From: an uncultured Candidatus Saccharibacteria bacterium
GTDB lineage: Bacteria > Patescibacteriota > Minisyncoccia > RBG-13-40-8-A
NCBI GenBank assembly: GCA_965231075.1
Contig: OZ246412.1
Coordinates: 170,019-234,018, forward strand
Direction of reading: 5' to 3'
DNA length: 64,000 nucleotides
In this document: positions 1 to 64,000 of the stretch, piece after piece
Position numbering within the stretch: the stretch's first letter is position 1
Layout: every line of letters begins with the position of its first letter
Made by a program: the position numbers and the translations under genes
The notes under the pieces: generated by a model
Told to the model about the DNA's origin: nothing
Database searches by the model: none
What the model saw: the letters and a program-made list of their open reading frames with translations, nothing else

Positions 1-1
1 A

Positions 2-1099
2 AAAGATGCCGCTGAAAAAGCCAAGCACGAACTATCTTCGGCCGTGGAAACGGAAGTAAATATTCCATTTATTACCAGTGGTTCAGACGGACCAAAGCAT
101 TTAAACGTAAAATTTACACGTGCCAAATTAGAAGATTTGGTTGGTGAAAATATTGATAAGGCCATTAAAATTACCAAGCAGGTTGTTGATGATTCAGGAT
201 TTAAGATTTCTGATATTGATGAAGTGGTTTTGGTCGGTGGTCAAACCAGAATGCCATTAATGCAACAAAAAGTTAAAGAATTGTTTAATAAAGAACCACA
301 CAAAGATATTAATCCTGACGAAGTAGTTGCTTTGGGTGCCGCTGTTCAAGGTGGCATATTTCAGGGAGATGTTAAAGACGTTTTGTTGTTAGATGTTACA
401 CCATTATCTTTAGGAATAGAAACATTGGGCGGAGTAATGACCAGATTAGTGGAAAAGAACACAACCATTCCGGCCGCAAAAAGCCAAGTGTTTTCTACTG
501 CCGCCGATAACCAGCCGTCAGTGGAAATTCATGTGCTTCAAGGAGAAAGACCGATGGCCAGCGACAACAAAACTTTGGGTAGATTTATTTTAGATGGTAT
601 TCCGCCAGCACCAAAAGGAATTCCGCAAGTTGAAGTTACTTTTGATTTGGATGCCAATGGCGTGTTGAATGTTTCGGCACTAGACAAGGCCACTAACAAA
701 AAGCAATCGATTAGAATTGAGGCATCATCGGGCTTGTCAAAAGAAGACATTGAAAAGATGAAAAAAGATGCTGAACTTCATGCCGAAGAAGACAAAAAGA
801 AAAAAGAAGTTGTTGATGTTAGGAATGCTGCCGATACTTTAGTTTTTACCACAGAGAGGACAATGAAAGAATTTGGTGGTAAAATAAAAGAAGAGAATAA
901 AAAAGAAATCGAAGAAAAAATTGAAGCACTAAAAAAGATCAAAGACAGCGACGATATTGAGGCAATTAAAAAATCGTCAGAAGAATTATCGCAAGCTATT
1001 CAAAAAGTTGGCTCAGAATTATATAAAGCGCAACAAGATGCGCAAAAGAAAGACGATAAAAATCCCGATATTCAGGAAGGAGAAACAGAGAAAAAATAA
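2..1099 (+). CDS. dnaK: Molecular chaperone DnaK (Hsp70), C-terminal ~365 aa; the 5-prime end lies upstream of the window
   Basis: The translation shows Hsp70 ATPase subdomain IIB, the substrate-binding domain ([29 protein letters not shown]-like [13 protein letters not shown]) and a lid rich in EEDKKKKE. The reading frame is open from base 2. Confidence 0.95.
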
Positions 1100-1115
1100 A
1101 CATTAATAATAATTT

Positions 1116-1988
1116 ATGCAAACAAAACAAAAAGAATTGGTTTTGACCAGTGTTTTAATTTTGTTATCTTTTTTTAGTTGGTGGATATTAAGATCAGTGT
1201 TTTATGTCAATAATTATTTTATCAGTCATTGGGTGTTGGTAATCGGAGTGTTTGTCTTGTTTGGCATTGCCAATTGTTTGGCAATGCTTTTGGTTAAAGA
1301 TAAAAAAATTCTTTTAAGTGGATTTGCCATCAGTTTATTATTGTTTTTTATTTTCTTTAACGCCGAACCATTATATTATGTAATTGTTTTAGGATTATTA
1401 TTTTTAGCATTTATGTCCGCCTCTAGAAAGATCAAAAAAGAAGAAGAGGTGCAAGTCGATCTAGATTTTTTTCGAATTTTCAAGAGAGGATTGCCGGTGT
1501 TTATGACTGCGTTGATTCTGGTCATCTCAATAGTATATTATTTTTCGCCAGAATTAACCAAAAAAAGTACAACCAAGATCAATATTCCCGAAAAAACCAT
1601 AAACACAATACTAAGACCACTAGAAGGACTAATTGAAGAAAAACTTCCACTAGGAATTAATCTAGACTCTGATGCCGATGACATTCTCCAAGTGTCCCAA
1701 AAACAGGAACTAGAAAACAAATTTGGAATTAGGGTAGATCAAAATGACACCGGGAGAATGGTTTTATACAAGATTATCGATTATCAATTAAACAACATGA
1801 CTGGTGCTTATCAGTATTTGGTTCCTCTTGGCTTGGCAGTGGGTTTGTTTATCACTTTAAAAATTGCCAGTATATTGTATGTTGGGATAGTTATAATGTT
1901 AAGTTGGGGGGCAATTAAATTATTAACGAGGTTGAATTTTGTTAAATTTGAAAAAGTTCAAAAACAAGTAGAGACAGTTACGCTATAG
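1116..1988 (+). CDS. Hypothetical polytopic membrane protein (290 aa)
   Basis: Several hydrophobic helices and no recognisable catalytic motif. It sits between dnaK and dnaJ, where grpE is often found, but it does not look like GrpE. Confidence 0.5.
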   Translation: MQTKQKELVLTSVLILLSFFSWWILRSVFYVNNYFISHWVLVIGVFVLFGIANCLAMLLVKDKKILLSGFAISLLLFFIFFNAEPLYYVIVLGLLFLAFMSASRKIKKEEEVQVDLDFFRIFKRGLPVFMTALILVISIVYYFSPELTKKSTTKINIPEKTINTILRPLEGLIEEKLPLGINLDSDADDILQVSQKQELENKFGIRVDQNDTGRMVLYKIIDYQLNNMTGAYQYLVPLGLAVGLFITLKIASILYVGIVIMLSWGAIKLLTRLNFVKFEKVQKQVETVTL

Positions 1989-1991
1989 TTT

Positions 1992-3113
1992 ATGTCAAAA
2001 GATTACTACAAAACACTAGGCGTAGATAAAAATGCCTCAAAAGACGAGATAAAGCAAGCGTTTAGAAAGCTTGCCCATCAACATCATCCTGATAAGGGTG
2101 GAGACGAAAAGAAATTCAAAGAAATTAATGAGGCCTACTCAATTTTATCTAACGATGAAAAGCGTCAACAGTATGATCGCTTTGGTTCGGATTTTGCTGG
2201 TTTTGGTGGTGGTCAAGGTGGGGGGATGAGTTGGGAAGATATTTTTAGAAATTATCAATCACAGGGTCAAAATGTAGAATTCGACTTGGGTGATATTTTT
2301 GGCGGAGGCGGTGGTGGATTCTCGGACATTTTTAGTCAATTCTTTGGCGGAGGCCAATCGAGTGGCGGGCGTAGAGCCAGAAAAGAGAAGGGTAAGGACA
2401 TTGTTGTTGACTTAGAAATTAATTTAGAGGAGGCGTTTGCTGGAATTTCTAAAGAAATTAATTTAAAAAAATACAATGTTTGCAAACATTGTAAGGGCAC
2501 GGGTGGCGAACTGGGGAGTGGAAAGAAAAAGTGCGCAGAATGTGATGGCCATGGTCAAATTCAACAAACCAGAAGAACAATGTTTGGGACTTTTTCTCAA
2601 GTGATTACCTGTCCGAAATGTTTGGGAGAAGGAGAGCTTAACGAAAAAGAATGTAAAGAATGTAAGGGATCGGGAAGGACTCACGAAATTGAAAATATTA
2701 AAATTGATTTACCGGCTGGTGTAGATAACGAACAAACCATAAAAATTCCCGGAAAAGGAGAAGCGGCTAAAAAAGGTGGGATCTCTGGAGATTTATATGT
2801 GCGTGTGCATTTAGAACCCCACGAATATTTTCAGCGAAAGCACGACGACATTTATTCAGACGCAGAAATAAAGTATAGTCAGGCAATTTTAGGAGATAAA
2901 ATTAATATTTTAACACTAGAAGGGGATTTACAATTAAAAATTCCCGCCGGAACCGAAGCCGGGAAAATGTTTCGTTTGTCGGGCAAAGGAATGCCACGTC
3001 TCAATGCTTATGGTCGTGGAGATCAGTACGTAAAAATCCACATTAAAGTTCCGCACAAATTATCACGAAAACAAGAGGAATTAATTGAAGAATTAAAAAA
3101 GGAGGGATTATGA
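1992..3113 (+). CDS. dnaJ: Chaperone DnaJ
   Basis: J-domain with HPD (YYKTLGV...HHPDKGG), a G/F-rich linker, and four CxxCxGxG zinc-finger repeats ([32 protein letters not shown]). Confidence 0.95.
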
Positions 3114-3616
3114 CACAATTGGCGAGTGTTAGTTTGAATATTACGAGTTGGGAGGTGATTGTTTTTTTGTTTTTATTCGCGGGGGGAGTTTTGTTAGGAT
3201 TAATGCTTGGTAAAGACAAGCTTTTTTTAATGTTGATAGGTGGTTATATTTCATCAATAATCTCGATATTAAGCATCCCTCAATTTAAAAAAATAATTCC
3301 CGGTTTTTTTAGAGTAGAAGAAAATTTTGTAGTGGTGATTGTTTTGTTTGTATTAATAATTGGCATTGTTTATCTTTTATTTTCAAAATCAATATTAAGG
3401 GGCAAGAAAAAAACAAGTCGGGGAATTTTTCAAACGTTTTTTTATGGAATATTTTTAGTGGGAATTGTAGTGAGTATGATTTTTTCTTTTTTGCCCGTTG
3501 ATTTAATTTCTCAATTTAGTGGTTTGCCATTAGAAATTTTTAACACAAATCTTGCACGCATAATCTGGTTCGTTATACCGTTGATTTTTGTTGGAATTTT
3601 TAAGAGTAAAAAATAA
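3110..3616 (+). CDS. Hypothetical small membrane protein (168 aa)
   Basis: 4-5 predicted TM helices. Its start overlaps the dnaJ stop (ATGA overlap). Confidence 0.45.
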
Positions 3617-3618
3617 TC

Positions 3619-4599
3619 ATGAAAAAGGCAATTGTTGCAATGAGTGGTGGGGTGGATAGTTCTGTTGTCGCTGCCTTACTAAAGAACCAAGGATATGATG
3701 TCGTTGGTATTTTTATGCGTATGCATAAAAATAGTGACCCCAAAGACGCCAGAATTGTTGCTTCGAAATTAAAAATTCCATTTTATGTTTTAGATGTACA
3801 AAAAGAATTCAAGAAAAAAGTTGTCGATTATTTTGTAAACGAATACGAAAATGGTAATACACCCAATCCATGTGTAGTTTGTAATAAAAATATTAAATTT
3901 AAGTTTTTAATCGATAAGGCAATAGAGCTTGGCGCAGATTATGTGGCCACTGGTCATTATGTTCGCATCCAAAACAACAAACTACTCATTGCTAAAAACA
4001 CAAAAAAAGATCAAAGTTATTTTCTTTGGCAATTAAATCAAAAACAATTAAATAAAGTTTTATTCCCACTGGGCGATTATACCAAAGAACAAGTTAGAGA
4101 AATGGCCAAAAAATTTAAATTGCCAGTTTATAAAAAACCCGATAGTCAGGAGATTTGTTTTGTGAACGATTTGAATAATTTTTTAGCACAAAACATTAAA
4201 ACAAAAACGGGAGACATTATTACTATAAGTGGTAAAAAAGTAGGTGAGCACAAAGGACTAATTTTTTATACCATTGGGCAACGCAAAGGGATAGAGATTG
4301 GCGGGATCGGCCCATTCTATGTTATAAAAAAAGATTTTAGGAAAAATATCTTAATTGTTTCCGGCAATGAAAAAGATTTAATGCAAAAAGAGTTAATCGT
4401 AAAAAACTCAAATTTTTTATCAGGCAAGCCGTATAATGGAAAATGTAAAGTAAAAATCCGTTCTACGGCAAAAGCACAAGATGCAACCATCAAAGGAAAT
4501 AAGGTTATTTTTGATCAACCACAACGTGCAATTACCTCCGGACAAAGTGCGGTATTTTATCTAAAAGATGAATTAATCGGTGGAGGAATTATTAAATAA
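3619..4599 (+). CDS. mnmA: tRNA-specific 2-thiouridylase MnmA
   Basis: N-terminal PP-loop SGGVDSS, catalytic Cys regions (NPCVVCN, EICF) and the MnmA family pattern. Confidence 0.9.
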   Translation: MKKAIVAMSGGVDSSVVAALLKNQGYDVVGIFMRMHKNSDPKDARIVASKLKIPFYVLDVQKEFKKKVVDYFVNEYENGNTPNPCVVCNKNIKFKFLIDKAIELGADYVATGHYVRIQNNKLLIAKNTKKDQSYFLWQLNQKQLNKVLFPLGDYTKEQVREMAKKFKLPVYKKPDSQEICFVNDLNNFLAQNIKTKTGDIITISGKKVGEHKGLIFYTIGQRKGIEIGGIGPFYVIKKDFRKNILIVSGNEKDLMQKELIVKNSNFLSGKPYNGKCKVKIRSTAKAQDATIKGNKVIFDQPQRAITSGQSAVFYLKDELIGGGIIK

Positions 4600-4623
4600 A
4601 AAAAAGAGGCGCCCGTGCGCCTC
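4597..4623 (-). terminator. Rho-independent terminator (GAGGCGC-CCGT-GCGCCTC hairpin) for the minus-strand gene 4626..5006. On the plus strand it also sits at the mnmA 3-prime end.
   Basis: GC-rich 7-bp stem at 4606-4623. The A-run at 4597-4605 on plus becomes a U-run after the hairpin on the minus strand. Confidence 0.7.
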
Positions 4624-4625
4624 GG

Positions 4626-5006
4626 TCAATACTTGTCCCAAATCACCAGTCTTATGAAAAATATGGCTATTGCAATACACACAACTTGCAGCGCTCCGGC
4701 CAGAAGATCCATTCCGCTCAACAAAGACTTGAAAGTTATTTTGGTTTGATCGATCAAATGCCAGAAGATATCAAACCAAATTACAAAACAAAAGATCAAG
4801 AAAATTATGATTGATTGAATTACTTTTGTGGTCGTAATTGAAATTTTCTTGATGCCATATTTTTCGAGTAAGAGCACAAAAAATATGGAAACCCATATCA
4901 ATCCAAACGAAAATAAATCAATGCTTTGTTTGGGTTCGGGATTTAGGTTGTGGTTTGTCTGAAAAAAGACCAATAAAGAACACAACGAAAAAAATATTTT
5001 TTTCAC
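4626..5006 (-). CDS. Hypothetical small membrane protein (126 aa)
   Basis: 3 TM helices and no recognisable motifs. Confidence 0.45.
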   Translation of the reverse strand: MKKIFFSLCSLLVFFQTNHNLNPEPKQSIDLFSFGLIWVSIFFVLLLEKYGIKKISITTTKVIQSIIIFLIFCFVIWFDIFWHLIDQTKITFKSLLSGMDLLAGALQVVCIAIAIFFIRLVIWDKY

Positions 5007-5070
5007 AACATCCTCCTTTTTAGAATATCTACAATTTACCTTGAAACTAAAGATTGGTCAAGAAAATTAA

Positions 5071-5099
5071 TTGATAATTCTTTTTATCTAGCCTATAAT
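5071..5099 (+). promoter_or_regulatory. Sigma70-like promoter TTGATA-17-TATAAT. The alaS ATG starts 7 nt after the -10, which implies a leaderless mRNA.
   Basis: TTGATA at 5071-5076, a 17-nt spacer, TATAAT at 5094-5099, ATG at 5106. There is no room for a Shine-Dalgarno sequence. Confidence 0.6.
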
Positions 5100-5105
5100 T
5101 AGATT

Positions 5106-6776
5106 ATGACAACCAGAGAGTTGAAAGAAAAATATTTGAAATTTTTCGAGGAGAGGGGACATAAAATTATTCCTTCGGCTTCTTTGATTCCGGAAAACGA
5201 TCCGGGAGCCCTATTTATTTCCGCTGGCATGCATCCATTGGTGCCATATTTGTTGGGCGAAAAACATCCTATGGGTGATAAATTAGTTAATGTGCAAAAA
5301 TGCATAAGAACAGGAGACATCGATGATGTTGGCGATGATTGGCATTTAACGTTTTTTGAAATGTTGGGGAATTGGGGGCTTGGTAGTTATTGGAAAGAAG
5401 AATCAATTAAGATGAGTTTCGATTTTTTAACCAAAGAATTAAATTTACCAATTGAAAAGCTGTCGGTTACCTGTTTTCAGGGTGACGACAATGCCTCAAA
5501 AGATGAAATTTCGGCAAAAACCTGGGAATTGTTAGGAATTCCCAAAGATAAAATTAAATTTTTAGGAAAAGAAGACAATTGGTGGGGGCAATCAGCTGGT
5601 GGGCCTTGCGGTCCAGACACAGAGATTTTTTATGAAGGAGTGGAAATCTGGAATAATGTTTTTATGGAGTTTAATAAAACTGCCGACGGAAAACTCGAGT
5701 CACTTAAACAAAAAAATGTTGATACGGGGATGGGATTAGAAAGAACCACGGCAATTTTAAATAATGCAAAAAGCGTTTATGACATTGAACCGTTGAAGTC
5801 AATTATTGAAGCAATTAAAAAAATAGCGATTAATTACGACGAACGCTCGGCACGAATCATCGCTGATCATTTACGTGCGAGCGTTTTTATAGTTTCGGAT
5901 GGCATTATCCCGTCAAACGTTGAGCAGGGTTATGTTGTGCGACGTTTAATTAGAAGAGCGGTTAGATACGGAAAGAAAATTGGAATTAAAGATGTTTTTG
6001 TAAATGAAATCGGAAAACTGATAATTGAATTAATGGGCGATGAATGGCCAGAATTAAAGAAGAATGAAAAATTTATTTCGGAACAATTAAATCAAGAAGA
6101 AGAAAAATTTCTAAAAACCCTTAATAGGGGATTGAAAGAGTTTGAAAAAGGAACAGATCCATTTATTTTGTTTACCACCTACGGATTTCCTATTGAGATT
6201 ACCGAAGAGTTAGCTAAAGAAAAAGGAATAAAAATCGATAAAGAAAAATTTCAAAAAGAATTTCAACAACACCAAGAACTTTCCCGCACAGCAACTGCCG
6301 GAAAATTTAAATCAGGACTAGCAGATAATTCGGAGCAGGTTGTGAAATATCACACCGCCACACACTTATTATTGGCAGCGCTCCGAAAAATTTTAGGAGA
6401 TCATGTTTTTCAGAAGGGTTCTAATATTACTGCCGAAAGGTTACGTTTAGATTTTTCACATTCAGAAAAAATGACCGCGGATCAATTGAAACAGGCTGAA
6501 GATGCGGTTAACGAAGTAATTAAAAATAATTTGCCGGTCAATTGCGTAGAAGTGTCGTTGGAGAAAGCCAAAGAAATTGGCGCAATGGGAGTTTTCGAAT
6601 CGAAATACGGAGACAGAGTTAAGGTTTATTCCGTGGGAACCCCCGATTGTCCATATTCTTGCGAGATTTGTTCTGGCCCACACGTGCAAAAAACAAGTGA
6701 CTTGGGACATTTTAAAATTTTAAAAGAAGAAGCGTCTTCTTCCGGCGTTCGTCGCATTAAAGCAATTTTAAAATAA
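5106..6776 (+). CDS. alaS: Alanine--tRNA ligase, minimal form (556 aa). It has the aminoacylation domain and the editing domain but no C-Ala domain.
   Basis: N-terminus FFEERGHKIIPSASLIPENDPGALFISAGMHP, plus WHLTFFEMLGNW, GPCGPDTEIF, DTGMGLERT. Editing-site metal motifs HTATHLL and CSGPHV. It ends ~30 aa after the editing core. Confidence 0.85.
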   Translation: MTTRELKEKYLKFFEERGHKIIPSASLIPENDPGALFISAGMHPLVPYLLGEKHPMGDKLVNVQKCIRTGDIDDVGDDWHLTFFEMLGNWGLGSYWKEESIKMSFDFLTKELNLPIEKLSVTCFQGDDNASKDEISAKTWELLGIPKDKIKFLGKEDNWWGQSAGGPCGPDTEIFYEGVEIWNNVFMEFNKTADGKLESLKQKNVDTGMGLERTTAILNNAKSVYDIEPLKSIIEAIKKIAINYDERSARIIADHLRASVFIVSDGIIPSNVEQGYVVRRLIRRAVRYGKKIGIKDVFVNEIGKLIIELMGDEWPELKKNEKFISEQLNQEEEKFLKTLNRGLKEFEKGTDPFILFTTYGFPIEITEELAKEKGIKIDKEKFQKEFQQHQELSRTATAGKFKSGLADNSEQVVKYHTATHLLLAALRKILGDHVFQKGSNITAERLRLDFSHSEKMTADQLKQAEDAVNEVIKNNLPVNCVEVSLEKAKEIGAMGVFESKYGDRVKVYSVGTPDCPYSCEICSGPHVQKTSDLGHFKILKEEASSSGVRRIKAILK

Positions 6777-6799
6777 AAACATTTTATGATATAATATAG

Positions 6800-7897
6800 T
6801 TGATGAGAAATGTTATTGTTTTAGATATTGGAACACAATATGTGAAAGCCAAACTTTCAGATGTGTTCGTGAGAGAAAATTGCTCGGAGGACATTTTTTC
6901 ATCTTGCAAGAAAGCAGTTAAAAAAATTTTAAAAGAATCAAAAATAAAATCAGAAGATATTCTTTTGGGTGTCAATAATAACATTTTAAAAGGTAAAACC
7001 ACGACCCTTTGTTTGAAGAGAGAAAACTCACACAACAAAATTGATACAGCAGAATTAAAGTATTTAATCCAGAAACTAGAATGGAAGGCGCTAGACAACA
7101 TCCGCAAGGAATTTAGAGACGAGACAGAGTGTAAAGACACAGAAATTAAAATTATTGATGCATTCATTACGGACATTAAAATTGACAATAAGACAGTTGA
7201 AGATCCAATCGGTGAGCCAGGACAAAATATTTGTTTGAGTGTTTATAATATATACGCACCCATGCAAGTATTAGAAGGTTTGGAAAAATTAGTTGACGAC
7301 TTAAAAATGAATTTATTAGGTATTATTCCTAACGCTTATGCACTATATCGTTATTTAAGTTCAGATAAATTACAAAAAAGTGGAGCATTGATTATTGATA
7401 TCGGGGGAAAGTTAACAGAAATTACGTTAATCAAAAGTAACGGCGAAATAATTGATACGAAAAATTTTCACCTGGGAGGGCAAATTGTTAGTCAGGCCTT
7501 GGCCAACTTTCTTAATTTAAAATCAGAAGACATCGAAGACATTAAGGCGCAATACAGAAACGGAATCAGCACCGAAACCAAAAAGAAAATGGACAAGTTA
7601 TTTATACCTAGTACGTCTTTTTGGTTTAAGGGATTCAAAATTATCCTGAAAGATTTTTCAGAAAAATACGATTCTTTGCCGAATAAAATTTTCTTGTGTG
7701 GCGGTGGATCAAAAATGCCATTTATCGAATCCAATCTCAAAAAAGAAAAAAGTTTAAAAATTTTAAATATTGAAGAATCGGATGATAACAAAAACTTATC
7801 CTGTATCGCACTGGATCAATTAAGTTCTAATTTATTGGAAGAGAAAAATATATTTTCTCCAATTTTAAAAAGAGTAATAAAATTAATTCAAACTTAA
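6800..7897 (+). CDS. ftsA: Actin-fold ATPase, FtsA-like (possibly PilM-like), 365 aa
   Basis: VLDIGTQYVKAKL phosphate-1 motif, ALIIDIGGKLTEITLI phosphate-2/adenosine region and IFLCGGGSKMP, all typical of the FtsA/PilM family. There is no ftsZ downstream. Confidence 0.6.
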   Translation: MMRNVIVLDIGTQYVKAKLSDVFVRENCSEDIFSSCKKAVKKILKESKIKSEDILLGVNNNILKGKTTTLCLKRENSHNKIDTAELKYLIQKLEWKALDNIRKEFRDETECKDTEIKIIDAFITDIKIDNKTVEDPIGEPGQNICLSVYNIYAPMQVLEGLEKLVDDLKMNLLGIIPNAYALYRYLSSDKLQKSGALIIDIGGKLTEITLIKSNGEIIDTKNFHLGGQIVSQALANFLNLKSEDIEDIKAQYRNGISTETKKKMDKLFIPSTSFWFKGFKIILKDFSEKYDSLPNKIFLCGGGSKMPFIESNLKKEKSLKILNIEESDDNKNLSCIALDQLSSNLLEEKNIFSPILKRVIKLIQT

Positions 7898-7902
7898 TAA
7901 AT

Positions 7903-9609
7903 ATGGAAAGGTTTTACTTAAAACCAAACGAAGAATTTTTTTCAATAATCGATAACATCAAATTAAGCAAAGATCTTAATTTTGTTTTAATTATTCCATC
8001 GGGAACAATGGCACTAAGGAGTATTATTAATTTAAGAATTCTTAAAGAAGAATCGGTGTTTTTGGGAAAGAAAGTTTATATTTCTACCTCCGATGGACTC
8101 ATCAAGAAACTGGCGATGCAAGCAGGAATTGATATTCTTGATATACAAGACGCTGGACAACCACAGCCCAAAAAGACAGACAAGATCATGGGTAGAATAG
8201 TAGATCTGAGAACTATGGCCGACGTGGTTAATTCTAATAAGGCCGAAAATGTAGTTGAAGAGACCAAAGAAATCAAAGAAACCCAAACCAAGCCAGACAA
8301 CGACTTAATAACAGAGCCGAAATTACAATTTGAACCATCAACGGAAACACAACCAGAAAACGACTTTTTTTATAAAGAAAGGTTTTCCGATGAAAAGATA
8401 TTTGCCGAACCACTTCCAGACAAAACCCTCAAAATAAAAAAGATAAGAAAAATAAAAATTTCTCCGAAGAAAACATTAATTGGTCTTGGCACGATGATTG
8501 TTTTGTTGGGATTAGCATATGTGGTTTATTTCATTTTACCCCACGCTCAAATTACAATTAATCCTCGAAAAGAAAGTGTAAAATTCGAGACGGACATAAT
8601 AGTAAATAAAAACATTGATACCATAGACGTTGATCAGGCAATGGTTCCTGGACAACTTTTTGAGGTAGAGAAAATTGAAAGTCGAGAATTTCCCAGTACA
8701 GGCGAACGAGATGTTTTAGAAAAAGCCAAGGGAAAGATTGTAGTTTATAATCAATACAGCTCCAGTCCCCAAACCTTAGTTAAAACAACTCGATTAAAAT
8801 CGACCGATGGCAAAATTTTTAGATTAACGGCTACAGTTACAATTCCTGGAGCGATTATAGATGAAGGGAAAATTGTTGCCAGTAGCAAAGAAGTAGACGT
8901 TGAAGCCGATGAAGCGGGTGCAGATTTCAACATTGGTCCGACTGATTTTAGAATTCCGGGCTTTGAAGGAACGCCAAAATATAATGCGTTTTATGGTAAA
9001 TCTACTCAGCCAATGACCGGGGGGGCAAAGGGCAAAATGAAGGTTGCAACCCAAGACGACATCACTGGAGCAATAAACATTGTTGCTGTTGGACTTAAAG
9101 ACACAGCGTCAAAAGAATTCCAAGGAATCATTCCTAATGATTTAAAATTATTAACTGATAGTCAATCTCTGGAAATTATGGAATCGTCTTCAACGGTTAA
9201 GGCAAATATGCCGGGAGATAAATTTACGGTTACGGTTAAGGTAAGGGCCGTTGGTCTAGCATTTAAAGAGCAGGATATTTTAAATCTTTTAGAAAAAAAT
9301 GTTGCTGATAAAATTTCCGAGAACAGAACTATGCTTTTTTCAACAATTAAAATTAACTATAAGACATCTAAATTTGATTCTCAAAAAGGAACTTCAAGCT
9401 TGAACTGTAATATTGAAGCCGATTCAGTTTGGAATTTTGACGCCAATCAGATTAAAAAAGACCTAATAGGGAAAACAGAAGAAGAGGCGAAAACATATCT
9501 TGGCACTCTTGCAGAAATTGAAACAGCCAAACTTGTATTATGGCCATTTTGGGTGAAACAGGTTCCCAGCAAAGAAAACAGGATTAAAGTATTAATTAAA
9601 ATAAATTAA
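7903..9609 (+). CDS. Hypothetical protein (568 aa) with one central TM helix (aa ~195-215). Likely co-transcribed partner of the FtsA-like ATPase.
   Basis: Starts 6 nt after the ftsA-like stop. Single hydrophobic segment TLIGLGTMIVLLGLAYVVYFIL. No known motifs. Confidence 0.45.
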   Translation: MERFYLKPNEEFFSIIDNIKLSKDLNFVLIIPSGTMALRSIINLRILKEESVFLGKKVYISTSDGLIKKLAMQAGIDILDIQDAGQPQPKKTDKIMGRIVDLRTMADVVNSNKAENVVEETKEIKETQTKPDNDLITEPKLQFEPSTETQPENDFFYKERFSDEKIFAEPLPDKTLKIKKIRKIKISPKKTLIGLGTMIVLLGLAYVVYFILPHAQITINPRKESVKFETDIIVNKNIDTIDVDQAMVPGQLFEVEKIESREFPSTGERDVLEKAKGKIVVYNQYSSSPQTLVKTTRLKSTDGKIFRLTATVTIPGAIIDEGKIVASSKEVDVEADEAGADFNIGPTDFRIPGFEGTPKYNAFYGKSTQPMTGGAKGKMKVATQDDITGAINIVAVGLKDTASKEFQGIIPNDLKLLTDSQSLEIMESSSTVKANMPGDKFTVTVKVRAVGLAFKEQDILNLLEKNVADKISENRTMLFSTIKINYKTSKFDSQKGTSSLNCNIEADSVWNFDANQIKKDLIGKTEEEAKTYLGTLAEIETAKLVLWPFWVKQVPSKENRIKVLIKIN

Positions 9610-9632
9610 AATAGACAAATATTAGTAAAGGG

Positions 9633-9661
9633 TTGACACACAAATATATTTTGTATATACT
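9633..9661 (+). promoter_or_regulatory. Consensus sigma70 promoter (TTGACA-17-TATACT) for the infA-rpmJ-rpsM-rpsK-rpsD-rpoA-rplQ-rplM-rpsI operon
   Basis: TTGACA at 9633-9638, a 17-nt spacer, TATACT at 9656-9661, 17 nt upstream of the infA ATG. Confidence 0.7.
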
Positions 9662-9678
9662 CAAAATACTCAAAGAAA

Positions 9679-9894
9679 ATGAAACAAGAAGGAACAAAGA
9701 AAGACGGAATTATTATAGAAGGATTGCCAAATGCAAACTTTAGAGTTAAGCTTGATGATGGATCAGAGGTTTTGGCACATGTTTCCGGTAAAATGAGAAT
9801 TCATTTTATTAAGATTTTGGCCGGAGATAGGGTAAAGATTGAACTGAGTCCTTATGACAGCACAAGAGGAAGAATCGTATATCGCGAAAAATAA
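9679..9894 (+). CDS. infA: Translation initiation factor IF-1
   Basis: 71 aa S1-like fold with [14 protein letters not shown]...[10 protein letters not shown]...[12 protein letters not shown]. Confidence 0.95.
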
Positions 9895-9963
9895 ATTAGC
9901 AAAGCTAATCTTATAGCGAATATAAATCTCTTGCAAAGATTGGTTTTTTATTAATAGAAGAGT

Positions 9964-10077
9964 ATGAAAGTTAGAACATCAGTCAAAAAGATATGTAGTA
10001 AATGTAAAATTGTAAGACGTAATCGTCGAGTTTACGTTATTTGTTCTAATCCTAAACACAAACAAAGACAAGGATAA
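9964..10077 (+). CDS. rpmJ: 50S ribosomal protein L36 (37 aa). It is absent from the supplied ORF track because it is below the length cutoff.
   Basis: [37 protein letters not shown] with the C-x2-C...C-x4-H zinc ribbon. It is in the canonical position between infA and rpsM. Confidence 0.9.
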
Positions 10078-10085
10078 TTTTAATT

Positions 10086-10481
10086 ATGCTAAGAATTGCC
10101 GGGATTATCGTCCCAGACAACAAGAGAATAGAAGTTGCTTTAACTTATATCTACGGAATAGGTCCGGTTTTGAGTAAAGAAATTTTAACTAAAGCAGGGA
10201 TAAATTTTGACACTAGAACAAAAGATTTAAATGAAAATCAGGCCACAAAATTAAGAGAAATTATTGAGGGCAGTGGCAAATATAAAATCGAAGGAGATTT
10301 GCGCAGAGAAAAAATGATGAACATAAAGCGTTTAAAAGAAATTAGTTGTTACCGTGGTCTCCGACATATCAAAGGATTGCCAGTAAGAGGACAAAACACC
10401 AAAACCAACAATCGAACAGTGAGGGGAAACAAAAGACAAACCATGGGAAGCGGCAGAAAGAAATCTGCAGAAAAAACATAA
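10086..10481 (+). CDS. rpsM: 30S ribosomal protein S13
   Basis: [26 protein letters not shown]...[19 protein letters not shown]. Confidence 0.95.
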
Positions 10482-10508
10482 AATTTTCCGCTAAAGCGGG
10501 ACAAGTAT

Positions 10509-10961
10509 ATGGGAAAGAAAAAAGTTATAAAAGAAACAACAGAAGAAGCTTTAAAAGCGGGTGAAGCAACTGATGCCAAAATAAAAGGCAAAAAAGAGGC
10601 CAAAGGTGGTCGTCATTTAGAACAGGCAAAGGTTTATATTCAGGCAACATACAACAATACAATTATTACAATGACCGACACAAACGGAAATGTTATTGCC
10701 AGTGAAAGTGCGGGCGCAGTTGGATTTAAGGGACCCAAAAAAGCTACTCCATTCGCTGCTTCAAGAGTTGTGGAGTCATTAATGAATAAAGTTAATAAAA
10801 CTGGGGTTAGAGAGGTGTTTGTTTTTGTAAAGGGCGTAGGTTCTGGTCGAGAAGGAGCAATCCGAGCGATTGCTGGAGCAGGGCTAGATATTCAGGCAAT
10901 TAAAGACATTACTCCAATTCCACATAACGGCTGTAGACCACCAAAACCTAGAAGAGTATAA
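10509..10961 (+). CDS. rpsK: 30S ribosomal protein S11
   Basis: YIQATYNNTIITMTDTNGNVIASESAG...ATPFAA...GAIRA core with a Lys-rich N-terminal extension. Confidence 0.9.
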   Translation: MGKKKVIKETTEEALKAGEATDAKIKGKKEAKGGRHLEQAKVYIQATYNNTIITMTDTNGNVIASESAGAVGFKGPKKATPFAASRVVESLMNKVNKTGVREVFVFVKGVGSGREGAIRAIAGAGLDIQAIKDITPIPHNGCRPPKPRRV

Positions 10962-10966
10962 AATAT

Positions 10967-11599
10967 ATGTTAAGAGGACCAGTTTGTAAAAAATGTAGAC
11001 GTTCAGGACAAAAACTCTTTTTACGAGAAGAGCGATGTTTTAGCGTAAAATGCGCAATGGTCAAAAAGCCATATGCTCCAGGAATGAAAGCAAAAAAACA
11101 CAAATCTGCCCTATCAGAATATGGTGCCCAGTTGGCCGAAAAACAAAAAATTAAGAAAATCTACGGTGTGACTGAAAGACAGTTCAGAAAATACTTTGAA
11201 GAAGCATCGAGAGTAAAGGGTACTGTTCCAGATATTTTAATTACGAAATTAGAAACCAGATTAGACAATGTTGTTTTTAGATTAGGGATTGCCAATTCTC
11301 GATCTAAAGCCAGACAAATAGTGGGTCATGGTCATATTTTATTAAATAATCACAGAGTTGATATTCCATCAATTCATGTTAAAAAAGGAGATATTGTCGC
11401 AATTAGACCAGAAAGTCTAAAAAAAGTTATTTTCAAGGATCTAGAAGAGAAAATCAAAAAACAAACCATCCCATCTTGGTTATCAATTGAAAACCAAACC
11501 GGAGGAGCGTTAAGGGCAACTGTTTCAGGATTCCCGGAAAGATCACAAGTTGATATCCCTGTTGATTTAGCAATGATTATTGAATTTTATTCAAGATAA
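10967..11599 (+). CDS. rpsD: 30S ribosomal protein S4
   Basis: N-terminal Cys cluster (CKKCRR...C...C), the S4 domain (RLDNVVFRLG...SRSKARQIVGHGHI) and its operon position. Confidence 0.95.
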   Translation: MLRGPVCKKCRRSGQKLFLREERCFSVKCAMVKKPYAPGMKAKKHKSALSEYGAQLAEKQKIKKIYGVTERQFRKYFEEASRVKGTVPDILITKLETRLDNVVFRLGIANSRSKARQIVGHGHILLNNHRVDIPSIHVKKGDIVAIRPESLKKVIFKDLEEKIKKQTIPSWLSIENQTGGALRATVSGFPERSQVDIPVDLAMIIEFYSR

Positions 11600-11640
11600 C
11601 AAATTAATTTATTCGCCGACGAGGCGGATTATATATAAAT

Positions 11641-12408
11641 ATGGAACACAAAATATCTCTGCCGATGAAACCGAAAGTTATTAAAAAAAGCGACAATCGT
11701 GCAATTTTTGAGATAGATAATTGTTATCCGGGCTATGGCATAACCATTGGCAATGCTTTTCGTAGAGTAATTTTGTCGTCTTTGCCAGGTGCGGCCATCA
11801 CTTCGGTAAAAATAAAAGGAGTGAGTCACGAATTTTCTACAATTCCTAATGTCTTAGAAGACGTAATTCAAATAATTTTAAATTTAAAACAAATAAGATT
11901 TAAGGTAAATGCGGACATTTCTTCATTGCAGATTGAATTAAAGGTTAACGGAGAAAAAGAAGTTAAAGCGAAAGATATTAAAACAACAGCAGAAATAGAG
12001 GTTGTTAACAAAGACGCACACATCGCAACACTCACTAGTCCTAAAGCGAAATTGGAAATGGAGTTGGAAATTGGAACGGGACTAGGATATGTGCCGGTTG
12101 AACAAAGGAAAAAAGACAAACTTGAAATTGGCGCAATCGCATTGGATGCAATCTATACTCCCGTAAAGAGGGTTAATTACGAAGTAGAAAACATGCGTGT
12201 TGGAGATAGAACCGACTTTAATCGAGTTAAAATCGACATCGAAACCGACGGAAGCGTTGAACCAGAATATGCCTTTAATCGAGCTGCGGAAATATTGCTT
12301 GAACAATTTGGCGTATTTACGCCCGAAACAGGAACGTTTAAAGAAGAAACAGAAATTAAATCCGAAAAGAAACAAATCAAAAAACAAACAAAAAAGAATA
12401 AAAAATAA
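11641..12408 (+). CDS. rpoA: DNA-directed RNA polymerase alpha subunit, N-terminal (dimerisation/assembly) domain only, 255 aa. There is no alpha-CTD.
   Basis: The alpha-NTD is present (ITIGNAFRRVILSSLPGAAITSVKIKGVSHEFSTI...). The protein ends in a Lys-rich tail and rplQ starts at the next base, so there is no coding space for a CTD. Confidence 0.85.
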   Translation: MEHKISLPMKPKVIKKSDNRAIFEIDNCYPGYGITIGNAFRRVILSSLPGAAITSVKIKGVSHEFSTIPNVLEDVIQIILNLKQIRFKVNADISSLQIELKVNGEKEVKAKDIKTTAEIEVVNKDAHIATLTSPKAKLEMELEIGTGLGYVPVEQRKKDKLEIGAIALDAIYTPVKRVNYEVENMRVGDRTDFNRVKIDIETDGSVEPEYAFNRAAEILLEQFGVFTPETGTFKEETEIKSEKKQIKKQTKKNKK

Positions 12409-12762
12409 ATGAGACATCGCAAAAAGAAACAAAAATTAGGTAGTTCGCCTCATCAACGCAAAGCGATTTTGTGTTCTTTGGCGACGGCGTTGATTTTGAA
12501 AGGAAGAATTTCTACAACCGAAGGTAAGGCGAAAAAAGTTAAACCATTTATTGAAAAAGCAATTACCAGGGCTAAAAAAAACACGCTTGCAGACAGAAGG
12601 TTGCTATTAATGGATTTTAAACCCAGAACAGTTGATAAGTTAATGAAAGATATTGCGCCCAAATATATTAATCAGGCCGGTGGTTATACAAGAATCATTA
12701 AAATTGGCCAAAGAAAAAACGATTCTGCGCCAATGGCTTTTATCGAGTTAATAAGTAAATAA
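12409..12762 (+). CDS. rplQ: 50S ribosomal protein L17
   Basis: MRHRKKKQKLGSSPHQRKAIL...TTEGKAKKVKPFIEK, a typical L17. Confidence 0.95.
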   Translation: MRHRKKKQKLGSSPHQRKAILCSLATALILKGRISTTEGKAKKVKPFIEKAITRAKKNTLADRRLLLMDFKPRTVDKLMKDIAPKYINQAGGYTRIIKIGQRKNDSAPMAFIELISK

Positions 12763-12766
12763 TTTC

Positions 12767-13126
12767 ATGGCAAAAGAATATACAATTGATGCTTCGGGAA
12801 AAAAATTAGGCAAATTGGCAACTGAAATTGCAGTTCTTTTGCGTGGCAAGAATAATACAGATTTTAAGGCCTATAAAGTTAGTGACAACAAGGTTGTTGT
12901 TTTTAACACAGAAAAAATTATATATACAGGGAACAAATTAGAAAATAAAATTTACCGACATCACTCTGGATATCCGGGGGGCGTTAGAGAAATAGCGCTG
13001 AAAGATTTAATTAAAAAGGATCCCAGCGCACCATTAAAGACGGCGGTAAGAGACATGCTTCCCAAAAACACACTAAGAGATAAAACAATTAAAAATTTAA
13101 AACTATATGCCGGAGAAATCAAATAA
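12767..13126 (+). CDS. rplM: 50S ribosomal protein L13
   Basis: IDASGKKLGKLATEIAVLLRGK...HHSGYPGG, typical of the L13 family. Confidence 0.95.
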   Translation: MAKEYTIDASGKKLGKLATEIAVLLRGKNNTDFKAYKVSDNKVVVFNTEKIIYTGNKLENKIYRHHSGYPGGVREIALKDLIKKDPSAPLKTAVRDMLPKNTLRDKTIKNLKLYAGEIK

Positions 13127-13634
13127 AACCAAGTCAATCAGAAAACCCAAGGTGCCTGATCAAGACAATGCTTCAACAGAATCATCTGATTTAGTTGATG
13201 TTTCAACAGAGAGAAAGCTTAAAAAATCAGAGTACATTGAAGCAATTGGCAGAAGAAAGAGGGCAGTGGCTCGCGTTCGACTTTTCACTGTTAGTCCATC
13301 AGAATCGATGGAAGCAGGAAATCTTATAGTTAACGATAAAAACTATAAACAATATTTCCCAACTCAAATTTTGCAACAGACAGTCGAATCTCCGTTTACA
13401 AAATTAAAATCAGCAAATCGATTTTCGGGGACAGTAAAAGTTAATGGTGGTGGAGTTTCTGGACAGGCCGAGGCGGTAAGGCATGGTATTTCTAGGGCAT
13501 TAATTATTTTTGATATTAATTTTAGAAAAAAATTAAAGAAAGCCGGCTTCTTGAAAAGAGATCCTCGAGAAAAAGAACGTCGCAAGTTTGGTCTCAAGAA
13601 AGCCCGCAAAGCCCCACAGTGGTCAAAACGTTAA
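13107..13634 (+). CDS. rpsI: 30S ribosomal protein S9 with a ~40 aa N-terminal extension
   Basis: GRRKRAVARVRL...GGGVSGQAEAVRHGISRAL...KARKAPQWSKR C-terminus. It overlaps rplM by 20 nt. Confidence 0.9.
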   Translation: MPEKSNKTKSIRKPKVPDQDNASTESSDLVDVSTERKLKKSEYIEAIGRRKRAVARVRLFTVSPSESMEAGNLIVNDKNYKQYFPTQILQQTVESPFTKLKSANRFSGTVKVNGGGVSGQAEAVRHGISRALIIFDINFRKKLKKAGFLKRDPREKERRKFGLKKARKAPQWSKR

Positions 13635-13671
13635 CAGAAAACTCAGATTTGTTTTATATGTCGACACATGT

Positions 13672-13701
13672 CAGCCCCGCCAATGCGGGGCTGTTTTGTT
13701 G
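13672..13701 (+). terminator. Rho-independent terminator ending the ribosomal operon
   Basis: CAGCCCCGC-CAAT-GCGGGGCTG hairpin followed by TTTTGTTG. Confidence 0.85.
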
Positions 13702-13750
13702 TCCCTGCCTGCCGGCAGGCAGGTCAGTATACAATAAATCTTCGTTAAGG

Positions 13751-13780
13751 ATTGACAGAGAATACAGTGTTGTGGTATAA
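13751..13780 (+). promoter_or_regulatory. Sigma70-like promoter with an extended -10 (TTGACA-18-TGgTATAAT) for the CAP-sortase-surface protein operon
   Basis: TTGACA at 13751-13756 and TGGTATAAT at 13772-13780. The first plausible ATG (13789) is 8 nt downstream, so the mRNA is leaderless or nearly so. Confidence 0.6.
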
Positions 13781-13788
13781 TGATATAT

Positions 13789-14745
13789 ATGATAAATATT
13801 GTCAAATGGTTTAATAGGATGTTTATTCCCAGCCAAAGAAACGGTTGGAAGCCACAGATTTTTAGACCCAAGAATTTATTTAGGTTAGCTGTGGTTTTGT
13901 TAATTTTAAAATTCATTGCTTTCTCTTGGTTGGCATATTTCCCAAAAACTAGCAATTTCGCTGTTGTCACCGGATCTGAATTAATTGAATTAACGAATCA
14001 AGAGAGAATTGCTAACGGGCTTGAACCTTTGACCATAAACACCAAACTAATTGATGCTGCTACCAAGAAAGCAACCGATATGATAAATCAAGGATATTTT
14101 TCTCATACCAGCCCAAAAGGACTTAGTCCCTGGTATTGGTTTACAAAAGCAGGATATAAATATTTAGCGGCGGGAGAAAACTTGGCTAGAGGATTTAGTG
14201 AAAGTGAGTATGTTCATCAAGCATGGATGAATTCTCCCACACACAAAGCAAACATTTTGAGCAGCAATTATAAAGATATCGGTATCGCCGTAATAAAAGG
14301 AACCGTTAATGGCAAAGAAACGACCATTGCTGTTCAGCTTTTTGGCAAAACAACAACTCAGCAAGTTGCAATAAACACTGTAAAGCCGACCAAAACAAAT
14401 CCGGAACCGATTATATCTCCAGATGCGAACAAAACAGAAACCCCTGCGGTTATTGATATTCCCGTAACCAAGCCGATTGTTCAGGGAGAAGAAGTAGAAC
14501 TATTAAAAGGTCCGGAAGTTTTTAAACAAAGAAGCGTTTTATTTAAATCAGATTTCTGGACGAACACTGTTTTTGTGATTGTTTTAAGCGTTGTAAGCTT
14601 AATTTTAATGCTTAGCTTCTTTATTAATATAAAAATTCAATATCCGAAAATGATTTTAATGGTATTAATTTTTATCGTTCTTTTAGCTGCCATAGCATTA
14701 TTTAATGGGGGAGCATTATTAAACAGTAAAATAGACATTATTTAA
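13789..14745 (+). CDS. Membrane-anchored CAP/SCP/PR-1 superfamily protein (YkwD-like). The start is uncertain; 13780, 13789 and 13819 are all possible.
   Basis: CAP domain motifs (GYFSHTSP, GENLARGF, HQAWMNSPTHKANIL, IGIAV) with an N-terminal signal anchor and a C-terminal pair of TM helices. Confidence 0.7.
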   Translation: MINIVKWFNRMFIPSQRNGWKPQIFRPKNLFRLAVVLLILKFIAFSWLAYFPKTSNFAVVTGSELIELTNQERIANGLEPLTINTKLIDAATKKATDMINQGYFSHTSPKGLSPWYWFTKAGYKYLAAGENLARGFSESEYVHQAWMNSPTHKANILSSNYKDIGIAVIKGTVNGKETTIAVQLFGKTTTQQVAINTVKPTKTNPEPIISPDANKTETPAVIDIPVTKPIVQGEEVELLKGPEVFKQRSVLFKSDFWTNTVFVIVLSVVSLILMLSFFINIKIQYPKMILMVLIFIVLLAAIALFNGGALLNSKIDII

Positions 14746-14746
14746 A

Positions 14747-15364
14747 ATGAAAGAGCTTTTAATTTTTATTTTAATTTTCGCGGCTGTTCTGGGTGTTGCA
14801 ATGCTTGTTTTTAATGGCAGATTTATTTATGCACAAATAAAATACTCTTTTATTGGTCCACCACCAGTTTCTTCTGCTCAACTAAGCTTGCGAGAAACCA
14901 TTGAGTCGATGTTTTCCGATAAAGAATATCTATTTCCTGACAGACTTTTAATTCCTTCTTTAAACATAGAAGCACCAGTAGTTTTGTCGCAAAATCCGGA
15001 AGAAAAAAGCTTGCAAACAGACCTTGAAAACGGAGTAATTTTCCTTCCGGGGTCAACCGCAATAAATGAAAATGGAACCATGGTTATTATGGGACACAGT
15101 TCCGCCTATCCCTGGTACAAAGGGCAATACGGATCCATTTTTGCGCTATTAAATAAACTTAACGTTGGAGACGAAATTATTGTTTTCTCTAAACAAAAAA
15201 GCTTTACTTATACGGTAGAAGGCAAAGAGATTAAGGCACCAAAAGATTTAATTTTTCAAAAAGATAAAAATAATTCGGTTTTGTATTTAGTTAGCTGTTG
15301 GCCGGTAAATACCGCCTGGAAAAGGATTGTCGTAAAAACTGTTAAGGTCCTTGACAAGAATTAG
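14747..15364 (+). CDS. Sortase-family transpeptidase (205 aa, N-terminal membrane anchor)
   Basis: Catalytic triad in context: His in VIMGHSS, Cys in LYLVSCWP (the TLxTC position) and Arg in WKRIVV. There is an N-terminal TM helix. Confidence 0.7.
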   Translation: MKELLIFILIFAAVLGVAMLVFNGRFIYAQIKYSFIGPPPVSSAQLSLRETIESMFSDKEYLFPDRLLIPSLNIEAPVVLSQNPEEKSLQTDLENGVIFLPGSTAINENGTMVIMGHSSAYPWYKGQYGSIFALLNKLNVGDEIIVFSKQKSFTYTVEGKEIKAPKDLIFQKDKNNSVLYLVSCWPVNTAWKRIVVKTVKVLDKN

Positions 15365-15409
15365 TTATTGTGATATACTTAACGCATAATCGTTAAATTA
15401 TTTAAATAT

Positions 15410-17890
15410 ATGAAAAATCTAACATTTAATGAAAATGTAAAGTTTTCAACAACAGCAATGGTTGTTTTAACCAGTGTCTGTGTTTTAATTTCTGTTTTTG
15501 CTGTAATTGGAACTGTTAGTGCGGGCAGTTTGCCTAACGGCTCAAGTTGTTCAATAAATTCTGATTGTTCATCAAATGATTGTGTTTTCGGCACTTGTTT
15601 GGCCCAGCCATATTCGAGTTGTGATTCAACAATTGATTGTACGGGAACAACAGATAATAGCATAATGGGTTGTTATAGTGGACAATGCAAGGGTAGACAT
15701 TTTTATCCATGCGGAGATTATAGAGAAGATCCAGTTTGTGGTTCGGACTTTCATTGTGATATCAGCGGGACCTTGGGATACAATTATTGTGAACAAAACC
15801 ATCCCAAAACTCCAGTTCCTACCTGTTCAATTTCAGCAAATCCAACAAGTATTATTAATGGCAATTCTTCACTTTTAACTTGGACATCAACTAATGCTAC
15901 TTCTTGTACAGCTTCTAATGCTTGGTCGGGATCTAAATCAATCTCAGGAAACCAATCAGTTTCCCCAGGTTCTAATTCAACCTATGCATTAACTTGTACT
16001 GGTGCTGGTGGAACAGTGAATTGTTCTGCTCATGTTACAGTGACAACAGTCGACCAAACCCTTTCTTGTTCCGTAGCCGCCAACCCAAACAATGGAACAG
16101 AGCCATTATATGGTGTTGATTTAACGGCCGATGTTTTTGGTACGGCAACTGGCACAATTAATTATAAATTTGATTGTACTAACAACGGAACATGGGATCA
16201 TGTTTTTGATAATATTTCTAATGATCCTAAAACGGTCACTGATGCCTGTAATTATTCTTCAGCGGGGACATATACAGCAAGAGTAATGGTTGAAAGGGGA
16301 AGTGCGTCTGCAGCCTATTGTCAAACCACGATTAATGTTCAGGAGTCTCATAATCCAGATCCTACATGTTCAATTTATGCAAGCCCAAGTTCAATCACTA
16401 ATGGTAATTACTCAAATTTAAATTGGAGCTCAACCAATGCCAGTTATTGTACAGCTTCTAATGCTTGGTCGGGATCTAAATCAACCTCAGGAAACCAATC
16501 AGTTTCTCCAGGTTCCAACTCAACCTATACATTAACTTGTTATGGTTATAACGGTGGATCAGATACTTGCTCTACAACAGTATATGTTAATAACGACAAC
16601 AATGTTGATTGTTCAATTTATGCAAGCCCAAGTTCAATCACTAATGGTAATTACTCAAATTTAAATTGGAGCTCAACCAATGCCAGTTATTGTACAGCTT
16701 CTAATGCTTGGTCGGGATCTAAATCAACCTCAGGAAACCAATCAGTTTCTCCAGGTTCCAACTCAACCTATACATTAACTTGTTATGGTTATAACGGTGG
16801 ATCAGATACTTGCTCTACAACAGTATATGTTAATAATGTTTATAATAACCCAAACTTAAGAATTGAAAAATTAGTGAGAAATGTAAGCAATAATAACTCC
16901 AGCTTCTTTGACAGCGTTAGCGCTGAGCCGGGAGATGAAATAGAATTTTTGATCAGAGTCACCTCAATTGGAACAAGCAATGCCATTGACGTTAGAGTTA
17001 AAGACGAATTGCCATCGGGATTAAATTATATTAGTGGAACTACGACCATTGACGGTTCTTATTATGGTGATGGAGTGGTTAATGGATGGATTTCGTTGGG
17101 AACCATTTCTCAAAACAATACCCGAGAAATTAAATTCAAAACAAAGGTTAGTTCTTCAATTGGTGGGACTTCAGCCAACTCTTTAATTATTAATGTTGAA
17201 AGTCAAAACACTCAATTATCGAACAATGTTTCACTAAACAAATCAGCAAGAAATGTCACTCGTGGAAATGGAGAATGGGCCAATTCGGTGTCGACTTATT
17301 ATGGCGATGTTGTGGAGTTTTCAATGAAGATTGCCAACAACACCAATAATTCGATTACTAATGTTAAAGTTCAAGAAACAATTCCCGCAAAACTTTCTTA
17401 TGTTGCCAATAGCACAACCGTAGATGGAGCTTATTGGGGTGGAGACGTTATTGGTGCAGGATTAAATTTGGGGACTCTAAGTCCAGGACAAAGCAAAACA
17501 ATAAAATTCAGAGTGGTTGTGACCGAAAAAACTTCTGGGGCGGTTGGTTTGGCGGGACCGGCGACCTTGATTAATACTGCTTACGTGATTGCCAATGGAA
17601 TTTCTCAATTATATGACACGGCAGTAGTTAATGTTAGCGGTGAATCGGGAGACGTTTTGGGTGCTTCAACTGTGATTACGGGTGCTGGTACGTTTGGTTT
17701 GGTCTTGTTGATATGGATGAGCATGCTTGTTGCGTTATGGTTTTATTGTAAGACCAGAGAAACTAAATTATCAGAATATCTTGCTAGAGAAAACGGTAAC
17801 AAACTATTAAAAACAATCATTGGCTTATATTTCAAATTAAGTTTGAGATTGAAGCTTATGACATTGAGATTTAAACAGGTTTATTTGTAA
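15410..17890 (+). CDS. Large secreted or cell-surface protein (826 aa). It has an N-terminal signal/TM, a Cys-rich module, three ~80-aa Ser/Thr/Asn-rich repeats (two near-identical), two DUF11-type conserved-repeat domains, and a C-terminal hydrophobic helix with a basic tail.
   Basis: Repeats are PTCSIYASPSSITNGNYSNLNWSSTNASYCTASNAWSGSKSTSGNQSVSPGSNSTYTLTCYGYNGGSDTCSTTVYVNN x2 plus one diverged copy. DUF11-like segments (EPGDEIEF...VRVKDELPSGLNYISGTTTIDG; YGDVVEFSMKI...ETIPAKLSYVANSTTVDG). C-terminus GAGTFGLVLLIWMSMLVALWFYCKTRE. Confidence 0.75.
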   Translation: MKNLTFNENVKFSTTAMVVLTSVCVLISVFAVIGTVSAGSLPNGSSCSINSDCSSNDCVFGTCLAQPYSSCDSTIDCTGTTDNSIMGCYSGQCKGRHFYPCGDYREDPVCGSDFHCDISGTLGYNYCEQNHPKTPVPTCSISANPTSIINGNSSLLTWTSTNATSCTASNAWSGSKSISGNQSVSPGSNSTYALTCTGAGGTVNCSAHVTVTTVDQTLSCSVAANPNNGTEPLYGVDLTADVFGTATGTINYKFDCTNNGTWDHVFDNISNDPKTVTDACNYSSAGTYTARVMVERGSASAAYCQTTINVQESHNPDPTCSIYASPSSITNGNYSNLNWSSTNASYCTASNAWSGSKSTSGNQSVSPGSNSTYTLTCYGYNGGSDTCSTTVYVNNDNNVDCSIYASPSSITNGNYSNLNWSSTNASYCTASNAWSGSKSTSGNQSVSPGSNSTYTLTCYGYNGGSDTCSTTVYVNNVYNNPNLRIEKLVRNVSNNNSSFFDSVSAEPGDEIEFLIRVTSIGTSNAIDVRVKDELPSGLNYISGTTTIDGSYYGDGVVNGWISLGTISQNNTREIKFKTKVSSSIGGTSANSLIINVESQNTQLSNNVSLNKSARNVTRGNGEWANSVSTYYGDVVEFSMKIANNTNNSITNVKVQETIPAKLSYVANSTTVDGAYWGGDVIGAGLNLGTLSPGQSKTIKFRVVVTEKTSGAVGLAGPATLINTAYVIANGISQLYDTAVVNVSGESGDVLGASTVITGAGTFGLVLLIWMSMLVALWFYCKTRETKLSEYLARENGNKLLKTIIGLYFKLSLRLKLMTLRFKQVYL
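16362..16847 (+). repeat. Two tandem, nearly identical 243-bp in-frame repeats inside the surface-protein gene. A third, diverged copy lies at ~15823-16060.
   Basis: Sequence from 16367 onward recurs with offset 243 (tgttcaatttatgcaagcccaagttcaatcactaatgg...), with only a handful of differences over ~230 bp. Confidence 0.9.
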
Positions 17891-17914
17891 AAGTTAATTT
17901 CTATTCTCGAAATA

Positions 17915-17947
17915 TAAAAAACCGGAGACCTGATCTCCGGTTTTTTA
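17915..17947. terminator. Bidirectional rho-independent terminator between the surface-protein gene (+) and the HTH gene (-)
   Basis: CCGGAGACC-TGA-TCTCCGG hairpin at 17922-17940, flanked by an A-run (17915-17921) and a T-run (17941-17947). Confidence 0.85.
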
Positions 17948-17964
17948 TATTAGCAATAAAACTA

Positions 17965-18180
17965 TTAATAAATATCAATCTTACGATTGCGATTTCTTTC
18001 TTTGCTGATTTCCATTTTTCTTAAGAACATTTCTAGTTGTTCAGTTTTATATACGCGGTAATTATTCAAAGGATGGCGGTATGCTTTTAATTTGCCGTTT
18101 TTATCCCAGTTTCGCAGAGTTAAAGGGGTAACACTCAGAATTTTGGCCGCCTGTTTAATATTGTAATATTTTTGTTGCAT
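17965..18180 (-). CDS. Small MerR/excisionase-family helix-turn-helix DNA-binding protein (71 aa)
   Basis: IKQAAKILSVTPLTLRNWDKNGKLKAYR matches the excisionase/MerR-type HTH. It is a monocistronic unit between a terminator and a divergent promoter region. Confidence 0.65.
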   Translation of the reverse strand: MQQKYYNIKQAAKILSVTPLTLRNWDKNGKLKAYRHPLNNYRVYKTEQLEMFLRKMEISKERNRNRKIDIY

Positions 18181-18298
18181 TTTAATTTTATGTTATAATT
18201 AAAAATAGTTATTAACAGACACTCAATATTACCAAATCGATTTTGTGTTATAATAATATATTATAAGTGATAATTAATTAATTAACAATAATAAATTT

Positions 18299-20695
18299 AT
18301 GATTACATCTTTCTTTGCAAAGATTAATATTTTTAAGTCAATGACTGGCAAGAATGTATTAGATGAAGCAATCAAAAAAATCGTTTACATTTTAGTAGTT
18401 TTAATTCCAATATGGTTTTTGCCGACAACTATAAATGTCTTAGAGTTAAATAAACAATTTTTAATTGTAGTTTTAAGCATAATTGCTTTGATTTTGTGGC
18501 TTGTTAAGATATTGAATACGGGAGAATTAAGAATCAAAAACAATATTATTAATTTTACATTAGCTGCCTTTCTTCTGGTTGCAATTCTGTCTACAATTTT
18601 TTCTGTGCAGGCCTACGGTAGTTTGATTGGATCAGAAAACAATCTTAATTTTAGTCTAATTAGTATTTTCTCTTTTATTGCTCTGGCGTTCTTGATAGTC
18701 AATAATTTTAAAGATATAAAAGAAAAATTTGGATTATTGTTTGCCTTTTTGATTTCTGCGGCGATTGCCTGTGTTTATGGATTTTTACAACTATGGGGTG
18801 GATTCATCTTCTCCTGGGAATTTGCTAAAAATGCTGCTTTTAACACTGTTGGGTCGGTAAATTCATTTGGCATATTTTCTGTGATTACTCTTATAATTGT
18901 TTCAGCGTTACTCTTTGTTGTGAAAAATAAGGGAATTAAAATATTTTTTAGTTTATTGGCGTTATTAAACTTAATTACGATTATTAGTATTAATTTTTTA
19001 ACACTTTGGATTATTTTAGCGGCAGGCATATTCGTCTTGCTCTTATTGGCGTTGGGTCACATAATCTATCTTGGTAGAAGCGTAAGCTGGATAGCCCTAC
19101 CAATGATTTTACTGGGACTATCTTTAATCTTTATATTTTTTAGGCCAAACTTATCTCTTGGTCCACAACTTTCAACCGAAGTGGGACTGAGTCACAAAGG
19201 AAGCTTCTCGGTTGTTCTAAACACAATTAAACAAAAACCAATTTTAGGAAGCGGTCCAGAAACATTCGCCTTTAATTATGCAAAATATAAACCAGAGATA
19301 ATTAATCAAACTGCTTTCTGGAATGTTAGTTTTTCTAATCCTGCTGGTGAAATTTATGCGATGATTTCTGATTTCGGCATACTAGGAACAATATCATTCG
19401 TGGCAATTTTGATTGTTTTTGTGATGGGTGTAATTAAAAATATTATTAACGGCAAAGAAGACGATGTTTTCAAAAAATTCTTAAATGTAGGAATTTTGTC
19501 TGGGTGGTTCGCAATTTTAGTTGGGTGGTTTCTTTACCCACAAAGCATCGTATTAACGTTTGTGTTTTGGTTGTTATTGGCAATTTATCTAATTGACAAC
19601 AACATCAAAGAAGAGAGGATTTATAATTTAAGAAAAAACCAAAAGACATTATTAATTTCAAGTTTATGCTTTGTTGTTGTGATTGTTTTGGTTATTGGTC
19701 TGCTTTATGTGTCGGGCACAAGATATATTGCGGATATTATTTATGGTAGGGGCATAAACTTAGTGCAAGTCGACGGAGATCTTAACAATGGAATCAATAA
19801 GATTGTAAAGGCAACAGTGGTTAATCCATATCAAGATAATAATTATCGAGCTCTGTCTCAGTTATTTACCATTAAATTACAACAAGATGCCTTAAACGAA
19901 GATTTAACACAAGAAGAGAAATCAAGTTTAATACAAGAAGATGCAATAAATGCGATAAATGCGGCAACCAGGACAACCACACTATCTCCTCGCAATGCTT
20001 CGAATTGGTTATTAAGAGGTCAGGTATATCGCAACTTGGCTGGCATTGTTGATGGTGCCACCGATTGGGCAAAAACTTCGTATGAAGAAGCGATTAAATT
20101 AGAACCACTAAATCCATTTATTTATCTGGAATTGGGTAGATTATACATCAATCAAGCAGATTTGATTGCTGAACAAGCAAAAAAAGATCAGGGCGCACAA
20201 AAAACATGGGAAGAATATATGTCAAAGGCCATCAAAAACACGGATAAAGCAATTGAATTAAAAGCGAATTATTCTGATGCCTACTATACTCAGGCACAGA
20301 TTTATGATCGACAAGGAAAAATTACGGAAGCAATTCGTAAATTGGAAATAAATAAACAATTATTACCAAATGATAAAAATGTAGCATTTCAATTGGCTGT
20401 GTTATATTATCGTGCGGAATTATTTAAAAAAGCAAAAGCTGAATTTATCAGGGCAATTGTTTTGGATGATAATTTTTCAAACGCTAGATATTTCTTGGGA
20501 CTACTATATGATTGGGAGGGGAGCAAAGAAGATGCAATCGATCAATTTGAGAGAATTGCTCAACTAAACCCAGATAACGAACAAGTACAAGACATTTTAG
20601 CCAACATTAGAACAGGTAAGCCAGCGCTTGGTAAGGCCATAAGCGCAAAAAGTCCGGCAGATCTATTAATTGAAGAACAACCAATTAATCAATAA
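18299..20695 (+). CDS. O-antigen ligase/polymerase-like (Wzy_C family) polytopic membrane protein fused to C-terminal TPR repeats (798 aa)
   Basis: ~12 TM helices with a Wzy_C-like periplasmic loop. The C-terminal third has TPR-like repeats (AIKLEPLNPFIYLELGRLY..., ELKANYSDAYYTQAQIY..., LDDNFSNARYFLGLLYDWEG). Confidence 0.65.
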   Translation: MITSFFAKINIFKSMTGKNVLDEAIKKIVYILVVLIPIWFLPTTINVLELNKQFLIVVLSIIALILWLVKILNTGELRIKNNIINFTLAAFLLVAILSTIFSVQAYGSLIGSENNLNFSLISIFSFIALAFLIVNNFKDIKEKFGLLFAFLISAAIACVYGFLQLWGGFIFSWEFAKNAAFNTVGSVNSFGIFSVITLIIVSALLFVVKNKGIKIFFSLLALLNLITIISINFLTLWIILAAGIFVLLLLALGHIIYLGRSVSWIALPMILLGLSLIFIFFRPNLSLGPQLSTEVGLSHKGSFSVVLNTIKQKPILGSGPETFAFNYAKYKPEIINQTAFWNVSFSNPAGEIYAMISDFGILGTISFVAILIVFVMGVIKNIINGKEDDVFKKFLNVGILSGWFAILVGWFLYPQSIVLTFVFWLLLAIYLIDNNIKEERIYNLRKNQKTLLISSLCFVVVIVLVIGLLYVSGTRYIADIIYGRGINLVQVDGDLNNGINKIVKATVVNPYQDNNYRALSQLFTIKLQQDALNEDLTQEEKSSLIQEDAINAINAATRTTTLSPRNASNWLLRGQVYRNLAGIVDGATDWAKTSYEEAIKLEPLNPFIYLELGRLYINQADLIAEQAKKDQGAQKTWEEYMSKAIKNTDKAIELKANYSDAYYTQAQIYDRQGKITEAIRKLEINKQLLPNDKNVAFQLAVLYYRAELFKKAKAEFIRAIVLDDNFSNARYFLGLLYDWEGSKEDAIDQFERIAQLNPDNEQVQDILANIRTGKPALGKAISAKSPADLLIEEQPINQ

Positions 20696-20705
20696 AATCA
20701 AGTTA

Positions 20706-20921
20706 ATGTGCTTGAGTGTTCCGGTTAAAATATTAGAAATAAAAAACAAAAAAGCCGTTGTTGAAATAAGTGGCAATAAGCAGGAAGTGGGGATTGACTT
20801 AATTCCCGAAATAAGAGAGAATGATTATTGTCTGATTAGCAACGGTTTTGTTGTTAAAAAAATATCAGTCGAAGAGGCCGAAAAGATCTTTAATATATTA
20901 AAACTCGACAGCATTAATTAA
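20706..20921 (+). CDS. hypC: [NiFe]-hydrogenase maturation chaperone HypC/HupF (71 aa). I prefer the internal start at MCLSVP over the track start at 20670.
   Basis: MCLSVPVKILEI... with the essential Cys2, followed by the HypC beta-barrel pattern and C-terminal EEAEKIFNIL. Using 20706 removes the overlap with the preceding gene. Confidence 0.8.
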   Translation: MCLSVPVKILEIKNKKAVVEISGNKQEVGIDLIPEIRENDYCLISNGFVVKKISVEEAEKIFNILKLDSIN

Positions 20922-20948
20922 TACCAAAAGAAATCTTAAGGAGGAAAT

Positions 20949-21335
20949 ATGAACAAAACAAATATCAACAGTGACGCACTAGAGCTAACCAACAAGTTCA
21001 CGAAAGGTGCACCGTGTCCTATCAACAAGAACATGGAAGAAACAATGTTTTGGCCATTTTACGAAAAAATTGCCAAAGACAGTGGATTCGACGAGATTAC
21101 TGTTGAGGTTGTGAAAGAATACTGGTTCACGGTACACAACCGACTTGTTGTAAAAAGATTTCATGCTGGTCATCTTGATCGGGAAAAAGCAATCAACTGT
21201 ATGGTACGCGCCATTAAAATTGAAAATAGTCAACTGGCGTGTATTCACGGTGGATTCATCGTCTGCGACATTAGTGAAGATGAATTCAGAAACCTAATCG
21301 AAAAAAACAGGCCCTTGATTGACGAGATCGGTTAG
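20949..21335 (+). CDS. Hypothetical 128-aa Cys/His-containing protein within the hydrogenase locus
   Basis: A strong AAGGAGG Shine-Dalgarno sits 5 nt upstream. Cys at APCPIN, NCMVRA, LACIHGGFIVCDIS. No known family recognised. Confidence 0.45.
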   Translation: MNKTNINSDALELTNKFTKGAPCPINKNMEETMFWPFYEKIAKDSGFDEITVEVVKEYWFTVHNRLVVKRFHAGHLDREKAINCMVRAIKIENSQLACIHGGFIVCDISEDEFRNLIEKNRPLIDEIG

Positions 21336-21366
21336 GGCGTGCGTTAATTTGCGCGCCCTATTTTTA
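21334..21366 (+). terminator. Rho-independent terminator after the hypC/hypothetical pair
   Basis: AGGGCGTGCG-TTAATTT-GCGCGCCCT hairpin followed by TTTTT. Confidence 0.7.
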
Positions 21367-21370
21367 TTTA

Positions 21371-21379
21371 TGTTATAAT
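21371..21379 (+). promoter_or_regulatory. Extended -10 element TGtTATAAT. The hydrogenase small-subunit ATG is 7 nt downstream, so the mRNA is leaderless.
   Basis: TGTTATAAT at 21371-21379, ATG at 21386. There is no obvious -35. Confidence 0.5.
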
Positions 21380-21385
21380 TTATTC

Positions 21386-22153
21386 ATGGTTAAAATCAAA
21401 CGAAAACCAGTAATTGCAATTTTGTCATTAACTTGTTGTGAAGGATGTCAAGTTGCGATTTTTGATTTAGGGGAAAGGTTTTTGGAATTTTTAACCAAAG
21501 TAAATATCGGTGATTTCCAATTAGCAGAAGAACTTCCTGATGTAAAAAAATATGATATTGCCATTGTTGAAGGTACAGCAATTACGAAAGCACAAATTAG
21601 AAGATTAAAGGAAGTTAGAAAGAAATCTAAAATATTAATCGCCATTGGTGCTTGTGCATTACTTGGAGGGCCACAAGAATTAAAAGATTATCGTGGCGAT
21701 AAAAACAAACTTATTAGACAAATTTATCCCAATGTTCGGGGGATTGATAATCCTAATGTAAAATCGGTCAAAGAAATGGTCAAAGTGGATTATGAAATTC
21801 CAGGTTGTCCAATAAACAAAGAAGAATTTTTTACAATCATCAATAAAATTTTAGAAAACAAAAAACCAAAAATTGAACAAAAACCAGTTTGTGAAGAATG
21901 CGTTAGAAAAAATAAGATGTGTTTATTGTTGTTAGGCAAACCATGTTTAGGGGCGATAACCCTGGCTGGTTGTGGCGCACCGTGTCCCAGAAGTGGTTTT
22001 ATGTGTGATGGATGTAGAGGACCGAAACAAAAAATTAATTTAAACGCAATGAAAAAAGCACTGAGAATTAAGGCACGATTAACTGACAACGAAATCGATA
22101 TGATTTTAGAAAGGTTCGGTAAGTGTAATGAATTAAAAAAAGCAAATTTATGA
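21386..22153 (+). CDS. [NiFe]-hydrogenase small (Fe-S) subunit, group 3/F420-nonreducing-like (255 aa)
   Basis: N-terminal proximal-cluster region (AILSLTCCEGCQ) and a C-terminal Cys-rich region (CEECVRKNKMC...CLGAITLAGCGAPCPRSGFMCDGCRGP). NuoB/hydrogenase-small fold. Confidence 0.8.
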   Translation: MVKIKRKPVIAILSLTCCEGCQVAIFDLGERFLEFLTKVNIGDFQLAEELPDVKKYDIAIVEGTAITKAQIRRLKEVRKKSKILIAIGACALLGGPQELKDYRGDKNKLIRQIYPNVRGIDNPNVKSVKEMVKVDYEIPGCPINKEEFFTIINKILENKKPKIEQKPVCEECVRKNKMCLLLLGKPCLGAITLAGCGAPCPRSGFMCDGCRGPKQKINLNAMKKALRIKARLTDNEIDMILERFGKCNELKKANL

Positions 22154-23406
22154 AATTAAGAATAGATCATATTGCGAAAATTGAAGGACATGCGAGTTTT
22201 ACCGCTGACATTGTTGACGGTGATGTTAGAGCGGCAAAAATTAAAATTGAAGAAGGAGCGAGATTATTTGAGGGTATTATGCAAGGCAGAAAGGACGAAG
22301 AAATCGCCGAGATTGGCTCAAGGATTTGTGGGGTGTGCCCAGTTGCTCATGTTTTTGCGGGTTTCAAAGCAATTGAAAACGCATATAAAATAGAGGTTAC
22401 TGAACCGGTATTGTCATTGAGAAAATTGATGTCTTTGGGGCAATTAATTAATAGTCACGCATTGCATTTATTTTTCTTTTCTTTGTCTGATTTTTTTGGA
22501 TTCAAAAGCGATTTAGAATTAGTGAATGCGTATCCTGAAAAAACTCACGATGCCGTGAAAATCAGAGACATTGGTAATAGATTAGTAGAAATTATTGGCG
22601 GAAGATCAATTCACCCCCTAACTCCTTGTATCGGCGGAATGAGAAAATCACCAGACACAAGCGAATTAAAGCAACTTTTAATTGATTGTCAGAATAATTT
22701 AGAATTAACTATAAAATTAGGTGAATTATTTATTAATCTAAAATATCCCGATTTTCATCGTCAAACAACTTTTGTTTCTCTTTACAATCCCAACGAATAT
22801 GCGATCTACGACGGACAAATTAAAGTTGATAAAATCGTGATGAAACCAGAAAATTTTATATCTTTACTTAAAGAAGTTCAAAAGGGTAATGATGTTGCTA
22901 AAAGAACGTCCTTTGCGGGTAAAAGTTATATGGTTGGAGCATTGGCAAGAATAAACAATCATCGAGAACAACTAAACCCACATGCCAAAGAATTATTAGA
23001 AAAATCTAAATTAAAATTTCCTTGTTATAATCCGTTTTACAATATTATGTGTCAAGCGATTGAATTAGTGCACTGTTTTGAGGAGGCAATCAAAATTTTG
23101 AATAAATTAATCAATCAAAAAATCGTTGTTTCGGAACCAAGGATAGAAAACACAAGTGGAACAGGAATTGGAATTGTCGAGGCGCCCAGAGGCATATTAT
23201 TTTATGGCACAGAAATAAAAGATAAAATTGTTAAGGGTATGGAAATTGTTTCGCCAACTTGTCAAAACCTTACCAACTTAGAGGCAGATTTAGAAGAATT
23301 TGAAAGATTGGGAGGATTTAAGAATTTAGATAAAAAAGAAAAAGAAGATAAGATTAAAATGTTAATTCGCGCATATGATCCTTGCGTAACTTGCGCAGTA
23401 CACTAA
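22150..23406 (+). CDS. [NiFe]-hydrogenase large (catalytic) subunit, 418 aa. It ends exactly at the C-terminal metal-binding motif with no cleavable extension.
   Basis: L1 motif RICGVCPVAH near the N-terminus and L2 motif DPCVTCAVH as the last 9 residues before the stop. Confidence 0.85.
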   Translation: MKLRIDHIAKIEGHASFTADIVDGDVRAAKIKIEEGARLFEGIMQGRKDEEIAEIGSRICGVCPVAHVFAGFKAIENAYKIEVTEPVLSLRKLMSLGQLINSHALHLFFFSLSDFFGFKSDLELVNAYPEKTHDAVKIRDIGNRLVEIIGGRSIHPLTPCIGGMRKSPDTSELKQLLIDCQNNLELTIKLGELFINLKYPDFHRQTTFVSLYNPNEYAIYDGQIKVDKIVMKPENFISLLKEVQKGNDVAKRTSFAGKSYMVGALARINNHREQLNPHAKELLEKSKLKFPCYNPFYNIMCQAIELVHCFEEAIKILNKLINQKIVVSEPRIENTSGTGIGIVEAPRGILFYGTEIKDKIVKGMEIVSPTCQNLTNLEADLEEFERLGGFKNLDKKEKEDKIKMLIRAYDPCVTCAVH

Positions 23407-23410
23407 TTTT

Positions 23411-24196
23411 ATGATTACAGATAGCCATACACATATTTACGACGAAGAAAAATATAAAAGTTATTTAAAAAGAGCGAAAGGGATGATATCAAAAATTATA
23501 GTTATGCATTGGCCAAAGTTTGATTTAGAAAAATTACTAAATTTTACGACCGCAAAAAACAATTTATATGTTGTAGGCAGCATAGACACCGAAAAGGAAA
23601 TAAAGGAACAACTAGAAGTACACGAAAGATTGTTTAAAGAAAAAAGAATATTTGGGATTAAAATTTATCCTGGTTATCAATATTTTTATCCATCAGACGA
23701 AAAAGTGTATGCAATTGCGGAATTGTGTCAAAAATACAACAAACCACTAATAATCCATTCTGGGGATGTTTATAATCCAGACAAAACAGCACTATTAAAA
23801 TACTCCCATCCGCTTTACATAGACGAATTAGCAGGAAAATTTCCTAATTGCAAAATCATTATTTCGCATTTCGGCTTTCCTTATTATATGGAAACAGCCA
23901 ACATTGTTTCAAAAAATAAAAACGTTTACACAGACATATCTGGGACAATAGACAAACAAAATACCAAAAAAAAAGAAAAAGCGATATTTAATCAATATAT
24001 GCGAGACATAGAAAGGGTGTTTGCATATTTCCCAAGCATTAAAGAAAAGATAATGTTCGGTACTGATTATGGCGGAGAAGATACGCCATTGTGTGAAGTT
24101 AGTCCATATATAAAGATTGTTAATGCCGTTTTTTCAAGAAAGGATCAAGATGTGGTTTTACATAAACTTGTAGAAAAATTATTTTTTACTGATTAA
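23411..24196 (+). CDS. Amidohydrolase-2 / TIM-barrel metal-dependent hydrolase family protein (261 aa)
   Basis: DSHTHI N-terminal metal ligands, IIHSG, SHFG and GTDYG motifs. It sits between the hydrogenase large subunit and the hypA-like gene. Confidence 0.6.
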   Translation: MITDSHTHIYDEEKYKSYLKRAKGMISKIIVMHWPKFDLEKLLNFTTAKNNLYVVGSIDTEKEIKEQLEVHERLFKEKRIFGIKIYPGYQYFYPSDEKVYAIAELCQKYNKPLIIHSGDVYNPDKTALLKYSHPLYIDELAGKFPNCKIIISHFGFPYYMETANIVSKNKNVYTDISGTIDKQNTKKKEKAIFNQYMRDIERVFAYFPSIKEKIMFGTDYGGEDTPLCEVSPYIKIVNAVFSRKDQDVVLHKLVEKLFFTD

Positions 24197-24199
24197 TTT

Positions 24200-24451
24200 A
24201 TGCACGACATGCATCTTGCGCAACAAATCATTAAAACCGTTCTCGAATACGCAGATAAGAATGGTTTTAAAAAAATTAAAAAAATCGAACTGGAATTAGG
24301 TTCGATTTTGGAGCATGACGAAGTAATTTCTCCAGAAAATTTAATTTTTAATTTTAATTTACTTTCCAAAAACACTATCGCCGAAAATGCAGAACTAAAC
24401 ATCAAACAAATAGCAGGGGATAATTGGAAATTAGTGGCTATTGAAGAGTAG
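24200..24451 (+). CDS. hypA: HypA-like nickel-insertion protein, N-terminal domain only (83 aa). The CxxC...CxxC zinc finger is absent.
   Basis: MHDMHLAQQIIKTVLEYADKNGFKKIKKIELELGSI...AENAELNIKQIAG follows the HypA N-terminal pattern (MHE motif for Ni) and stops where the zinc-finger domain normally begins. There are no Cys residues. Confidence 0.55.
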   Translation: MHDMHLAQQIIKTVLEYADKNGFKKIKKIELELGSILEHDEVISPENLIFNFNLLSKNTIAENAELNIKQIAGDNWKLVAIEE

Positions 24452-25406
24452 TTCCGATTATCTCTTTGTGGCCGTTTAAAAATTCTTTTGCCGACACCGG
24501 TTTTTTACCCTCCAGTTGTAGGGTTTTTAAAGTTAAAATTCTATCTCTAGTCTGAACACATAAATTTTTATCTTCATCCAGAAACGCTTCACCAACTTTA
24601 CGGTTGGTATTTTTGTTTAAAATTTCCGCATCAACAATCTTTAAGTTTTTAAATTTGTTATTTGAAATTTGAAATTGAGCATAGCTGGTTGGCCATTCTT
24701 GATAAGCTCTAATTTGTGCGTCAATTTCTTTTGCCGATTTATTCCAATCAATTTTTCCGTCTTCCTTTTTAATCAATTTGCAAAAAGTTGCCTGCGAATG
24801 ATCTTGTTCCTCTGGTGTGATTTTTCCTTCGATGTAATTAAATAAATTTTTAATTAATAATTCTGCGCCGGCATCAGTTAATTGATCGGATAATTCACTA
24901 TAAGTAATTTTATTTGAAATTGGAAATTTAAAACTTGAAATTATTTGACCATGATCAAGTTCTGCGTCCATGATCATCAAACAAATCCCGGTTTCGGTTT
25001 CGTTATTCAAAATAATCGACTGAATAGGGGATGCGCCTCGATATTTAGGCAAAAGCGATGGATGAATATTGAGAGCTTTATACTTGGGAATATCGAGTAT
25101 CTCCTGGGGTATAATTTGACCAAAAGCGGCAAGGATAATCAGGTCTGGTTTTAGCTCTTTTATTTTAGTCACCCATTCCGGCTTACGTACTTTATCTGGC
25201 TGTAAAACGTCAAAATTGGCCTCTAGGGCCCATTTTTTGACTGGGGAGGGGATAAGTACCTGTTTTCTGTCAACAGGCTTGTCTGGGGCGGTTATCACGG
25301 CAATGATTTCCAGTCCCTTATCTGTGAGTTGGGGAATGGCTTTGCGGAAAATTTTTTCCGCGAATTCTGGCGTTCCCATTAAAATTGTTCGGATCTTATT
25401 TAACAT
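24438..25406 (-). CDS. fmt: Methionyl-tRNA formyltransferase
   Basis: ILMGTPEFA N-terminus and the formyltransferase core (HPSLLPKYRGASPIQ). Confidence 0.9.
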   Translation of the reverse strand: MLNKIRTILMGTPEFAEKIFRKAIPQLTDKGLEIIAVITAPDKPVDRKQVLIPSPVKKWALEANFDVLQPDKVRKPEWVTKIKELKPDLIILAAFGQIIPQEILDIPKYKALNIHPSLLPKYRGASPIQSIILNNETETGICLMIMDAELDHGQIISSFKFPISNKITYSELSDQLTDAGAELLIKNLFNYIEGKITPEEQDHSQATFCKLIKKEDGKIDWNKSAKEIDAQIRAYQEWPTSYAQFQISNNKFKNLKIVDAEILNKNTNRKVGEAFLDEDKNLCVQTRDRILTLKTLQLEGKKPVSAKEFLNGHKEIIGTTLQ

Positions 25407-25872
25407 TGTCGCAAATTAATATTCCGTTTAAGTGATCGGTTTCGTGTTGAATGGCACGCGCTAAAATTCCTTTGGCTTTAATTTTAAATTCTTTACCTTT
25501 TTCGTCTTTGGCTTTTATTTTTAGGGATTTTGCACGCTCTATTTTAACAAACGAGTTTGGTAAACTTAAACATCCTTCTTCAATTAATTCTGTTTTTTTG
25601 GACATTTTGATTATTTCTGGATTGATAAAGACACATTTTTGAGAATAATTCTTATCGATTATAAAAATACGCAAATTTTTTCCCACCTGGCAAGCAGATA
25701 AACCGATACCGTTTTCTTTAATGATGGTTTCTTGCATGTTCTTAATAAAATCTAAAATTTCTTCGTTTATTTCTTTAACGAAATCAGATTTTGTGCGCAA
25801 CGTTGGATTGTTTTTTCCAGTTCGTAATTTAAGTATCATAATATGTTTTCGGGGCTTATCTCTGTTTCCCAA
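25396..25872 (-). CDS. def: Peptide deformylase
   Basis: GIGLSACQVG, EGCLSLP and HETDHLNG metal-binding motifs. Confidence 0.95.
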   Translation of the reverse strand: MGNRDKPRKHIMILKLRTGKNNPTLRTKSDFVKEINEEILDFIKNMQETIIKENGIGLSACQVGKNLRIFIIDKNYSQKCVFINPEIIKMSKKTELIEEGCLSLPNSFVKIERAKSLKIKAKDEKGKEFKIKAKGILARAIQHETDHLNGILICDNVK

Positions 25873-27512
25873 GTTGGTGGGACAATAATTAATATTTCGT
25901 TTCTTTGCTCTGTCATTAGGCGTGATTTAATAATTATATTCCACTTATATATTCCTCTTTCTTTTGAGACAAAAGCCGGGCTTGGTCCAAATAAATTAAT
26001 TTTCAATTTCCAATTTTCAATTTTCAATTGCGCTTTGATTTGTTGCTCTAGTTTATTTTTTAAAATCAATGCATCATTTTTTGCCTTGATAAAATCTTTG
26101 TGTGAATATGATAATTTAATGATCTCAGAAAATGGGGGATAGTCGTATTTTTCCCTTGCCTCAATTTCCTCATTATAGAACGTATTAAAGTTATTTTCAA
26201 TGGCTAATTTTATGGTTTTATTGTCAGAATTATAGGTCTGAACAAGGAACTCGTTTTGAGCCATATTCATTAATTGGTTTATGATTTGAAAAACTCTTTC
26301 CGAACTTTTAAAATCAGGTAAATTCAGAATTGTATCAATAGAAATAATTGCCACTAAATCCGCATGTAATTCTTTGTCCAGAATCATTTGTGAGCCGACT
26401 AGGACTGTATTTTTGCTATTTTTAAATTCGGCAATAATTTTTTGTTGTTCGGCAGGTTTTTCAGAAATATCGCCATCAAGACGAAATACTTTCTTGTTGG
26501 GCCCGCCTGCCGGCGAGGCGGGGAAGAGCTTTTTGATTTCTGATTCTATTTTTTGCGTTCCGGCGCCAAGATATTTTATTTTGACGCTTTTACAGCTTGG
26601 ACAAAGCACTGGTGCAATATCGTCTTTTCCGCAGTGATGGCAAATCAGGCGTCGAGACGGTTTTTCTTCATGGTAAATCATAGGAACCTCGCAAGAGCGA
26701 CATTTAGCAATATATCCACATTCCCGACAAAGAACAATTGTTGACGTACCTTTTCTGGCAATAAATAAAATTGACTTATCAGCGACTTTTATTTTGTCTT
26801 GGAGTTCTTTGCTGATTACAGAAAAATTTCCGCCTTTCATCTCTTCGCGCATATCGATAATAAAATTTTCAATTTTCAATTTTCGATTTTCAATTAATAG
26901 TTTGTGTTTTTTTTGCTCTGCCCAATAATAATCTTCAACCGTTGGTGTGTTGGTTTTTAAGATTAATTTTGCATTATGAATTTTTGCCAATTGGATTGCA
27001 ATGTCTTTGACATTATAATACGGTCTTCGCCCCCACGATTGATATAGATCGCTTTCCGAATCTTCAACGGTAATTGATTTAAGATTTTTAAACGGTGCAA
27101 ATACTAGCCCCTTGGTTTTTGGCGTTAGGGTCAGGTTTTGTATCTTGTATCTTGTATCTTGTATCTTAAAATTTTTAGAAAGAAATATCCTTGCAAAAAG
27201 TCCGATTGGCGCGAAATAATATTCAGAAAGCCAGGTCAATAGTTCTATTTGCTTTTCATTTAGAATTTGTTCTGATTTTTTAATTTTCTCGATCGGTCTA
27301 ATTTCAAAATCAGCATATTTTTTAAGTCGTAATTTTTCTTGATCCATTGATTTACACTCTAATACGACGGCATCAATTTTTTTACTGCGTAGAGGAACCT
27401 TAATTAAAAAACCAGGGTTGATTTTAGAAACTGAAAAATAGCTCAAAATCTGTGAATTTGGCCTGGGAATTTTAATTAACGGAACAACATTAAGAATATA
27501 CATCAATTCCAT
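25836..27512 (-). CDS. priA: Primosomal protein N-prime (PriA)-like, 558 aa. It has the N-terminal 3-prime-DNA-binding domain and the Cys-rich zinc region, but Walker A and DExH helicase motifs are not recognisable.
   Basis: N-terminus ILNVVPLIKIPRP...LSYFSV. CRR: CRECGYIAKCRSC...CHHCGKDD...CPSCKS. No GxGKT or DEAH found. The gene contains 4x heptanucleotide tandem repeats. Confidence 0.6.
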   Translation of the reverse strand: MELMYILNVVPLIKIPRPNSQILSYFSVSKINPGFLIKVPLRSKKIDAVVLECKSMDQEKLRLKKYADFEIRPIEKIKKSEQILNEKQIELLTWLSEYYFAPIGLFARIFLSKNFKIQDTRYKIQNLTLTPKTKGLVFAPFKNLKSITVEDSESDLYQSWGRRPYYNVKDIAIQLAKIHNAKLILKTNTPTVEDYYWAEQKKHKLLIENRKLKIENFIIDMREEMKGGNFSVISKELQDKIKVADKSILFIARKGTSTIVLCRECGYIAKCRSCEVPMIYHEEKPSRRLICHHCGKDDIAPVLCPSCKSVKIKYLGAGTQKIESEIKKLFPASPAGGPNKKVFRLDGDISEKPAEQQKIIAEFKNSKNTVLVGSQMILDKELHADLVAIISIDTILNLPDFKSSERVFQIINQLMNMAQNEFLVQTYNSDNKTIKLAIENNFNTFYNEEIEAREKYDYPPFSEIIKLSYSHKDFIKAKNDALILKNKLEQQIKAQLKIENWKLKINLFGPSPAFVSKERGIYKWNIIIKSRLMTEQRNEILIIVPPTWETEISPENIL

Positions 27513-27527
27513 TTTATCATTTTAAGA

Positions 27528-27536
27528 TGTTATAAT
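27528..27536 (+). promoter_or_regulatory. Extended -10 TGtTATAAT. The thpR ATG is 7 nt downstream, so the mRNA is leaderless.
   Basis: TGTTATAAT at 27528-27536, ATG at 27543. Confidence 0.5.
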
Positions 27537-27542
27537 AAAGAC

Positions 27543-28133
27543 ATGAACAAAAAAAGATTATTTGTGGCGATTAATTTGCCAGAAGCGATCAAAAATAAAC
27601 TTTTTGATTGGGAATTGAAGTTAGAAAAAGAATACGAGCTTGGTGAATTTCGTGGCAAAAACATTAATTGGGTAATTAAAAAAAACTTACACATTACTCT
27701 GGTTTTTATTGGCTACGCCACCGATGACGAAACTTATGAAATCGCCAAAATCATAAAAACCATTGCCAAGAATCATCAACAATTTTTTGTTAATTTAGAA
27801 AGAATTATTTTGGGGCCACCAGACGGAAGCGCAAGAATGTTTTGGGCAGAGGGAGAAAAAAGCCAGGAATTGGCGGAATTACAATTTGATTTAGAAAAAT
27901 CGCTAGACATTGGCGATAATCCACAAAAGCAAGCTCGCGCCTTTAGGCCACATGTTACTTTGGCAAGATTAAAGTCAAGTGTTAGTGAGATAATTAAAAA
28001 GAAGGGGATAATCGAGAAGAAAATAAATTATCAAATTCCGGTTGAAAGCATTGAATTAATGCAATCTACTCTTGGTCGTTCTGGACCAGAATACACAACA
28101 TTAGAATTAGTAGAATTGGGAAATGAAGAATAG
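27543..28133 (+). CDS. thpR: RNA 2-prime,3-prime-cyclic phosphodiesterase / 2-prime-5-prime RNA ligase (2H phosphoesterase, LigT/ThpR)
   Basis: Two H-x-T/S-x motifs (HITLVF, HVTLAR) at the expected spacing. Confidence 0.8.
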   Translation: MNKKRLFVAINLPEAIKNKLFDWELKLEKEYELGEFRGKNINWVIKKNLHITLVFIGYATDDETYEIAKIIKTIAKNHQQFFVNLERIILGPPDGSARMFWAEGEKSQELAELQFDLEKSLDIGDNPQKQARAFRPHVTLARLKSSVSEIIKKKGIIEKKINYQIPVESIELMQSTLGRSGPEYTTLELVELGNEE

Positions 28134-29148
28134 TTATGATGTTATTATTATTGGTGCGGGGATTGCGGGACTAGAATGTGCCAAGCATTTAGCGGGTTCT
28201 GGTCTGAGTATTTTGATAGTTGAAAAAAACAATAGTCCTGGATCTAAGGTTTGTGCCGAGGGGGTTGTATTACAGGACCTGAAATACGTTTCAAAAGAAG
28301 ATTTGAATTTTGATTTTCAAAAATTAATTTTTCACTACAAAAATAAAACCAAAGCATTTCCAGATAATGACGGCATTATATCGACAATAAATAGAAAAAC
28401 ACACATTAAACGAAAAATAGATCAACTTAAAAAAATTGATAATATAGAGTTTTTAATTGGTAATAGTGTTGCCAAAATTGTTGCGGGAAACTCTCTAGAA
28501 TTGAGCAGTGGTGAAATTATCAGATTTAAATATTTGGTTGGTGCAGATGGCTCAATTTCGGTTGTCAGAAAATATTTAAATTTACCATCAGAAAAAATTG
28601 AAATTGCGATGCAATATATTTTGCCTAAAAAATTCAATGATTTTGAAATTTATCTGGATAGCAAAAATTTAGGGACTGGATATTTGTGGATTTTTCCGAA
28701 CAAGGATTACGATTCAATCGGGTGTGGTGGAGATTTAAGATACATGAATGTCCAAAAAATGAAAGCATATTTTGAGCTTTGGTTAAAAGAAAAAAATATT
28801 AACTTTTCAAAAGAAAACCTACAAGCAGCTCTTATTAATTATGATTATAGGGGGTATAAATTTAATAATATATTTTTAGCCGGCGATGCTGCAGGGTTGG
28901 CCTCGGGAATATTGGGAAAAGGGATATATTCTGCATTTTTATCTGGAGAGCAAATAGCAAACGAAATTCTAAATAAGCCCGCTAACTATAATCTAATAGA
29001 AAGGTGGTTGAAGAAAAAAAGAAAACAAGAATTTTTTATGGTTTTTATGAAAAATAAAATCATAAGAAATTTGGCGTTTAATTGGGGAATAAAATCAATG
29101 CGTTTTCAAAAAATACAAAAATTGATAATGAGGGGCTTCATAAGATGA
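28123..29148 (+). CDS. FAD-dependent oxidoreductase of the geranylgeranyl reductase family (341 aa)
   Basis: YDVIIIGAGIAGLECA Rossmann motif and GSKVCAEGV (the GGR PxxCGEG-like motif). The stop overlaps the start of the next glycosyltransferase (ATGA). Confidence 0.7.
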   Translation: MKNSYDVIIIGAGIAGLECAKHLAGSGLSILIVEKNNSPGSKVCAEGVVLQDLKYVSKEDLNFDFQKLIFHYKNKTKAFPDNDGIISTINRKTHIKRKIDQLKKIDNIEFLIGNSVAKIVAGNSLELSSGEIIRFKYLVGADGSISVVRKYLNLPSEKIEIAMQYILPKKFNDFEIYLDSKNLGTGYLWIFPNKDYDSIGCGGDLRYMNVQKMKAYFELWLKEKNINFSKENLQAALINYDYRGYKFNNIFLAGDAAGLASGILGKGIYSAFLSGEQIANEILNKPANYNLIERWLKKKRKQEFFMVFMKNKIIRNLAFNWGIKSMRFQKIQKLIMRGFIR

Positions 29149-29855
29149 AAATTGATTTATTTGGAATACAATTTGATAATTTAACGATGAATGAGGCGGT
29201 GGAACAGGCGAAAGGATTTGTGGTTTTGGCGTATTCAGAGTTTGTGGTTAGAGCGCAAAAAGACGAAGAATACAAAAACATTTTAAACAAGGCAGATTTT
29301 TGTTTTTGTGAAAGCAGAGGATTATATTTGATGGCGAGGCTAATGGGTCGGAAACTTAAAGAACCCATTAATGGAATAGAAATAATTTATAAATTAAGTC
29401 AAAAGTCAAAAGTCAAAAGTCAAAAGTTATTTTTATTTGGCGGGACAGATGAGGTTGTGAGAAAAACAGCGAAAAGGTTGGGGGACGGTGTCATCGGTTT
29501 TGAAAACGGATATCAGGATTACAATTTAGTGATTCAAAAAATAAACAAGATTAAGCCGGATATTTTATTTGTGGCGCTGGGCGGAAGTGGCAAACAAGAA
29601 AAATGGATTTATGAAAATTTATCTAAAATGCCAAGTGTTAAATTGGCAATTGGCGTTGGAGGAGCATTTGATTTTATTTCAGGAACAATCAAGCGTGCAC
29701 CCATCTTTTTTCAAAAAACAGGAACAGAATGGTTGTGGCGTTTAATCTTGCAACCCAAAAGATTCAAAAGAATTTTTATAGGAGTGGGCGGTTTAATTTG
29801 CTTGACTCTTAAAAATATGTTACATTTAAAAAAGGAGAAACAAAAAGGTCGTTAG
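29145..29855 (+). CDS. WecB/TagA/CpsF-family glycosyltransferase (N-acetylmannosaminyltransferase-like). I use the internal start at 29145.
   Basis: MKIDLFGIQFDNLTMNEAVE N-terminus plus FVALGGSGKQEKW and GVGGAFDFISG, typical of the family. The ATG overlaps the upstream stop. It contains the agtcaaa x4 heptamer repeat. Confidence 0.75.
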   Translation: MKIDLFGIQFDNLTMNEAVEQAKGFVVLAYSEFVVRAQKDEEYKNILNKADFCFCESRGLYLMARLMGRKLKEPINGIEIIYKLSQKSKVKSQKLFLFGGTDEVVRKTAKRLGDGVIGFENGYQDYNLVIQKINKIKPDILFVALGGSGKQEKWIYENLSKMPSVKLAIGVGGAFDFISGTIKRAPIFFQKTGTEWLWRLILQPKRFKRIFIGVGGLICLTLKNMLHLKKEKQKGR

Positions 29856-29896
29856 GAATTGAAAATTGAAAATTAAAAATTAAAAATTTAAATAAT

Positions 29897-30034
29897 ATGT
29901 GGTATATTATTGGAATAATTGTCGTTGTAATCATTGCTTTGTTGCTTATTACAAAAAAGAAATCTCCAAAAGTCGAAGATAAACCAGAAGAAAATAAGCC
30001 CGAAGAACCAGTTACTACCGAAGAAAATAAATAA
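29897..30034 (+). CDS. Possible small membrane protein (45 aa) not in the ORF track
   Basis: MWYIIGIIVVVIIALLLITKKK... is a single TM helix followed by an acidic tail. It is followed by a terminator. Low confidence. Confidence 0.3.
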   Translation: MWYIIGIIVVVIIALLLITKKKSPKVEDKPEENKPEEPVTTEENK

Positions 30035-30054
30035 TTTGGGATTTTTAAACACAA

Positions 30055-30087
30055 AAACCAACCTCTTATTGAGTGTTGGTTTTTTTG
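30055..30087 (+). terminator. Rho-independent terminator
   Basis: AACCAAC...GTTGGTT hairpin followed by TTTTTT. Confidence 0.6.
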
Positions 30088-30119
30088 ACCTTTGAGCGTA
30101 TTTTTGATAAGATTAGATT

Positions 30120-31235
30120 ATGAAAATAGGCATTGAGGCACATACGATTGAAAAGCAAGAAAAATTAGGTGCCGGAGGAAATTATCTATCGCAGATACTT
30201 AAAGAGTGGAGTAAATTAAATCCTGATGAACATCAGTTCGTTTTATATTTTAAGGACAGAATTCCTGAAGATGAATTTTTAAAATCAAAAGTTTTTATTA
30301 AAAAATTAATTAAAACGCCGATTAAAAGTACGGCTCTTTTTTATAATTTTTTTATGCCGATGGCAGCCAAAAAAGACAAGGTTGATGTTTTATTTTTGCC
30401 GTTTTATATGAGACCCTTATTTTGTTGTGTGCCAACAATTACGGCAATTCACGACGTTTCTTACAAGGTTCATCCCGAATGGTTTAAGTGGAACTATAAA
30501 TTACCGTTCAGACTGTTAACTTGGTTGGCAGTTAAAAAGTCCGAAGGCATCTTAGTTTGTTCAGAGTATACCAAGCAAGAAATTGTTAAAAACTATAAAA
30601 CCTCTCCAGAAAAAATAAAAGTTATCTATTTGGGAGCTAACGAAAATTTTAATCAGCAAAAAAACGAACAAGAAATTCAGAAATCGAAACAAAAATACAA
30701 TATTAATAAAAAATATTTATTTTTTACAGGAAGTATTTTTAATCGTAGACATGTTTTAGAATCAATAAAAGCGTTTCAAATGGTTTTAGAAAAGTTGCCC
30801 GATTATCAGTTTTTGGTCAGCGGAAGGAACTTAACCAACCCATTTCAGGAATATATTGATTGTTTGTCCCGCGGGATTAAACGTTTCCAATATATTAACA
30901 ACGAAGATTTAAAAAACATTTATCAGGGCGCAGAATTATTCGTTTGGCTTTCTGATTACGAAGGGTTTGGTCTGCCACCATTAGAGGCAATGGCCTGTGG
31001 AACTCCGGTTTTAACCACGAAAATGACTTCTCTAGGAGAAGTTTTGGGGGATTATCCGATCGCAATTGATAATCCAGGCAATATTAACGAAATAGAAGAA
31101 AAAATGATTAAAATATTAACCGATCAAAGATTAAGACAGGAAATGGTCGAAAAAGGATTAGAACGTGTTAAATCTTTTTCTTGGCAAAAAACAGCGGAAC
31201 AAACATATGAAGTGTTGCAAAGATCCGGAAAATAA
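30120..31235 (+). CDS. Glycosyltransferase family 4 (GT-B, retaining)
   Basis: C-terminal EGFGLPPLEAMACGTPVLTT motif. Confidence 0.8.
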   Translation: MKIGIEAHTIEKQEKLGAGGNYLSQILKEWSKLNPDEHQFVLYFKDRIPEDEFLKSKVFIKKLIKTPIKSTALFYNFFMPMAAKKDKVDVLFLPFYMRPLFCCVPTITAIHDVSYKVHPEWFKWNYKLPFRLLTWLAVKKSEGILVCSEYTKQEIVKNYKTSPEKIKVIYLGANENFNQQKNEQEIQKSKQKYNINKKYLFFTGSIFNRRHVLESIKAFQMVLEKLPDYQFLVSGRNLTNPFQEYIDCLSRGIKRFQYINNEDLKNIYQGAELFVWLSDYEGFGLPPLEAMACGTPVLTTKMTSLGEVLGDYPIAIDNPGNINEIEEKMIKILTDQRLRQEMVEKGLERVKSFSWQKTAEQTYEVLQRSGK

Positions 31236-32757
31236 GGATTGTATTGTGTTTAAACTTTTACTAGGGATTGAAATTGTCTCGTTGTTTTTAGTTTGTTTGG
31301 GCGTTGTTCCCCGAGAATTAATTTTGGTTTCTAGTGCTCTAGTTTTGTTTTATCTTGTTGTAAGTCCTGTCGAAGATGGATTAATGTTTTTTATTGCCTC
31401 AATTCCGATTTTTGTTGCTTTGCCAATATTAGAAGGATTTGATTCGTTAAGCGCTGGAAGATTATTTGTTTTAATTTTATTTTTAAAATGGTTGTGGCAG
31501 AAGAAAACTCTAATTTTGCCAAAATTGAAAACTTTATCATTTAGAGAAATTTTTAAAAGCCACAGATTCGAATTGTTTTCTCTAGCGTTGTTAATGATTA
31601 TGGGAGTTTCGTTAATCAATGCAGTTGATCTCGGTTCAGGAATTAAGAGGTTTATCTATTTAATTAACTTAGTGGTTGTATTTATAATGATTAAGGACGT
31701 AATTAAGGATAGAGAATATTTTAAGAGAACCATTAAAGCGATTTTGATTTCCCTCGGCATCGTTTGCCTAATTGGTCTAGTGCAGTTAATTAGCGTTTAT
31801 TTTTTCACAATTGGTGGTTTTTGGGATTGGTGGGCCGATCATGTTTCCTTGAGTTTTTATGGAGAGAATTTACGGCAAATTGTTAAAACCAATAATGCTT
31901 GGTTTATCGCTTCTCCCAGCGGGTCATCGGTGATTAGGCTGTTTGGGTCTTTTACTGATCCGCATAGCTTCGCTTTATATATATTATTGGCATTACCATT
32001 TGTAATTTCAATATCTGTTTTTGCATTTAAACAAAAATTTAATAAAAAATGGTTTTGGTGGGTTTTGTGTTTATTTTTTATAATTTTGTCTGGCACAAGG
32101 GGGATTTGGTTTGGAATTATTGCTGCGTTTTTGGCGGGAATTTATCTTTTAATTAAAAAAATGAATCAAAATCGTGTTGTTTCGAGTATCGTGGTTGTAT
32201 TAATTATTTTTGTCGCATTAGTGCCGATTGTTTCTGTGTTTACAACCATTCCTCAATTCAACGAACATGGAACTCAAGACTCATCACTAATTCTTAAAAG
32301 ATTAATTTCGGTCTTAAATTTAGATGAAACCTCTAACCAGGGAAGAATTTATATCTGGAAAAAATCATTAGAAAGCTTTAAACAATATCCGTTTTTGGGC
32401 GTGGGCACAGGGAATTTCCCGATTATATTAGAGCAAGATATTGCGTTAGCCAAAGCGGGATCGTCGGCACATAATTTGTATTTAAATTTCTTGGCCGAAA
32501 ATGGAATTTTCGCTCTAATTTTAATTGGTTTAATCTTCTGGGAATCGTTAATCGCTTTGATTGTAATATTGAAATCAAATTTATCTTGGCAAAATAGACT
32601 TTTGTTTAGCGGATTGTTTATGTTTCTGTTTTGGACTTTTGCTTATTGTTTTTTTGATATTGCATTATTGGACGAAAGGGTATTTTTACTATTCTTAACT
32701 GTTTTGGGATTAATTTTCGCGGTGAAAAAAAATCCTCGAATTTTAGAAAATGAATAA
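31207..32757 (+). CDS. O-antigen ligase/polymerase-like (Wzy_C) polytopic membrane protein. The start is uncertain (ATG 31207 or GTG 31246).
   Basis: ~12 TM helices. Wzy_C signature loop (SAHNLYLNFLAENGIFALILIGL). Confidence 0.65.
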   Translation: MKCCKDPENKDCIVFKLLLGIEIVSLFLVCLGVVPRELILVSSALVLFYLVVSPVEDGLMFFIASIPIFVALPILEGFDSLSAGRLFVLILFLKWLWQKKTLILPKLKTLSFREIFKSHRFELFSLALLMIMGVSLINAVDLGSGIKRFIYLINLVVVFIMIKDVIKDREYFKRTIKAILISLGIVCLIGLVQLISVYFFTIGGFWDWWADHVSLSFYGENLRQIVKTNNAWFIASPSGSSVIRLFGSFTDPHSFALYILLALPFVISISVFAFKQKFNKKWFWWVLCLFFIILSGTRGIWFGIIAAFLAGIYLLIKKMNQNRVVSSIVVVLIIFVALVPIVSVFTTIPQFNEHGTQDSSLILKRLISVLNLDETSNQGRIYIWKKSLESFKQYPFLGVGTGNFPIILEQDIALAKAGSSAHNLYLNFLAENGIFALILIGLIFWESLIALIVILKSNLSWQNRLLFSGLFMFLFWTFAYCFFDIALLDERVFLLFLTVLGLIFAVKKNPRILENE

Positions 32758-33727
32758 ATTGGTTTCAATTATCGTATTAACCTATAATTCCGAAAAATAT
32801 ATCGAAGATTGTCTAGGGTCGATTTTTTCGCAAACATATAAAGATATCGAAATTATAGTAATTGATAATGACTCAAAAGACAATAGTGTTAAATTCTCGA
32901 GAGAAAGATTAAAAGATTATAAGGGAAGCCAACGAATAATCATAAATAAAAAAAACTCTGGTTATGTTGGTGGAAACAATATCGGAATTAAAGAAAGTAG
33001 GGGAGAGTATATTGTTATCGTTAATCCGGACGTTATTCTAAAAGATAATTACGTTGAAGAGGTTGTGAGTGAATTTGAACAAAGTTCTCAAATCGGATCG
33101 GTCCAAGGGAAATATTACCAATTGAACAACGGAATTAAAACAAAAACTATAGATACTGTTGGATTTAAATTCTTTGAATCGGGAAGATTAATAGACGAAG
33201 GACAAGGAGACGAAGACGTTGGTCAGTACGAAGAAAAAAGAGAGGTTTTTGGCGTGAATGGTAACGCCGCTGCTTATAGACGGAAGACTTTAAATGATAT
33301 AAAATATAATGAGGAATACTTTGATGAAAATTTTTTCTGTTACGCAGAGGATTTTGATTTGGCATGGAGAGCAAAAACAAGAGGATGGAAATGTATTTAT
33401 GCTCCACAAGCGATTCTTTGGCACGATAGAACGAGTTCTAAAACAATCAGTGGGGGATGGAAAACATTCAGAGCAATCAGAAAGTCTCAACCGTTTTGGA
33501 TTCGTAAAATTAGTTGGCGCAATACCTGGCTTACGTTTATAAAGAACTTGCCATTAAAATCATTTTTTCATCCGCAATTTCTTAAATATCAAATTAAATT
33601 CGGTTTTTACTTACTATTCTTTGAGCCAAGAGTTTTATTGGCAAAGTTTGAAATCATAAAATTGTTACCAAAAATGTTAAAAAAAAGAAAATATGCTCGA
33701 CTCAATAACACCACCCAAGGGGTTTAA
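32750..33727 (+). CDS. Glycosyltransferase family 2
   Basis: SIIVLTYNSEKYIEDCLGSIFSQTYKDIEIIVIDNDSKD, a GT-A DxD fold. Confidence 0.85.
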   Translation: MNKLVSIIVLTYNSEKYIEDCLGSIFSQTYKDIEIIVIDNDSKDNSVKFSRERLKDYKGSQRIIINKKNSGYVGGNNIGIKESRGEYIVIVNPDVILKDNYVEEVVSEFEQSSQIGSVQGKYYQLNNGIKTKTIDTVGFKFFESGRLIDEGQGDEDVGQYEEKREVFGVNGNAAAYRRKTLNDIKYNEEYFDENFFCYAEDFDLAWRAKTRGWKCIYAPQAILWHDRTSSKTISGGWKTFRAIRKSQPFWIRKISWRNTWLTFIKNLPLKSFFHPQFLKYQIKFGFYLLFFEPRVLLAKFEIIKLLPKMLKKRKYARLNNTTQGV

Positions 33728-34784
33728 AAAAATATTTAGAAGGCACAATCAAGAACAAGAAAACAATATAGAAAAAGAAGTGCCAAAAAAATTCAACAAA
33801 AAGAAGTTGATTATTTGGAGCATAATCATAATTATATTGTTGGTTCCAACTTTTTATGTTTTTAAAACTGGTGCAGCATTTTCTAAGATTATCACAATCA
33901 AAAATATTGCTTGGGAGAAAATTTTTGGCAAGCTCCCAACCGCAGAATATGCTCCGCCCAAAGATGAAAACAGAATGAATTTTTTGCTTCTAGGGATTAG
34001 GGGCGAAGCTGAAACTGGTGTCGGCGGTTGGCTCACAGATGCAATCATGATTGTAAGCCTAGAAAAAGATACAGGAAAAGTTGCGTTAATTTCTGTTCCT
34101 CGGGACCTATACTTGCAAATGCCGGGAGAAGTAACCTATGAAAAAATTAATACAGTTTATGCGATTGGCAACAAGAAATACGAAAACGGTCTAGATTATG
34201 CCAAAAAAACTTTGGCTTATGTAACCGGACTTTATATTGATCAAGCGGTAGAAATTAATTTTGATGCATTTAAAGACATTATCGAAATTTTGGGTGGAGT
34301 GACGATAACCCTAGAGAAACCATTCACAGAGGATAAACAATGGGGCTGTGACGCAATGGGTAAAAATTGTATACCGTTCACATTGAGCGCAGGAGAGCAG
34401 ACATTGAATGGTGATGCGGCGTTGCTTTACGTGCGTTCGAGATTTTCCAGTAGTGATTTCGATAGAGTGCGAAGGCAACAACAAGTATTGGTGGCGGTTA
34501 AAGACAAGGTTTTGTCCTTAGGAATATTAACTGATCCCTTAAAAGTTAGTGGAATAATCGATATTTTATCCAAAAATATTAAAACCGACGTAAGTCCGTG
34601 GCAAATTCCCGACTTATTGAAGTTGGCCCAGAGAGCTACAACCGATAAAATTATCAGAAAAGTATTTGAAAATTCTCCAGAAGGAATGCTTTACGAAAGT
34701 AAAATTAATGGTATTTATGTTCTTTTACCAACAGCAAGTAATTTTGATAAAATTAGGGAAGCCTGTCAGAATATTTTTAAATAA
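33693..34784 (+). CDS. LytR-CpsA-Psr (LCP) family cell-envelope polymer transferase
   Basis: N-terminal TM followed by LLLGIRGEAETGVGGWLTDAIMIVSLEKDTGKVALISVPRDLY (the LCP core). Confidence 0.8.
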   Translation: MLDSITPPKGFKKIFRRHNQEQENNIEKEVPKKFNKKKLIIWSIIIIILLVPTFYVFKTGAAFSKIITIKNIAWEKIFGKLPTAEYAPPKDENRMNFLLLGIRGEAETGVGGWLTDAIMIVSLEKDTGKVALISVPRDLYLQMPGEVTYEKINTVYAIGNKKYENGLDYAKKTLAYVTGLYIDQAVEINFDAFKDIIEILGGVTITLEKPFTEDKQWGCDAMGKNCIPFTLSAGEQTLNGDAALLYVRSRFSSSDFDRVRRQQQVLVAVKDKVLSLGILTDPLKVSGIIDILSKNIKTDVSPWQIPDLLKLAQRATTDKIIRKVFENSPEGMLYESKINGIYVLLPTASNFDKIREACQNIFK

Positions 34785-35572
34785 TGAAGCTTTCAATAAT
34801 TATTACTCATCATAATACTTTAGAATTGTTGGATCTTTGTATTGAATCAATCAAAGACACTGTTAAGAACCCGGATTATGAAATTATTGTTGCTGACAGC
34901 GAGGCCAAAGAGGAGAATAAAGAATTTTTAAAAAACAAACATTCAGAAATAATTTACTTGGGTTTTAAAAAAAATCTCGGTTATTCCAAGATAGTAAACG
35001 AGGGGATTAAAAAAGCACACGGAGAATACGTTTTAATTTTAAATGCAGATATTATTGTTTTGGAAAACACAATTCTCGAGATGGTAAACTATCTAAACCA
35101 ACACAAAGAAGTTGGTATCGTTGGTCCACAATTATTAGATTTTACGAACAATATTCAAGCATCATGTTTCAACAACCCCAACCCCAAATCAATTTTAGCC
35201 AGAAGAACATTTTTAGGCAAAACTAAGTGGGGAAAAGAAATTTTAAAAAAGTTTACCTTGGCTGACACGAAAACCGATTCAGCGCGAGAAGTTGACTGGG
35301 TTCAGGGCTCAGCAATGATGTTCAAAAAAAGTGCAGTCGATAAAGTGGGGCTATGGGATGAAAACTTTTTTATGTATTTCGAAGATGCCGACTGGTGCAG
35401 GAGATTTTGGAAAAACGATTTAAAGGTAGTTTACTTGACCAGCGCAAAAATGGTACACTATTATCATCGTAGTAGTAAAAAATTTGGTATAATTATCGAT
35501 GTAATATTTAATAAATACACAAGAACGCACATTATTAGTGCATTAAAGTATTTTAAGAAATATGGTTTCTAG
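34784..35572 (+). CDS. Glycosyltransferase family 2
   Basis: MKLSIIITHHNTLELLDLCIESI...ADSEAKEEN...LNADIIV, a GT-A fold. Confidence 0.8.
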   Translation: MKLSIIITHHNTLELLDLCIESIKDTVKNPDYEIIVADSEAKEENKEFLKNKHSEIIYLGFKKNLGYSKIVNEGIKKAHGEYVLILNADIIVLENTILEMVNYLNQHKEVGIVGPQLLDFTNNIQASCFNNPNPKSILARRTFLGKTKWGKEILKKFTLADTKTDSAREVDWVQGSAMMFKKSAVDKVGLWDENFFMYFEDADWCRRFWKNDLKVVYLTSAKMVHYYHRSSKKFGIIIDVIFNKYTRTHIISALKYFKKYGF

Positions 35573-36776
35573 AAAAAAACAGATAAAAATCGTAGTTACC
35601 ATTATTGTTATGGCGATATTGTTCGTCGGAGGTTTTTTTGTCGGAAAGCAATCCTCAAGCAATTTATCAACTTCCAGTCAGATATTTTTTAATCGAGAAC
35701 TGGGCAAGCCAGAACCAATGGACTTTAGTCCGTTTTGGCAAGCATTGAAAGTACTAGAAGATAAATACGTTAATAGTGAAAAAATTAATTACCAAAATCT
35801 ATTATATGGTGCAATCGAAGGAATGACCAATTCGCTTGGCGATGATTATACCGTATTTATGAAACCAGAAAAAACAGAATCATTTATGCAAAGCGTTGAT
35901 GGTAAGGATAGTTTTGAGGGGGTGGGAATGGAACTTGGTTTAAAAGAAAAGATTTTGACGGTCGTAGCACCTATCGAGGGAACTCCGGCATTTAGGGCAG
36001 GGATTAAGGCTGGTGATAAAATCTTAAAAATTGATGACAAATCCACAGAAGGGATGCAGACCGAAGAGGCAGTAAGTTTAATTCGTGGCAAAAAGGGGAC
36101 TACAGTTGTATTGTCAATTATTAGAAGCGGATTCCGAGAACCAAAAGAATTTTCTTTGGTTCGTGATAACATCGAGGTTCCGGTGATGCGATGGGAAATG
36201 CTTGCCAATGACATTGCCTACATTAAGATTTATCAATTTACTTCTAATCTTCCTGACAAATTTGAAAACGCGGTATCGGAGCTGTTAAAAAATAATGCTA
36301 AAAAAATTATTATTGATTTGAGAAATAATCCCGGCGGATATCTAGAAACTGCTGTCGATATTGTGAGCTGGTTTAATCCTAAGGGATCAATAGTTTTAAA
36401 AGAAGAATTCAAGAACGGAGAAGGAGATGAATATATAAGTCGCGGATATTCAACAATCGCTAATTTTCCGGTCGTGGTTTTAGTTAATCAGGGTTCGGCA
36501 TCGGCGTCAGAAATTATGGCCGGCGCGCTTAGAGATATAAGAGGGGTTAAATTGGTAGGCAATACCACTTTTGGTAAGGGCTCGGTTCAAACAGTGGAAA
36601 CATTTAAAGATGGATCATCCTTAAAGATAACAGTTGCCAAGTGGTTAACTCCTTCGGGTGTTTCGATTAATGAAGAGGGACTAGAGCCGGATTTCGAAAT
36701 TGAATACACCGACGAAGACTATGCCGATGGCAAGGATCCACAGCTAGATAAAGCAATTGAGTTACTAGGTAAATAA
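35562..36776 (+). CDS. ctpA: Carboxyl-terminal processing protease (S41 family) with a PDZ domain
   Basis: PDZ (GIKAGDKILKIDDKSTEGM) and the S41 catalytic region (VLVNQGSASASEIMAGALRD, K further on). Confidence 0.85.
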   Translation: MVSRKKQIKIVVTIIVMAILFVGGFFVGKQSSSNLSTSSQIFFNRELGKPEPMDFSPFWQALKVLEDKYVNSEKINYQNLLYGAIEGMTNSLGDDYTVFMKPEKTESFMQSVDGKDSFEGVGMELGLKEKILTVVAPIEGTPAFRAGIKAGDKILKIDDKSTEGMQTEEAVSLIRGKKGTTVVLSIIRSGFREPKEFSLVRDNIEVPVMRWEMLANDIAYIKIYQFTSNLPDKFENAVSELLKNNAKKIIIDLRNNPGGYLETAVDIVSWFNPKGSIVLKEEFKNGEGDEYISRGYSTIANFPVVVLVNQGSASASEIMAGALRDIRGVKLVGNTTFGKGSVQTVETFKDGSSLKITVAKWLTPSGVSINEEGLEPDFEIEYTDEDYADGKDPQLDKAIELLGK

Positions 36777-36786
36777 AATTATTAAA

Positions 36787-37260
36787 ATGAAAGTCATTTT
36801 ATTAAAAGATATTCAGGGATTGGGGAAAAAAGGAGAAATTAAAAATGCCTCAGATGGGCATGTAAGAAATTTTCTTGTGCCAAAAAAATTAGTTAAGATT
36901 GCTACAGATAAGGCAATTAAAGAGTGGGAACAAGAAAAAGCTATGGAGGCGCAAAAAGCGGAACAAGAATTACAACACGTCGAAGAAGTTGTTTCACAGA
37001 TAGACGGTTTAGAAATAGAGGTTCCAACCAAAATGGACGAATCGGGCAAACTCTATGGTTCAATCAATGATCAAAAAATAAGTCAATTATTTAAAGATAG
37101 AGGATTTGATATTAGAAAAAATCAAATTAAAATTCCCCAACCGATTAAAACGATTGGAGAATATCCAATAACAATTAGCTTTGATCACGGACTAGAAGCA
37201 GAAATCAAACTGATAATCGTTGACGAAGCCCTACTGAAGACTAAATCAGAAGAGAATTAA
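36787..37260 (+). CDS. rplI: 50S ribosomal protein L9
   Basis: [35 protein letters not shown]. Confidence 0.9.
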
Positions 37261-37529
37261 ACAACATCAACGACCTTAAAAGTTTTTTTGTTGCCATCAA
37301 ATCCAGTTTTAGAGGTTGTTCTAAACTTAACAGTTCCCGATTTTACAGCATACAAAGTATCGTCTTTGCCTTTTCGAACGTTCTTACCGGCAATAAATCT
37401 TGTGCCTCTTTGGCGAATTATAATACTACCAATTTGAGCTTTTTGCCCCTGGTATAATTTTACGCCTAGATATTTTGGTTGCGAGTCTCGTCCTAGTTTA
37501 GTCGATCCCGCGGATTTAGTTGTTGACAT
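37257..37529 (-). CDS. rpmA: 50S ribosomal protein L27
   Basis: [29 protein letters not shown]...[10 protein letters not shown]. Confidence 0.95.
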
Positions 37530-37643
37530 AGAATTTTATGTTATCACATTTAAAAGAATATTTCAAGCACAATAGCCATGACATGTTTATTGTCGTGGTT
37601 ATTATTTTAATCGCCCTAATTTTCTTTGGTCTGGGCCGTCTAT

Positions 37644-38741
37644 CTACGCCCTCTTTGTGCTTGCCTTAATTATTGTGTATTTTTTGTTTTCTTTTTTCGC
37701 TTCCGAAAGTTGATCTTGGATTGGTTGGGGGAGGGTTCTGATTATTTTCTCCAGTTTCTCAATATCATAACCACCAACCCTTAATTGTGTTAAACGTGTG
37801 ATAAAACCAGAATCCCCAAATACTCTTTCAATTTTTTCTCGGTCTAAATAATTTTCAATGATATCTTTTAATTCATTGATTTTTTTATTGTTTTGAGTGT
37901 TGTTGTTTTTCAGGTCCAAAAACTGATTAATAACTTTTTTAATTTGTTCGTCATCAATGGTTGTTTCTTTATATAAATGCTTCCACATTGGGCAGATTTT
38001 TTTGTATCCACACCAATCACAAAGCACTGATGGCATTGGTTCAAATTCACTTTTTTCAATCTTCTTTAATTCTTGCCAAACATGTTTTTGCACCTCATTT
38101 AGCTGTTCTTTGGTTCGATGGGTGGAAATTGTCTCTTGGTGCTTTAAATAGTACAGAGTCAATTTAATGTTTTCAATGCCGTTTTCTATAAATTGCGGCC
38201 AGCGATTCATTATTCCTAGGCAATACAAAGACATTTGCATGCTTTTGTGAATATCTTCTTGAGAAGGTAATTTTTTTGTAGTTTTGTAGTCAATAATTTC
38301 AATTCCGGTTTTAGTTTTATCGATTCGATCGATGATCCCCGTTAAAAGACATTTTTCTTCTTTGTTTTCGGGATTTTCCAGTAAAACTTCAAATCTAGTT
38401 TCGGTGCCAAGTACAGAGAAATTATCTTTAATTTTTAAATAATTTTCGTAATAGTTTTTAAGGATTTTTATGGCTTCGGAAAAATAAATCATATCTTCGT
38501 CTCCCTGAAAAACCGTGCTATCCCAAATGGTTTTAAAATGGTTTAGCAACTCGTCCAAAGTAGGGGAGACGGGATTTTGTTTATGGAACCACTCTAATGC
38601 TTCGTGAAGTTTTCCACCAAAAACCGCCTCTTTTGTTTTAGGGGCCTTTATTTTATCGATAACTTGAAATTTATACTTAAGTGGACACTGTTTAAACGTG
38701 TCTAACGCAGAGTATGAAATTCTCAATGTTTTTCGTTCCAT
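37644..38741 (-). CDS. Cas4-like / RecB-family PD-(D/E)XK nuclease with a 4Fe-4S Cys cluster (365 aa), carrying a ~110-aa C-terminal extension
   Basis: N-terminal Cys (FKQCPLKY), GIIDRID...IEIIDYKT (the PD-(D/E)XK motifs) and C-terminal CDWCGYKKIC (C-x2-C-x5-C). Confidence 0.7.
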   Translation of the reverse strand: MERKTLRISYSALDTFKQCPLKYKFQVIDKIKAPKTKEAVFGGKLHEALEWFHKQNPVSPTLDELLNHFKTIWDSTVFQGDEDMIYFSEAIKILKNYYENYLKIKDNFSVLGTETRFEVLLENPENKEEKCLLTGIIDRIDKTKTGIEIIDYKTTKKLPSQEDIHKSMQMSLYCLGIMNRWPQFIENGIENIKLTLYYLKHQETISTHRTKEQLNEVQKHVWQELKKIEKSEFEPMPSVLCDWCGYKKICPMWKHLYKETTIDDEQIKKVINQFLDLKNNNTQNNKKINELKDIIENYLDREKIERVFGDSGFITRLTQLRVGGYDIEKLEKIIRTLPQPIQDQLSEAKKENKKYTIIKASTKRA

Positions 38742-38742
38742 G

Positions 38743-39591
38743 TTATTTTTCTAAAAATTCGATTGCTTTTTTTGCGTCTTTATAGCCAAGATCAAAAGTA
38801 TCGCTAAGATGTTTTTGGTTTGTGTCTAATAAAAAGGTTATAGGGATTTTTTTGGACGGCGTTAAAAGCATGATATTTTTATGTCTTAATGCTTCTTTTT
38901 TGACGAATTCAATTTTTTTAAAATAATCACGCATCAAATTTTCAATATTTTTGGGCAATGCGCGCGAAGCTTGTTCGAATAAAAATTTTACCACACTTCT
39001 TTCCTGATATTTATTTTCTTTATTGTGAACAATTAAAATTTTGTCAAATTTTTTAATAAAACTTGTTTTAAATGGCAATGGTTCGGCGAGTCCACCATCA
39101 AGGTATTTTATGCCATTTATTTTGACCATTGGATATAGTGGAAAAATTGCGGAGGAGGCATTCATTGCTTTAAACAAATTTTTTTCTGTAGGTTTTATAT
39201 ATTTAGCTTTTCCGGTTTTGAAATCGGTTAAAACATATTGTAAATCAACTTTTGAATTAGCTATCTCTCTCGGTTTCGGCTTACAGGTTTTTTTTATGGC
39301 AACGGTTAAATAGTCTAAATCTAAAACATGTCCTTTTTGATAAACATTTTTGAAATCAACTAATTTGTCAGAATCAATATATTGCTTCCAAAGTTTTTCT
39401 AGTCCGTCTGTGGAATTAGAAATAAAAGCGGTTGAATTATAAGCACCCGCAGAAGAACCGATAATTTTATCGAAATAATTGGGTCCAAATTTTTTACAAA
39501 GTCGATGTAAAACCCCAGCACTATAGGCACCTCGTAATCCGCCCGAACCAACAATTAATAATTTTTTTTGTTTTTTTAAATTTTTTCTCAT
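38743..39591 (-). CDS. Patatin-like phospholipase (~282 aa from the internal start MRKNLKK; the track ORF extends to 39684)
   Basis: Oxyanion hole GSGGLRG, nucleophile elbow GSSAG and the catalytic DGG (YLDGGL). A start at 39591 gives an ATGA overlap with the upstream membrane-protein gene. Confidence 0.75.
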   Translation of the reverse strand: MRKNLKKQKKLLIVGSGGLRGAYSAGVLHRLCKKFGPNYFDKIIGSSAGAYNSTAFISNSTDGLEKLWKQYIDSDKLVDFKNVYQKGHVLDLDYLTVAIKKTCKPKPREIANSKVDLQYVLTDFKTGKAKYIKPTEKNLFKAMNASSAIFPLYPMVKINGIKYLDGGLAEPLPFKTSFIKKFDKILIVHNKENKYQERSVVKFLFEQASRALPKNIENLMRDYFKKIEFVKKEALRHKNIMLLTPSKKIPITFLLDTNQKHLSDTFDLGYKDAKKAIEFLEK

Positions 39592-39989
39592 AGAGCCAAG
39601 AATAAAATGTTTAATAATATAATTATTATGTCTACTAATAAGTAAATACGATTTGTTTTGTGTGGTTGTCTTTGGGTGTGCCAAAGACCAATTTTAGAAT
39701 TTCTGAATTTTTTTATTAAAACCAAGGAAGTGTCTACAATCAACCCTCCAACTGCTCCTAATATAGTGCCGAAAGAATATTGGTAATAACAAAGCAAAAT
39801 TAATATTATGGTTGATATTGTCGCGTCTAAAAATATTATTCTGTCTTGACTTTTTTTGTTATTTGGCCAATAATGAGGAACTTTATCAAATATAAAATGC
39901 AATAAAATCCCCGTCAAAAAAGCGATTATTGGGTTTCCGATAATCTTACCAGCGCTTGCGCCAATTAAGGTGTGATTTATGCTTAACAT
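39588..39989 (-). CDS. Hypothetical small membrane protein (133 aa), first gene of the membrane protein-patatin-nuclease operon
   Basis: 3-4 TM helices. It is tightly coupled to the patatin gene. Confidence 0.45.
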   Translation of the reverse strand: MLSINHTLIGASAGKIIGNPIIAFLTGILLHFIFDKVPHYWPNNKKSQDRIIFLDATISTIILILLCYYQYSFGTILGAVGGLIVDTSLVLIKKFRNSKIGLWHTQRQPHKTNRIYLLVDIIIILLNILFLAL

Positions 39990-40020
39990 GTTCTAATTAT
40001 AAATCATTTTTAAATTATAA

Positions 40021-40052
40021 AAAAGCAGGGGAGAGGAGGTCTCTCGCCCTGC
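40021..40052 (-). terminator. Rho-independent terminator (minus strand), paralogous to the one at 40325-40362
   Basis: On the minus strand it reads GCAGGGCGAGAGACCTCCTCTCCCCTGC followed by TTTTTT. Confidence 0.65.
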
Positions 40053-40060
40053 GGGGGTAC

Positions 40061-40258
40061 TCAAATATTCCTTACGACGAGAATGATGGTGTCCGTGAAC
40101 AGCAAGAACTCCGTACAGCCCATCAGAAAAAGTGCACCAGAGATGGCCCTTGTTTTATCGGGCGCGGTGAGTGGGTTAGTGTTTAGCGCTCTGGCACTAG
40201 AGACCATAAACACAACAAACCAAATCCACCAATACCTAAGGATAAATTCCCAAAACAT
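40061..40258 (-). CDS. Possible small hydrophobic protein (65 aa) bracketed by two similar terminators
   Basis: The ORF has two TM-like segments. No homology recognised. Low confidence. Confidence 0.25.
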   Translation of the reverse strand: MFWEFILRYWWIWFVVFMVSSARALNTNPLTAPDKTRAISGALFLMGCTEFLLFTDTIILVVRNI

Positions 40259-40324
40259 ATTATCCTCCTTGAATTAAAAGATAAATTTATCTTAACGCGC
40301 CTAATTGTTTGCGTCAAGGAGAAT

Positions 40325-40362
40325 AAAAAAGCAGGGGAAAGGAAAACCTCTACCCTGCGGGA
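40325..40362 (-). terminator. Rho-independent terminator after xerD (minus strand)
   Basis: AAAAAGCAGGGGAAAGGAAAACCTCTACCCTGCGGG on plus. On minus it is a hairpin followed by TTTTT. Confidence 0.65.
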
Positions 40363-40390
40363 AGATTCAGAATCTGCGTTGTTTATTATT

Positions 40391-41362
40391 TTATTCCTTT
40401 AGTTTTTTTCCACTATGAAATTGGCGGTGGATGTCGCGGAGGTGTTTGTTGGTGACGTGAGTGTAGATTTGAGTTGTGGCGACGCTTTGATGACCAAGAA
40501 TCTCTTGAACTGTTCTTAGATCTGCTCCTTGGTTTAGTAAATCGGTCGCTAATGTATGACGTAAAACGTGTGGAGTAACTTTTATTGGCAATCCCGCAAG
40601 ATGCGAATATTTTTCTACCATTCTTTCAATCGAACGCACAGTAAGTCGAGAAGGGGAGAGATCGCTCTCTTTCTTGGGTCGATAATTAATAAATAGTGCT
40701 TTGTCGTCATCATTTCTTGTATCTAAATAATGTTTTAACCACCGCACAGCTCTTTCGGAAAAATAAACCGTTCTAACATGTCCGCCTTTTCCCGTGATGC
40801 TTAATTCCACATCTTTGGTGTCAGGTTTTATTTTAAATTGATTTCTATTTAAAGCAACTAACTCGGCAATACGCAATCCAGTAGAGAAGAGGATTTCCAA
40901 AATTGCTCGATCTCGCATCCCGATATTGTGCGACGTATCGGGGGTTAGCAACAATTTCTCAACTTGGTCTAATGTTAAGAACTTTACAGTTTGTTCGCTT
41001 TTTTCTCGTTTGGCTAATTTAATTTTATCAACTGGTAATGATTGAATGTCTCGATCAGTAAAAAAAGTTAATAAATTTCTTAAGGCAATTAAGTAATAAT
41101 TTTGTGTCTTCTTGGTTAGAGTTTTAGGAGAAGTGTCTGAAATAGGTGAGCGGGCCAAAAAGATTCGATACTGCCAGATATGTTCGGACGTCAGTTCGTG
41201 GGGCTTTAAATCTTCATTTTTGGTTGTTTTTAACCAATTGGTAAACTTGTGTAAGTACCGGGCGTAGTTTTCTTGAGTTTTTGATGCCGCACCACGTTCA
41301 ATTTCTAAATACTCAAGAAAATCAGATATATGTTTTATTATGGGAATATTAGATGTCTTCAT
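40391..41362 (-). CDS. xerD: Tyrosine site-specific recombinase, XerC/XerD-like
   Basis: N-terminal SAM-like domain and the C-terminal catalytic region HVLRHTLATDLLNQGADLRTVQEILGHQSVATTQIYTHV, which contains R, HxxR and the Y nucleophile. Confidence 0.85.
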   Translation of the reverse strand: MKTSNIPIIKHISDFLEYLEIERGAASKTQENYARYLHKFTNWLKTTKNEDLKPHELTSEHIWQYRIFLARSPISDTSPKTLTKKTQNYYLIALRNLLTFFTDRDIQSLPVDKIKLAKREKSEQTVKFLTLDQVEKLLLTPDTSHNIGMRDRAILEILFSTGLRIAELVALNRNQFKIKPDTKDVELSITGKGGHVRTVYFSERAVRWLKHYLDTRNDDDKALFINYRPKKESDLSPSRLTVRSIERMVEKYSHLAGLPIKVTPHVLRHTLATDLLNQGADLRTVQEILGHQSVATTQIYTHVTNKHLRDIHRQFHSGKKLKE

Positions 41363-41515
41363 AATCTTTAAAAAATAGTTATAGGGGAGAAGTGCTCGGA
41401 TAAAACCCCCTCTATATAGTCGCTTAACTATGATTGTGCGTCGTTATACTTATATATAACAATGCCCTTTGGCACTCTCTCCTCTTCTATGATTATATAA
41501 TATCTTTAATTAAAA

Positions 41516-42739
41516 TTATTGTAAATATTTTTGTGGATCTAGGTGTGCACCAATTGGCACTGTACCATACCATGTTTTTTGTATTTGAACTGACTCGGAC
41601 GTGTAAACCCCAAAATGCACGTGTGCCCCGGTCGAATATCCCGTGCTCCCCTCATATCCAATAATATCGCCTCTTTTAACCTCGTCTCCGGCCTTAAAGC
41701 TGCCATATCCGGACATGTGGCCATATAAAGTGGTTAGTTTGTTGTCATGTTCTACCATTATCCATTTGCCGTAAGCATACTTGCCACAGTTCCCTATCGC
41801 CAAAATTTTTCCATCACGAGCCGACTTGATTGGCGTTCCATACTTGGTAGATATATCTATGCCATTATGGAACCCGCTTTTATACATTCTCTTGCTAAAG
41901 GCGGTATAACCATATCCTTGAGTTAAAACCCCTTCCATGGGCCAACTAAGGGCCCCAGGACGTGCTTCTACAGAGTTTGGATCAATGGTGGCCTGTATTT
42001 TGTCTTCTAGGTCGAAAATCTGTTGCTCTACCTCTTGTTGTTTTCGAAGGGTGTCATTTAGTAGTGTTTGATATTGCTTTTCTTGTCCTTTGGTTTGAGT
42101 CAAAAGATAATTCTTTTCTTGTTTCTCGCTGTCAATGATTGACTTTTGGTTAGAAAGTTGATTTCTTAATGATGCTAATTGATTTTTTTGAATCTCGGCA
42201 CTAGTTTTTTGTGTTTCCATCTCTCTTTTAATATTTTGAAGGTTGGTGATATTATTCTGGATGCTTTTTTGGATTGATTCCATGTAATGTATTTGGTTTA
42301 CAAAATCAGAAAGATTGTCCTGAGTTAAAACAATTTCCATTAACGATTCCTTATCGTATTCGGCCATGACCTGCAGCAAATCAGAAATTTCTTTTCTTTT
42401 CTTATCAATTTCATCTTGTTTAAGGTCAATGTCTAATGCTAAGGATTCAATTCTTAATGATGTTGCAGAAATTTTACTAGTGGTTACCGAAATATCCCCT
42501 TGAAGCGCTTTAATTCTACTGGCAATAATTGCTAACTGATTATTAAGCGTGTTTTTTTGCGACTGCGTACTTGTTAATTCTTTTTGATATTCGGCTGCTT
42601 GTGCTTCAAGTTGTTTAATTTCTGCCTCTTTTTGATTGATTTGGGCCTGTAAATCGTCAACAAGGCTAGCCGAAGATGGGCTTGGTAATAACCAGCAACC
42701 AAGAAATAAGATACAAATTATAAGTATTGTTTTTCTCAT
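41516..42739 (-). CDS. M23-family metallopeptidase with a long N-terminal coiled coil (EnvC/NlpD-like murein hydrolase or activator)
   Basis: Signal peptide, a ~250-aa heptad-rich coiled coil, and a C-terminal LytM domain (HNGIDIS...HVHFGVY). Confidence 0.8.
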   Translation of the reverse strand: MRKTILIICILFLGCWLLPSPSSASLVDDLQAQINQKEAEIKQLEAQAAEYQKELTSTQSQKNTLNNQLAIIASRIKALQGDISVTTSKISATSLRIESLALDIDLKQDEIDKKRKEISDLLQVMAEYDKESLMEIVLTQDNLSDFVNQIHYMESIQKSIQNNITNLQNIKREMETQKTSAEIQKNQLASLRNQLSNQKSIIDSEKQEKNYLLTQTKGQEKQYQTLLNDTLRKQQEVEQQIFDLEDKIQATIDPNSVEARPGALSWPMEGVLTQGYGYTAFSKRMYKSGFHNGIDISTKYGTPIKSARDGKILAIGNCGKYAYGKWIMVEHDNKLTTLYGHMSGYGSFKAGDEVKRGDIIGYEGSTGYSTGAHVHFGVYTSESVQIQKTWYGTVPIGAHLDPQKYLQ

Positions 42740-44217
42740 TTAAGTAATTCGATTGCCTTTTGAATACGTTTTAATGTCTCGGACTTCCCTAGGATTTCAG
42801 CGATTTCAAATGGACCTGGCGATTTTTCTTTTCCGCTTAATGCAGCACGCAACGGCCACAACAGTTGTCCGCGATCTATTTTCCCGTCAGAATTTATAAA
42901 TTTTTCTGCTTCCGGCAAAAGGATTTGTTTTAACTTTTCGGCTTCAAAATCATCATCTTTAACGTCGCACAATATTGTATATGCTTTATTCAACGAATCT
43001 AGTGTTTTTTGCTTAGGTGCGTCTTTCCCTCCGGGCTTTTGGCCCTGTAGGGCTGGAGGCCATGTTAGCATGTTTGAATTATACTCTGATTCCTCGAAAA
43101 AGAAAGCACTCGACTCCCCTATGTCAGATAGCTTGGTCATTCTTTCTTGTTCGAGTTTAATTATTTTTTCAATCGTTTTTTTATCTAAATTAGAATCCTT
43201 CGGTAAATACGGTAAACATAATTCAGTTAATTCTTTTATGGGCATTTGTTTGATGTATTGGCCATTAATCCAATCCAATTTATCGGTGTTGAATATTGCC
43301 GGATTTCTGTGAACCTTATCCCAATCAAACATTTCAATTAATTCTTTCAAACTTAAAATTTCTTTTTCTCCATCTTTGACACTAAGAATTATAAGTCCAA
43401 TAAAATTAATCAATGCTTCGGGTAAATATCCTTTTTCAATAAAATCCTCTACTGCCACATCTCCTTTCCTTTTACTAAGCTTTCCGCCGTCTTTACTAAG
43501 CATTAGCGAAGGATGAACAAAGACTGGTGGCTCCCAGTTAAAATATTTATACAATAAAATATGTTTTGGCGCAGAAGGAAGCCACTCCTCTCCCCTAATC
43601 ACGTGAGAAATTTCCATTAAATGATCGTCAACGGTGCTAGCGAAATGATAGGTTGGAAATCCGTCTGATTTAATTAAAACCTGGTCATCGATTAAATCGG
43701 ATTTAAATTCAATTTCACCGTGAAGTAAATCTTTAAATTTTATCGTCTCCCCTTCCGGAACCATCATTCTAATGGTGTATGGCGTATTGTTCTTTAAATT
43801 TTCATCAATTATTTGTTGGTCTAAATAGCGACAATGTTTGTCATACATTGGTGCTTGTTTTTTGGCGATCTGTTCTTCGCGCATTTCACCTAATCTTTTT
43901 TCGGTACAAAAACAATAATATGCTTTTTTCTCTTTGAGTAATTGATCGGCATATTTTTTATAGATATCTAATCTTTGAGATTGGAAAAACGGACCCTCGT
44001 CAAATTTGATGCCAAACAAATTGAGTGTTTTGAGTAAAGATTCAATTGCTCCCTCAACAAACCTTTCTTGATCTGTATCTTCGATGCGTAAAATAAAAAC
44101 ACCCTTTTCTTTTCGAGCAAAAAGGTAATTTAAAAGCACCATTCGCAAGCTGCCAATATGCAAAAAGCCCGTCGGCGATGGCGCAAACCGTACCCTAATT
44201 TTATTCTTCTTGGGCAT
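42736..44217 (-). CDS. gltX: Glutamate--tRNA ligase (start taken at MPKKNK; the track ORF extends to 44247)
   Basis: RFAPSPTGFLHIGSLR (the HIGH region) and KLSKRKG (KMSKS). Confidence 0.9.
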   Translation of the reverse strand: MPKKNKIRVRFAPSPTGFLHIGSLRMVLLNYLFARKEKGVFILRIEDTDQERFVEGAIESLLKTLNLFGIKFDEGPFFQSQRLDIYKKYADQLLKEKKAYYCFCTEKRLGEMREEQIAKKQAPMYDKHCRYLDQQIIDENLKNNTPYTIRMMVPEGETIKFKDLLHGEIEFKSDLIDDQVLIKSDGFPTYHFASTVDDHLMEISHVIRGEEWLPSAPKHILLYKYFNWEPPVFVHPSLMLSKDGGKLSKRKGDVAVEDFIEKGYLPEALINFIGLIILSVKDGEKEILSLKELIEMFDWDKVHRNPAIFNTDKLDWINGQYIKQMPIKELTELCLPYLPKDSNLDKKTIEKIIKLEQERMTKLSDIGESSAFFFEESEYNSNMLTWPPALQGQKPGGKDAPKQKTLDSLNKAYTILCDVKDDDFEAEKLKQILLPEAEKFINSDGKIDRGQLLWPLRAALSGKEKSPGPFEIAEILGKSETLKRIQKAIELLK

Positions 44218-44253
44218 ATTCACATTATAGCAAAATAAAAAGGTCAAGGGAAT

Positions 44254-44283
44254 AAAAAAAGAGGAGCTTTCGGGCGTGCTCCC
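44254..44283 (-). terminator. Possible weak intrinsic terminator after murG (minus strand)
   Basis: GGAGC...GCTCC 5-bp stem followed on the minus strand by a T7 run. Confidence 0.35.
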
Positions 44284-44308
44284 CTTTAACGATTGATTGA
44301 CTTGCCCC

Positions 44309-45385
44309 TTATTTGGCGAATTTTAGGATTTCGTCACGGATTAGTTCGGGGGTTTGGGGATTGTAAAATTGTTTAGCCTTTTGGGACATTTCAGATAATT
44401 TTTGAGGATTAGATAACAAATTAGAGATTTGTTCCAACAACATATTTGGCGTTAGGTTTTCTTGTTCTAAAATAATTGCTCCACTGACTGCGCTAAACTC
44501 ATAAGCATTCTCTCGTTGATGATTTTGTGCTGAATTTGGCAACGGGATCAGAATTGATGGCTTCCCCAGTGCAGCGATTTCAAAAATTCCTCCTGCCCCT
44601 GCGCGATTCACGATTAAATCAGCTAAAGCATAGGCATGTTTCTCTTGTTCTGTGTTTAAAAACGGATATAAATGATATTCTGGCGATTGAATTGCTTCTT
44701 TTTCTAATGTTTTGTAATTATTTGTGCCGCAGGCATGAATTATTTCTGCCACCTCAATTAATTTTGGTAAATTATTAACCACTGTTTCATTTATTTTCTG
44801 TGCCCCTTGTGATCCACCAAGAATTAAAACGATTGGTTTGTTTGAAGAAATTTTAAACACTGCCTTTCCAGTATTTTTATCGCCAGTTAACAAGTCTTTT
44901 CTAATGGGATTGCCGATAACAATAATTTTTTCCTGTTCTTTGGGCTTAAAATACTTTTTACTTGTCTCAAAAGATAAAATAATTTTTTTGGCGAATTTAG
45001 CTGATTTTTTAGTTACTAGCCCGGGTATAGCATCTGAGTCGTGGATGATAACGGGAATACGATATAAACGCGCAGCAATCAATACAGGACAACTTCCGTA
45101 TCCACCCTTAGAAAACACTACGTCAGGAATCCATATAAACAAATTAAAAAGTGATTGAATAATTCCAATAAAAGATTTAAATATTTCTATAATTATCATG
45201 GGACTAAAATATCTATGTAATTTTCCGGCCATGATAAATTTTGCTTTGATGTTGCCCAAGTTTTCTTTTGCAAAGCCGTCTGGCCCGAGATATCTAGCCT
45301 CACAATCAGCGGTAAGTGCTTCCTTGATTGCGATTATGGGAAAAACATGCCCCCCCGTTCCGCCTCCCGTAAATAAAATTCTCAT
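44309..45385 (-). CDS. murG: UDP-GlcNAc:undecaprenyl-PP-MurNAc-pentapeptide GlcNAc transferase
   Basis: MRILFTGGGTGGHVFP N-terminus and the GT28 C-terminal domain. Confidence 0.9.
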   Translation of the reverse strand: MRILFTGGGTGGHVFPIIAIKEALTADCEARYLGPDGFAKENLGNIKAKFIMAGKLHRYFSPMIIIEIFKSFIGIIQSLFNLFIWIPDVVFSKGGYGSCPVLIAARLYRIPVIIHDSDAIPGLVTKKSAKFAKKIILSFETSKKYFKPKEQEKIIVIGNPIRKDLLTGDKNTGKAVFKISSNKPIVLILGGSQGAQKINETVVNNLPKLIEVAEIIHACGTNNYKTLEKEAIQSPEYHLYPFLNTEQEKHAYALADLIVNRAGAGGIFEIAALGKPSILIPLPNSAQNHQRENAYEFSAVSGAIILEQENLTPNMLLEQISNLLSNPQKLSEMSQKAKQFYNPQTPELIRDEILKFAK

Positions 45386-45421
45386 AAATTTTTAGGTTAA
45401 TTAGAAATTAGAATAATTAGA

Positions 45422-46513
45422 TTAATTTTGATGCTTAGATATGTTAACTAATATTCCCGCTCCGACCATGGTGATGATCAGTGCTGAACTACCATAGCTT
45501 ACAAATGGCAAAGGGATTCCCGTTAAAGGAATAATCCCAGAAATGGCACTGATGTTTATCAATGTTTGAAAGCCAATCCAACTAGCGATCCCGCAGGCTA
45601 ACAATTTGCCAAATCCATCATTAACTTTGTGACCGATCTTTAATCCCTTAAAAACAAACATTAAAATTAAAATCAAGAAGATTACACAACCCACAAAACC
45701 GATTTCTTCGGCCATGATTGCAAAAACGGAATCGTTCATTGGCTCAGGAAGATAATTGTACTTTTGGATGCTGTGTCCTGGTCCCCTGCCAAACAATCCT
45801 CCAGACCCGATAGCTAGAAGTGCTTGATTAATTTGATAACTGATTCCCTGGGGATCGGTAGAAGGATTAAGAAAAGTCATGAGACGTTCCATGCGATGTG
45901 GAAAAAATTTAATCAAAGCGAATAGCCCAGCAAGATAAACCAGAATTACTATTACAATTTGTGGTATTTTTGCCCCGCCAAGGAAATACAACACAAATCC
46001 CACAATTACAATTAGTCCCAAAGTTCCGGCATCATTCTGTAGCGCAATCAATCCTCCAACTACGGCGGTAATTGCTAGAAATGGAACCAAAGTATTGGTT
46101 GTCCCGGACTGAACCTCTTTTTTGCTAAAAAATGTGGCCAGGTAAATTATTAAAGCTAATTTTAAAAATTCAGATGGCTGGAAATTAATTGGACCTAAAA
46201 TTAACCATCTTTGAGCTCCTCCGTGCTTCATGCCGAGTTGAGGTACAAACACAAGAACACAAAGAATTAGAGCCAAGAAAAAAATCAATAAAGACAATTT
46301 CTTGTAAATCTTATAATCTATTTTTTGAACAATAAAAAATAAAATTAACCCCCCGACCCCGCCATAAATTAATTGATGAACAAAATAGTGATATGGATTA
46401 TTAGTTTGTTCCTGAGAAACAACAAGCGACGCACTAAGAAGCATTCCCAATCCAATCAACAACAAAAATAAAACAACGATTATTAACCATTTGTCTGGTT
46501 TTTTTCCTCTCAT
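45422..46513 (-). CDS. ftsW: SEDS-family peptidoglycan glycosyltransferase FtsW/RodA
   Basis: 10 TM helices. SEDS conserved loops (PSEFLKLALIIYLA, GSGGLFGRGPG). Confidence 0.85.
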   Translation of the reverse strand: MRGKKPDKWLIIVVLFLLLIGLGMLLSASLVVSQEQTNNPYHYFVHQLIYGGVGGLILFFIVQKIDYKIYKKLSLLIFFLALILCVLVFVPQLGMKHGGAQRWLILGPINFQPSEFLKLALIIYLATFFSKKEVQSGTTNTLVPFLAITAVVGGLIALQNDAGTLGLIVIVGFVLYFLGGAKIPQIVIVILVYLAGLFALIKFFPHRMERLMTFLNPSTDPQGISYQINQALLAIGSGGLFGRGPGHSIQKYNYLPEPMNDSVFAIMAEEIGFVGCVIFLILILMFVFKGLKIGHKVNDGFGKLLACGIASWIGFQTLINISAISGIIPLTGIPLPFVSYGSSALIITMVGAGILVNISKHQN

Positions 46514-48087
46514 GATCTTTTTAAAATCTTTCCCAATCTTTTATTTGTATAATAACCATTTTCTACGGCAATTTCCCCATTGACCAATACGTATTCGATA
46601 CCCTTGGGATATTGATACGGGTTTTGAAAAGTCGACTTATCAATTATAGAAGCAGGATCGATAATTACTAGATCGGCCCAATAATCTTCTTTAATCAATC
46701 CACGATCTTTAAGCCCAAGCTTGGTAGCCGGACCATGAGTTATTTTGTAAATTGCCTCTTCCCAACTTACTAAGTGTTCTTGTTCAACGTATTTTCCCAA
46801 GAATCTCGGAAAGGTTCCGAAGCACCTAGGATGTACCAGATCATTTTTTTTATGATAATAATCAAGATTATAACCAACTCCATCAGAGGCGATAAATCCC
46901 AAAGAATCAGAAATACCTAACCTTATATTTTCTTCATTTAGAGTATCAACAAAAACTGTGATTCTTGCTTCGGAGATTAAAAGCATGTTTATAATTGCTT
47001 CTTCAATGCTTACGTTTTCGGCTCGGGCAATTTCGGCTATATTTTTACCAATAAACGATTTACTAATTGGCGAAACGGCCACAGTAATTTTGTCGTATTC
47101 GTAGGATCTTTTTTCTTGCATTTCTCTAATAATTTTTTCTCTAATCGAAGGATCTTTCAATCTTTTTAAAAGCTGTGTTTTCCCTCCTTCAGCAGCCCAA
47201 TCTGGAAGAAGAATATATAGCACAGATCCGGTTATGGTATAAGGATAAATATCAAAATTAATATTGGTTTTATTAGATTTTTTAATCATCTCTAATGCTT
47301 TTTTCATGTTTGGCCAATGATTTGTTCCCATTGCCTTAAGATGAGATATTTCCGTGTTTACACCGGTTTTTTTTGCTACCTCAATCGTCTCTTCGATTGC
47401 AGGAATTAATTCTTCGGCTTCACCTCTAACATGTGTGGTATAAAGACCATTAAAGCTTTTAACTACTTTGGCTAACTCGATTATTTCTTTGGTTGTAGCA
47501 ATTTTGGCATGACTATAAGCTAATCCCGTAGAGAGTCCAAATGCGCCTTGTTTCATTGCAGTTTTCAACATATCAACCATTATTTTTAATTCTTTCGGTT
47601 TTAATTCTCTAAACTCGTCTCTTAAAAGTCCCCTTCTTAAGGTTGAATGGCCGACTAGGCTTGCAAAGTTTACGCCAATTTTTAATTTTTCTAAAGAAGT
47701 TAAAAATTCCTTATAAGTTAACCAATTTAAATTTATTTCGTTAGTATTGGACCACTTTTGAATAGCCTTTAACCCCTCCTGAGAAACCAGCGGAGCCAAA
47801 GAAGAACCACAATTTCCCCCTAGAATTGTGGTTATGCCTTGGCGTAATAGACTTTCTTGACTAGGGATTGTGAATAAAGTTAAATAAGTATCAGAATGAT
47901 TGTTTAGGTCTATAAAGCCGGGAGTTAGATACATATTTTCAGCATGAATAACTCTTTTGCCTTTTTTGGCATCGATATTTCTTTTGATTCTGTCGATTCG
48001 ACCATTGTAAATTCCTACATCGGCCTTGTATTTGGCGTTTTTGCTTCCGTCGACAATGATTGCGTCTTTAATCAAAATATCATACAT
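46510..48087 (-). CDS. N-acyl-D-amino-acid deacylase (D-aminoacylase)-family amidohydrolase, 525 aa, located where murD normally sits
   Basis: N-terminal beta-sandwich (IKDAIIVDGSKNAKYKADVGIYNGRIDRI) followed by the HAENMYLTPGFIDLNNHSD metal site and a TIM-barrel amidohydrolase core. It does not look like MurD. Confidence 0.7.
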   Translation of the reverse strand: MYDILIKDAIIVDGSKNAKYKADVGIYNGRIDRIKRNIDAKKGKRVIHAENMYLTPGFIDLNNHSDTYLTLFTIPSQESLLRQGITTILGGNCGSSLAPLVSQEGLKAIQKWSNTNEINLNWLTYKEFLTSLEKLKIGVNFASLVGHSTLRRGLLRDEFRELKPKELKIMVDMLKTAMKQGAFGLSTGLAYSHAKIATTKEIIELAKVVKSFNGLYTTHVRGEAEELIPAIEETIEVAKKTGVNTEISHLKAMGTNHWPNMKKALEMIKKSNKTNINFDIYPYTITGSVLYILLPDWAAEGGKTQLLKRLKDPSIREKIIREMQEKRSYEYDKITVAVSPISKSFIGKNIAEIARAENVSIEEAIINMLLISEARITVFVDTLNEENIRLGISDSLGFIASDGVGYNLDYYHKKNDLVHPRCFGTFPRFLGKYVEQEHLVSWEEAIYKITHGPATKLGLKDRGLIKEDYWADLVIIDPASIIDKSTFQNPYQYPKGIEYVLVNGEIAVENGYYTNKRLGKILKRS

Positions 48088-48137
48088 ATGATTTACAAAT
48101 TCAAATTTAAAATTTTGAATTTCAAATTTTGAATTCG

Positions 48138-49217
48138 TTAAAATAAGTTTGAATCAATAAAAAACAAAATAAGTCCAATAACTGTAGTTACTCCAGCAAT
48201 AATCCAAAATCTCATTGTAACCTTAGTCTCTGGCCACCCCTTGGCTTCAAAGTGGTGATGAATTGGTGCTGATAAGAATATTTTTTTGTGACGGATTTTC
48301 TTAGATAATACTTGAATAATTACAGACAAAGATTCGATCAATAAAATAAATCCAATTAATGGTAAAAAAAACAAAGTATTTGTGAGCATAGCAATTACTC
48401 CTAGGGTTATGCCCAGGGCCATAACTCCCGTATCTCCCATAAAAAATCGTGCCGGATGAATATTAAACCAAAGAAACGCTAATAGCGCCCCCACAACCGC
48501 TCCACATAATGTAGCCAGCTCTATTTTGCCTTGGCTGAAGCAAATTACTCCATAAGCAGAAAACGCTGCCAACAACACGCCACCCGATAATCCATCTAGT
48601 CCGTCGGTTTCATTAGCGGAAAACGCCGATGCTACGATTGCAAAAATAAAAATTGGAATATACCACAAACCAATGTTAAAATCTCCAATGAATGGCACAT
48701 GAAGCAAGTCCCAATCAAGCTTAAAATAAAACCAATAAGCAGCAATGCAAGCAATGGCAGTATAGATGATAATTCTTTCTCGCATTCTCAATCCTTTGCC
48801 GGTTTTGCCCATTCTGTTTATGCCCATGAAATCATCAATTAACCCAATTAAAGCGGCAAACAACATGACACCTAGCGGTAATAAGGTTTGTTTTCTGGTT
48901 AAAAAATTATAGTCAGAAAAGATTGTGTCTGGTCCGAATATTTTGGTTAAAATTAGAACCAACACAGCAATAACAATAACCGTTACCCAAATTAAAATTC
49001 CTCCCATGGTTGGAGTTCCTTCTTTCTTTTTGTGTAGAGCTGTAAAAACCGGAGTGGTTCCTTCGTCCCTGATCCCCTTGCCCATTTTATATTTATACAA
49101 AAAATGGGTTAAAATCGGTGTCGAAAATAATGCCACAACAAAAGAAATCGCAGCAATGGTTAAAATTTTTATTACAGGAAATATATTTATTGCCATATCC
49201 ATGCGGTTTGTGTCCAA
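48138..49217 (-). CDS. mraY: Phospho-N-acetylmuramoyl-pentapeptide transferase
   Basis: 10 TM helices with MraY/WecA family loops (GLIDDFMGI, FFMGDTGVMALG, HHHFE). Confidence 0.85.
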   Translation of the reverse strand: MDTNRMDMAINIFPVIKILTIAAISFVVALFSTPILTHFLYKYKMGKGIRDEGTTPVFTALHKKKEGTPTMGGILIWVTVIVIAVLVLILTKIFGPDTIFSDYNFLTRKQTLLPLGVMLFAALIGLIDDFMGINRMGKTGKGLRMRERIIIYTAIACIAAYWFYFKLDWDLLHVPFIGDFNIGLWYIPIFIFAIVASAFSANETDGLDGLSGGVLLAAFSAYGVICFSQGKIELATLCGAVVGALLAFLWFNIHPARFFMGDTGVMALGITLGVIAMLTNTLFFLPLIGFILLIESLSVIIQVLSKKIRHKKIFLSAPIHHHFEAKGWPETKVTMRFWIIAGVTTVIGLILFFIDSNLF

Positions 49218-50137
49218 TCAATGAGTTTTTCGGTATCAATTTCTCGTTGAGTTGAACCCAAAACTACTGTAATTAAATAATTATCATTATAAATTTTTGA
49301 AATTGTCATTAAACATCCTCCTGCTTCATTGGTATAACCAGTTTTACCACCGATTAATTGAGGAATTTTTCCTAAAAGTTTGTTAGTGCTGGTGATTTTA
49401 TGAATTACACTTTTATCAATAGAGTAAATGGTTGTTTCGGGGGTCTTTAAAATCTCCGCAAGCAAAGGAGATTTAAATGCGTATTCGGCCAAGATAGCAA
49501 TTTCTGCAACAGTTGACTGATTATACGAATCAAGTCCAACTGGCTCTACAAAACTCGTGTTTTTCAGTCCCAACTCTTTTGCTTTGTCATTCATTTTTAA
49601 AATAAACTCATCATAGGTCATTTGTGGATTATCTTTTGCCAAAGACATTGCGGCATCGTTTGACGATTCGACAAGCATAATATATAACAGATCTTTTACT
49701 TTTAGTTTTTCATCGTTAATCAGTCCTCCGTTTGTGCCATCGGTTTCAATTGCGTCTTTCGATATAATAATAACGGTTTCCGGATCGTAATTTTCAATTG
49801 CGACGATTGCGGTCATTAGTTTCGTCAGACTAGCGATTGGTAAAACCTGATCGATGTTTTTTTGTAACAGAGTATTATCTTTCCGGTCGTTTCGGAAATT
49901 TAAAACTATTGCTGATTTTGCAAAAATTTCTGGTTCTTCTATGGACCAGTTTCTGATCGGGAAAAATTTATTATCAATATCATTTGAATTTGGTAGTTTA
50001 GATATTGTTTTGTCTCCCTGAGATTGATTGATGTTTGCTTGAATTGGTTTTTCATTATCATTAATTAATAACAAAACCCAGGCAATGCCAATTAATAACA
50101 AAACTATCAATATTTGCAGGAAATATTTCTTTACCAT
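49187..50137 (-). CDS. dacA: D-alanyl-D-alanine carboxypeptidase (S11, PBP5/6-like)
   Basis: N-terminal TM, SxxK motif (PIASLTKLMT), SxN (ESSND) and KTG (GKTGYT). Confidence 0.8.
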   Translation of the reverse strand: MVKKYFLQILIVLLLIGIAWVLLLINDNEKPIQANINQSQGDKTISKLPNSNDIDNKFFPIRNWSIEEPEIFAKSAIVLNFRNDRKDNTLLQKNIDQVLPIASLTKLMTAIVAIENYDPETVIIISKDAIETDGTNGGLINDEKLKVKDLLYIMLVESSNDAAMSLAKDNPQMTYDEFILKMNDKAKELGLKNTSFVEPVGLDSYNQSTVAEIAILAEYAFKSPLLAEILKTPETTIYSIDKSVIHKITSTNKLLGKIPQLIGGKTGYTNEAGGCLMTISKIYNDNYLITVVLGSTQREIDTEKLIDWTQTAWIWQ

Positions 50138-50155
50138 TTGTTTGTATTATAGCAC

Positions 50156-50188
50156 AAAAAAATAATCCACAGTAATCAACTGTGGATT
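50156..50188 (-). terminator. Rho-independent terminator after aspS (minus strand)
   Basis: AATCCACAG-TAATCAA-CTGTGGATT hairpin. On the minus strand it is followed by TTTTTTT. Confidence 0.75.
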
Positions 50189-50203
50189 ATTTAACGTCTA
50201 AGA

Positions 50204-51595
50204 TTATTTTTTTACTTTTTTGTCTGGAACTTTTATTTTTAATTCTTTAAGTTGGGCGTCGTCGATTCTGCCGGGTGCGTTCATCATTAAATCGCGACCA
50301 TCTCCGGCTTTTGGAAACGCCATAACTTCTCGAATATTGGCTTCGTTAGCCAACAACATGATTAAGCGATCAATTCCCCAAGCAATTCCGCCGTGTGACG
50401 GAGCACCAAAGGACAATGCTTCTAACATGTGTCCAAAATTATTGATGATTCTTTGCTCTTCAAATCCCATAATCTCAAAAACCGCTTTTAGGGCTTGTGG
50501 TTGATGATTTCTAATGCTTCCTCCGCCTAATTCATAACCATTTAAAGCGATATCGTATTGGGTGGTTAAAATTTCTCCGATTTTTTCTTTATTTAATAAC
50601 CATTCCATATGTGCAGGAATTGGACCAGAAAATGGATTATGGGTAAATGTCCACGAACCATTGTCCTCTTTTTCAAAAAATGGAAAATCAATAATCCAGC
50701 AAAATGCTAAAAGATTTTTGTTGTCCTTGTCTTTTCTTAAATCTGGTTTATCGGTGCCATATTTTTCCATTGCCTCTTTGCAACTGATTCTTGGAAATGG
50801 AATTTCTTGGATTTCCTTTTCTGGGCAAACATTTTTAATCATATTAATTATCAATTCTTCGTTTACGGCCATAACATCTTCGCGTTCAACAAAACTCATT
50901 TCTAAATCAAGCTGTGTAAATTCGGGTTGTCTGTCCCCTCTGGCATTTTCATCTCTAAAGCATCTGGCAATTTGAAAATACTTTTCAACTCCACCCACCA
51001 TTAACAACTGTTTGTATTGTTGTGGTGATTGTGGAAGGGCATAAAACGTTCCTTCTTGCAGTCTTGATGGTACAACATAATCACGCGCTCCTTCGGGAGT
51101 GGATTTGGTCAATATTGGTGTCTCAATTTCTAAAAATTGTTTATCCGATAAGAAATTGCGAATATATTGTATGATTTGATGTCTCAAGATTAAATTATTC
51201 TTAATTCTTTCTCTGCGGATATCAAGATATCTGTATTTTAAGCGAGATTCTTCATTAATTTCGTAGCCGTCGGTATCAATGGCAAATGGAGTTGTTTCGG
51301 CTTTATTGATAATTTCTAATTTTTCGGCTTGCATTTCAACTGTTCCGGTAGGAACATTTTTATTAATCATTTTTTCTGGTCTCTTGTTGATTGTTCCTTC
51401 GATTGAAATCACCCATTCAGTTCTTACATCTTTGACTATTTCGGCGTCGGTAAAAACAACCTGTAATATTCCAGATCGATCGCGTAAATCAATAAAAACA
51501 ATTTTGCCATGATTTCTGCGGTTATGCACCCATCCCGAAATCTTAACCTTCTCCCCCGCCTTATTAATTGTTTCAATAATATTAGTTCTTTCCAT
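50204..51595 (-). CDS. aspS: Aspartate--tRNA ligase, short archaeal/eukaryal-type (463 aa, no GAD insertion domain)
   Basis: N-terminal OB fold (ISGWVHNRRNHGKIVFIDLRDRSG), class II motif 2 (FQIARCFRDE) and motif 3 (GGGSIRNH...GIDRL). The length matches the non-discriminating type. Confidence 0.9.
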   Translation of the reverse strand: MERTNIIETINKAGEKVKISGWVHNRRNHGKIVFIDLRDRSGILQVVFTDAEIVKDVRTEWVISIEGTINKRPEKMINKNVPTGTVEMQAEKLEIINKAETTPFAIDTDGYEINEESRLKYRYLDIRRERIKNNLILRHQIIQYIRNFLSDKQFLEIETPILTKSTPEGARDYVVPSRLQEGTFYALPQSPQQYKQLLMVGGVEKYFQIARCFRDENARGDRQPEFTQLDLEMSFVEREDVMAVNEELIINMIKNVCPEKEIQEIPFPRISCKEAMEKYGTDKPDLRKDKDNKNLLAFCWIIDFPFFEKEDNGSWTFTHNPFSGPIPAHMEWLLNKEKIGEILTTQYDIALNGYELGGGSIRNHQPQALKAVFEIMGFEEQRIINNFGHMLEALSFGAPSHGGIAWGIDRLIMLLANEANIREVMAFPKAGDGRDLMMNAPGRIDDAQLKELKIKVPDKKVKK

Positions 51596-51635
51596 ATGTT
51601 TTTATATTATCATAAATTGTTAAAAAGTAAAATAA

Positions 51636-51872
51636 AAACCCCTCGACTATGCTCGGGGTAAAAAGCGGGGTCTACAACCGCCTTGTGATGGTTTTGGGCG
51701 ATGAAGCCCGATGCAGCAGACAACTGAAAGGAGTTGTAAATGTTTTTGGCAACGCCGTCCTATGTTGCAAAAACACTTACATTGTTGCGAGAAGGAGGTA
51801 CTCGCGAAAAAGAGCTAAGTTAATCCCGAGAAGGACTACTCCTCTTTGGCGTTGGTTGTAGACCCTGTTGTT
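51636..51872 (-). ncRNA. ~235-nt structured RNA on the minus strand, transcribed from its own promoter and ending in an intrinsic terminator ~40 nt upstream of the aspS ATG. It is either a cis-regulatory leader/attenuator or an independent small RNA; the class was not determined.
   Basis: A perfect 12-bp long-range helix (GGGUCUACAACC at 51869-51858 pairs with GGUUGUAGACCC at 51679-51668 on the minus strand) encloses ~170 nt containing several local hairpins. It is followed by a CCCC...GGGG hairpin and UUUUUAUUUU at ~51640-51660. Confidence 0.5.
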
Positions 51873-51878
51873 AATTCA

Positions 51879-51906
51879 ATACTATCAAATACAATAAAGA
51901 TGTCAA
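51879..51906 (-). promoter_or_regulatory. Sigma70-like promoter on the minus strand (TTGACA-16-TAGTAT) driving the structured RNA/aspS leader
   Basis: The reverse complement of 51901-51906 is TTGACA. The reverse complement of 51879-51884 is TAGTAT. The spacer is 16 nt. Confidence 0.6.
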
Positions 51907-51909
51907 TAG

Positions 51910-51932
51910 AAAAACCCCGCATCTGCGGGGTT
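51910..51932 (-). terminator. Rho-independent terminator after greA (minus strand)
   Basis: CCCCGCAGATGCGGGG hairpin. On the minus strand it is followed by a U-run. Confidence 0.8.
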
Positions 51933-51937
51933 TTGTC

Positions 51938-52387
51938 TTATTCAATATCTAGAATTTTATAACGAATTTTGCCGCCGGGGGTAAGGACAATTACTTCCTC
52001 CCCTTTCTTTTTACCAAAAAATGCCCTGCCCAACGGCGATTCATTGGAAATCATGCCCTTGGTTGGATCGGCTTCTTCTGATCCAACTAAAACGAATTCT
52101 TTTTTAGAGTCACTATTTTTAACGGTAATCTTGCAACCCACATCAACATAATCACATTTATGTTTTTTGTCGACGAGTTTAGCTTCACCTAAAAATTGTT
52201 CCAACTCTTTTATTTTACCTTCATTAAATGCTTGTGCTTCCTTGGCTTCGGTATATTCGGCACTTTCTGAAATATCGCCTCTTTCCTGGGCTTCTTTAAT
52301 TTGTTCCGATATGCTTTTTCGATTTTCCTTTAACTGCGTTAGTGTTTCGCGAAGTTCTTTATATTTTTCTGGGCTAATGTATTTCAT
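51938..52387 (-). CDS. greA: Transcription elongation factor GreA
   Basis: N-terminal coiled coil with acidic tip residues (ERGDISESAEY) and a C-terminal FKBP-like domain. Confidence 0.9.
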   Translation of the reverse strand: MKYISPEKYKELRETLTQLKENRKSISEQIKEAQERGDISESAEYTEAKEAQAFNEGKIKELEQFLGEAKLVDKKHKCDYVDVGCKITVKNSDSKKEFVLVGSEEADPTKGMISNESPLGRAFFGKKKGEEVIVLTPGGKIRYKILDIE

Positions 52388-52392
52388 TTTTT

Positions 52393-52423
52393 AAAAAACT
52401 ACAATGCCGTTACAACGGCATGT
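52393..52423 (-). terminator. Intrinsic terminator hairpin immediately upstream of the greA ATG. It ends the mreBCD-pbp2 operon and lies inside the predicted greA leader.
   Basis: ATGCCGTT-ACA-ACGGCAT hairpin. On the minus strand it is followed by UUUUUU and then AAAAA-AUG. A TTGACA-16-TAATAT promoter (minus strand, 52452-52479) lies just upstream. Confidence 0.65.
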
Positions 52424-52482
52424 AAGATAATTATTTTTTTATTAATATTTAATATTAGCGTAAATAAAATGAATGTCAATAC

Positions 52483-54360
52483 CTATCGCGTAAAGTACGC
52501 CCTAAACGCTTCTTTGGCAACCGCTGCCGATACTCCTCCAACCTCTGCGCCGTTTTCAATTAATACCGTAATAACTATTTCTGGATTTTCGTATGGAGCA
52601 AACCCCGTAAACCAGGCGTGTGCGTAGGCCTTTCCTTTGTAGGTTTCAGCGGTTCCGGTTTTGCCGGCAACATGAATCGGGAGATCATTCAGTGATTTTG
52701 CCGACCCAGAAATAATTGTTTCTCTCATTCCTTGTTTTACGACGTCAAAATGTTTTTGTTCCGCAGGGATTTCTCTGATTAATTCGGGCTCAGAGTCTAA
52801 AATTAATTGTGGTTTGAATAGTTTTCCGTTATTGGCCACAGCAGCAATCGCCGATGTTAATTGCAATGGACTAATGGTTATATCCCCCTGCCCAATTGAT
52901 GTGTTGTAAGTATCGCCAATATACCACTGCTCATTCTTGGTTTGTTGCTTCCAGTTTTCATCTGGCACAAGTCCGATTTTTTCTCCCGGTAAATCAATAT
53001 TCGTTTTTTCTCCCCAGCCGAACAGTTGTAAATATTGTTTTATTTTTTCAATGCCCAACCCTGATTGATTGCCATATCCTCCACCGATGCTATAAAAATA
53101 AACATCACAAGATTCGGCAATGGCCTTAATCAAATTTACTGTGCCATGTGTGTCCCAATCCTTAAATGTCCAATAAACACCACCCGAACTATTGTAAAGA
53201 TTAATGTACCCTGGACAATTTAACGTTTTTTCGGGAGTGATTATTTTCTCTTGAAGTGCAGCAATTGCTAGCATTGGTTTAATTGTTGAACCAGATGGAT
53301 ATCCTCCAGAAATAGCGCGGTTGATCAATGGGAAATCTTTGTTTTGAAATAATTTATTAATATAGTTTGAGTCCCCTTTGATAAATTCATTGTTATCAAA
53401 ACTAGGAAAATTGACCATCGCTAGAATCTTTCCATTTCTTGGATCCATGGCTACGGCCGAAGCGCGTGATGTAGATAAAGTACTCAACTTTTCTTTAAGA
53501 GAGTTATAAAGAACCGTTTGCAGTTCTGCATCAATAGACAAGATTAAATCTTTTCCGGAAATGGAATTTTTGGTTGCGAGAATCTTTTGGGTTTTGCCTA
53601 AATTATCAATTTCTGTTAATTCTTCGCCATGAGTTCCTTTAATTATGTTTTCGTAAATTTGTTCCAGACCAGTTCTACCGATATAATCATCTAACAAATA
53701 ATTGTTATTTTTAACCTCTTCGGGGGTAACTTTTCCTAAATAGCCTAAAACATGCGCAAACATTGAACCATTTTCATATTGTCTTCGATTGTTTTTCTGT
53801 ATTTTTATTTCCGGGACACCAGAGAATTCTGATTCCAGAATAATCGCTTGGTCCTTGTTAATGTCTTCAATAAGGATAATGGGATAGGTGTAATCGGCAT
53901 TTTTTAATATCTTTTCGCTGATAATTTCTCTGGATATCAACAAAATTTCTGATATTTTATTAATAATTTGTTCTGAATTAGGATTTTTTTTAAAATCGAT
54001 AGGCACAATTGTTAGATCTAATTTTGGCACATTGATTGCTAAAGGAGTCCCGTTGCGATCATAAATTATTCCCCTTAAGGATTCAATGGGATAAGAACGA
54101 ATTCGATTGTCTTCGGCTAGACCCCTCCAATAATTTCCTTTTATAATTTGTAATAAAAAAGCCTTGAAAAACAACACAACCAAAACAACGGCCACAAATA
54201 AAAAAAATAACCTTAACATATTTTCCTTGATTGGTTTTTCGAGCTTTTCTTTTTCACTTTCGGGAGATTCTTTTAATCGTTTTGAGTCCATTAAAATTTC
54301 TTCTGTGTCGATATCCTGAAATTTGTGTTTAATTTTGTATTTATTTGATTTTATCCACAT
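52483..54360 (-). CDS. mrdA: Penicillin-binding protein 2 / class B transpeptidase (elongasome PBP)
   Basis: SxxK (GSTIKP), SxN-like (SIGQGD region) and KTG (AGKTGTAE). It is immediately downstream of mreBCD. Confidence 0.85.
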   Translation of the reverse strand: MWIKSNKYKIKHKFQDIDTEEILMDSKRLKESPESEKEKLEKPIKENMLRLFFLFVAVVLVVLFFKAFLLQIIKGNYWRGLAEDNRIRSYPIESLRGIIYDRNGTPLAINVPKLDLTIVPIDFKKNPNSEQIINKISEILLISREIISEKILKNADYTYPIILIEDINKDQAIILESEFSGVPEIKIQKNNRRQYENGSMFAHVLGYLGKVTPEEVKNNNYLLDDYIGRTGLEQIYENIIKGTHGEELTEIDNLGKTQKILATKNSISGKDLILSIDAELQTVLYNSLKEKLSTLSTSRASAVAMDPRNGKILAMVNFPSFDNNEFIKGDSNYINKLFQNKDFPLINRAISGGYPSGSTIKPMLAIAALQEKIITPEKTLNCPGYINLYNSSGGVYWTFKDWDTHGTVNLIKAIAESCDVYFYSIGGGYGNQSGLGIEKIKQYLQLFGWGEKTNIDLPGEKIGLVPDENWKQQTKNEQWYIGDTYNTSIGQGDITISPLQLTSAIAAVANNGKLFKPQLILDSEPELIREIPAEQKHFDVVKQGMRETIISGSAKSLNDLPIHVAGKTGTAETYKGKAYAHAWFTGFAPYENPEIVITVLIENGAEVGGVSAAVAKEAFRAYFTR

Positions 54361-54838
54361 ATTTGATCTTGCTTGTGTACCATTTAATTAAATAAAACAT
54401 GGGTAAGACAAAAATTAGTCCATATATCGTTTCCATTATAAATTCCAACCAATAAAAACTAAATCCTAAATGAAATAATTTTGAAAATACGATTAATAGA
54501 ATCTCGTTAAAAATTAAAGAAATAACAAAAATCAAAATTAATGATAATTTGTTTTCTTTTTTAAAATATCTTCGATTTAAAAGCTCAACAACAACACAAC
54601 TCAACAACAAAATAACGATTGATATTCCGATAATATTGTTTAGAGAATAAAAATCAAAAAACAATCCCACACCAATAATCCAGCCTAAGTTTTGTTTCCA
54701 TCCTCTTAAAATCGTTAATGCAATCAACGCCAAAAAAATTAAATTAGGATAGGTGTTGAGAATTTTAAAATTTGGCAAAATGCCAATTTGTAAAAACAAT
54801 AACAGAATAATAAATAATAAAACGATAAAATATCTCAC
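54341..54838 (-). CDS. mreD: Rod shape-determining protein MreD-like membrane protein
   Basis: 165 aa with 5 TM helices. It lies between mreC and pbp2 and overlaps the pbp2 start. Confidence 0.6.
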   Translation of the reverse strand: MRYFIVLLFIILLLFLQIGILPNFKILNTYPNLIFLALIALTILRGWKQNLGWIIGVGLFFDFYSLNNIIGISIVILLLSCVVVELLNRRYFKKENKLSLILIFVISLIFNEILLIVFSKLFHLGFSFYWLEFIMETIYGLIFVLPMFYLIKWYTSKIKYVDKIK

Positions 54839-54920
54839 GAATTTCTAACTAACCTAATTATTCTAATCAAATCCCAATTGCCAATTCCCATTTAGACTAA
54901 TTAGAAATTAGGTCAATTTG

Positions 54921-55730
54921 TCATTTAATGATTATTACGTTTTCTAATTTAGAAAAATCAATCATTGGAGAGATTATAACCTTTTGGAAAATCTGATTAT
55001 CTGACGGATCAATACTTTTAATTGTACCAATAATAATGCCCCTGGAATATAAATTGTCCATGCCGGAAGTAATCACTTTTTCATTTAATTCGACTTCTTC
55101 TGTGTTGGGAATAAAATCCATAAACAATCCTCCTTTCTCACTTCTCTTTACCAGCCCCTCGGCCCGGCTATTTTCGAGTATTGCTGAAATGGTAGAATCT
55201 TTATGAGAAACAAGCATTACCTTAGAAAAACCCTCTGAAACCTCAAAAATTCTGCCTATAAGCGCTTTTTCTGGCGAAACAACCACCATCCCCTCTCCAA
55301 CCTTGTTATTGCTTCCCTTGTCGATTAAAATCCAATCCCGAGTACCTTGAATGTCTTTGCCGACAATCGTGGCTACTTCTTCAATTGAATATTCCGTTTT
55401 ATCGATTTCGAGTGTTTGTCTTAAAAAATCATTTTCTCTTCTGACTTCTTTGAGTTGAGCGATTTCGGTCTCCAGTGTTAAGTTTTTTTGTCGGAGTTCA
55501 ATGTTTTCTTTGTTTAAATTGCCAATAGAAATTAACATTTGGAAAAAATTAGCAATTCCCCTACCAATATTTGAAAATAATTTTGTGATTGGTGAAAATA
55601 TTTTATAAACAAAATTCCCAAGTCCTTTATTGAGACCGGGGATTAAGTTTATGATAACCAAAACGATGATTAGAATGAAAAGTATTAAAAATATCTTTTT
55701 CATTTTATTTGGGAACCTCGCCGTAATCAC
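54921..55730 (-). CDS. mreC: Rod shape-determining protein MreC
   Basis: N-terminal TM, a coiled coil (NKENIELRQKNLTLETEIAQLKE) and a C-terminal beta domain. It is downstream of mreB. Confidence 0.8.
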   Translation of the reverse strand: MITARFPNKMKKIFLILFILIIVLVIINLIPGLNKGLGNFVYKIFSPITKLFSNIGRGIANFFQMLISIGNLNKENIELRQKNLTLETEIAQLKEVRRENDFLRQTLEIDKTEYSIEEVATIVGKDIQGTRDWILIDKGSNNKVGEGMVVVSPEKALIGRIFEVSEGFSKVMLVSHKDSTISAILENSRAEGLVKRSEKGGLFMDFIPNTEEVELNEKVITSGMDNLYSRGIIIGTIKSIDPSDNQIFQKVIISPMIDFSKLENVIIIK

Positions 55731-56757
55731 TTGCCACTAAGACATCTCTTAATTTATCTAATTCTTCCAAGATGATGCCGGCACCGCGTGCAACTGCAGT
55801 TAATGGATCATCAATAATTTTAACCGGCATTTTTGTTTCTTCGTGAATAAGCTTGTCTAATCCCCGAAGCAAGCTTCCTCCACCGGCCAAAACAATGCCT
55901 CGATTCATTAAATCAGAAATTAATTCTGGCGGAGTTTGTTCAATGGTTTCTTTGATAGCAGTTACAATTGCTTCGTTTGATGCATACAGGGCCTCACGAA
56001 TCTGATCGCTATTAACAACGACTTCTTTAGGTAGGCCAGTAGATAAGTCGCGTCCTCTTACCGGAGCCTCTAGAATTTCATCTAACTCGTAAGCTGAACC
56101 GATGGTAATTTTAAGGTCTTCGGCAGTTTTTTCTCCCAAAACAATCTTTAGTTCGTCGTGAGCATAATTAATAATGTCTTGATTTAGTTTGTCGCCGGCA
56201 ATTTTTAATGTTTGGCTAGCAACAATTCCGCCTAAAGAAATGACAGCAATGTCAGTGGTGCCGCCGCCAATATCAACAATCATATTTCCCACTGCCTCCT
56301 GGACCGGTAATCTTGCACCAATCGCCGCTGCCATCGCCTCTTCAACCAAGTATACCTCTCTCGCTCCGGCACTAAGCGCAGCATCTTTAACTGCCTTTTT
56401 TTCAACTTCGGTGATTCCTGATGGAATACCAATAATAATTCTTGGTCGAGGAAATAAGCTAAAGCTATCTTTATGAATTTTGTGAATAAAATAACGAAGC
56501 ATTTGCTCGGTTACTTCAAAATCAGAAATCACTCCCTCGCGCAATGGTCGGGTTGCAGAAATGTGTGCGGGGGTTCTGCCAACCATTCTCTTGGCCTCAA
56601 CACCAATAGCTAAAACTTGTCCGGTTTTTTGATTCACAGCAACAACTGATGGTTCATTAATTACAATCCCCTTGCCCTTAACATAAACAAGGGTTGTAGC
56701 AGTACCCAAATCAATCCCTACGTCCTTGGAAAATTTTCCCAGTATTTTATTAAACAT
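55705..56757 (-). CDS. mreB: Rod shape-determining protein MreB (actin homologue)
   Basis: GIDLGTATTLVYVKGKGIVINEPSVVAV, DIGGGTTDIAVISLGGIV. Confidence 0.95.
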   Translation of the reverse strand: MFNKILGKFSKDVGIDLGTATTLVYVKGKGIVINEPSVVAVNQKTGQVLAIGVEAKRMVGRTPAHISATRPLREGVISDFEVTEQMLRYFIHKIHKDSFSLFPRPRIIIGIPSGITEVEKKAVKDAALSAGAREVYLVEEAMAAAIGARLPVQEAVGNMIVDIGGGTTDIAVISLGGIVASQTLKIAGDKLNQDIINYAHDELKIVLGEKTAEDLKITIGSAYELDEILEAPVRGRDLSTGLPKEVVVNSDQIREALYASNEAIVTAIKETIEQTPPELISDLMNRGIVLAGGGSLLRGLDKLIHEETKMPVKIIDDPLTAVARGAGIILEELDKLRDVLVASDYGEVPK

Positions 56758-58444
56758 GTTTTAAGACCTCCTTGATTTTAACTAATTTTATTTCTTTTTC
56801 GTTTCTTTTTTTAATTTCCACACTTGCGGTTTTCAATGTCTTTTCACTAATAACTAATCTTGTAGGAATGCCAATAATATCGGCATCGGCAAATTTATTT
56901 CCTGGCGTTAAATCGCGATCATCATATAAAACTTGAAATCCATTTTCGATTAGGTTGTCATATAATTTTTCTGAAGTGTCCTTAACTTTTTTATTGTTTT
57001 CAATTGCAATCAAGTGGATATCAAACGGAGCTGTTCCCTTTGGCCAAACAATCCCCTTTTCGTCAAAATGAGTTTCAATTATTGTCGCCAATGCACGATC
57101 AATGCCAATTCCATACGCGCCCATCCAAATTATTTTTTCTTTTCCATCTTTATCGGTAAAATTAGCATTGTGTGGTTTAGTATAAAATAACTCTTGATTA
57201 AAAATATGGCCAAATTCAATTGCTCTTTTTTCGACAAGTTTTCCTTTGCTGCATTTTCCACAAATATCACCGTTTTGCGCTTCAGCAACATCAATTAATT
57301 TTTCGACTTTAAAATCTCTATCCAAATTACTGTTTTGCCATTCCAGTTCTTCTTTTTCTCGTTTGTAACCACCAGTAAAATTTTTTACAGTTTTCAGAGA
57401 TAGGTCGCCAACAAAATGTACATTTTTTAATCCCTTAACCGGTACCGAGCCATGAATTGTGCCAAGTTTTTTCAAATCTTCATCTGTGGCCGGTGTGACG
57501 GAATCAATTTCCAATTCTCTAGCTAATTTGATTTCATTAATATCTAAATCTCCACGAATAATTACAATATAATATTCATCATTACTGCCCCTATATAGCA
57601 CGTCCTTAATAATTCTATTTTTCGGCACTTTGAAGAAATTAGACATTTCTTCAATTGTATTAATATTTGCTGGTTGATGTACGTCTTCTATTGGTAACAT
57701 TTTATCGCTAGAATTTATGTCTTGTCTAACAAATTCTACTTTTTCTGCGTTGGCAGCATATTTACATTTATCGCAAACAAAAATTTTGTCTTCTCCAAAA
57801 TCAGCCAAAACCATAAACTCGTGACACAATTTTCCACCCAATGCCCCACTATCTGCTTCCACGGCGATTGTTTTTAAGTCCAATCTTTTACAAATATTTT
57901 CATATGCCTTATAAAATTTATCATAAACCTCTAATTGTTCTTTTTCTGATTTACAAAAAGAATATGCATCTTTCATGGTAAATTCTCTTAATCGAATCAA
58001 TCCCCCTCTTGGTCTTTTTTCGTCTCTAAATTTATTGGAAATTTGATGAATAATTATTGGCAAGTCTTTGTAGGTAGGATTCATTTTTTTAATCAATTCC
58101 GTCATTTGTGCTTCAGCTGTTCCGCCAATAGCAAAAGTTGAACCGTGATGATCATCAACAACCATCATTAAATCTCCAAACGCCTTATCGCGATTGGTCG
58201 CTTTCCAAAATTCAATTGGCTGAAGAGTTGGAGTGATTACTCTTTGTGATCCAATCTTTTCCATTTCTTCCTGGATAATATTCAAAATCCTATTAAAAAC
58301 CCTGAAACCTAGTGGTAAATAAGCATATCTGCCCGCGGCAATTTGTCGAATAAATCCGCCCTGATACAAATATTTATTGCTGATATTTTTGATATCCAGA
58401 GGAACTGATTTTGTTGTCTTTCCGAATAATTGTGATTGTTTCAT
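56750..58444 (-). CDS. proS: Proline--tRNA ligase (bacterial type with an editing insertion)
   Basis: N-terminus GGFIRQIAAGRYAYLPLGFRV and the class II motifs. 564 aa. Confidence 0.9.
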   Translation of the reverse strand: MKQSQLFGKTTKSVPLDIKNISNKYLYQGGFIRQIAAGRYAYLPLGFRVFNRILNIIQEEMEKIGSQRVITPTLQPIEFWKATNRDKAFGDLMMVVDDHHGSTFAIGGTAEAQMTELIKKMNPTYKDLPIIIHQISNKFRDEKRPRGGLIRLREFTMKDAYSFCKSEKEQLEVYDKFYKAYENICKRLDLKTIAVEADSGALGGKLCHEFMVLADFGEDKIFVCDKCKYAANAEKVEFVRQDINSSDKMLPIEDVHQPANINTIEEMSNFFKVPKNRIIKDVLYRGSNDEYYIVIIRGDLDINEIKLARELEIDSVTPATDEDLKKLGTIHGSVPVKGLKNVHFVGDLSLKTVKNFTGGYKREKEELEWQNSNLDRDFKVEKLIDVAEAQNGDICGKCSKGKLVEKRAIEFGHIFNQELFYTKPHNANFTDKDGKEKIIWMGAYGIGIDRALATIIETHFDEKGIVWPKGTAPFDIHLIAIENNKKVKDTSEKLYDNLIENGFQVLYDDRDLTPGNKFADADIIGIPTRLVISEKTLKTASVEIKKRNEKEIKLVKIKEVLKHV

Positions 58445-58446
58445 AT

Positions 58447-59535
58447 TTAAAATAATTTAATTACATCTCTCAATGTTACAACAATCATTAGACCGATTAA
58501 AATTGCGAAACCAAGAGTATGGGCAATTCTTTCGGTTTTAACTTTTACGGGTTTGCCTTTAATTTTTTCGATCAACAAAAATAATAATCTTCCGCCATCT
58601 AATGCTGGAAATGGCAAAATGTTTATAATTGCCAGATTAATCGATAAAATTGCCGCAAACTGCAAAACATAAACCCAGCCCAACTGTACTACTTGAGAAG
58701 TTAAAACGGCAATACCAATTGGTCCGGCCACCTCCCCGATCATTTTTCCTTGGAAAAGCAAGGTTTTAACAAGCAACCAAAACATTGTAACCATGGTTAC
58801 AATCAACCTTCCGGTTGCTTCAAATCCTTTTAAAATTGCCGTGTACCATAGATAAGAAATTAATCCGGTTTTAGACATAGCAATACCCAATGCCCCCTCT
58901 TCTTTTGGTGGATCGATTCTGGGAGTTAGTTTTTTAACAATTATTTCATTACCTCTTTTAATTTCCATGGAAATTTCTTGACCAGAATGAAATCCAATAA
59001 ATTTTTGTACTTCTTCAATTTCTTTAATTTCTATTTTTTCAGAACCGTAAGTTAAAGAAATTATTGCGTCTCCCACTTTGATGTTTGCATTTTCGGCTGG
59101 AGAATTTTTGGCCGTTTCCACGATCTGTATTTGAATGTTTTGATAACTTGTTTCTTGCCCCGATTCAACAATTGTTGGTATACCAAGCACGTGAACAATT
59201 GAAAGCAGAATTACGGCTAAAATTAAATTCATTACCACACCCATAACTAAAATAATTGCTCTTTGCCAAATCGGTTTGTTATAAAACGCAAATTTTGAAT
59301 CTGAACGTTTTTCATCTTGTTCCTCGCCGAAGATTTTGACGAATCCTCCTAACGGAATTGCGTTTAAAGAATAAGTTGTATCACCTTTTTTAAAACCAAA
59401 AATCCTTGGCGGAAAGCCAAAGCCAAATTCTTCAACTCTTGCTCCGGCCTTTTTGGCACTAATAAAATGCCCCAACTCGTGAGCAAATATCAATAGTCCC
59501 AATATTAACAAAAAAACAATAATAGTAAGAATCAT
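58447..59535 (-). CDS. rseP: Site-2 protease RseP (M50 zinc metalloprotease) with a PDZ domain
   Basis: HELGHFISAKKAG (HExxH) in TM1, a PDZ domain, and the LDG motif (ALDGGRLL). Confidence 0.85.
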   Translation of the reverse strand: MILTIIVFLLILGLLIFAHELGHFISAKKAGARVEEFGFGFPPRIFGFKKGDTTYSLNAIPLGGFVKIFGEEQDEKRSDSKFAFYNKPIWQRAIILVMGVVMNLILAVILLSIVHVLGIPTIVESGQETSYQNIQIQIVETAKNSPAENANIKVGDAIISLTYGSEKIEIKEIEEVQKFIGFHSGQEISMEIKRGNEIIVKKLTPRIDPPKEEGALGIAMSKTGLISYLWYTAILKGFEATGRLIVTMVTMFWLLVKTLLFQGKMIGEVAGPIGIAVLTSQVVQLGWVYVLQFAAILSINLAIINILPFPALDGGRLLFLLIEKIKGKPVKVKTERIAHTLGFAILIGLMIVVTLRDVIKLF

Positions 59536-59539
59536 AAAT

Positions 59540-60097
59540 TTATACGGTCATTATGTCGGTTTCTTTGGCTTTTTTAAGGTCGTCGATTTTTTTGTTGTAA
59601 TCGTCAACTAATTTTTGTAAATCGTCTTTAGCACGAAATTTGTCATCCTCTCTCATCTCTCCTTTCTTTTCCATTTCCTGAATTTCTTTCCAAACCTTTT
59701 CTCGATGTAGGCGCATCGAAATTTTTGCTTCTTCGGTTTTGTCGGCAACAATTTTTACGTATTCTTTTCTTTGTTCTTCATTTAACGAAGGAATATTAAT
59801 GCGAATAATGTCTCCATCAACAATTGGACTAAATGGTGACTTATTTCTTACTCCCTTTTCAATTTCCGCCATTACGGTCTTGTCCCAGGGTTGGATTGTA
59901 ATTAATTGTGCTTGTGGCGCACTAATTGCTGCTAATTGTTTTAACAAAAACTTTTGATTATTATAACACTCAATTTCAATATCTTCGACCATAGCCGAAT
60001 TGGCGCGACTGGTTTTCACTTTTGCCAATTCCGCCTTTAAGAATGATGCAGTTTTTTCGAATTCTTGTTTTAAGCTGTCTAATAGTTGTTTATACAT
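59540..60097 (-). CDS. frr: Ribosome recycling factor
   Basis: 185 aa, VKTSRANSAMVEDIEIECYN...LNEEQRKEYVK, typical RRF. Confidence 0.9.
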   Translation of the reverse strand: MYKQLLDSLKQEFEKTASFLKAELAKVKTSRANSAMVEDIEIECYNNQKFLLKQLAAISAPQAQLITIQPWDKTVMAEIEKGVRNKSPFSPIVDGDIIRINIPSLNEEQRKEYVKIVADKTEEAKISMRLHREKVWKEIQEMEKKGEMREDDKFRAKDDLQKLVDDYNKKIDDLKKAKETDIMTV

Positions 60098-60801
60098 AAA
60101 ATTAAATTTTCTAGAGCCAATCTCTGGTTCACGTTTGTACCGGAAATTAGATCTTTGGTTTTTTGTATTTCTTTAATTATATTTAAATTTTCTTTAATTT
60201 TGTCTTCTTCGTGAATTAATTTCTCCCTGAACCAGAACAACCAAGAGTTGAGAAGAGAAAAAATTTCATCCAGATTTTTGCTTTCGGATTTGGTGGTTTT
60301 CTCAATGTATTTAAAGATATCGTTTAATGGTTTATTCAATATATTAATATATTCTTCGATGATAAAATCTTTCGCAACCTTGTTTAAAGATTTGGCATCA
60401 AATCTAATTTCTTGTAAGCGGGAAAGAATTGTTTTAGACAATAAATTAAGATTGGATGTAATTAAAATTAAAATTGTATTGCCAAGTGGCTCCTCCAGTG
60501 TTTTTAAAAGTGCGTTTGACGCCTCATTATTCATGGTTTCCGCGTTATCGATAATTACAAATTTATAAAAACTATTACGTGGAGATAGGCTAAGATATTT
60601 TTTAATGTCTTTAATTTGGTCAATAGACGTTTCTTTTTTGCCCTCTTTGGGCACAATGTAAAGAATATCGAATTTGTCGGTTTTGAGAAATTCAGCGAAC
60701 TCAAATGCTGTATTTTTCATTTCTTGATTCGCTCCATTGTAAAACAAATATGCGTGAGCTAATTTTCCATTTTTAGCTGCATTTTTCAAAAACTCTAACA
60801 T
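60079..60801 (-). CDS. holB: DNA polymerase III delta-prime subunit-like clamp-loader protein (240 aa)
   Basis: GKLAHAYLFYNG (degenerate P-loop, as in delta-prime) and ASNALLKTLEEP (the sensor-1/box VII region). Confidence 0.7.
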   Translation of the reverse strand: MLEFLKNAAKNGKLAHAYLFYNGANQEMKNTAFEFAEFLKTDKFDILYIVPKEGKKETSIDQIKDIKKYLSLSPRNSFYKFVIIDNAETMNNEASNALLKTLEEPLGNTILILITSNLNLLSKTILSRLQEIRFDAKSLNKVAKDFIIEEYINILNKPLNDIFKYIEKTTKSESKNLDEIFSLLNSWLFWFREKLIHEEDKIKENLNIIKEIQKTKDLISGTNVNQRLALENLILCINNY

Positions 60802-60819
60802 ACGTTTATGTTATCACAA

Positions 60820-61896
60820 TTAATGTTCATTCGCAAATTGGTTCACAAACTCTAAAATTTCTTTTTTAAATCTATCTTCAGAAAATTGTTGAGCGTGGGA
60901 TTTAATAAAATCGGCACTGTATTTTGTCTGTCTTAGACGTCTGATTCCATCGGCTAAAATTGCCGAGTTTTGATAATCAAAAAATTCTCCAGTTTTTCCT
61001 TCAATTACTGTTTCTAACGCCCCCCCTCTTCGATAAGCCAAGACCGGCTTACCATAACTCATCGCCTCTACTGGTGCGATTCCAAAATCATCATCTGACG
61101 GAAAAATAAATGCGGTGCAATCTTGATAATGTTTTGCCACAATTTCATTGGGCTGAAGTCCCAAAAATTTAACATTCCTCTTTGCAATTCTTTGTAAACT
61201 TTCCTTTTCTGGTCCGTCCCCGATTATTATTAAGTTAAGCCCTAATTTATTAAATGCTTCAACCGCCAAATCAATGCGTTTGTATTTTTGTAACCGAGAG
61301 ACAATTAAATAAAATTCTTTTTGCTCATTCGAATTTTGAGAATTCATTGAAAATTGAGAATTGGAAATTGAAAATTGAACGGGCGGGTATATCACTACCG
61401 ACTTCCGTTTATAGTATTTTTTGATTCTGTTTTGCACTGCCTTTGAACAAGCGATAAAATGATCCACCCGCTCTGATGCTTGTCTGTCCCACATTCTGAA
61501 ATAATGTAATATTATATTTTTTCTCGATTTATCCCACAAATAACGGGTTGGACTGAAACAATAATCAATATGAATTGTTTTTGGTCGAGTAATAATTCCC
61601 TTTACAAAAGAATGGCTTGCGGAAATTACAATATCATAATCACGCAAATCAATTGTTTCTGCGGCAATTGGTAGAAATGGTAACAACAATTGATATCTTT
61701 TTCTAATAAACAGTGGTAATCGTTGCAAAAAAGAAGCATTCATTCTGTGAATTGGAAATAATTCTTTTTTGATTTTGGGGTCATAGAATAAAGAATACAA
61801 TTCAGCATCAGGAAAAATGTCAGACAACGATTTAAACGTTTTCTCTGCTCCGCCATAAGAAGTCAGGTAATCATTTATTATAGCAATTTTAGGCAT
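60820..61896 (-). CDS. Glycosyltransferase family 4
   Basis: C-terminal FIFPSDDDFGIAPVEAMSYGKPVLA GT4 motif. It contains an imperfect gaaaatt-type heptamer array. Confidence 0.8.
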   Translation of the reverse strand: MPKIAIINDYLTSYGGAEKTFKSLSDIFPDAELYSLFYDPKIKKELFPIHRMNASFLQRLPLFIRKRYQLLLPFLPIAAETIDLRDYDIVISASHSFVKGIITRPKTIHIDYCFSPTRYLWDKSRKNIILHYFRMWDRQASERVDHFIACSKAVQNRIKKYYKRKSVVIYPPVQFSISNSQFSMNSQNSNEQKEFYLIVSRLQKYKRIDLAVEAFNKLGLNLIIIGDGPEKESLQRIAKRNVKFLGLQPNEIVAKHYQDCTAFIFPSDDDFGIAPVEAMSYGKPVLAYRRGGALETVIEGKTGEFFDYQNSAILADGIRRLRQTKYSADFIKSHAQQFSEDRFKKEILEFVNQFANEH

Positions 61897-61900
61897 GAGA

Positions 61901-63010
61901 CTAATTAGAAATTAATATTTTAAATGTTTCTTCGGCACATTTTGGCCAAGAAAAACGCTGAACATTTTCGTATCCTCTTTTCACCAATTCGTCACTAAAC
62001 ACTTGATTTCTGATAATTTTATGAATCCCTTCAGCAATTTCTGATGGCTTATAAGGATTAACCAAAATCGCACTGGGTTCATGATTTAGTGGGTTAAAAA
62101 CGATTTCTGGCATACTAGAAATGCTCGAACAAACAACGGGGACTCCAGCTTTTTGCGCTTCCAAAATTGGAATCCCAAATCCTTCATAAAAAGATGGGAA
62201 CACAAACACATCGGCGTTTTTTAATAGATTCCATTTTTCTTCATCTTTAACATATCCCGTACAAATAATATCGTTTTTTAAATCGTTGGGAATTTTGTAA
62301 TTTTTATTCGGTCCAAGCAAAATTAATTTATGCGGGATGTTGTGATCATGTTTCAAAATCTTCAGCGCTTTAATTAACCCATTAATATTCTTTCTTTTAT
62401 CTTTTCTACCGATGTATACAAGATATGGTTTATCTTGAATTTTCAATTTTAAATTTTTAATTTCAATTGGTGGACTCCCCACTCCATGATAAACAACAAA
62501 AACTTTATTTTCATCGACAGAATAATATTTTATTAAATCATTTTTGGTGGAATTCGACGGAACAATAATTTTATCAGACCGAGACGCATTTCTCTTGGTG
62601 ATAAATTTTAATAATAATCTTTTGTGCCAAGAATACATTTTGGGTAATTTTTCGAATTCCAGACCTTGAATTACGGTGATAATGCGTGTTTTGCCAACAA
62701 AAAATGGCATTAGGTGTGCTGGCAAAAATAGAACATCATATTTGTTCTTACAAACATCCCAACTTAAACGAACAATTGTCCAAAATTTTTTAAATGGCCA
62801 ATTTAATTGCCTTAAAACATATTTTTTATTATCAGCTTGTAATCCCTCGGCAACTTCTTTTAGTGTTTCAGTTATTTGCGGGGTTAAGATAAAAAATTGA
62901 TGATTTTCAAAACCATCAACCGATGAAAGATTCCAGAGTAAATGATAAACGTATTCCTCTACTCCGGTTCTATTTTCTAGGGGGATATTAACCGATATAG
63001 CGATTTTCAT
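61901..63010 (-). CDS. Glycosyltransferase family 4
   Basis: VFVFPSFYEGFGIPILEAQKAGVPVVCS GT4 motif. Confidence 0.8.
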   Translation of the reverse strand: MKIAISVNIPLENRTGVEEYVYHLLWNLSSVDGFENHQFFILTPQITETLKEVAEGLQADNKKYVLRQLNWPFKKFWTIVRLSWDVCKNKYDVLFLPAHLMPFFVGKTRIITVIQGLEFEKLPKMYSWHKRLLLKFITKRNASRSDKIIVPSNSTKNDLIKYYSVDENKVFVVYHGVGSPPIEIKNLKLKIQDKPYLVYIGRKDKRKNINGLIKALKILKHDHNIPHKLILLGPNKNYKIPNDLKNDIICTGYVKDEEKWNLLKNADVFVFPSFYEGFGIPILEAQKAGVPVVCSSISSMPEIVFNPLNHEPSAILVNPYKPSEIAEGIHKIIRNQVFSDELVKRGYENVQRFSWPKCAEETFKILISN

Positions 63011-63015
63011 AAATG

Positions 63016-64000
63016 TTACTTTTTGGACATAATACTACGTTTGTATATTTCAAGATTTTCCAATACTGCACCACAACCTTTGGCAACGCAAGTTAATGGA
63101 TCTTCGGTTACATAACATGGCACGCCAGTTGTTTTAGAAATAAGATCATCTAAGTTTGAAAGCAATGCTCCACCACCCGAAATGAACATTCCCCTATCCA
63201 TAACGTCAGCGGCTAGTTCTGGTGGCGTAACTTGTAAAACGCTTTTAATTGCACGAATCATCTCTTTTAGTTCTCCAGAAATGGCCTCAACAACTTCTTT
63301 GTTGGTGATTTCCACAATTTTTGGCAAGCCCTCAATTAAATCTCTCCCCTTTATCTTAATTGTTCCTCTTTCAGAATTAGGAATGGCGCTTCCAATTTGA
63401 ATCTTAATTTCTTCGGCGGTTCTATCACCAATAGCAAGGTTGTGCTTCCTTTTAATATAATCAGTGATTGCTCTATCTAGCTTGTCTCCAGCCACTCTGA
63501 CCGAAGACCAGGCAACAATTCCGCCTAAAGAAATGATTGCCACATCAGTCGTTCCTCCACCAATATCAATAATCATGTTCCCTACGGGAGAATTTATGGG
63601 TATGCCTGCACCAATAGCTGCTAGAACCGGTTGTTTGGCGATATAAGCAGATTTTGCTCCGGATTGGATAGCTGCTTCAATTACTGCCCTTTTTTCTGTA
63701 GAAGTGATCCCCGCCGGAACGGAAACTAAAACTTCGGGTCTAAATATTCTAAATTTGCCACTAGCCTTATTGATGAAATATGAAAGCATTGCCTGAGTGA
63801 TTCGATAATCAGCAATAACCCCATCCTTTAGTGGTTTAGAAGCAATAATTGAGTCAGGGGTTCTGCCAATCATTTCTCGGGCTTCGTTGCCAACTGCCAA
63901 AACTCGATTATCATCAATTGAAATAGCTACGACTGATGGTTCATTAATAACTACCCCCTTTCCAGGAATGTAAACCAATGTATTTGCTGTACCTAAATCA
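63016..64000 (-). CDS. mreB: Second MreB/Mbl-like actin homologue. The 5-prime end runs off the window.
   Basis: VVINEPSVVAI..., DIGGGTTDVAIISLGGIV, GGGALLSNLDDLIS. The reading frame is open to the window edge (DLGTANTLVY continues upstream). Confidence 0.85.
   Translation of the reverse strand, partial: DLGTANTLVYIPGKGVVINEPSVVAISIDDNRVLAVGNEAREMIGRTPDSIIASKPLKDGVIADYRITQAMLSYFINKASGKFRIFRPEVLVSVPAGITSTEKRAVIEAAIQSGAKSAYIAKQPVLAAIGAGIPINSPVGNMIIDIGGGTTDVAIISLGGIVAWSSVRVAGDKLDRAITDYIKRKHNLAIGDRTAEEIKIQIGSAIPNSERGTIKIKGRDLIEGLPKIVEITNKEVVEAISGELKEMIRAIKSVLQVTPPELAADVMDRGMFISGGGALLSNLDDLISKTTGVPCYVTEDPLTCVAKGCGAVLENLEIYKRSIMSKK

What the first reader, a model, noticed from the sequence alone, without database searches (positions are those of the whole stretch)
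25997..29889. Recurrent 4x tandem heptanucleotide repeats in and next to envelope-glycan genes and the priA-like gene
At least six loci carry four tandem copies of a 7-nt unit. They are aattttc-type arrays at 25997-26030 and 26865-26896 (both inside the priA-like gene), tgtatct x4 at 27138-27167 (priA-like), agtcaaa x4 at 29398-29427 (inside the TagA/WecB-like glycosyltransferase), gaaaatt/aaaaatt x4 at 29856-29889 (intergenic, just after that gene) and gaaaatt-like x4 at 61349-61376 (inside a GT4 gene). A 7-nt unit is not a multiple of 3, so gaining or losing one unit shifts the reading frame. This is the classic signature of slipped-strand phase variation, and glycosyltransferases are the usual targets. 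The shared GAAAATT flavour could also mean a common origin or a protein-binding iteron.
Basis: seen in the sequence. Interest (0 to 1): 0.5.

Follow-up and report, generated by a model that had tools for sequence, protein, structure and literature searches.

The report
In-frame heptanucleotide microsatellites in Patescibacteria genes
The 7-base tandem repeats are real and far beyond chance, but they look like a lineage-wide kind of microsatellite sitting in frame in tolerant protein loops of ordinary genes, not on/off switches aimed at glycan genes.

Summary
All six arrays exist where stated. The window has six arrays of at least 4 copies at period 7, none at periods 5, 6 or 8-12, and none in 200 shuffles. 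The organism is a Portnoybacteria-like Patescibacterium. Sixteen relatives carry 24 such arrays in 196 kb, against 4 (all in one contig) in 1.07 Mb of non-CPR controls. Array length peaks at 30-35 nt. About 90% lie inside genes, and every one is in frame in PriA-like, WecG, two GT4, Fmt and other proteins, at loops or linkers. Orthologous sites carry arrays with different units that are each internally homogeneous. Some relatives have "empty" alleles, and the unit often matches local sequence in the empty allele, which suggests local slippage with re-homogenisation. Units containing a stop triplet always carry the one substitution that removes the in-frame stop. The same sites also receive GC-rich palindromic mini-inserts and are recombination breakpoints. 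One natural allele of the orthologous GT4 lacks exactly one unit and is frameshifted, so unit slippage does occur. It is rare (about 1 in roughly 80 sequences, versus 66% OFF for neuO). Housekeeping genes are hit equally, and tract length is conserved. My verdict is slippage-driven intragenic heptamer SSRs filtered by selection. Evolved phase variation and iterons are not supported.

The parts
25996..26030 (-). A (GAAAATT)~4.7 array in frame in the PriA-like gene ('site 3', just before the conserved LFGPSPAF motif). It encodes QLKIENWKLKIN. Its one variant unit (TGG) removes the in-frame TGA.
   Evidence: It is conserved in L083 and L098 (34/36 nt). It maps to a helix end and loop in the AF2 model.
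26863..26896 (-). A (GAAAATT)~4.6 array in frame in the PriA-like gene ('site 2', before IIDMREEM). It encodes LIENRKLKIENF. Its one variant unit (CGA) removes the in-frame TGA.
   Evidence: Orthologues carry AAAATCC, AAGATAC or AATTCAA arrays, or a GC-rich double hairpin, at this site. It maps to a beta-hairpin turn.
27135..27170 (-). A perfect (AAGATAC)4.3 array in frame in the PriA-like gene ('site 1', after ARIFLSKN). It encodes FKIQDTRYKIQN.
   Evidence: Relatives have other arrays, a palindromic insert, or an 'empty' allele here. It maps to a loop with a pLDDT dip.
29394..29430 (+). A perfect (AAGTCAA)4.6 array in frame in the WecG/TagA-family glycosyltransferase. It encodes LSQKSKVKSQKL.
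   Evidence: Orthologues have AAATCAA, AAACTCA, AGAAACA or AAGATAC arrays at the same codon. Empty alleles are exactly 21 nt shorter.
29857..29892 (.). An intergenic (GAAAATT/AAAAATT)5.1 array between the wecG stop codon and a 45-aa membrane-like ORF.
   Evidence: It is conserved, including its variant unit, in L084 at 8618-8647. Promoter-like matches are no more frequent than in shuffles.
61346..61379 (-). An array (coding strand TTTCAAT type, 4.9 copies) in frame in the inter-domain linker of a GT4 glycosyltransferase. It encodes VQFSISNSQFS.
   Evidence: The linker is hypervariable in 120 orthologues. A one-unit deletion allele exists in one orthologue.
62432..62468 (-). A partly decayed GAAAATT-type array in the equivalent linker of the adjacent, second GT4 gene. 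It encodes PIEIKNLKLKIQD.
24909..24944 (-). A decayed heptamer array (AATTTCA type, 79% internal identity) in fmt 'site 1'. It encodes IISSFKFPISNK.
   Evidence: The orthologous arrays are perfect in L084, L089 and L094, each with a different unit.
24647..24676 (-). A decayed heptamer array in fmt 'site 2'. It encodes QFQISNNKFKN.
   Evidence: Relatives have occupied or empty alleles, and L090 shows an independent gain.
48091..48135 (.). A degenerate intergenic period-7/14 array (ATTTAAA / AATTTTG, about 6 copies).
26502..26522 (-). A 21-nt GC-rich palindrome (CCCGCCT-CGCCGGC-AGGCGGG) inserted in frame in the PriA-like gene, encoding ASPAGGP. It represents the second insert class that shares these sites.
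   Evidence: exactly +21 nt relative to 14 orthologues, shared only with L084. (hairpin, -7.7 kcal/mol). (pLDDT 64).

Best explanation
These are heptanucleotide microsatellites, a lineage-wide feature of this group of Patescibacteria (Parcubacteria, Portnoybacteria-like). I infer that they arise locally by replication slippage or misaligned repair acting on short A-rich sequences that already repeat at a 7-nt spacing. I also infer that the same process re-homogenises them from time to time, which would make this a case of the known but unexplained excess of 7-nt SSRs in bacteria. Because the genome is about 90% coding, most arrays fall inside genes. Selection then keeps only three kinds of array: those in structurally tolerant loops or linkers, those whose net length preserves the frame, and those whose in-frame stop triplets have been mutated away. 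The frame filter could explain the narrow 30-35 nt mode, since a proto-repeat of about 1.5 units plus 3 units (21 nt) gives about 4.5 units. Single-unit changes do occur and destroy the gene, but they are rare and appear to be purged rather than used as a switch. The same tolerant sites also collect GC-rich palindromic mini-inserts and act as recombination breakpoints. The following are shown: the period specificity, the lineage distribution, the in-frame status, the shared sites with differing units, local unit origin at three sites, one natural -1-unit allele, and the loop locations. The following are inferred: slippage as the generator, the 21-nt quantum, and neutrality.
For: Period 7 is the only enriched period: 6 arrays versus 0 in shuffles, and 0 at the frame-neutral periods 6 and 9. 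Close relatives carry 24 arrays in 196 kb, other CPR loci carry 5 in 160 kb, and 1.07 Mb of non-CPR controls (including AT-rich Clostridia) carry 4, all in one contig. Array length has a mode at 30-35 nt, with 27 of 49 arrays at 30-36 nt. Of 38 arrays, 34 are intragenic and all are in frame. Orthologous sites carry internally homogeneous arrays with different units, for example perfect AATTTCA, AATTCAA and AAATTCG arrays at Fmt site 1, and 5 unit classes at the WecG site. Within-cluster variants show the same A/G change moving between units without any length change (P0012 versus P0249). The units match local sequence in empty alleles. The WecG empty allele contains AAAAGGCAAAA against the unit AAAAGTC and is exactly 21 nt shorter. 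The Fmt site 2 empty allele contains AAAATCCTG against the unit AAATCCT. The PriA site 1 empty allele contains AAAAATTC. All 10 perfect arrays have stop-free units, and every stop-containing unit carries the substitution that kills the stop. TGA is a normal stop codon here. A precise 7-nt deletion allele exists in nature. The arrays map to loops, turns and pLDDT dips in a confident model. Of 120 PriA homologues, 22 contain peptides that decode exactly as 7-nt periodic DNA, and 14 of 120 GT4 orthologues do so in the linker. Distant Patescibacteria reuse the same sites. The literature reports heptamer SSR excess and a polymerase-footprint slippage hypothesis (PMC4692102).
Against: Nothing here explains why the period is 7 rather than 5, 6, 8 or 9. 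The 21-nt quantum fits the length mode and the WecG site, but occupied versus empty alleles differ by +9, +12 and +18 nt at three other sites. Some orthologous arrays are 94-100% identical between species whose 4-fold sites are only 43-55% identical. That is more conserved than a neutral filler should be, although reading each unit in all three frames adds constraint. Arrays built from stop-containing units need the expansion and the stop-killing change together. Near-identical GT4 genes carry unrelated linkers through a recombination patch of about 107 nt, so exchange between lineages also shapes these sites, not only slippage. No read-level data were available.
Confidence: 0.6

Rival explanations
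1. These are evolved contingency loci. The arrays would be slipped-strand phase-variation switches that turn envelope-glycan genes (WecG, GT4) on and off in the population.
For: The unit length is not a multiple of 3. Three of the six strong arrays lie in or next to glycosyltransferase genes. A natural allele of the orthologous GT4 has lost exactly one unit and is frameshifted. The tracts are far longer than chance allows.
Against: The same arrays occur in fmt, in the priA-like gene and in spacers, at a density that simply tracks coding density. None of the 29-34 intragenic arrays in 17 genomes is out of frame. Tract length is constant across orthologues. Only about 1 OFF allele was seen among roughly 80 sequences, against 66% OFF and 3-53 copies for neuO. 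Tracts are only 4-5.6 units long. Three independent assemblies of this organism are identical.
Confidence: 0.08
2. These are small selfish or mobile cassettes. On this view the roughly 32-nt heptamer arrays, together with the roughly 21-31-nt GC-rich palindromes that land inside them, are inserted or renewed by a dedicated lineage-specific activity at preferred target sites and are exchanged between lineages by short-patch recombination. The analogues would be Rickettsia palindromic elements or Nostoc small dispersed repeats.
For: The arrays have a discrete size mode. The same few sites are hit repeatedly and independently: L090 gained a different array at Fmt site 2, and L006 and L011, which are distant, reuse PriA site 3 and Fmt site 2. 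GAAAATT-type units recur at 5 loci in the window. GC double hairpins of one family sit precisely inside arrays in many species. A 107-nt divergent patch is centred on the array in otherwise identical genes. Presence and absence have clean boundaries, +21 nt in each case.
Against: Units differ from site to site and resemble the local sequence of empty alleles, so the array sequence is not imported. The arrays have no terminal repeats, no conserved flanks and no secondary structure. No candidate enzyme was identified. Recurrent use of a few sites is also expected if only a few loops tolerate inserts.
Confidence: 0.17
3. The arrays are functional cis-elements or peptide modules. They would be kept because the 7-bp periodic, A-tract-rich DNA or RNA is recognised (nucleoid protein, iteron-like binding, translation pacing), or because the encoded heptad peptide (KIENWKL, KIQDTRY) serves as a linker or helix.
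For: Several orthologous arrays are 94-100% identical across species with near-saturated synonymous sites. An intergenic array is conserved together with its variant unit. Of 29 arrays, 26 have the A-rich strand as the coding strand. The peptides have heptad a/d hydrophobic spacing, which can be read directly from the sequence.
Against: The unit sequence is not conserved at a given site (7 rotation classes at Fmt site 1). Either orientation occurs at the same site (P0035 NFQFSIFNFQ versus the window KIENWKLKI). Empty alleles and unrelated palindromic inserts replace the arrays freely, even within clusters at 90% identity. Many arrays are decaying. There is no structure and no Rfam match. Protein-level selection would not preserve nucleotide periodicity.
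Confidence: 0.12
4. The arrays are a compositional or assembly artefact, arising by chance in AT-rich DNA or from mis-assembly.
For: The genome is 34% G+C and rich in A-tracts.
Against: No period-7 arrays appeared in 200 shuffles. AT-rich control genomes have none. Three assemblies give identical sequence. The arrays are shorter than the assembly k-mers and are constrained to open reading frames.
Confidence: 0.01

Closest known systems
Heptanucleotide SSR excess in bacteria, including cyanobacterial STRR repeats (Calothrix, Nostoc) and Xanthomonas GGGAATC repeats
   Same: These are tandem 7-nt units at many loci per genome, with period 7 over-represented while neighbouring periods are not. Length and sequence vary between relatives at conserved positions. 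Function is unknown, and a polymerase-footprint slippage hypothesis has been proposed (PMC4692102; Mrazek 2007 and Mazel 1990 are cited through that paper).
   Different: Those repeats are G-rich and overwhelmingly intergenic, with a broad copy-number range (up to 26-mers and beyond). The arrays here are A/T-rich and about 90% intragenic. They are always in frame, confined to 4-5.6 units, placed at conserved protein loops, and found in Patescibacteria.
neuO poly-psi heptanucleotide tract (E. coli K1, phage CUS-3)
   Same: It is a 7-nt unit (AAGACTC, one or two changes from AAGATTC and AAGATAC here) inside a coding region of a glycan-modifying enzyme. It is translated in all three frames into a heptad peptide, and gain or loss of a unit shifts the frame.
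   Different: neuO has 3-53 copies, 66% of genomes are OFF, and it switches measurably in culture. The tracts here are short, constant among orthologues and almost always ON, and they occur in housekeeping genes too.
Rickettsia palindromic elements, Nostoc small dispersed repeats and yeast mitochondrial GC clusters (recalled from memory; the papers were not retrievable)
   Same: They are very small repeated inserts tolerated in frame within conserved proteins, at surface positions. They are polymorphic for presence or absence, and some are nested in other repeats.
   Different: This description fits the GC-rich palindromes seen here well, but the heptamer arrays only loosely. The arrays lack palindromy, have site-specific units, and appear to be made from local sequence.
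Plasmid or chromosomal iterons
   Same: They are direct repeats with a shared sequence flavour.
   Different: Iterons are about 17-22 bp protein-binding sites clustered at origins. The units here are 7 nt, lie inside ORFs, vary in sequence between orthologues, and have no rep gene or origin context.

Membership tests
SSR-mediated phase-variable (contingency) locus | A tandem tract in a coding region or promoter, with a unit length that is not a multiple of 3 and a tract longer than composition predicts | tested here: met
SSR-mediated phase-variable (contingency) locus | Frequent tract-length polymorphism among strains, with both ON and OFF alleles common | tested here: not met
   No OFF alleles among 29-34 arrays in 17 genomes. 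One unit-deletion allele among roughly 45 full-length cluster members and more than 80 contigs. neuO, for comparison, is 66% OFF.
SSR-mediated phase-variable (contingency) locus | A preference for non-essential surface or host-interaction genes | tested here: not met
   Arrays occur in fmt, in the priA-like gene and in spacers as well as in WecG and GT4.
SSR-mediated phase-variable (contingency) locus | High-rate reversible switching within a clonal population | not testable with these tools
   No reads or cultures were available. Three assemblies of the organism are identical.
Bacterial heptanucleotide SSR class (STRR-like) | Many tandem 7-nt arrays per genome, with period 7 specifically over-represented | tested here: met
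Bacterial heptanucleotide SSR class (STRR-like) | A predominantly intergenic location | tested here: not met
   34 of 38 arrays are intragenic and in frame.
Bacterial heptanucleotide SSR class (STRR-like) | One or a few genome-wide unit sequences | tested here: inconclusive
   GAAAATT-type units dominate in the window (5 loci), but AAGATAC, AAGTCAA and many other units also occur.
neuO-type poly-psi tract | A long, highly variable heptanucleotide tract at the 5' end of the gene, with only multiples of 3 in frame | tested here: not met
   The tracts are internal, 4-5.6 units long, and constant among orthologues.
Iterons | Conserved repeats of about 17-22 bp bound by a Rep or initiator protein at an origin | tested here: not met
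   The unit is 7 nt, lies inside ORFs, and is not conserved between orthologues. Binding itself is not testable.
Intragenic miniature mobile elements (RPE / SDR-like) | Dispersed copies of one sequence with hairpin potential, inserted in frame with clean presence/absence boundaries | tested here: inconclusive
   The feature is met for the GC-rich palindromes. For the heptamer arrays, clean +21-nt boundaries are seen at WecG, but there is no hairpin and the units are site-specific and locally derived.

The most novel reading that the evidence does not exclude
Patescibacteria may have a lineage-specific process, not just passive slippage, that writes and renews heptanucleotide cassettes of about 32 nt at a small set of fixed sites in housekeeping and envelope genes. 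GC-rich palindromic mini-elements would then home into these cassettes, and the sites would serve as hot spots for short-patch exchange between lineages. That would make this a new class of intragenic selfish or mutagenic element system.
Probability: 0.15. Interest if true: 0.8.

Novelty: new variant of a known kind. Interest (0 to 1): 0.55.

Why it matters
The excess of 7-nt tandem repeats in bacteria has been noted since 1990 and 2007 without an accepted mechanism, and it has been studied almost only in intergenic DNA. Here the repeats sit in frame at homologous codons of conserved proteins across hundreds of uncultivated Patescibacteria. Each site is therefore a natural replicate whose ancestral, expanded, decayed, interrupted and frameshifted states can be aligned. 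That makes the generating process testable from sequence data alone: step size, homogenisation, and interplay with palindromic inserts and recombination. There are two practical points as well. These tracts and palindromes explain many 'low-complexity inserts' in CPR proteins. They are also sites where metagenome assemblies break or become mosaics. Annotators should not call them phase-variable loci by rule of thumb.

Tried and rejected
The genome-contig scan with the PriA alignment returned mostly distant, non-CPR PriA genes, so I used those loci as negative controls rather than as relatives.

The +21-nt 'accordion' rule holds at WecG. It fails at PriA site 1 (+12 nt), PriA site 3 (+9 nt) and Fmt site 2 (+18 nt), so I keep it only as a hypothesis for the length mode.

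I tested whether the Fmt site 1 patch evolves much faster or slower than the rest of the gene. The differences are modest, within about 0.15 either way.

Three apparent truncated alleles turned out not to be unit changes. L103 has a 1-nt deletion in a T-run next to an intact array. P0276 has a scaffold gap (a run of N) at the array, and P0279 has an unrelated upstream sequence that begins at site 1.

Three structural or regulatory readings gave nothing. Promoter-like matches at the intergenic array are no more frequent than in shuffles. The arrays have no single-strand structure (z between -0.02 and +1.1). There are no Rfam matches in the whole window.

An alternative genetic code, with TGA as a sense codon, is rejected because TGA terminates 7 of 59 ORFs.

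Mrazek 2007 and Elhai 2008 were not held in the library. Four literature searches found nothing on such repeats in Patescibacteria.

Full report
**Observation.** I scanned every period from 4 to 12 for windows of four units with at most 8% mismatch to perfect periodicity. Period 7 gave exactly six arrays, periods 5, 6 and 8-12 gave none, and period 4 gave one. In 200 dinucleotide-preserving shuffles, period 7 gave none. TRF also finds weaker period-7 arrays at 24647-24676, 48091-48135, 54868-54890 and 62438-62468. A decayed array lies at 24909-24944.

**Context.** The window is 34% G+C and uses the standard genetic code, since TGA ends 7 of 59 ORFs. It comes from a Portnoybacteria-like member of the Patescibacteria. 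The PriA-like protein is 100% identical to one on a 626-kb NCBI contig, and its named relatives are Portnoybacteria or Patescibacteria MAGs. Pfam assigns the array-bearing genes as follows: a PriA-like protein (3'BD, Cys-rich region and C-terminal domain only), a WecG/TagA-family transferase, two adjacent GT4 transferases, and Fmt. Every intragenic array is read through in frame. The encoded peptides are KIQDTRYKIQ, IENRKLKIEN and LKIENWKLKI in PriA, SQKSKVKSQK in WecG, and VQFSISNSQFS and PIEIKNLKLKI in the GT4 linkers. A perfect (GAAAATT)n tract contains TGA in every frame. Each of the two PriA GAAAATT arrays has a variant unit at exactly the in-frame TGA position, TGG in one and CGA in the other.

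**A lineage-wide phenomenon.** Two Logan assemblies are identical to the window, so I turned to relatives. Sixteen metagenomic loci with PriA at 58-81% identity carry 24 arrays of at least 4 copies at period 7 in 196 kb, and nothing at periods 5, 6 or 8-12. Other CPR loci carry 5 arrays in 160 kb. In 1.07 Mb of non-CPR loci, including AT-rich Clostridia, there are 4 arrays, all in one Anaerolineales contig. The period-7 length histogram is not a decay curve. It has a mode at 30-35 nt. Of 38 arrays of at least 26 nt, 34 lie in long ORFs and all of those are in frame. The fraction that is intragenic matches coding density. At the protein level, 22 of 120 PriA homologues (down to about 30% identity) contain a 9-residue peptide that decodes exactly as perfect 7-nt periodic DNA, and 14 of 120 GT4 orthologues contain an 8-residue peptide of that kind in the linker. 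Distant Patescibacteria (L006, L011) have in-frame arrays at the same PriA and Fmt sites.

**Anatomy of the sites.** Alignments of orthologues show that the arrays occupy a few fixed, hypervariable positions. There are three such positions in PriA, one in WecG, two in Fmt, and the inter-domain linker in GT4.

- Different units at the same codon. WecG carries AAGTCAA, AAATCAA, AAACTCA, AGAAACA or AAGATAC in different species. Fmt site 1 carries seven rotation classes. Some arrays are perfect and others have decayed to 76-80% internal identity.
- Empty alleles. The WecG empty allele is exactly 21 nt (3 units) shorter.
- Local origin of the unit. The unit resembles local sequence in the empty allele: AAAAGGCAAAA against AAAAGTC at WecG, AAAATCCTG against AAATCCT at Fmt site 2, and AAAAATTC at PriA site 1. 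This points to local expansion rather than import.
- Homogenisation without length change. Within one 90%-identity cluster, the same A/G variant appears in different units with no change in length (P0012 versus P0249). That is what misalignment-templated homogenisation would produce.
- Structural position. A confident AF2 model of the PriA-like protein (pLDDT 89) places the arrays in a loop, a beta-hairpin turn and a helix end, each with a local pLDDT dip.
- Other properties. All ten perfect arrays have stop-free units, and 26 of 29 have the A-rich strand as the coding strand. The arrays have no single-strand structure.

**Other things that happen at the same sites.** GC-rich palindromes of 21 nt (single hairpin) or about 27-31 nt (double hairpin, [YCMGCC-N3-GGCKGR]x2) are inserted in frame at these positions. 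They often sit in the middle of a heptamer array, for example agtcaaaagtcaaaactc|TCCGCCAAAGGCGGATCCGCCTCGGGCGGA|aaaactcaaaaa in the WecG gene of L096. The window has one in priA at 26502-26522, exactly +21 nt relative to 14 orthologues. GT4 proteins that are nearly identical outside the linker carry unrelated linkers. At the DNA level, L099 and L100 differ at 1 of 485 nt upstream and 0 of about 490 nt downstream. Across about 107 nt centred on the array they are only about 60% identical, and the flanking differences fall at third codon positions. That pattern indicates a short recombination patch imported from a diverged lineage. A second pair shows a recombination breakpoint at the linker, with about 87% identity upstream and 98-100% downstream.

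**Phase variation.** The mechanistic premise is right, and I found one case in nature. In the P0183 cluster of the orthologous GT4, two contigs carry 5.6 units. A third contig, about 98% identical and from a different sample (assembled at k=141, which is longer than the tract), lacks exactly one unit, and its gene is split. Everything else argues against evolved switching.

- No array is out of frame in 17 genomes.
- Tract length is constant among orthologues.
- Across 20 clusters there is only this one unit-step OFF allele. One further frameshift is in an adjacent T-run, and two apparent truncations are not unit changes.
- Arrays occur in fmt and priA as well as in the glycan genes.
- Tracts are only 4-5.6 units long.
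- The benchmark heptanucleotide switch neuO ranges from 3 to 53 copies, and 66% of genomes are OFF.

The iteron idea fails because the unit is not conserved between orthologues and the arrays lie inside genes.

**Most likely mechanism.** I think these are slippage-generated heptanucleotide microsatellites. This is the known but unexplained 7-nt SSR excess (PMC4692102), here in a gene-dense, AT-rich lineage. Selection filters them for a tolerant location, an intact frame and the absence of stops. A frame filter acting on 7-nt steps allows roughly 1.5 units to become roughly 4.5 units, which matches the 31-33 nt mode and the WecG alleles. It does not match the +9, +12 and +18 nt differences at three other sites.

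**What remains unexplained.** I cannot explain why the period is 7. Some arrays are 94-100% identical between species whose 4-fold sites are about 50% identical. Arrays built from stop-containing units must somehow have arisen in functional genes. And it is unclear why palindromes and recombination patches concentrate at these sites. I give the passive-SSR model about 0.6, a dedicated or mobile-cassette process about 0.17, a functional cis-element or peptide about 0.12, and evolved phase variation about 0.08.

**Novelty.** Heptamer SSR excess, STRR repeats and neuO are all known. I found no description of such repeats in Patescibacteria. The intragenic, in-frame, site-conserved and length-restricted form, with nested palindromes, appears to be a new variant of a known kind.

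Noticed in passing
window 26502-26522 and 13670-13727; L091 620 and 1512, L092 2269 and 3161, L094 10554, L096 5017, 9099, 10565 and 11419, L089 6882, L090 10622, L084 10622: There is a family of GC-rich palindromic mini-inserts in an AT-rich genome. The single hairpin is 21 nt and the double hairpin, [YCMGCC-N3-GGCKGR]x2, is about 27-31 nt. They are inserted in frame in PriA, WecG and GT4, often in the middle of a heptamer array and flanked by AAAATT. A third palindromic insert (tcctccttcgccaaagctacggagga, encoding SSSFAKATED) occurs at PriA site 1 in two distant relatives.
   Followed up: partly
L099:191-1282 versus L100:1501-2574; L101 versus L102: Near-identical GT4 genes differ only in a patch of about 107 nt centred on the linker array, with synonymous differences in the flanks. 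This looks like short-patch recombination or a strain mosaic. In a second pair the linker is a recombination breakpoint, with about 87% identity upstream and 98-100% downstream.
   Followed up: partly
window 25836-27512 (-): The PriA-like protein and its close relatives (at least about 45% identity) lack the first helicase lobe, which holds the Walker A motif in the Thermincola PriA (P0120). Pfam finds only the 3'BD, Cys-rich and C-terminal domains. More distant Parcubacteria homologues (P0049, P0062, P0080) keep the extra segment of about 60-70 residues.
   Followed up: partly
window 16367-16836: TRF reports a perfect 243-bp tandem duplication (1.9 copies, 100% identity) inside the 826-aa ORF at 15410-17890.
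   Followed up: no
window about 37000-42000: Cumulative GC skew peaks here, and gene orientation switches from the + strand to the - strand with convergent genes. This is what a replication terminus region would look like.
   Followed up: no
L048 2372-2408, 4799-4826, 5349-5405 and 7370-7402: One Anaerolineales (Chloroflexota) contig carries four heptamer arrays of the unit CACGCAT or its complement, 4-8 copies each. These were the only period-7 arrays in 1.07 Mb of non-CPR control sequence.
   Followed up: no
window 22150-24451: A NiFe-hydrogenase large-subunit gene, an amidohydrolase gene and a HypA-like gene lie just upstream of fmt/def/priA in this small-genome bacterium (precomputed Pfam hits).
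   Followed up: no
GT4 orthologues P0176, P0252 and P0261, near the C-terminus (RRLRxNL|KNY): The same GT4 family has a second insertion hot spot that carries a GC-palindrome-encoded peptide (LACRQAD or FAYRQAG) in some members of clusters at 90% identity.
   Followed up: no
whole window: A 64-kb stretch has no Rfam match at gathering thresholds, so no Rfam family, including tRNA or riboswitch families, was detected.
   Followed up: no

Follow-up and report, generated by a model that had tools for sequence, protein, structure and literature searches.

Cytoplasmic L-Ala-gamma-D-Glu-diamino-acid peptides are processed by YkfC (an NlpC/P60 endopeptidase), YcjG/YkfB (L-Ala-D/L-Glu epimerase), MpaA, LdcA and Mpl. 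To our knowledge, no amidohydrolase-superfamily D-acylase is among these proteins, and we know of no direct L-Ala-D-Glu hydrolase of the D-aminoacylase family that has been described in murein recycling. Several D-acylases are known as stand-alone enzymes. The D-aminoacylase of Alcaligenes faecalis DA1 (1M7J) and a Klebsiella D-acylase (9G5M/9GV8) share a fold composed of a beta-sandwich, a (beta/alpha)8 barrel and a mobile alpha/beta insert, and they have in common a Cys/His/His beta-metal site, a general-base Asp, a carboxylate site formed by the YPY-Tyr, Ser and Arg, and an acyl-site Tyr (PMC12149444). Bordetella bronchiseptica Bb3285 (BbDam, 3GIP/3GIQ) hydrolyses N-acyl-D-Glu, according to work cited in PMC12149444 and PMC12017989, and, as far as the account in PMC12017989 goes, this substrate with its free alpha-carboxylate is recognised by a positively charged cavity. 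PpOngB (9KB1/9KB3), a GlcNAc1A deacetylase of chitin catabolism whose substrate is a sugar acid, shows that a D-aminoacylase offshoot can gain a new substrate by cavity remodelling; this enzyme is beta-mononuclear and its essential residues were defined by mutational data (PMC12017989).

We analyzed a 64-kb stretch of DNA (hereafter, the window) in which a member of this family is encoded within a cell-wall (dcw) gene cluster. The original prediction of a five-gene minus-strand cluster was borne out: all open reading frames were found at the expected coordinates, and profile matches backed their identities as an S11 D-Ala-D-Ala carboxypeptidase, mraY, the amidohydrolase (AMH), ftsW and murG (Table 1). 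The S11 and mraY reading frames overlap, mraY and AMH are separated by 50 nt, and ftsW and murG by 36 nt. Direct reading of the sequence also confirmed the predicted 4-nt overlap, an ATGA common to the AMH stop and the ftsW start. A terminator-like hairpin upstream suggests that the S11-mraY-AMH-ftsW-murG unit would start there.

Table 1. Features of the cell-wall gene block in the window
Feature	Position	Strand	Evidence and remarks
S11 D-Ala-D-Ala carboxypeptidase	49187-50137	-	PF00768, 1e-44; N-terminal membrane anchor; opens the block
mraY (phospho-MurNAc-pentapeptide transferase)	48138-49217	-	TIGR00445, 235 bits (cutoff 192)
AMH, 525 aa, D-aminoacylase family	46510-48087	-	Amidohydro_3; 1M7J, E=2.5e-68
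AMH/ftsW junction, ATGA	46510-46513	-	AMH stop overlaps ftsW ATG; 4 nt
ftsW (SEDS glycosyltransferase)	45422-46513	-	TIGR02614, 367 bits (cutoff 337.5)
murG	44309-45385	-	TIGR01133, 263 bits (cutoff 250)
gltX	42736-44247	-	Downstream continuation of the block, kept in nearly all relatives
M23 peptidase	41516-42739	-	Downstream continuation of the block, kept in nearly all relatives
Terminator-like hairpin, 14 bp stem and T-run	50160-50192	-	Between aspS and the S11 gene; consensus match only

Assignment of AMH to the D-aminoacylase family, as had been proposed, was upheld by the match to 1M7J (identity to this protein and to the Klebsiella enzyme is ~28–30%) and by structure comparison. An AF2 model (pLDDT 82.8, pTM 0.87) had the fold of these two enzymes, with Foldseek TM-scores of 0.80–0.82 to all solved D-acylases (9gv8, 1rjq, 9kb1, 3gip and 1m7j; 0.82 for Bb3285) as opposed to ~0.5 for dihydroorotase and allantoinase, and a dihydroorotase-type enzyme was therefore rejected as its identity. 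AMH belongs to subtype V of the amidohydrolase superfamily, which has a Cys/His/His beta-metal site. No transmembrane segment was predicted in the protein, which is thus probably soluble and cytoplasmic. Its homologs in CPR bacteria form a monophyletic clade that branches off from the D-acylases, is confined to Parcubacteria and has a remodelled active site.

The window protein retains the beta-metal site (C93, H219 and H249), the general base (D402), the carboxylate site (K251, Y281, S288 and R421) and the acyl-site Tyr (Y191), and the ligand-site residues as defined in PMC12149444 and PMC12017989 are conserved. Unlike in 1M7J and 9G5M/9GV8, the HxH motif has Asn instead of its first His (N62, corresponding to His67 of 1M7J), whereas H64 is present. 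Residues R152, H193, N387, Y406 and F423 are specific to the clade; P193H, D387N and Y423F are fixed clade-wide beside the active site, as is an inserted IQKW loop at 109-112, and the loop leading from the Asp to the HPR motif is longer than in the two enzymes. Within the sub-clade of the window protein (n=62), metal, base and carboxylate-site residues are each kept in 60–62 of the 62 sequences, while only 134 of 525 columns are invariant. Such near-invariance of the metal ligands, Asp402 and the substrate site, when three quarters of the columns vary, is the pattern of selection for a working metal site.

Many independent contigs from metagenomes and MAGs have the gene order of the window, at AMH identities from 93% down to ~33%, so the arrangement is not due to chance and a random insertion in a single genome, which the original prediction had left to be checked, is ruled out. 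Every CPR-clade AMH with enough flanking sequence is located among peptidoglycan-precursor genes, even at 33% identity, and across Parcubacteria AMH is a conserved component of the cell-wall cluster that had not been remarked on before. A peptidoglycan-linked role, as suggested originally, is strongly implied. It is highly improbable that AMH is a generic catabolic deacylase of D-amino acids or N-acyl-amino acids, carried along in the operon without such a role. Database annotations do label it D-aminoacylase, the outgroup enzymes stand alone, and a search around the sampled non-CPR homologs detected no peptidoglycan gene of the set looked for (one of these homologs, in L041, adjoins an M23 peptidase), a contrast with the CPR clade that also favors our preferred reading below. 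However, this explanation is at odds with the neighborhoods of the CPR proteins, with the fixed active-site changes of the clade, and with the retention and high conservation of AMH in extremely reduced genomes even after loss of catalytic residues.

AMH is immediately 5' of murD in ~35 Parcubacteria loci; for Moraniibacteria, the number of loci with this AMH-murD order is ~25. The order mraY-AMH-murD-ftsW was found in L026, L028 and L094-L097, as well as in L093 with extra genes; the ancestral place of AMH in the precursor cluster lies between mraY and murD. In the close relatives L094-L097, murD occupies what is the AMH/ftsW junction in the window, where no murD remnant is left. Because L094 (S11-MraY-AMH-MurD-FtsW-MurG; AMH 59% identical) has murD in this slot between flanks identical to those of the window, the window order is derived and arose by departure of murD.

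The original prediction was that AMH holds the murD slot in an organism that may not build stem peptides de novo. Such a replacement of MurD, in which host muropeptides would be processed and preformed peptide ligated in the manner of Mpl, is very unlikely. Consistent with it, Pfam scans and phmmer searches with E. coli and CPR references detected no Mur ligase, Ddl, MurI, MurL, MurA, FtsQ or FtsZ in the 64-kb window or in ~7 kb past its right end (L089), in agreement with the earlier statement that no Mur ligases or ftsQ/ftsZ flank the cluster. In addition, murD has gone from the slot in several independent lineages, all of which retain AMH; Azambacteria-type genomes have ftsI-murF with no murE between them; a gene for an NlpC/P60 protein that lacks an obvious signal peptide and resembles YkfC-type murein-peptide recycling lies between AMH and murD in L022, L043 and L093; and, as a weak indication, no contig of the window sub-clade was among the best 120 MurD matches listed for the closest available query. 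On the other hand, AMH stands beside MurD in most related lineages, murF occurs ~10 kb downstream in the Azambacteria-type genomes with window-type order (L090/L091), and in the sister lineage L093 the cluster with AMH also contains murC, murD and murB. Intact MraY, MurG, FtsW, PBP2 and DD-carboxypeptidase require UDP-MurNAc-pentapeptide, and ATP-dependent ligation is impossible for an amidohydrolase. Neither the replacement nor the absence of stem-peptide synthesis was sustained.

MurI (glutamate racemase) and MurL/MurD2 (an L-Glu ligase with an ATP-dependent epimerase) supply the D-Glu of the stem peptide and are encoded beside murD; their folds and chemistries are unrelated to those of AMH. 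MurI is adjacent to AMH in L014 and L016. In L101 and L103, whose flanks are those of the window, it lies between mraY and murD (L102 begins at MurI), whereas MurL-MurD2 fusions directly follow AMH in L009, L011 and L029. The neighbors of AMH thus cover all kinds of D-Glu-installing gene, and its co-occurrence with both systems argues that it is no simple substitute for either.

Our preferred, though tentative, reading, which we put somewhat below an even chance, is that AMH is a Parcubacteria-specific D-aminoacylase offshoot recruited to the peptidoglycan-precursor cluster, where it would act on an N-acyl-D-Glu-type ligand at the D-Glu/MurD step. We infer a cytoplasmic accessory factor of this step that in the window is probably still an N-acyl-D-Glu-type hydrolase. 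AMH would recognise an N-acylated D-amino acid whose alpha-carboxylate is free, held by the retained Tyr281/Ser288/Lys251/Arg421 clamp and the acyl-site Tyr191; the likeliest ligand would be N-acyl-D-Glu as part of a peptidoglycan intermediate or turnover peptide in the cytoplasm, e.g., L-Ala-D-Glu. In the window sub-clade it probably works as a mononuclear zinc hydrolase (Cys93/His219/His249 and Asp402), and hydrolysis would free D-Glu and L-Ala, which MurD and MurC could then use again. If so, AMH would provide D-Glu economy at the MurD step. A role in salvage may exist but is not required by the data. Bb3285 is the proposed functional analogue; we know of no linkage of it to cell-wall synthesis genes, and its D-Glu-specifying Arg295 could not be placed on AMH. 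In the window clade, the side-chain specificity position has an acidic residue nearby, Asp296, which would be unfavourable to a D-Glu side chain. Salvage of free D-Glu should be needless where MurI or MurL-MurD2 coexist, which counts against D-Glu release, and the murD-AMH linkage reflects only a few independent evolutionary events, which weakens the case for this reading.

The ligand might instead be a C-terminal D-Ala, of D-Ala-D-Ala or of UDP-MurNAc-pentapeptide (the MraY substrate), with AMH as a VanX/VanY-like cytoplasmic trimming or hand-off factor for MraY, but we regard this as improbable. AMH adjoins mraY in at least 17 loci and remains there after murD departure, the S11 DD-carboxypeptidase is in the block, joined by Ddl in L026 and L028, and the alpha-carboxylate clamp suits all D-residues whose carboxylate is free (PMC12149444). 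In Moraniibacteria, however, AMH travels with murD, murA and sometimes murI, apart from mraY; the clade-specific Arg152 and His193 are basic and, if they line the pocket, hint at an anionic feature beyond a methyl side chain; and destruction of D-Ala-D-Ala brings no obvious benefit to a minimal genome.

Returning to the D-Glu step, the canonical catalytic residues themselves have been eroded stepwise in several lineages of the family, and many clade members lack them. Losses are nested and repeated, of H62, then D402, then C93/H219: in many relatives that share this gene context, Asn, Ser or Ala takes the place of the general-base Asp, and one sub-clade is also without two of the three beta-metal ligands (C93S, H219Y). 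Nevertheless, the eroded proteins are under strong purifying selection (omega 0.04–0.08) and evolve more slowly than MurD, so the conserved function of the family cannot be canonical hydrolysis, and the family probably also has a non-catalytic role, e.g., in binding a ligand or as a partner of the precursor machinery. The window protein could accordingly be a pseudoenzyme like these relatives, which we consider unlikely but the most serious of the alternatives. Gene context is identical for L094 (N62/N402) and for L095-L097, which have the full catalytic set; AMH is translationally coupled to ftsW; and the clade-wide changes beside the active site would also fit. Both HxH His residues are essential and conserved in PpOngB, and H68A, equivalent to position 62, abolishes its activity (PMC12017989), whereas the CPR clade lost the first. 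Against this, the (near-)invariance of metal ligands, Asp402 and substrate-site residues in the window sub-clade speaks for hydrolysis, and Asn62 could still hydrogen-bond Asp402 in place of His.

Similar cases are found elsewhere in the superfamily. The dihydroorotase-like PyrC' subunit of Pseudomonas is inactive and structures aspartate transcarbamoylase (ATCase), and both it and CRMP/DPYSL are amidohydrolase folds devoid of catalytic residues that are conserved for binding partners of the same pathway. In this they resemble those AMH lineages that are eroded yet under purifying selection, but they belong to another branch of the superfamily, the window AMH keeps most catalytic residues, and any partner of AMH is putative. 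CRMPs were also detected by Foldseek, as distant fold matches of AMH.

The minus-strand block at 44309-50137, characterized with Pfam, NCBIfam and PDB searches, consists of five co-directional genes encoding an S11 D-Ala-D-Ala carboxypeptidase, MraY, a 525-aa amidohydrolase of the D-aminoacylase family (designated AMH), FtsW and MurG. This agrees with the original prediction of a cell-wall cluster with an amidohydrolase between mraY and ftsW, and the predicted 4-nt overlap was also found, ATGA being common to the AMH stop and the ftsW start. A strong terminator-like hairpin is located directly upstream of the S11 gene. Downstream of murG are gltX and then an M23 peptidase gene, and upstream of the block are aspS, greA and a PBP2-mreDCB module. 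Mur ligases, FtsQ and FtsZ, which had been reported as missing near the cluster, are indeed absent from the 64 kb and from ~7 kb past the right end, as are Ddl, MurI, MurL and MurA. The window has a GC content of ~35% and carries genes typical of Patescibacteria; Rfam and tRNA scans of it gave no matches, and in a promoter scan the real sequence scored no better than shuffled sequence. It also encodes two MreB paralogues, one belonging to the mreBCD-PBP2 module that immediately precedes the cluster and the other adjoining two GT4 glycosyltransferases, and an ORF with a NiFeSe-hydrogenase large-subunit-like domain in a genome otherwise of minimal metabolism.

Coordinates of the window genes and of related features at homologous loci (L numbers, loci on other genome or metagenome contigs)
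Feature	Location	Strand	Remark
S11 D-Ala-D-Ala carboxypeptidase	window 49187-50137	-	PF00768, 1e-44
MraY	window 48138-49217	-	TIGR00445, score exceeds cut-off
AMH, 525-aa amidohydrolase	window 46510-48087	-	1M7J, E=2.5e-68
FtsW	window 45422-46513	-	TIGR02614, score exceeds cut-off
MurG	window 44309-45385	-	TIGR01133, score exceeds cut-off
MreB paralogues	window 55705-56757; 63016-63978	-	
Hydrogenase-like ORF	window 22150-23406	+	418 aa; PF00374, 1.5e-31
MurL-MurD2-type fusions	L009:11583-14027; L011:6680-9193; L029:11676-14255; L110:4517-6967		Parcubacteria; 814-859 aa; MurD2 signature in L009, L011 and L029
MurI directly upstream of AMH	L014:9111-9893		
MurI directly downstream of murD	L016:3161-4006		
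MurI between mraY and murD	L101:9187-9999; L103:9187-9999		window flanks shared
MurI directly before murD	L102:368-1180		begins at MurI
AMH-adjacent MurD, Ala or Thr at Lys319 position (example)	L017:11786-13183		
NlpC/P60 protein between AMH and murD	L093:8544-9518; L022:11714-12613; L043:3843-4529		Pacebacteria-like lineage
Genes between murD and ftsW	L093:11665-14614		
ftsI followed by murF	L090:8347-11287; L091:8355-11287		Azambacteria-type
AMH broken into two ORFs	L027:7415-9007; L043:2200-3773		
Cluster c23 protein	L017:8958-9989; L024:3380-4423		~345-390 aa

Synteny was examined by a scan of species-representative genomes and then by phmmer; the closest relatives of the window were absent from the matches listed. 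AMH homologues with 51-93% identity, all of ~525 aa, come from Patescibacteria, Portnoybacteria and Azambacteria, and such source names as the last two all fall within the Parcubacteria group. The order S11-MraY-AMH-FtsW-MurG-GltX-M23 was found again in Portnoybacteria- and Azambacteria-type contigs, showing that the mraY-AMH-ftsW arrangement is conserved in relatives. Among the matches listed, murD directly follows AMH in at least about 25 Moraniibacteria-type loci. After the AMH-murD pair, Moraniibacteria have a TrxB-like gene, murA and mreB. In four further loci (L026, L028, L033 and L043), AMH is followed by MurD, FtsW and MurG, with extra genes interrupting the series in L043, and MraY comes first wherever the contig reaches upstream. 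A Parcubacteria assembly (L093) has the order MraY-x-AMH-NlpC/P60-MurD-PALP-ATP-grasp-FtsW-MurG-MurC-ABC-MurB. The most informative locus is L094, whose AMH is 59% identical to that of the window and groups with it in one broader clade. The flanking genes match those of the window (ScpA-ScpB-S11-MraY on one side, FtsW-MurG-GltX-M23-XerC on the other), yet murD is present between AMH and ftsW, and three other relatives (L095-L097) are arranged in the same way. Thus, the window arrangement is derived: murD departed from its slot and a clean ATGA junction remains. The murD-less order occurs on several separate branches of the AMH tree.

The suggestion that AMH stands in place of murD was rejected, as MurD is adjacent to AMH in most lineages, L094-L097 carry both and AMH has no Mur ligase features. 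In the tree, the CPR members of the family form a monophyletic clade. In the sampled homologues from outside the CPR (archaea, Synergistales, Acidobacteria, Planctomycetes and others; 30-38% identity), none of the searched peptidoglycan genes occurred nearby, and one of them (L041) adjoins an M23 peptidase. Our analysis shows that a Parcubacteria-specific D-acylase offshoot has a stable place in the peptidoglycan-precursor cluster, and that its ancestral position was between mraY and murD. It is highly improbable that AMH, which recurs at this position, is an unrelated deacylase hitch-hiking in the cluster, even with such neighbors lacking in the non-CPR homologues.

AMH gave full-length phmmer matches to the solved D-acylases 1M7J, 3GIP (2.7e-57) and 9KB1 (6e-58), and its Pfam Amidohydro_3 score was 77 (cut-off 29.7). 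Its AF2 model (pLDDT 82.8, pTM 0.87) has the fold of this family, with an N/C-terminal beta-sandwich, a (beta/alpha)8 barrel and an alpha/beta insertion after beta7. In Foldseek comparisons with every solved family member, the model had TM scores of 0.80-0.82 (E ~1e-41), versus only ~0.5 for allantoinase, hydantoinase and dihydroorotase. AMH scored 168 bits with the D-aminoacylase model NF006560, below its 340-bit cut-off, and reached no other NCBIfam cut-off. Its fold, its sequence and most of its catalytic residues place AMH in the D-aminoacylase/N-acyl-D-amino-acid deacylase family (amidohydrolase superfamily, subtype V), and it differs from every characterized member (DA1, Klebsiella D-acylase, Bb3285, OngB) in gene context and active-site signature. 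No transmembrane segment was predicted, so AMH is expected to be soluble and probably cytoplasmic.

Three other assignments were rejected. A divergent dihydroorotase, named in the original prediction as a possible refutation, did not materialize, because dihydroorotase models cover only the N-terminal 65 residues of AMH (scores up to 65 bits, where the cut-offs are 279-728), in addition to the low TM score. With regard to a Mur ligase, only amidohydrolase domains were detected in AMH, which lacks Mur_ligase_M, Mur_ligase_C and the ATP-binding GxxGKT motif, and phmmer queries with Mur ligases of E. coli and of CPR gave no match in the window. AMH is also not a MurL homolog: in L009, L011 and L029, MurL forms a domain of its own joined to MurD2, the MurL model NF041275 did not match AMH among its 25 best NCBIfam families, and phmmer with CPR MurL domains found nothing in the window. 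MurL has been described as having no known conserved domains (PMC8788868).

Residue roles in the D-acylase active site were taken from previous studies (PMC12149444, PMC12017989). The beta-metal ligands are retained in the window AMH (C93, H219, H249) and in 62/62 sequences of the window sub-clade. The general-base Asp after beta8 (Asp366 of 1M7J) is also present (D402, in an SDG motif; 60/62 in the sub-clade), as are the alpha-carboxylate site, composed of Y281 (YPY), S288 (backbone), K251 and R421 (HPR), and the acyl-site Y191, all of them unchanged or almost unchanged across the sub-clade. The one deviation is the HxH motif, which aligns without gaps and reads N62-N63-H64, its first His (His67 of 1M7J) being replaced by Asn. 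The first His is found in 40/41 outgroup D-acylases versus only 26% of the window clade.

We compared 41 outgroup D-acylases with three core CPR groups (the window clade, Moraniibacteria-type and Pacebacteria-type sequences). His62, present in 98% of the outgroup sequences, is retained in 0-26% of those of the CPR clade. Asp402 drops from 100% to 9% in Moraniibacteria-type sequences, with 85-86% in the two other core groups; many other CPR lineages have Asn, Ser or Ala in its place. In a Moraniibacteria sub-clade (L017-L025 and L029), even the beta-metal site is altered, with S93 and Y219. Other positions became fixed across the three core groups: His193 (Pro in 41/41 outgroups), Asn387 (Asp in 90%), Phe423 (Tyr in 93%), Arg152, Tyr406 and an inserted IQKW loop. 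G287, S288 and Y291 initially appeared clade-specific and were discarded as an artefact of a one-residue alignment offset after YPY.

These losses are nested. The full catalytic set occurs in 29 of 154 clade sequences, and the state of the window AMH, with only His62 lost, in 81. His62 and Asp402 are both lost with the beta-metal ligands kept in 32 sequences, the beta-metal ligands are lost as well (C93S, H219Y) in nine, and Asp402 is lost with His62 kept in three. Placed on the AMH tree, these states imply at least five separate losses of Asp402. The eroded relatives nevertheless evolve under strong purifying selection (omega 0.04-0.08) and are better conserved than the neighboring MurD, an essential enzyme (for example, 84% vs 55% identity between L017 and L018). 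In PpOngB, the H68A, H70A and D368A substitutions each abolish activity (PMC12017989); thus, eroded members are very unlikely to be canonical hydrolases, and N62 calls for caution with the window protein too. In two loci (L027 and L043), AMH is broken into two ORFs, owing to a frameshift in a pseudogene or to faulty assembly.

The eroded AMH relatives combine loss of ligands or base with purifying selection, and the window AMH has lost His62 alone. It is possible, but doubtful, that the latter is also a pure pseudoenzyme: the same His is replaced in it, and the rest of its active site is well preserved. Within its sub-clade (62 sequences at ≥64% identity), only 134/525 columns are invariant, and the metal ligands, Asp402 and substrate-site residues are each kept in 60-62 of 62 sequences, a pattern of conservation that argues for a functional metal site.

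The genes next to AMH include every kind of D-Glu-installing gene. MurI immediately precedes AMH in L014, and it immediately follows murD in L016. Two loci sharing the window flanks (L101, L103) have MurI rather than AMH between mraY and murD, a third (L102) begins at MurI, and in L104, L106 and L107 the mraY-murD space is empty. In L009, L011 and L029, the gene after AMH encodes a fusion of a MurL domain with MurD2, the ligase half of which carries the MurD2 (L-Glu) signature (Asp182->Glu, Lys348->Arg, Ala414->Pro, Lys319 replaced), as described in PMC8788868; this 2021 review placed MurD2/MurL only in Xanthomonadales, few Alphaproteobacteria and rare actinomycetes. Unfused MurDs adjoining AMH retain the canonical Asp and Lys. 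The presence of MurI and MurL alongside AMH means that it does more than substitute for them, and the idea of AMH as a sole D-Glu source replacing MurI is weakened. At the position of E. coli Lys319, nearly all AMH-adjacent Parcubacteria MurDs have Ala or Thr, with Asp182 and Lys348 canonical; with K319T, E. coli MurD reportedly accepts L-Glu (PMC8788868).

Azambacteria-type genomes with the window-type order (L035, L090 and L091; L090 lies on a 941-kb contig) continue the block with M23-MraZ-RsmH-FtsL-FtsI-MurF, and so at least one Mur ligase is located ~10 kb from AMH. Intact MraY, MurG, FtsW, PBP2 and DD-carboxypeptidase imply that lipid II is made. MurD, searched with the closest available query, was not found on AMH-bearing contigs of the window sub-clade among the matches listed, and the MurF search likewise listed no protein on these contigs. 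A metagenome scan with the L094 MurD detected related murD genes in dcw-type contexts only. A salvage model, put forward in the original prediction, would have an organism that may not build stem peptides de novo, and the lack of murD among these matches is compatible with it; with lipid II synthesis implied and a Mur ligase nearby in the Azambacteria-type genomes, we consider it very improbable. In the canonical dcw order, murE lies between ftsI and murF; in L090 and L091, murF directly follows ftsI with no intervening murE.

From these observations, we infer that AMH recognizes an N-acyl-D-amino acid whose alpha-carboxylate is free. Judged by its genomic neighbors, the strongest candidate for the ligand would be an N-acyl-D-Glu moiety, as found in L-Ala-D-Glu or in related cytoplasmic intermediates or turnover peptides. 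Specificity for a D-Ala terminus, linked to the adjacent MraY, is an alternative that we regard as improbable. In the window sub-clade, AMH probably still hydrolyzes a compound of this kind by means of one zinc at the beta site, returning D-Glu and L-Ala to MurD and MurC. As the family is conserved after loss of catalytic residues, a second, non-catalytic role must exist, for which the binding of a ligand and a partnership with MurD, MraY or FtsW are candidates. We tentatively propose, as a possibility, that the AMH family is an unrecognized, Parcubacteria-wide part of the precursor machinery whose essential role is non-catalytic, serving as a binding module for D-Glu or D-carboxylate ends that partners MurD, MraY or FtsW, with ancestral hydrolysis lost lineage by lineage. 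In a more radical variant of this proposal, AMH lineages without a cluster murD, such as that of the window, would bypass MurD via salvaged D-Glu-containing peptides.

The dcw cluster is among the most conserved bacterial gene arrangements, its members are antibiotic targets, and Parcubacteria are reduced symbionts. A conserved extra gene between mraY and murD across this huge uncultivated radiation would be a lineage-wide and lineage-specific addition to a canonical pathway regarded as fully known. Searches of the open-access literature revealed nothing relevant on this gene in CPR dcw clusters, nor on MurL in Patescibacteria. Because AMH clusters repeatedly with MurD, MurI and MurL-MurD2 fusions, the handling of D-Glu by Parcubacteria can be tested directly, and the family offers a natural series of stepwise catalytic-residue loss under strong constraint, useful for studying pseudoenzyme origins. 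The Parcubacteria fusions also extend an "alternative" peptidoglycan pathway that the 2021 review considered limited to relatively few genera (PMC8788868).

Several other genes were observed near AMH. In five Moraniibacteria loci, a conserved Glu/Lys-rich low-complexity protein (cluster c23), with no Pfam or NCBIfam match, is encoded directly upstream of AMH, between it and GAPDH. In a Pacebacteria-like lineage, the NlpC/P60 protein between AMH and murD has no obvious signal peptide and, in L022, contains a BON domain. Between murD and ftsW, L093 encodes a LysW-like zinc ribbon, a PALP (PLP-dependent) enzyme and an ATP-grasp_3 protein, and in L043 the position of these post-murD genes is taken by two ORFs similar in size but without an assigned identity. 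Together with NlpC/P60, the LysW-like, PALP and ATP-grasp_3 genes may hint at a stem-peptide chemistry out of the ordinary or at a module for recycling.

Follow-up and report, generated by a model that had tools for sequence, protein, structure and literature searches.

A predicted promoter-driven, structured RNA in the variable greA-aspS spacer of a patescibacterial genome

Results

The greA-aspS spacer and its flanking genes

The window analysed here is a 64,000-nt stretch of DNA in which a spacer lies between greA and aspS, both on the minus strand (Table 1). The neighbouring genes are mreBCD, PBP2, greA, aspS, and genes for an S11 peptidase and a family-4 glycosyltransferase. The gene downstream of the spacer had been taken for aspS, and we found that this identification holds: its product matches Pfam PF01336 and PF00152, and its homologues carry the name aspartate--tRNA ligase. 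The same sequence is present in two independent Logan assemblies, as 100% identical copies without variation, which argues that the locus is not an assembly artefact. The organism is assembled in SRR12133403 and SRR12133404.

The host genome is largely leaderless. Across it, -10 hexamers peak 6-7 nt upstream of the ATG; 11 of 57 genes have a leaderless signature and 7 of 57 (~12%) a Shine-Dalgarno sequence. The gene aspS has a promoter of this near-leaderless type, with its -10 element 8 nt before the ATG at 51595. The promoter stretch is 92% identical over 49 nt to that of the related locus L096 and is conserved in L098, L101, L105 and L108.

Table 1. Features of the greA-aspS spacer and its flanking genes, in minus-strand order (window coordinates)
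Feature	Position	Strand	Details
greA CDS, 149 aa, upstream neighbour	51938..52387	minus	translation; Pfam GreA_GreB_N + GreA_GreB on identical protein
Whole greA-aspS spacer, 336 nt	51602..51937	minus	missing from collinear relative L081
greA terminator, T1-type, strong, AAAACCCCGCAGATGCGGGGTTTT + T	51910..51934	minus	-18.6 kcal/mol, z = -5.8; found by terminator scan
RNA promoter (predicted), TTGACA-16-TGnTAGTAT	51879..51906	minus	-35 TTGACA 51906-51901; 16-nt spacer; TG 51887-51886; -10 TAGTAT 51884-51879; predicted transcription start near 51872, from spacing
Closing helix 5' strand ("anti-T0"): P1 GGGUCUACAACC 51865-51854, bulge AAC, P2 GCC 51850-51848	51848..51865	minus	
Hairpin H1, with Shine-Dalgarno-like AAAGAGGAG paired to CUCUUU	51809..51847	minus	MFE and centroid; pair probability ~0.6-0.9
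Hairpin H2, GCGAG/CUCGC, 9-nt loop UACCUCCUU resembling anti-Shine-Dalgarno	51787..51805	minus	pair probability 0.99
Hairpin H3, 18-bp stem, 10-nt loop AUAGGACGGC	51735..51781	minus	pair probability 0.9-0.99
Single-stranded ACUCCUUU 51734-51727; H4 51726-51714, loop UGUCU; H5 51709-51696	51696..51734	minus	
T0, small conserved terminator hairpin, AAGGCGG-UUGUAGACC-CCGCUUU + U-tract	51660..51684	minus	hairpin 51684-51662, -7.4 kcal/mol
T1b, degenerate second T1 copy, CCCCGAG..CGAGGGG + U-run	51629..51658	minus	hairpin 51658-51639, U-run 51638-51629
aspS near-leaderless promoter, TTTACT 51631-51626, 16-nt spacer, TGnTAATAT 51612-51604	51596..51631	minus	
aspS, AspRS 463 aa, without GAD insertion domain of longer bacterial AspRS	50204..51595	minus	Pfam PF01336 + PF00152

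A predicted promoter and a closed, branched fold

The original prediction proposed that a near-consensus minus-strand promoter, TTGACA-16-TAGTAT, drives a structured RNA within the spacer. We found this promoter, together with the TG of an extended -10 element; a perfect TTGACA combined with an extended -10 occurs at only three sites on both strands of the 64-kb window, of which this is one. It is predicted to act as a strong sigma-70-type promoter. It shares 82% identity over 33 nt with the promoter of a cassette, RNA-C, in L096. The transcript had been drawn as starting at GGG; its predicted start instead lies ~6-7 nt upstream of that triplet. With corrections to the start site and the terminator, the sequence observation as a whole (a promoter, a closing helix and hairpins before aspS) was confirmed.

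The first 12 nt of the transcript had been said to pair with a distal segment, and we found a perfect 12-bp helix of this kind: GGGTCTACAACC (51865-51854) is complementary to GGTTGTAGACCC (51679-51668) across an interval of 174 nt, and GCC/GGC (51850-48 / 51682-80) adds three further pairs. Of 2000 shuffled versions of the 336-nt spacer with dinucleotide content preserved, 5 contained a perfect inverted repeat of 12 nt or longer. The helix, with a duplex energy of about -24 to -27 kcal/mol (-27.2 with the T0 region), closes a domain of 198 nt, and the several enclosed hairpins of the earlier proposal number five (H1-H5) in the computed fold. The 207-nt core has a minimum free energy of -75.5 kcal/mol and a z-score of -7.9, compared with -4.8 for the opposite strand; pair probabilities are 0.8-0.99 for P1, P2 and H2-H5, and the G+C content of the RNA is 0.48 versus 0.35 for the genome. 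Together, these features predict a real, promoter-driven and strongly folded RNA of ~200 nt.

The closing helix shares its 3' strand with a terminator

The strong hairpin behind greA is almost identical to T1 of L101 and L105, where that hairpin comes immediately after greA. Downstream of the hairpins H1-H5 lies the smaller T0, which shares 86% identity over 36 nt with the L091 motif and has homologues in the spacers of L098, L099, L091 (twice) and L096. The 5' arm and loop of T0 double as the 3' strand of the closing helix, P2/P1 (51682-51668), and T0 and that helix are therefore mutually exclusive. That this strand belongs to a terminator already resident in the spacer, and that the whole unit varies as a cassette, could not be seen in the earlier reading.

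A CCCC/GGGG hairpin followed by a U-run had been put forward as the terminator of the RNA. Such a hairpin is present as T1b, but it is weak and imperfect: at -8.2 kcal/mol (z = -0.8) it is no more stable than shuffled sequences, and the terminator scan did not pick it up. In alignment, T1b corresponds to the intact T1 of L098; the T1 hairpins of relatives reach -14.2 to -14.7 kcal/mol. Because neither 3' hairpin is strong (-7.4 and -8.2 kcal/mol), transcription may read through into aspS to a substantial extent, in which case the RNA would be its de facto leader.

Comparison with known RNA families

Two interpretations had been offered for the RNA, a T-box or riboswitch-like attenuator of aspS and a standalone, possibly 6S-like small RNA. 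We found that a standalone RNA fits better, and that neither the attenuator nor the 6S-like form agrees with the data. The RNA resembles a T-box (RF00230) in its place before an aminoacyl-tRNA synthetase gene, in its order of promoter, structured RNA, hairpin and U-run, and in its alternative pairings with a terminator. However, Rfam 15 at the gathering threshold matched no family in the whole window, and at E<=10 (211 and 501 nt) it returned terminator-driven or microRNA-like noise only; the proposed covariance-model check thus yielded no T-box, 6S, SRP or other family. The canonical T-box sequence, already noted as missing, is indeed absent: the regular expression G[GA][TC]GGNACC[GA] (motif AGGGUGGNACCGCG, from which T-boxes form the antiterminator bulge) finds no match in 51596-51937, but does so upstream of aspS in 11 related loci. 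There is no UGG anywhere in the RNA to pair with the NCCA at the tRNA 3' end; the specifier loop CUGACA, typical of the clade and presenting the cognate codon (GAC plus a purine), is likewise absent, with GAC occurring only in the H3 and T0 loops, in other contexts. As a positive control, minimal aspS T-boxes of other Patescibacteria scored 25.7-31.3 bits with the same model. The RNA thus differs from T-boxes in lacking GGUGGNACC, UGGN, the specifier hairpin (which carries CUGACA in genuine T-boxes of the clade) and any Rfam signal. It further differs in its 12-bp end-to-end helix, in being absent in several relatives and in the separate promoter of aspS.

A generic ligand-gated riboswitch has a marginally stable P1, the 3' strand of which can instead join a helix of the expression platform, and an aptamer that is conserved between species. 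The 12-bp helix of the RNA described here is too stable for a ligand-gated P1, as its duplex energy is about -24 to -27 kcal/mol; an alternative pairing exists in T0, but at -7.4 kcal/mol. In addition, the body differs even in L096, despite the common promoter and T0. These results indicate that the RNA should not be annotated as a T-box or riboswitch.

6S RNA is a rod with a closing stem, a large central bubble and an internal stem. The RNA shares with 6S and other stable housekeeping RNAs its length of ~200 nt, a strong promoter of its own, paired termini and a G+C content above that of the genome. It differs from 6S RNA in having neither the rod with its central bubble nor an Rfam match: when pairing was restricted to that between the 5' and 3' halves, the fold reached -54.6 kcal/mol versus -74.7 for the branched structure (~20 kcal/mol worse), with a poorly paired middle. 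Moreover, housekeeping RNAs are conserved, whereas this RNA is not, even among close relatives. ARAGORN detected no tRNA or tmRNA. A possible likeness of GAGGAGUAGUCC and ACAAGGC to RNase P was rejected: RNase P gave no match at E<=10, and there is no room for a P4 pseudoknot.

Searches for homologues and coding potential

We searched for homologues of the RNA body with nhmmer and a single-sequence covariance model in 608 kb of aspS/greA neighbourhoods, and recovered the query alone. Blastn of the body against plasmid and phage collections returned nothing, as did the pattern of the inverted-repeat pair in viral contigs; three 18-19-mers gave nothing or chance coding matches in viral contigs. 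The inverted-repeat pair has no genuine second copy in 241 million metagenome records. One metagenome match, L085, was due to chance, being a high-GC fold-back contig that encodes a repeat protein.

Two independent assemblies call no genes in the gap. A 70-aa plus-strand open reading frame and 34-37-aa minus-strand frames were rejected as coding: they have no Pfam match, are uncalled and are atypical in composition. Unconstrained target prediction with RNAduplex performed no better than with a shuffled small RNA and was abandoned.

Spacer content and end pairing in relatives

Relatives were retrieved by looking up GreA exactly, through its 90% cluster and by searching for GreA homologues; an AspRS homologue search missed the closest relative owing to a mis-clustered database entry. 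In L081, which is collinear with the window at ~80% nucleotide identity, the blastn alignment breaks exactly at 51602 and 51937, and the junction reads TAAacatATG. L094 and L082 likewise have a 4-nt spacer, and in several close relatives the distance from greA to aspS is 4-70 nt. Spacer content is graded among the relatives: the spacers of L101, L105 and L108 contain T1 and the aspS promoter, and that of L109 a T0-like hairpin and the aspS promoter. L098 has a terminator, T0, T1 and the aspS promoter, and its spacer aligns to window positions 51684-51590. L096 has a homologous promoter and a closed RNA of 362 nt (z = -6.7), followed by T0', T1' and further cargo; its RNA precedes a gene, ORF170, with a further promoter between the two. 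The cassette RNAs of L091 likewise start with a 5'-terminal closing helix, and in one of these, RNA-A, the T0-like and anti-T0-like repeats stand in reverse order relative to the promoter. The cargo open reading frames of L096 and L099 had no informative match in Pfam, PADLOC or PHROGs.

Local alignments among the RNA bodies from the window, L096 and L091 scored at the level of shuffled sequences, and the L096 body is unrelated to that of the window. The framework of the cassettes can be written as the pattern CTATTGACA-N16-TAGTAT, <=600 nt, GCGGTT-N0-4-AG[AC]CCC. The locus has a mosaic ancestry, in that GreA has its nearest relatives in L081 and L091 (94-95%) but AspRS in L096 (96%). On this sequence comparison, the greA-aspS spacer is a hotspot of insertion and recombination in the clade and can be empty, hold terminators only, or carry differing promoter-bearing cassettes; the RNA-bearing segment is one of several interchangeable inserts that are carried or missing at this spot among close relatives.

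We found that the pairing of the 5' end with T0 is maintained in two cassettes of differing sequence. In the window, GGGUCUACAACC^GCC pairs with GGC-GGUUGUAGACCC at -27.2 kcal/mol; in L096, GCAGGGGCUGACCGC pairs with GCGGUUAGCCCCUGC at -35.6 kcal/mol, reaching into the U-tract. The non-cognate combinations of window and L096 strands are far weaker (-13.9 and -20.9 kcal/mol), indicating compensatory change on both strands. Of the structure for which covariation had been sought, then, the closing helix covaries between two cassettes, a pattern that DNA-level copying of inverted repeats could mimic. H1-H5, however, are without such support, as no homologue of the body was found, and orthologous covariation is impossible given that the only other copies are 100% identical.

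Discussion

We tentatively favour, at a little short of even confidence, the interpretation that the spacer contains a gene for a structured, non-coding RNA that is specific to the lineage and transcribed on its own, as one of several promoter-bearing cassettes that are interchangeable at this site in a small patescibacterial clade. A free-standing small RNA gene would have a promoter, a terminator and a discrete, stable transcript, and no coding potential; the unit has a predicted promoter and is non-coding, and its terminator would be the weak hairpins or a long-range helix before a U-tract. The extended -10 promoter would fire a transcript of ~210-245 nt, its length set by the terminator used. 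The first ~20 nt of this transcript are complementary to T0, a terminator probably already present in the ancestral spacer. Once T0 is transcribed, the 5' end would pair with the 5' arm and loop of T0 in a 12+3-bp terminal helix, which would displace the weak local T0 hairpin, close the five hairpins and sit just upstream of the T0 U-tract. We infer that this helix acts as the terminator, or as the structure that defines the 3' end, with the degenerate T1b as a back-up; an intrinsic terminator formed by a long-range helix is unusual. The same helix may shield both ends and thereby yield a stable RNA. The near-leaderless aspS promoter, 30-60 nt further downstream, would drive aspS as a separate transcript.

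Our most concrete guess at a function comes from the exposed pyrimidine-rich loops (UACCUCCUU and ACUCCUUU), which suggest a trans-acting regulator of the few mRNAs with Shine-Dalgarno sequences. RNAs of the RsaE/RoxS type are comparable in being free-standing genes that run from promoter to terminator, with unpaired CCUCCUU and CUCCUUU complementary to AAGGAGG. In contrast to these, the RNA described here has no sequence homology to them and is much larger and branched; moreover, its host uses Shine-Dalgarno sequences in ~12% of genes, and no target was supported.

The main alternative, which we regard as unlikely, is a cis-acting leader or antiterminator: the strong promoter would drive aspS, the closing helix would neutralise T0, the decayed T1b would let polymerase through, and the body would tune read-through, perhaps as a sensor of tRNA-Asp, AspRS or a different signal. 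The mutual exclusion of helix and T0, with the helix far more stable (-27 vs -7.4 kcal/mol), is consistent with this scheme, as is the decay of T1b compared with T1 in relatives (-8.2 vs ~-14.5 kcal/mol). So, too, are the T-box leaders that regulate aspS from the same position in other Patescibacteria, GAC in the H3 and T0 loops and GUC in the H4 loop, and the place of the equivalent L096 RNA, likewise upstream of a gene (ORF170). However, aspS has no leader at all in some of the closest relatives, and a conserved leaderless-type aspS promoter is retained downstream of the RNA. UGGN and the T-box element are absent, and the 12+3-bp helix would form with or without ligand. In L096, an extra promoter lies between the RNA and the next gene. 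Finally, the bodies of the window and L096 RNAs are unrelated, and a common sensor is therefore hard to reconcile with them.

More doubtful still is a DNA-level element, in which 12-15-bp inverted repeats bound an invertible or MITE-like segment, or arise as a by-product of recombination at a hairpin-rich hotspot, and the fold is incidental. In common with MITEs, Correia-like elements and invertible switches, the locus has a short non-coding insertion with perfect inverted repeats, here around a 174-bp segment, at a variable intergenic site. Both strands fold well, the hotspot has mosaic ancestry (GreA nearest L081/L091, AspRS nearest L096), T1 is duplicated and flanks the cassette on both sides, and the repeats of L091 RNA-A are reversed relative to their promoter. 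Several features argue against this explanation. The repeats do not lie at the insertion boundaries, and one of them is a pre-existing terminator; they differ between the window and L096, tracking the local T0 variant, unlike the terminal repeats recognised by transposases. The repeat ends lack a target-site duplication, and the immediate neighbour genes include no recombinase. The element is single-copy in the window, with no genuine second copy in the metagenome records searched, and has the same orientation in three assemblies. A G.U pair in the L096 helix would be tolerated in RNA but is a mismatch in DNA, and the transcribed strand has the more exceptional fold (z = -7.9 vs -4.8).

It is very improbable that the RNA is instead a highly structured mRNA that encodes a small protein, as in type I toxin systems, and is silenced by its 5'-3' pairing and a sequestered Shine-Dalgarno sequence. 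The end pairing, the burial of AAAGAGGAG in H1, the strain-variable locus and the dedicated strong promoter do recall the established hok/AapA1 (AapA) systems, and a 34-codon GUG open reading frame ends at a UAG inside T0. In contrast to those loci, we found no plausible toxin frame, no workable start codon (AUG, GUG and UUG are all missing from the stretch 5-13 nt downstream of the Shine-Dalgarno-like motif), no antisense promoter and no gene for an antisense RNA. The candidate frames are hydrophilic and basic, with neither a Shine-Dalgarno sequence nor a Pfam match; the locus is uncalled as a gene in independent assemblies; and Shine-Dalgarno sequences are rare in this genome. To a divergent T-box riboswitch for aspS we give almost no credence: the RNA does precede the gene of an aminoacyl-tRNA synthetase, and aspS T-boxes occur at ~12 of 80 related loci, but it shows no defining feature and no match at E<=10, against 26-31 bits in the controls.

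Beyond the RNA gene that we favour, a broader and rather unlikely interpretation is that the spacer is a type of modular RNA locus not described before, in which unrelated structured bodies are swapped between a conserved promoter and T0, and the 5' end of each pairs with T0. If so, exchangeable cassettes of structured RNA, in a symbiont with a minimal genome, could be related to conflict (defence, mobile elements) or, alternatively, could represent a new way of making stable RNAs. To our knowledge, almost nothing is known of the regulatory and structural RNAs of CPR/Patescibacteria, and a full-text search of the literature turned up no publication on 6S RNA, T-boxes or leaderless translation for this group. 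If expressed, the RNA would be a structured RNA without a family in a genome of roughly at least 0.6 Mb that has little space for junk. The locus also presents a greA-aspS housekeeping operon in which terminators, a leaderless promoter and inserted cassettes now separate the two genes, and the pairing of a 5' end with a resident terminator, compensatory in two cassettes, suggests a testable design for RNA end protection or termination. The real minimal aspS T-boxes of related lineages, by contrast with this RNA, are missed at the Rfam threshold.

A predicted promoter-driven structured RNA lies between greA and aspS

The greA-aspS spacer carries an ordered series of transcription signals and RNA structures (see table). 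We confirmed the near-consensus promoter of the original prediction: a perfect TTGACA with an extended -10 element occurs just three times in the 64-kb window. The proposed 12-nt perfect pairing that encloses the hairpins (GGGTCTACAACC with GGTTGTAGACCC) also held: of 2000 shuffled versions of the spacer, 5 contained a perfect inverted repeat of 12 nt or longer, and the 207-nt core folded with an MFE of -75.5 kcal/mol (z = -7.9; opposite strand, z = -4.8), with high pair probabilities for its helices. The RNA has a G+C content of 0.48, versus 0.35 for the window. Its sequence is base-for-base identical in two independent Logan assemblies, in which the gap is free of gene calls; the small ORFs of the spacer region lack start signals and Pfam matches and are odd in composition. 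From the promoter rarity, the repeat and fold statistics, the identical assemblies and the lack of a gene call, we conclude that the observed element is real and non-random.

Two details required correction. The transcript had been proposed to begin at GGG; the promoter is present, but the predicted start lies a few nt further upstream. Similarly, the CCCC/GGGG hairpin and U-run described as the RNA's own terminator exist, but the hairpin (-8.2 kcal/mol) is no stronger than shuffled sequence and was missed by a terminator scan.

Features of the window's greA-aspS spacer, and compact T-box leaders upstream of aspS in other Patescibacteria
Feature	Position	Strand	Remark
greA	51938-52387	minus	one border of spacer
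greA terminator, strong	51934-51910	minus	-18.6 kcal/mol; first feature after greA
Promoter, TTGACA-16-TGnTAGTAT	51906-51879	minus	second in order
GGGTCTACAACC, 5' strand of closing helix	51865-51854	minus	after promoter
Five hairpins	between GGGTCTACAACC and GGTTGTAGACCC	minus	
GGTTGTAGACCC, 3' strand of closing helix	51679-51668	minus	followed by U-tract
CCCC/GGGG hairpin, weak, with second U-run (T1b)	51658-51629	minus	between first U-tract and aspS ATG
aspS	50204-51595	minus	other border of spacer; ATG at 51595
T-box leader, L010	2846-2979		
T-box leader, L020	779-887		
T-box leader, L025	2807-2980		
T-box leader, L029	704-874		
T-box leader, L044	2780-2916		
T-box leader, L048	625-899		
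T-box leader, L060	2729-2945		
T-box leader, L076	2821-2974		
T-box leaders, L021, L056, L069			

The greA-aspS junction is variable among relatives

The window and the related locus L081 are collinear across mreBCD-PBP2-greA-aspS-S11 peptidase-GT4-amidohydrolase-FtsW (~80% nucleotide identity), with the alignment interrupted exactly at 51602-51937, where L081 has TAAacatATG. L094 and L082 share this junction, and several close relatives lack the element. Spacers gathered by exact GreA look-up, the GreA 90% cluster and a GreA homologue search ranged from 4 nt (L081, L094, L082) through ~65-70 nt (L101, L105, L108; one terminator, T1, plus the aspS promoter), ~73 nt (L109; a T0-like terminator and promoter), 134 nt (L098; greA terminator, the small hairpin T0 (AAAAGCGGTTAGACTCCGCTTTT), T1, promoter) and 336 nt (window) to 1144 nt (L096); that of L091 exceeds 800 nt, its contig stopping before aspS, and that of L099 contains a lipoprotein-like gene served by a separate promoter. 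The cargo comprises structured RNAs, a 170-aa ORF without assigned function and a lipoprotein-like ORF.

The spacer of L098 aligns with window positions 51684-51590 at 74% over 103 nt, indicating that T0, T1 and the aspS promoter belong to an older layer of the spacer. The window-specific part is the promoter and RNA body, with a T1-type hairpin on either side. The window's GreA is 94-95% identical to those of L081, L091 and L095 and 86% to that of L096; its AspRS is 96% identical to that of L096 and 75% to that of L081. By these identities, ancestry across the junction is a mosaic, and the junction, judged from the window, L081, L091, L094-L099, L101, L105, L108 and L109, is a hotspot of recombination and insertion. 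The window's AspRS falls in a 90%-identity cluster represented by a 53-aa IS3 transposase fragment, a clustering artefact that likely explains why the L096 AspRS was missing from the homologue search.

The 5' end of the predicted transcript is complementary to the resident terminator

L096 has a promoter 82% identical to that of the window (ctaTTGACA-N16-TAGTAT), and the RNA behind it, a 362-nt closed multi-hairpin domain (z = -6.7), is wholly unrelated to the window RNA, local alignment scores being at shuffle level. There follow T0' and T1' (its counterparts of T0 and T1), another promoter, the 170-aa ORF, a terminator, the aspS promoter and aspS. In each of the two genomes, the transcript begins with a stretch complementary to the T0 variant present there: GGGUCUACAACC-(AAC)-GCC with GGC-GGUUGUAGACCC in the window (-27.2 kcal/mol), and GCAGGGGCUGACCGC with GCGGUUAGCCCCUGC in L096 (-35.6 kcal/mol; one G.U pair), where the duplex continues into the U-tract. 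Swapping partners yielded only -13.9 and -20.9 kcal/mol. The part of T0 common to both, GCGGUU, has an identical partner in each, and T0 positions that differ are matched by compensating differences in the partner. The long-range helix and the local T0 hairpins, which at -7.4 to -11.7 kcal/mol are weak, exclude each other. L091 contains two more promoter-driven units, each starting with a 5'-terminal closing helix; the first, RNA-A, has a 17-bp closure, and the second probably represents an ORF's 5' UTR.

Together, the pairings in the window and L096 and the closing helices in L091 suggest that the closing helix recurs and co-evolves in cassettes of this locus, the covariation coming from two cassettes and concerning this helix only. 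Its 3' strand in the window is part of a resident terminator. The internal hairpins are putative, with purely thermodynamic support, because pattern scans of genomes and metagenomes found no second, diverged copy of the RNA body. The sole metagenome match to the inverted-repeat pattern (L085 1939-2146) was rejected as a chance match: it lies on a fold-back (palindromic), high-GC contig, probably an assembly chimera, that encodes a repeat protein (GVYNLTV motif).

In RNA-A (L091 1536-1862; z = -4.6), the hairpin loop AGACUGACAAG includes CUGACAA, as in T-box specifier loops, and UUGGCA lies close to the terminator; the RNA has neither a T-box motif nor an Rfam match. The 170-aa ORF (L096 5010-5522) has its own promoter and, in AAGGAGG, a strong Shine-Dalgarno sequence. 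It matched nothing in Pfam or PHROGs and gave only a marginal CARF-like hit in PADLOC (E = 0.005).

aspS expression and the role of the RNA

Among all 57 window ORFs of at least 120 aa, a Shine-Dalgarno-like motif precedes only 7, and 11 have a TATAAT-like hexamer whose end lies 6-7 nt before the ATG, against a background of ~1 per offset. This peak is a leaderless-mRNA signature. For aspS, TGnTAATAT ends 8 nt before the ATG, in a stretch conserved wherever the spacer has a terminator, and the gene would seem not to need the window RNA. Elsewhere in the window (~36000-44000), the GC skew switches sign around 40 kb, where genes are also convergent, and the region looks like a replication terminus; a 400-nt gap there (39990-40390) contains a pair of similar hairpin repeats (aaaaagcagggga...cctgcggg), and its minus strand folds stably (z = -5.2).

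We tentatively favour the reading that the element is an independent, lineage-specific structured small RNA gene. Its terminal helix would co-opt T0, so that a strong helix directly before the T0 U-tract would terminate the transcript or define its 3' end, and the decayed T1b would act as a back-up terminator. By joining both RNA ends, it would also be expected to stabilise a non-translated RNA. In Gram-positive bacteria, 5'-terminal helices guard against 5'-end-dependent decay, and by analogy such protection may extend to the window RNA. The exposed UACCUCCUU and ACUCCUUU motifs suggest candidate pairing to rare AAGGAGG-bearing mRNAs; a target search gave no mRNA that could be supported.

The foremost rival, a leader or antiterminator feeding aspS, would account for the competition of the closing helix with T0 and for the weakness of T1b, but is unlikely given that aspS is leaderless in relatives and has its own promoter, and that the RNA bodies are unrelated. 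Somewhat less probable again is an invertible or mobile DNA segment: the repeat sequences follow the local T0, the segment is single-copy, lacks a target-site duplication and has the same orientation in three assemblies, and the L096 helix includes a G.U pair. That the element is a type I toxin-like mRNA we consider very improbable.

The window RNA has no recognisable T-box features

A T-box, one of the possibilities raised in the original prediction, is effectively ruled out: UGG is absent from the RNA, which therefore lacks a UGGN for pairing with the 3' end of a tRNA, and tests that detect real aspS T-boxes of Patescibacteria found no trace of one. The suggested 6S-like closed stem fared no better, the rod fold being 20 kcal/mol worse than the branched fold. 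Rfam 15 gave no match at gathering thresholds anywhere in the window and, for the element itself at E<=10, only terminator-driven or microRNA-like noise; ARAGORN found no match.

The host is a CPR/Patescibacteria (Parcubacteria-like) bacterium, and the positive control for the T-box tests came from 80 aspS loci of other Patescibacteria. In most of them the region upstream of aspS is shorter than 100 nt, and about 12 carry genuine, very compact T-box leaders (see table), in which the Asp codon GAC is displayed in the terminal loop, CUGACA(A/C), of a short stem I hairpin that is followed by GGGUGGCACCGCG and a terminator. With the Rfam T-box model these leaders reach 26-31 bits, clearly detectable yet below the gathering score of 93, and standard annotation therefore misses them. 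Full-text literature searches returned no paper mentioning T-boxes in Patescibacteria. A further locus, L051 (1582-1953), has upstream of aspS a C-rich RNA closed by 15 bp (GGGGCGGAAAACGCA...UGCGUUUUCCGCCCC) and followed by a strong terminator; it is not a T-box and is unrelated to the window RNA.
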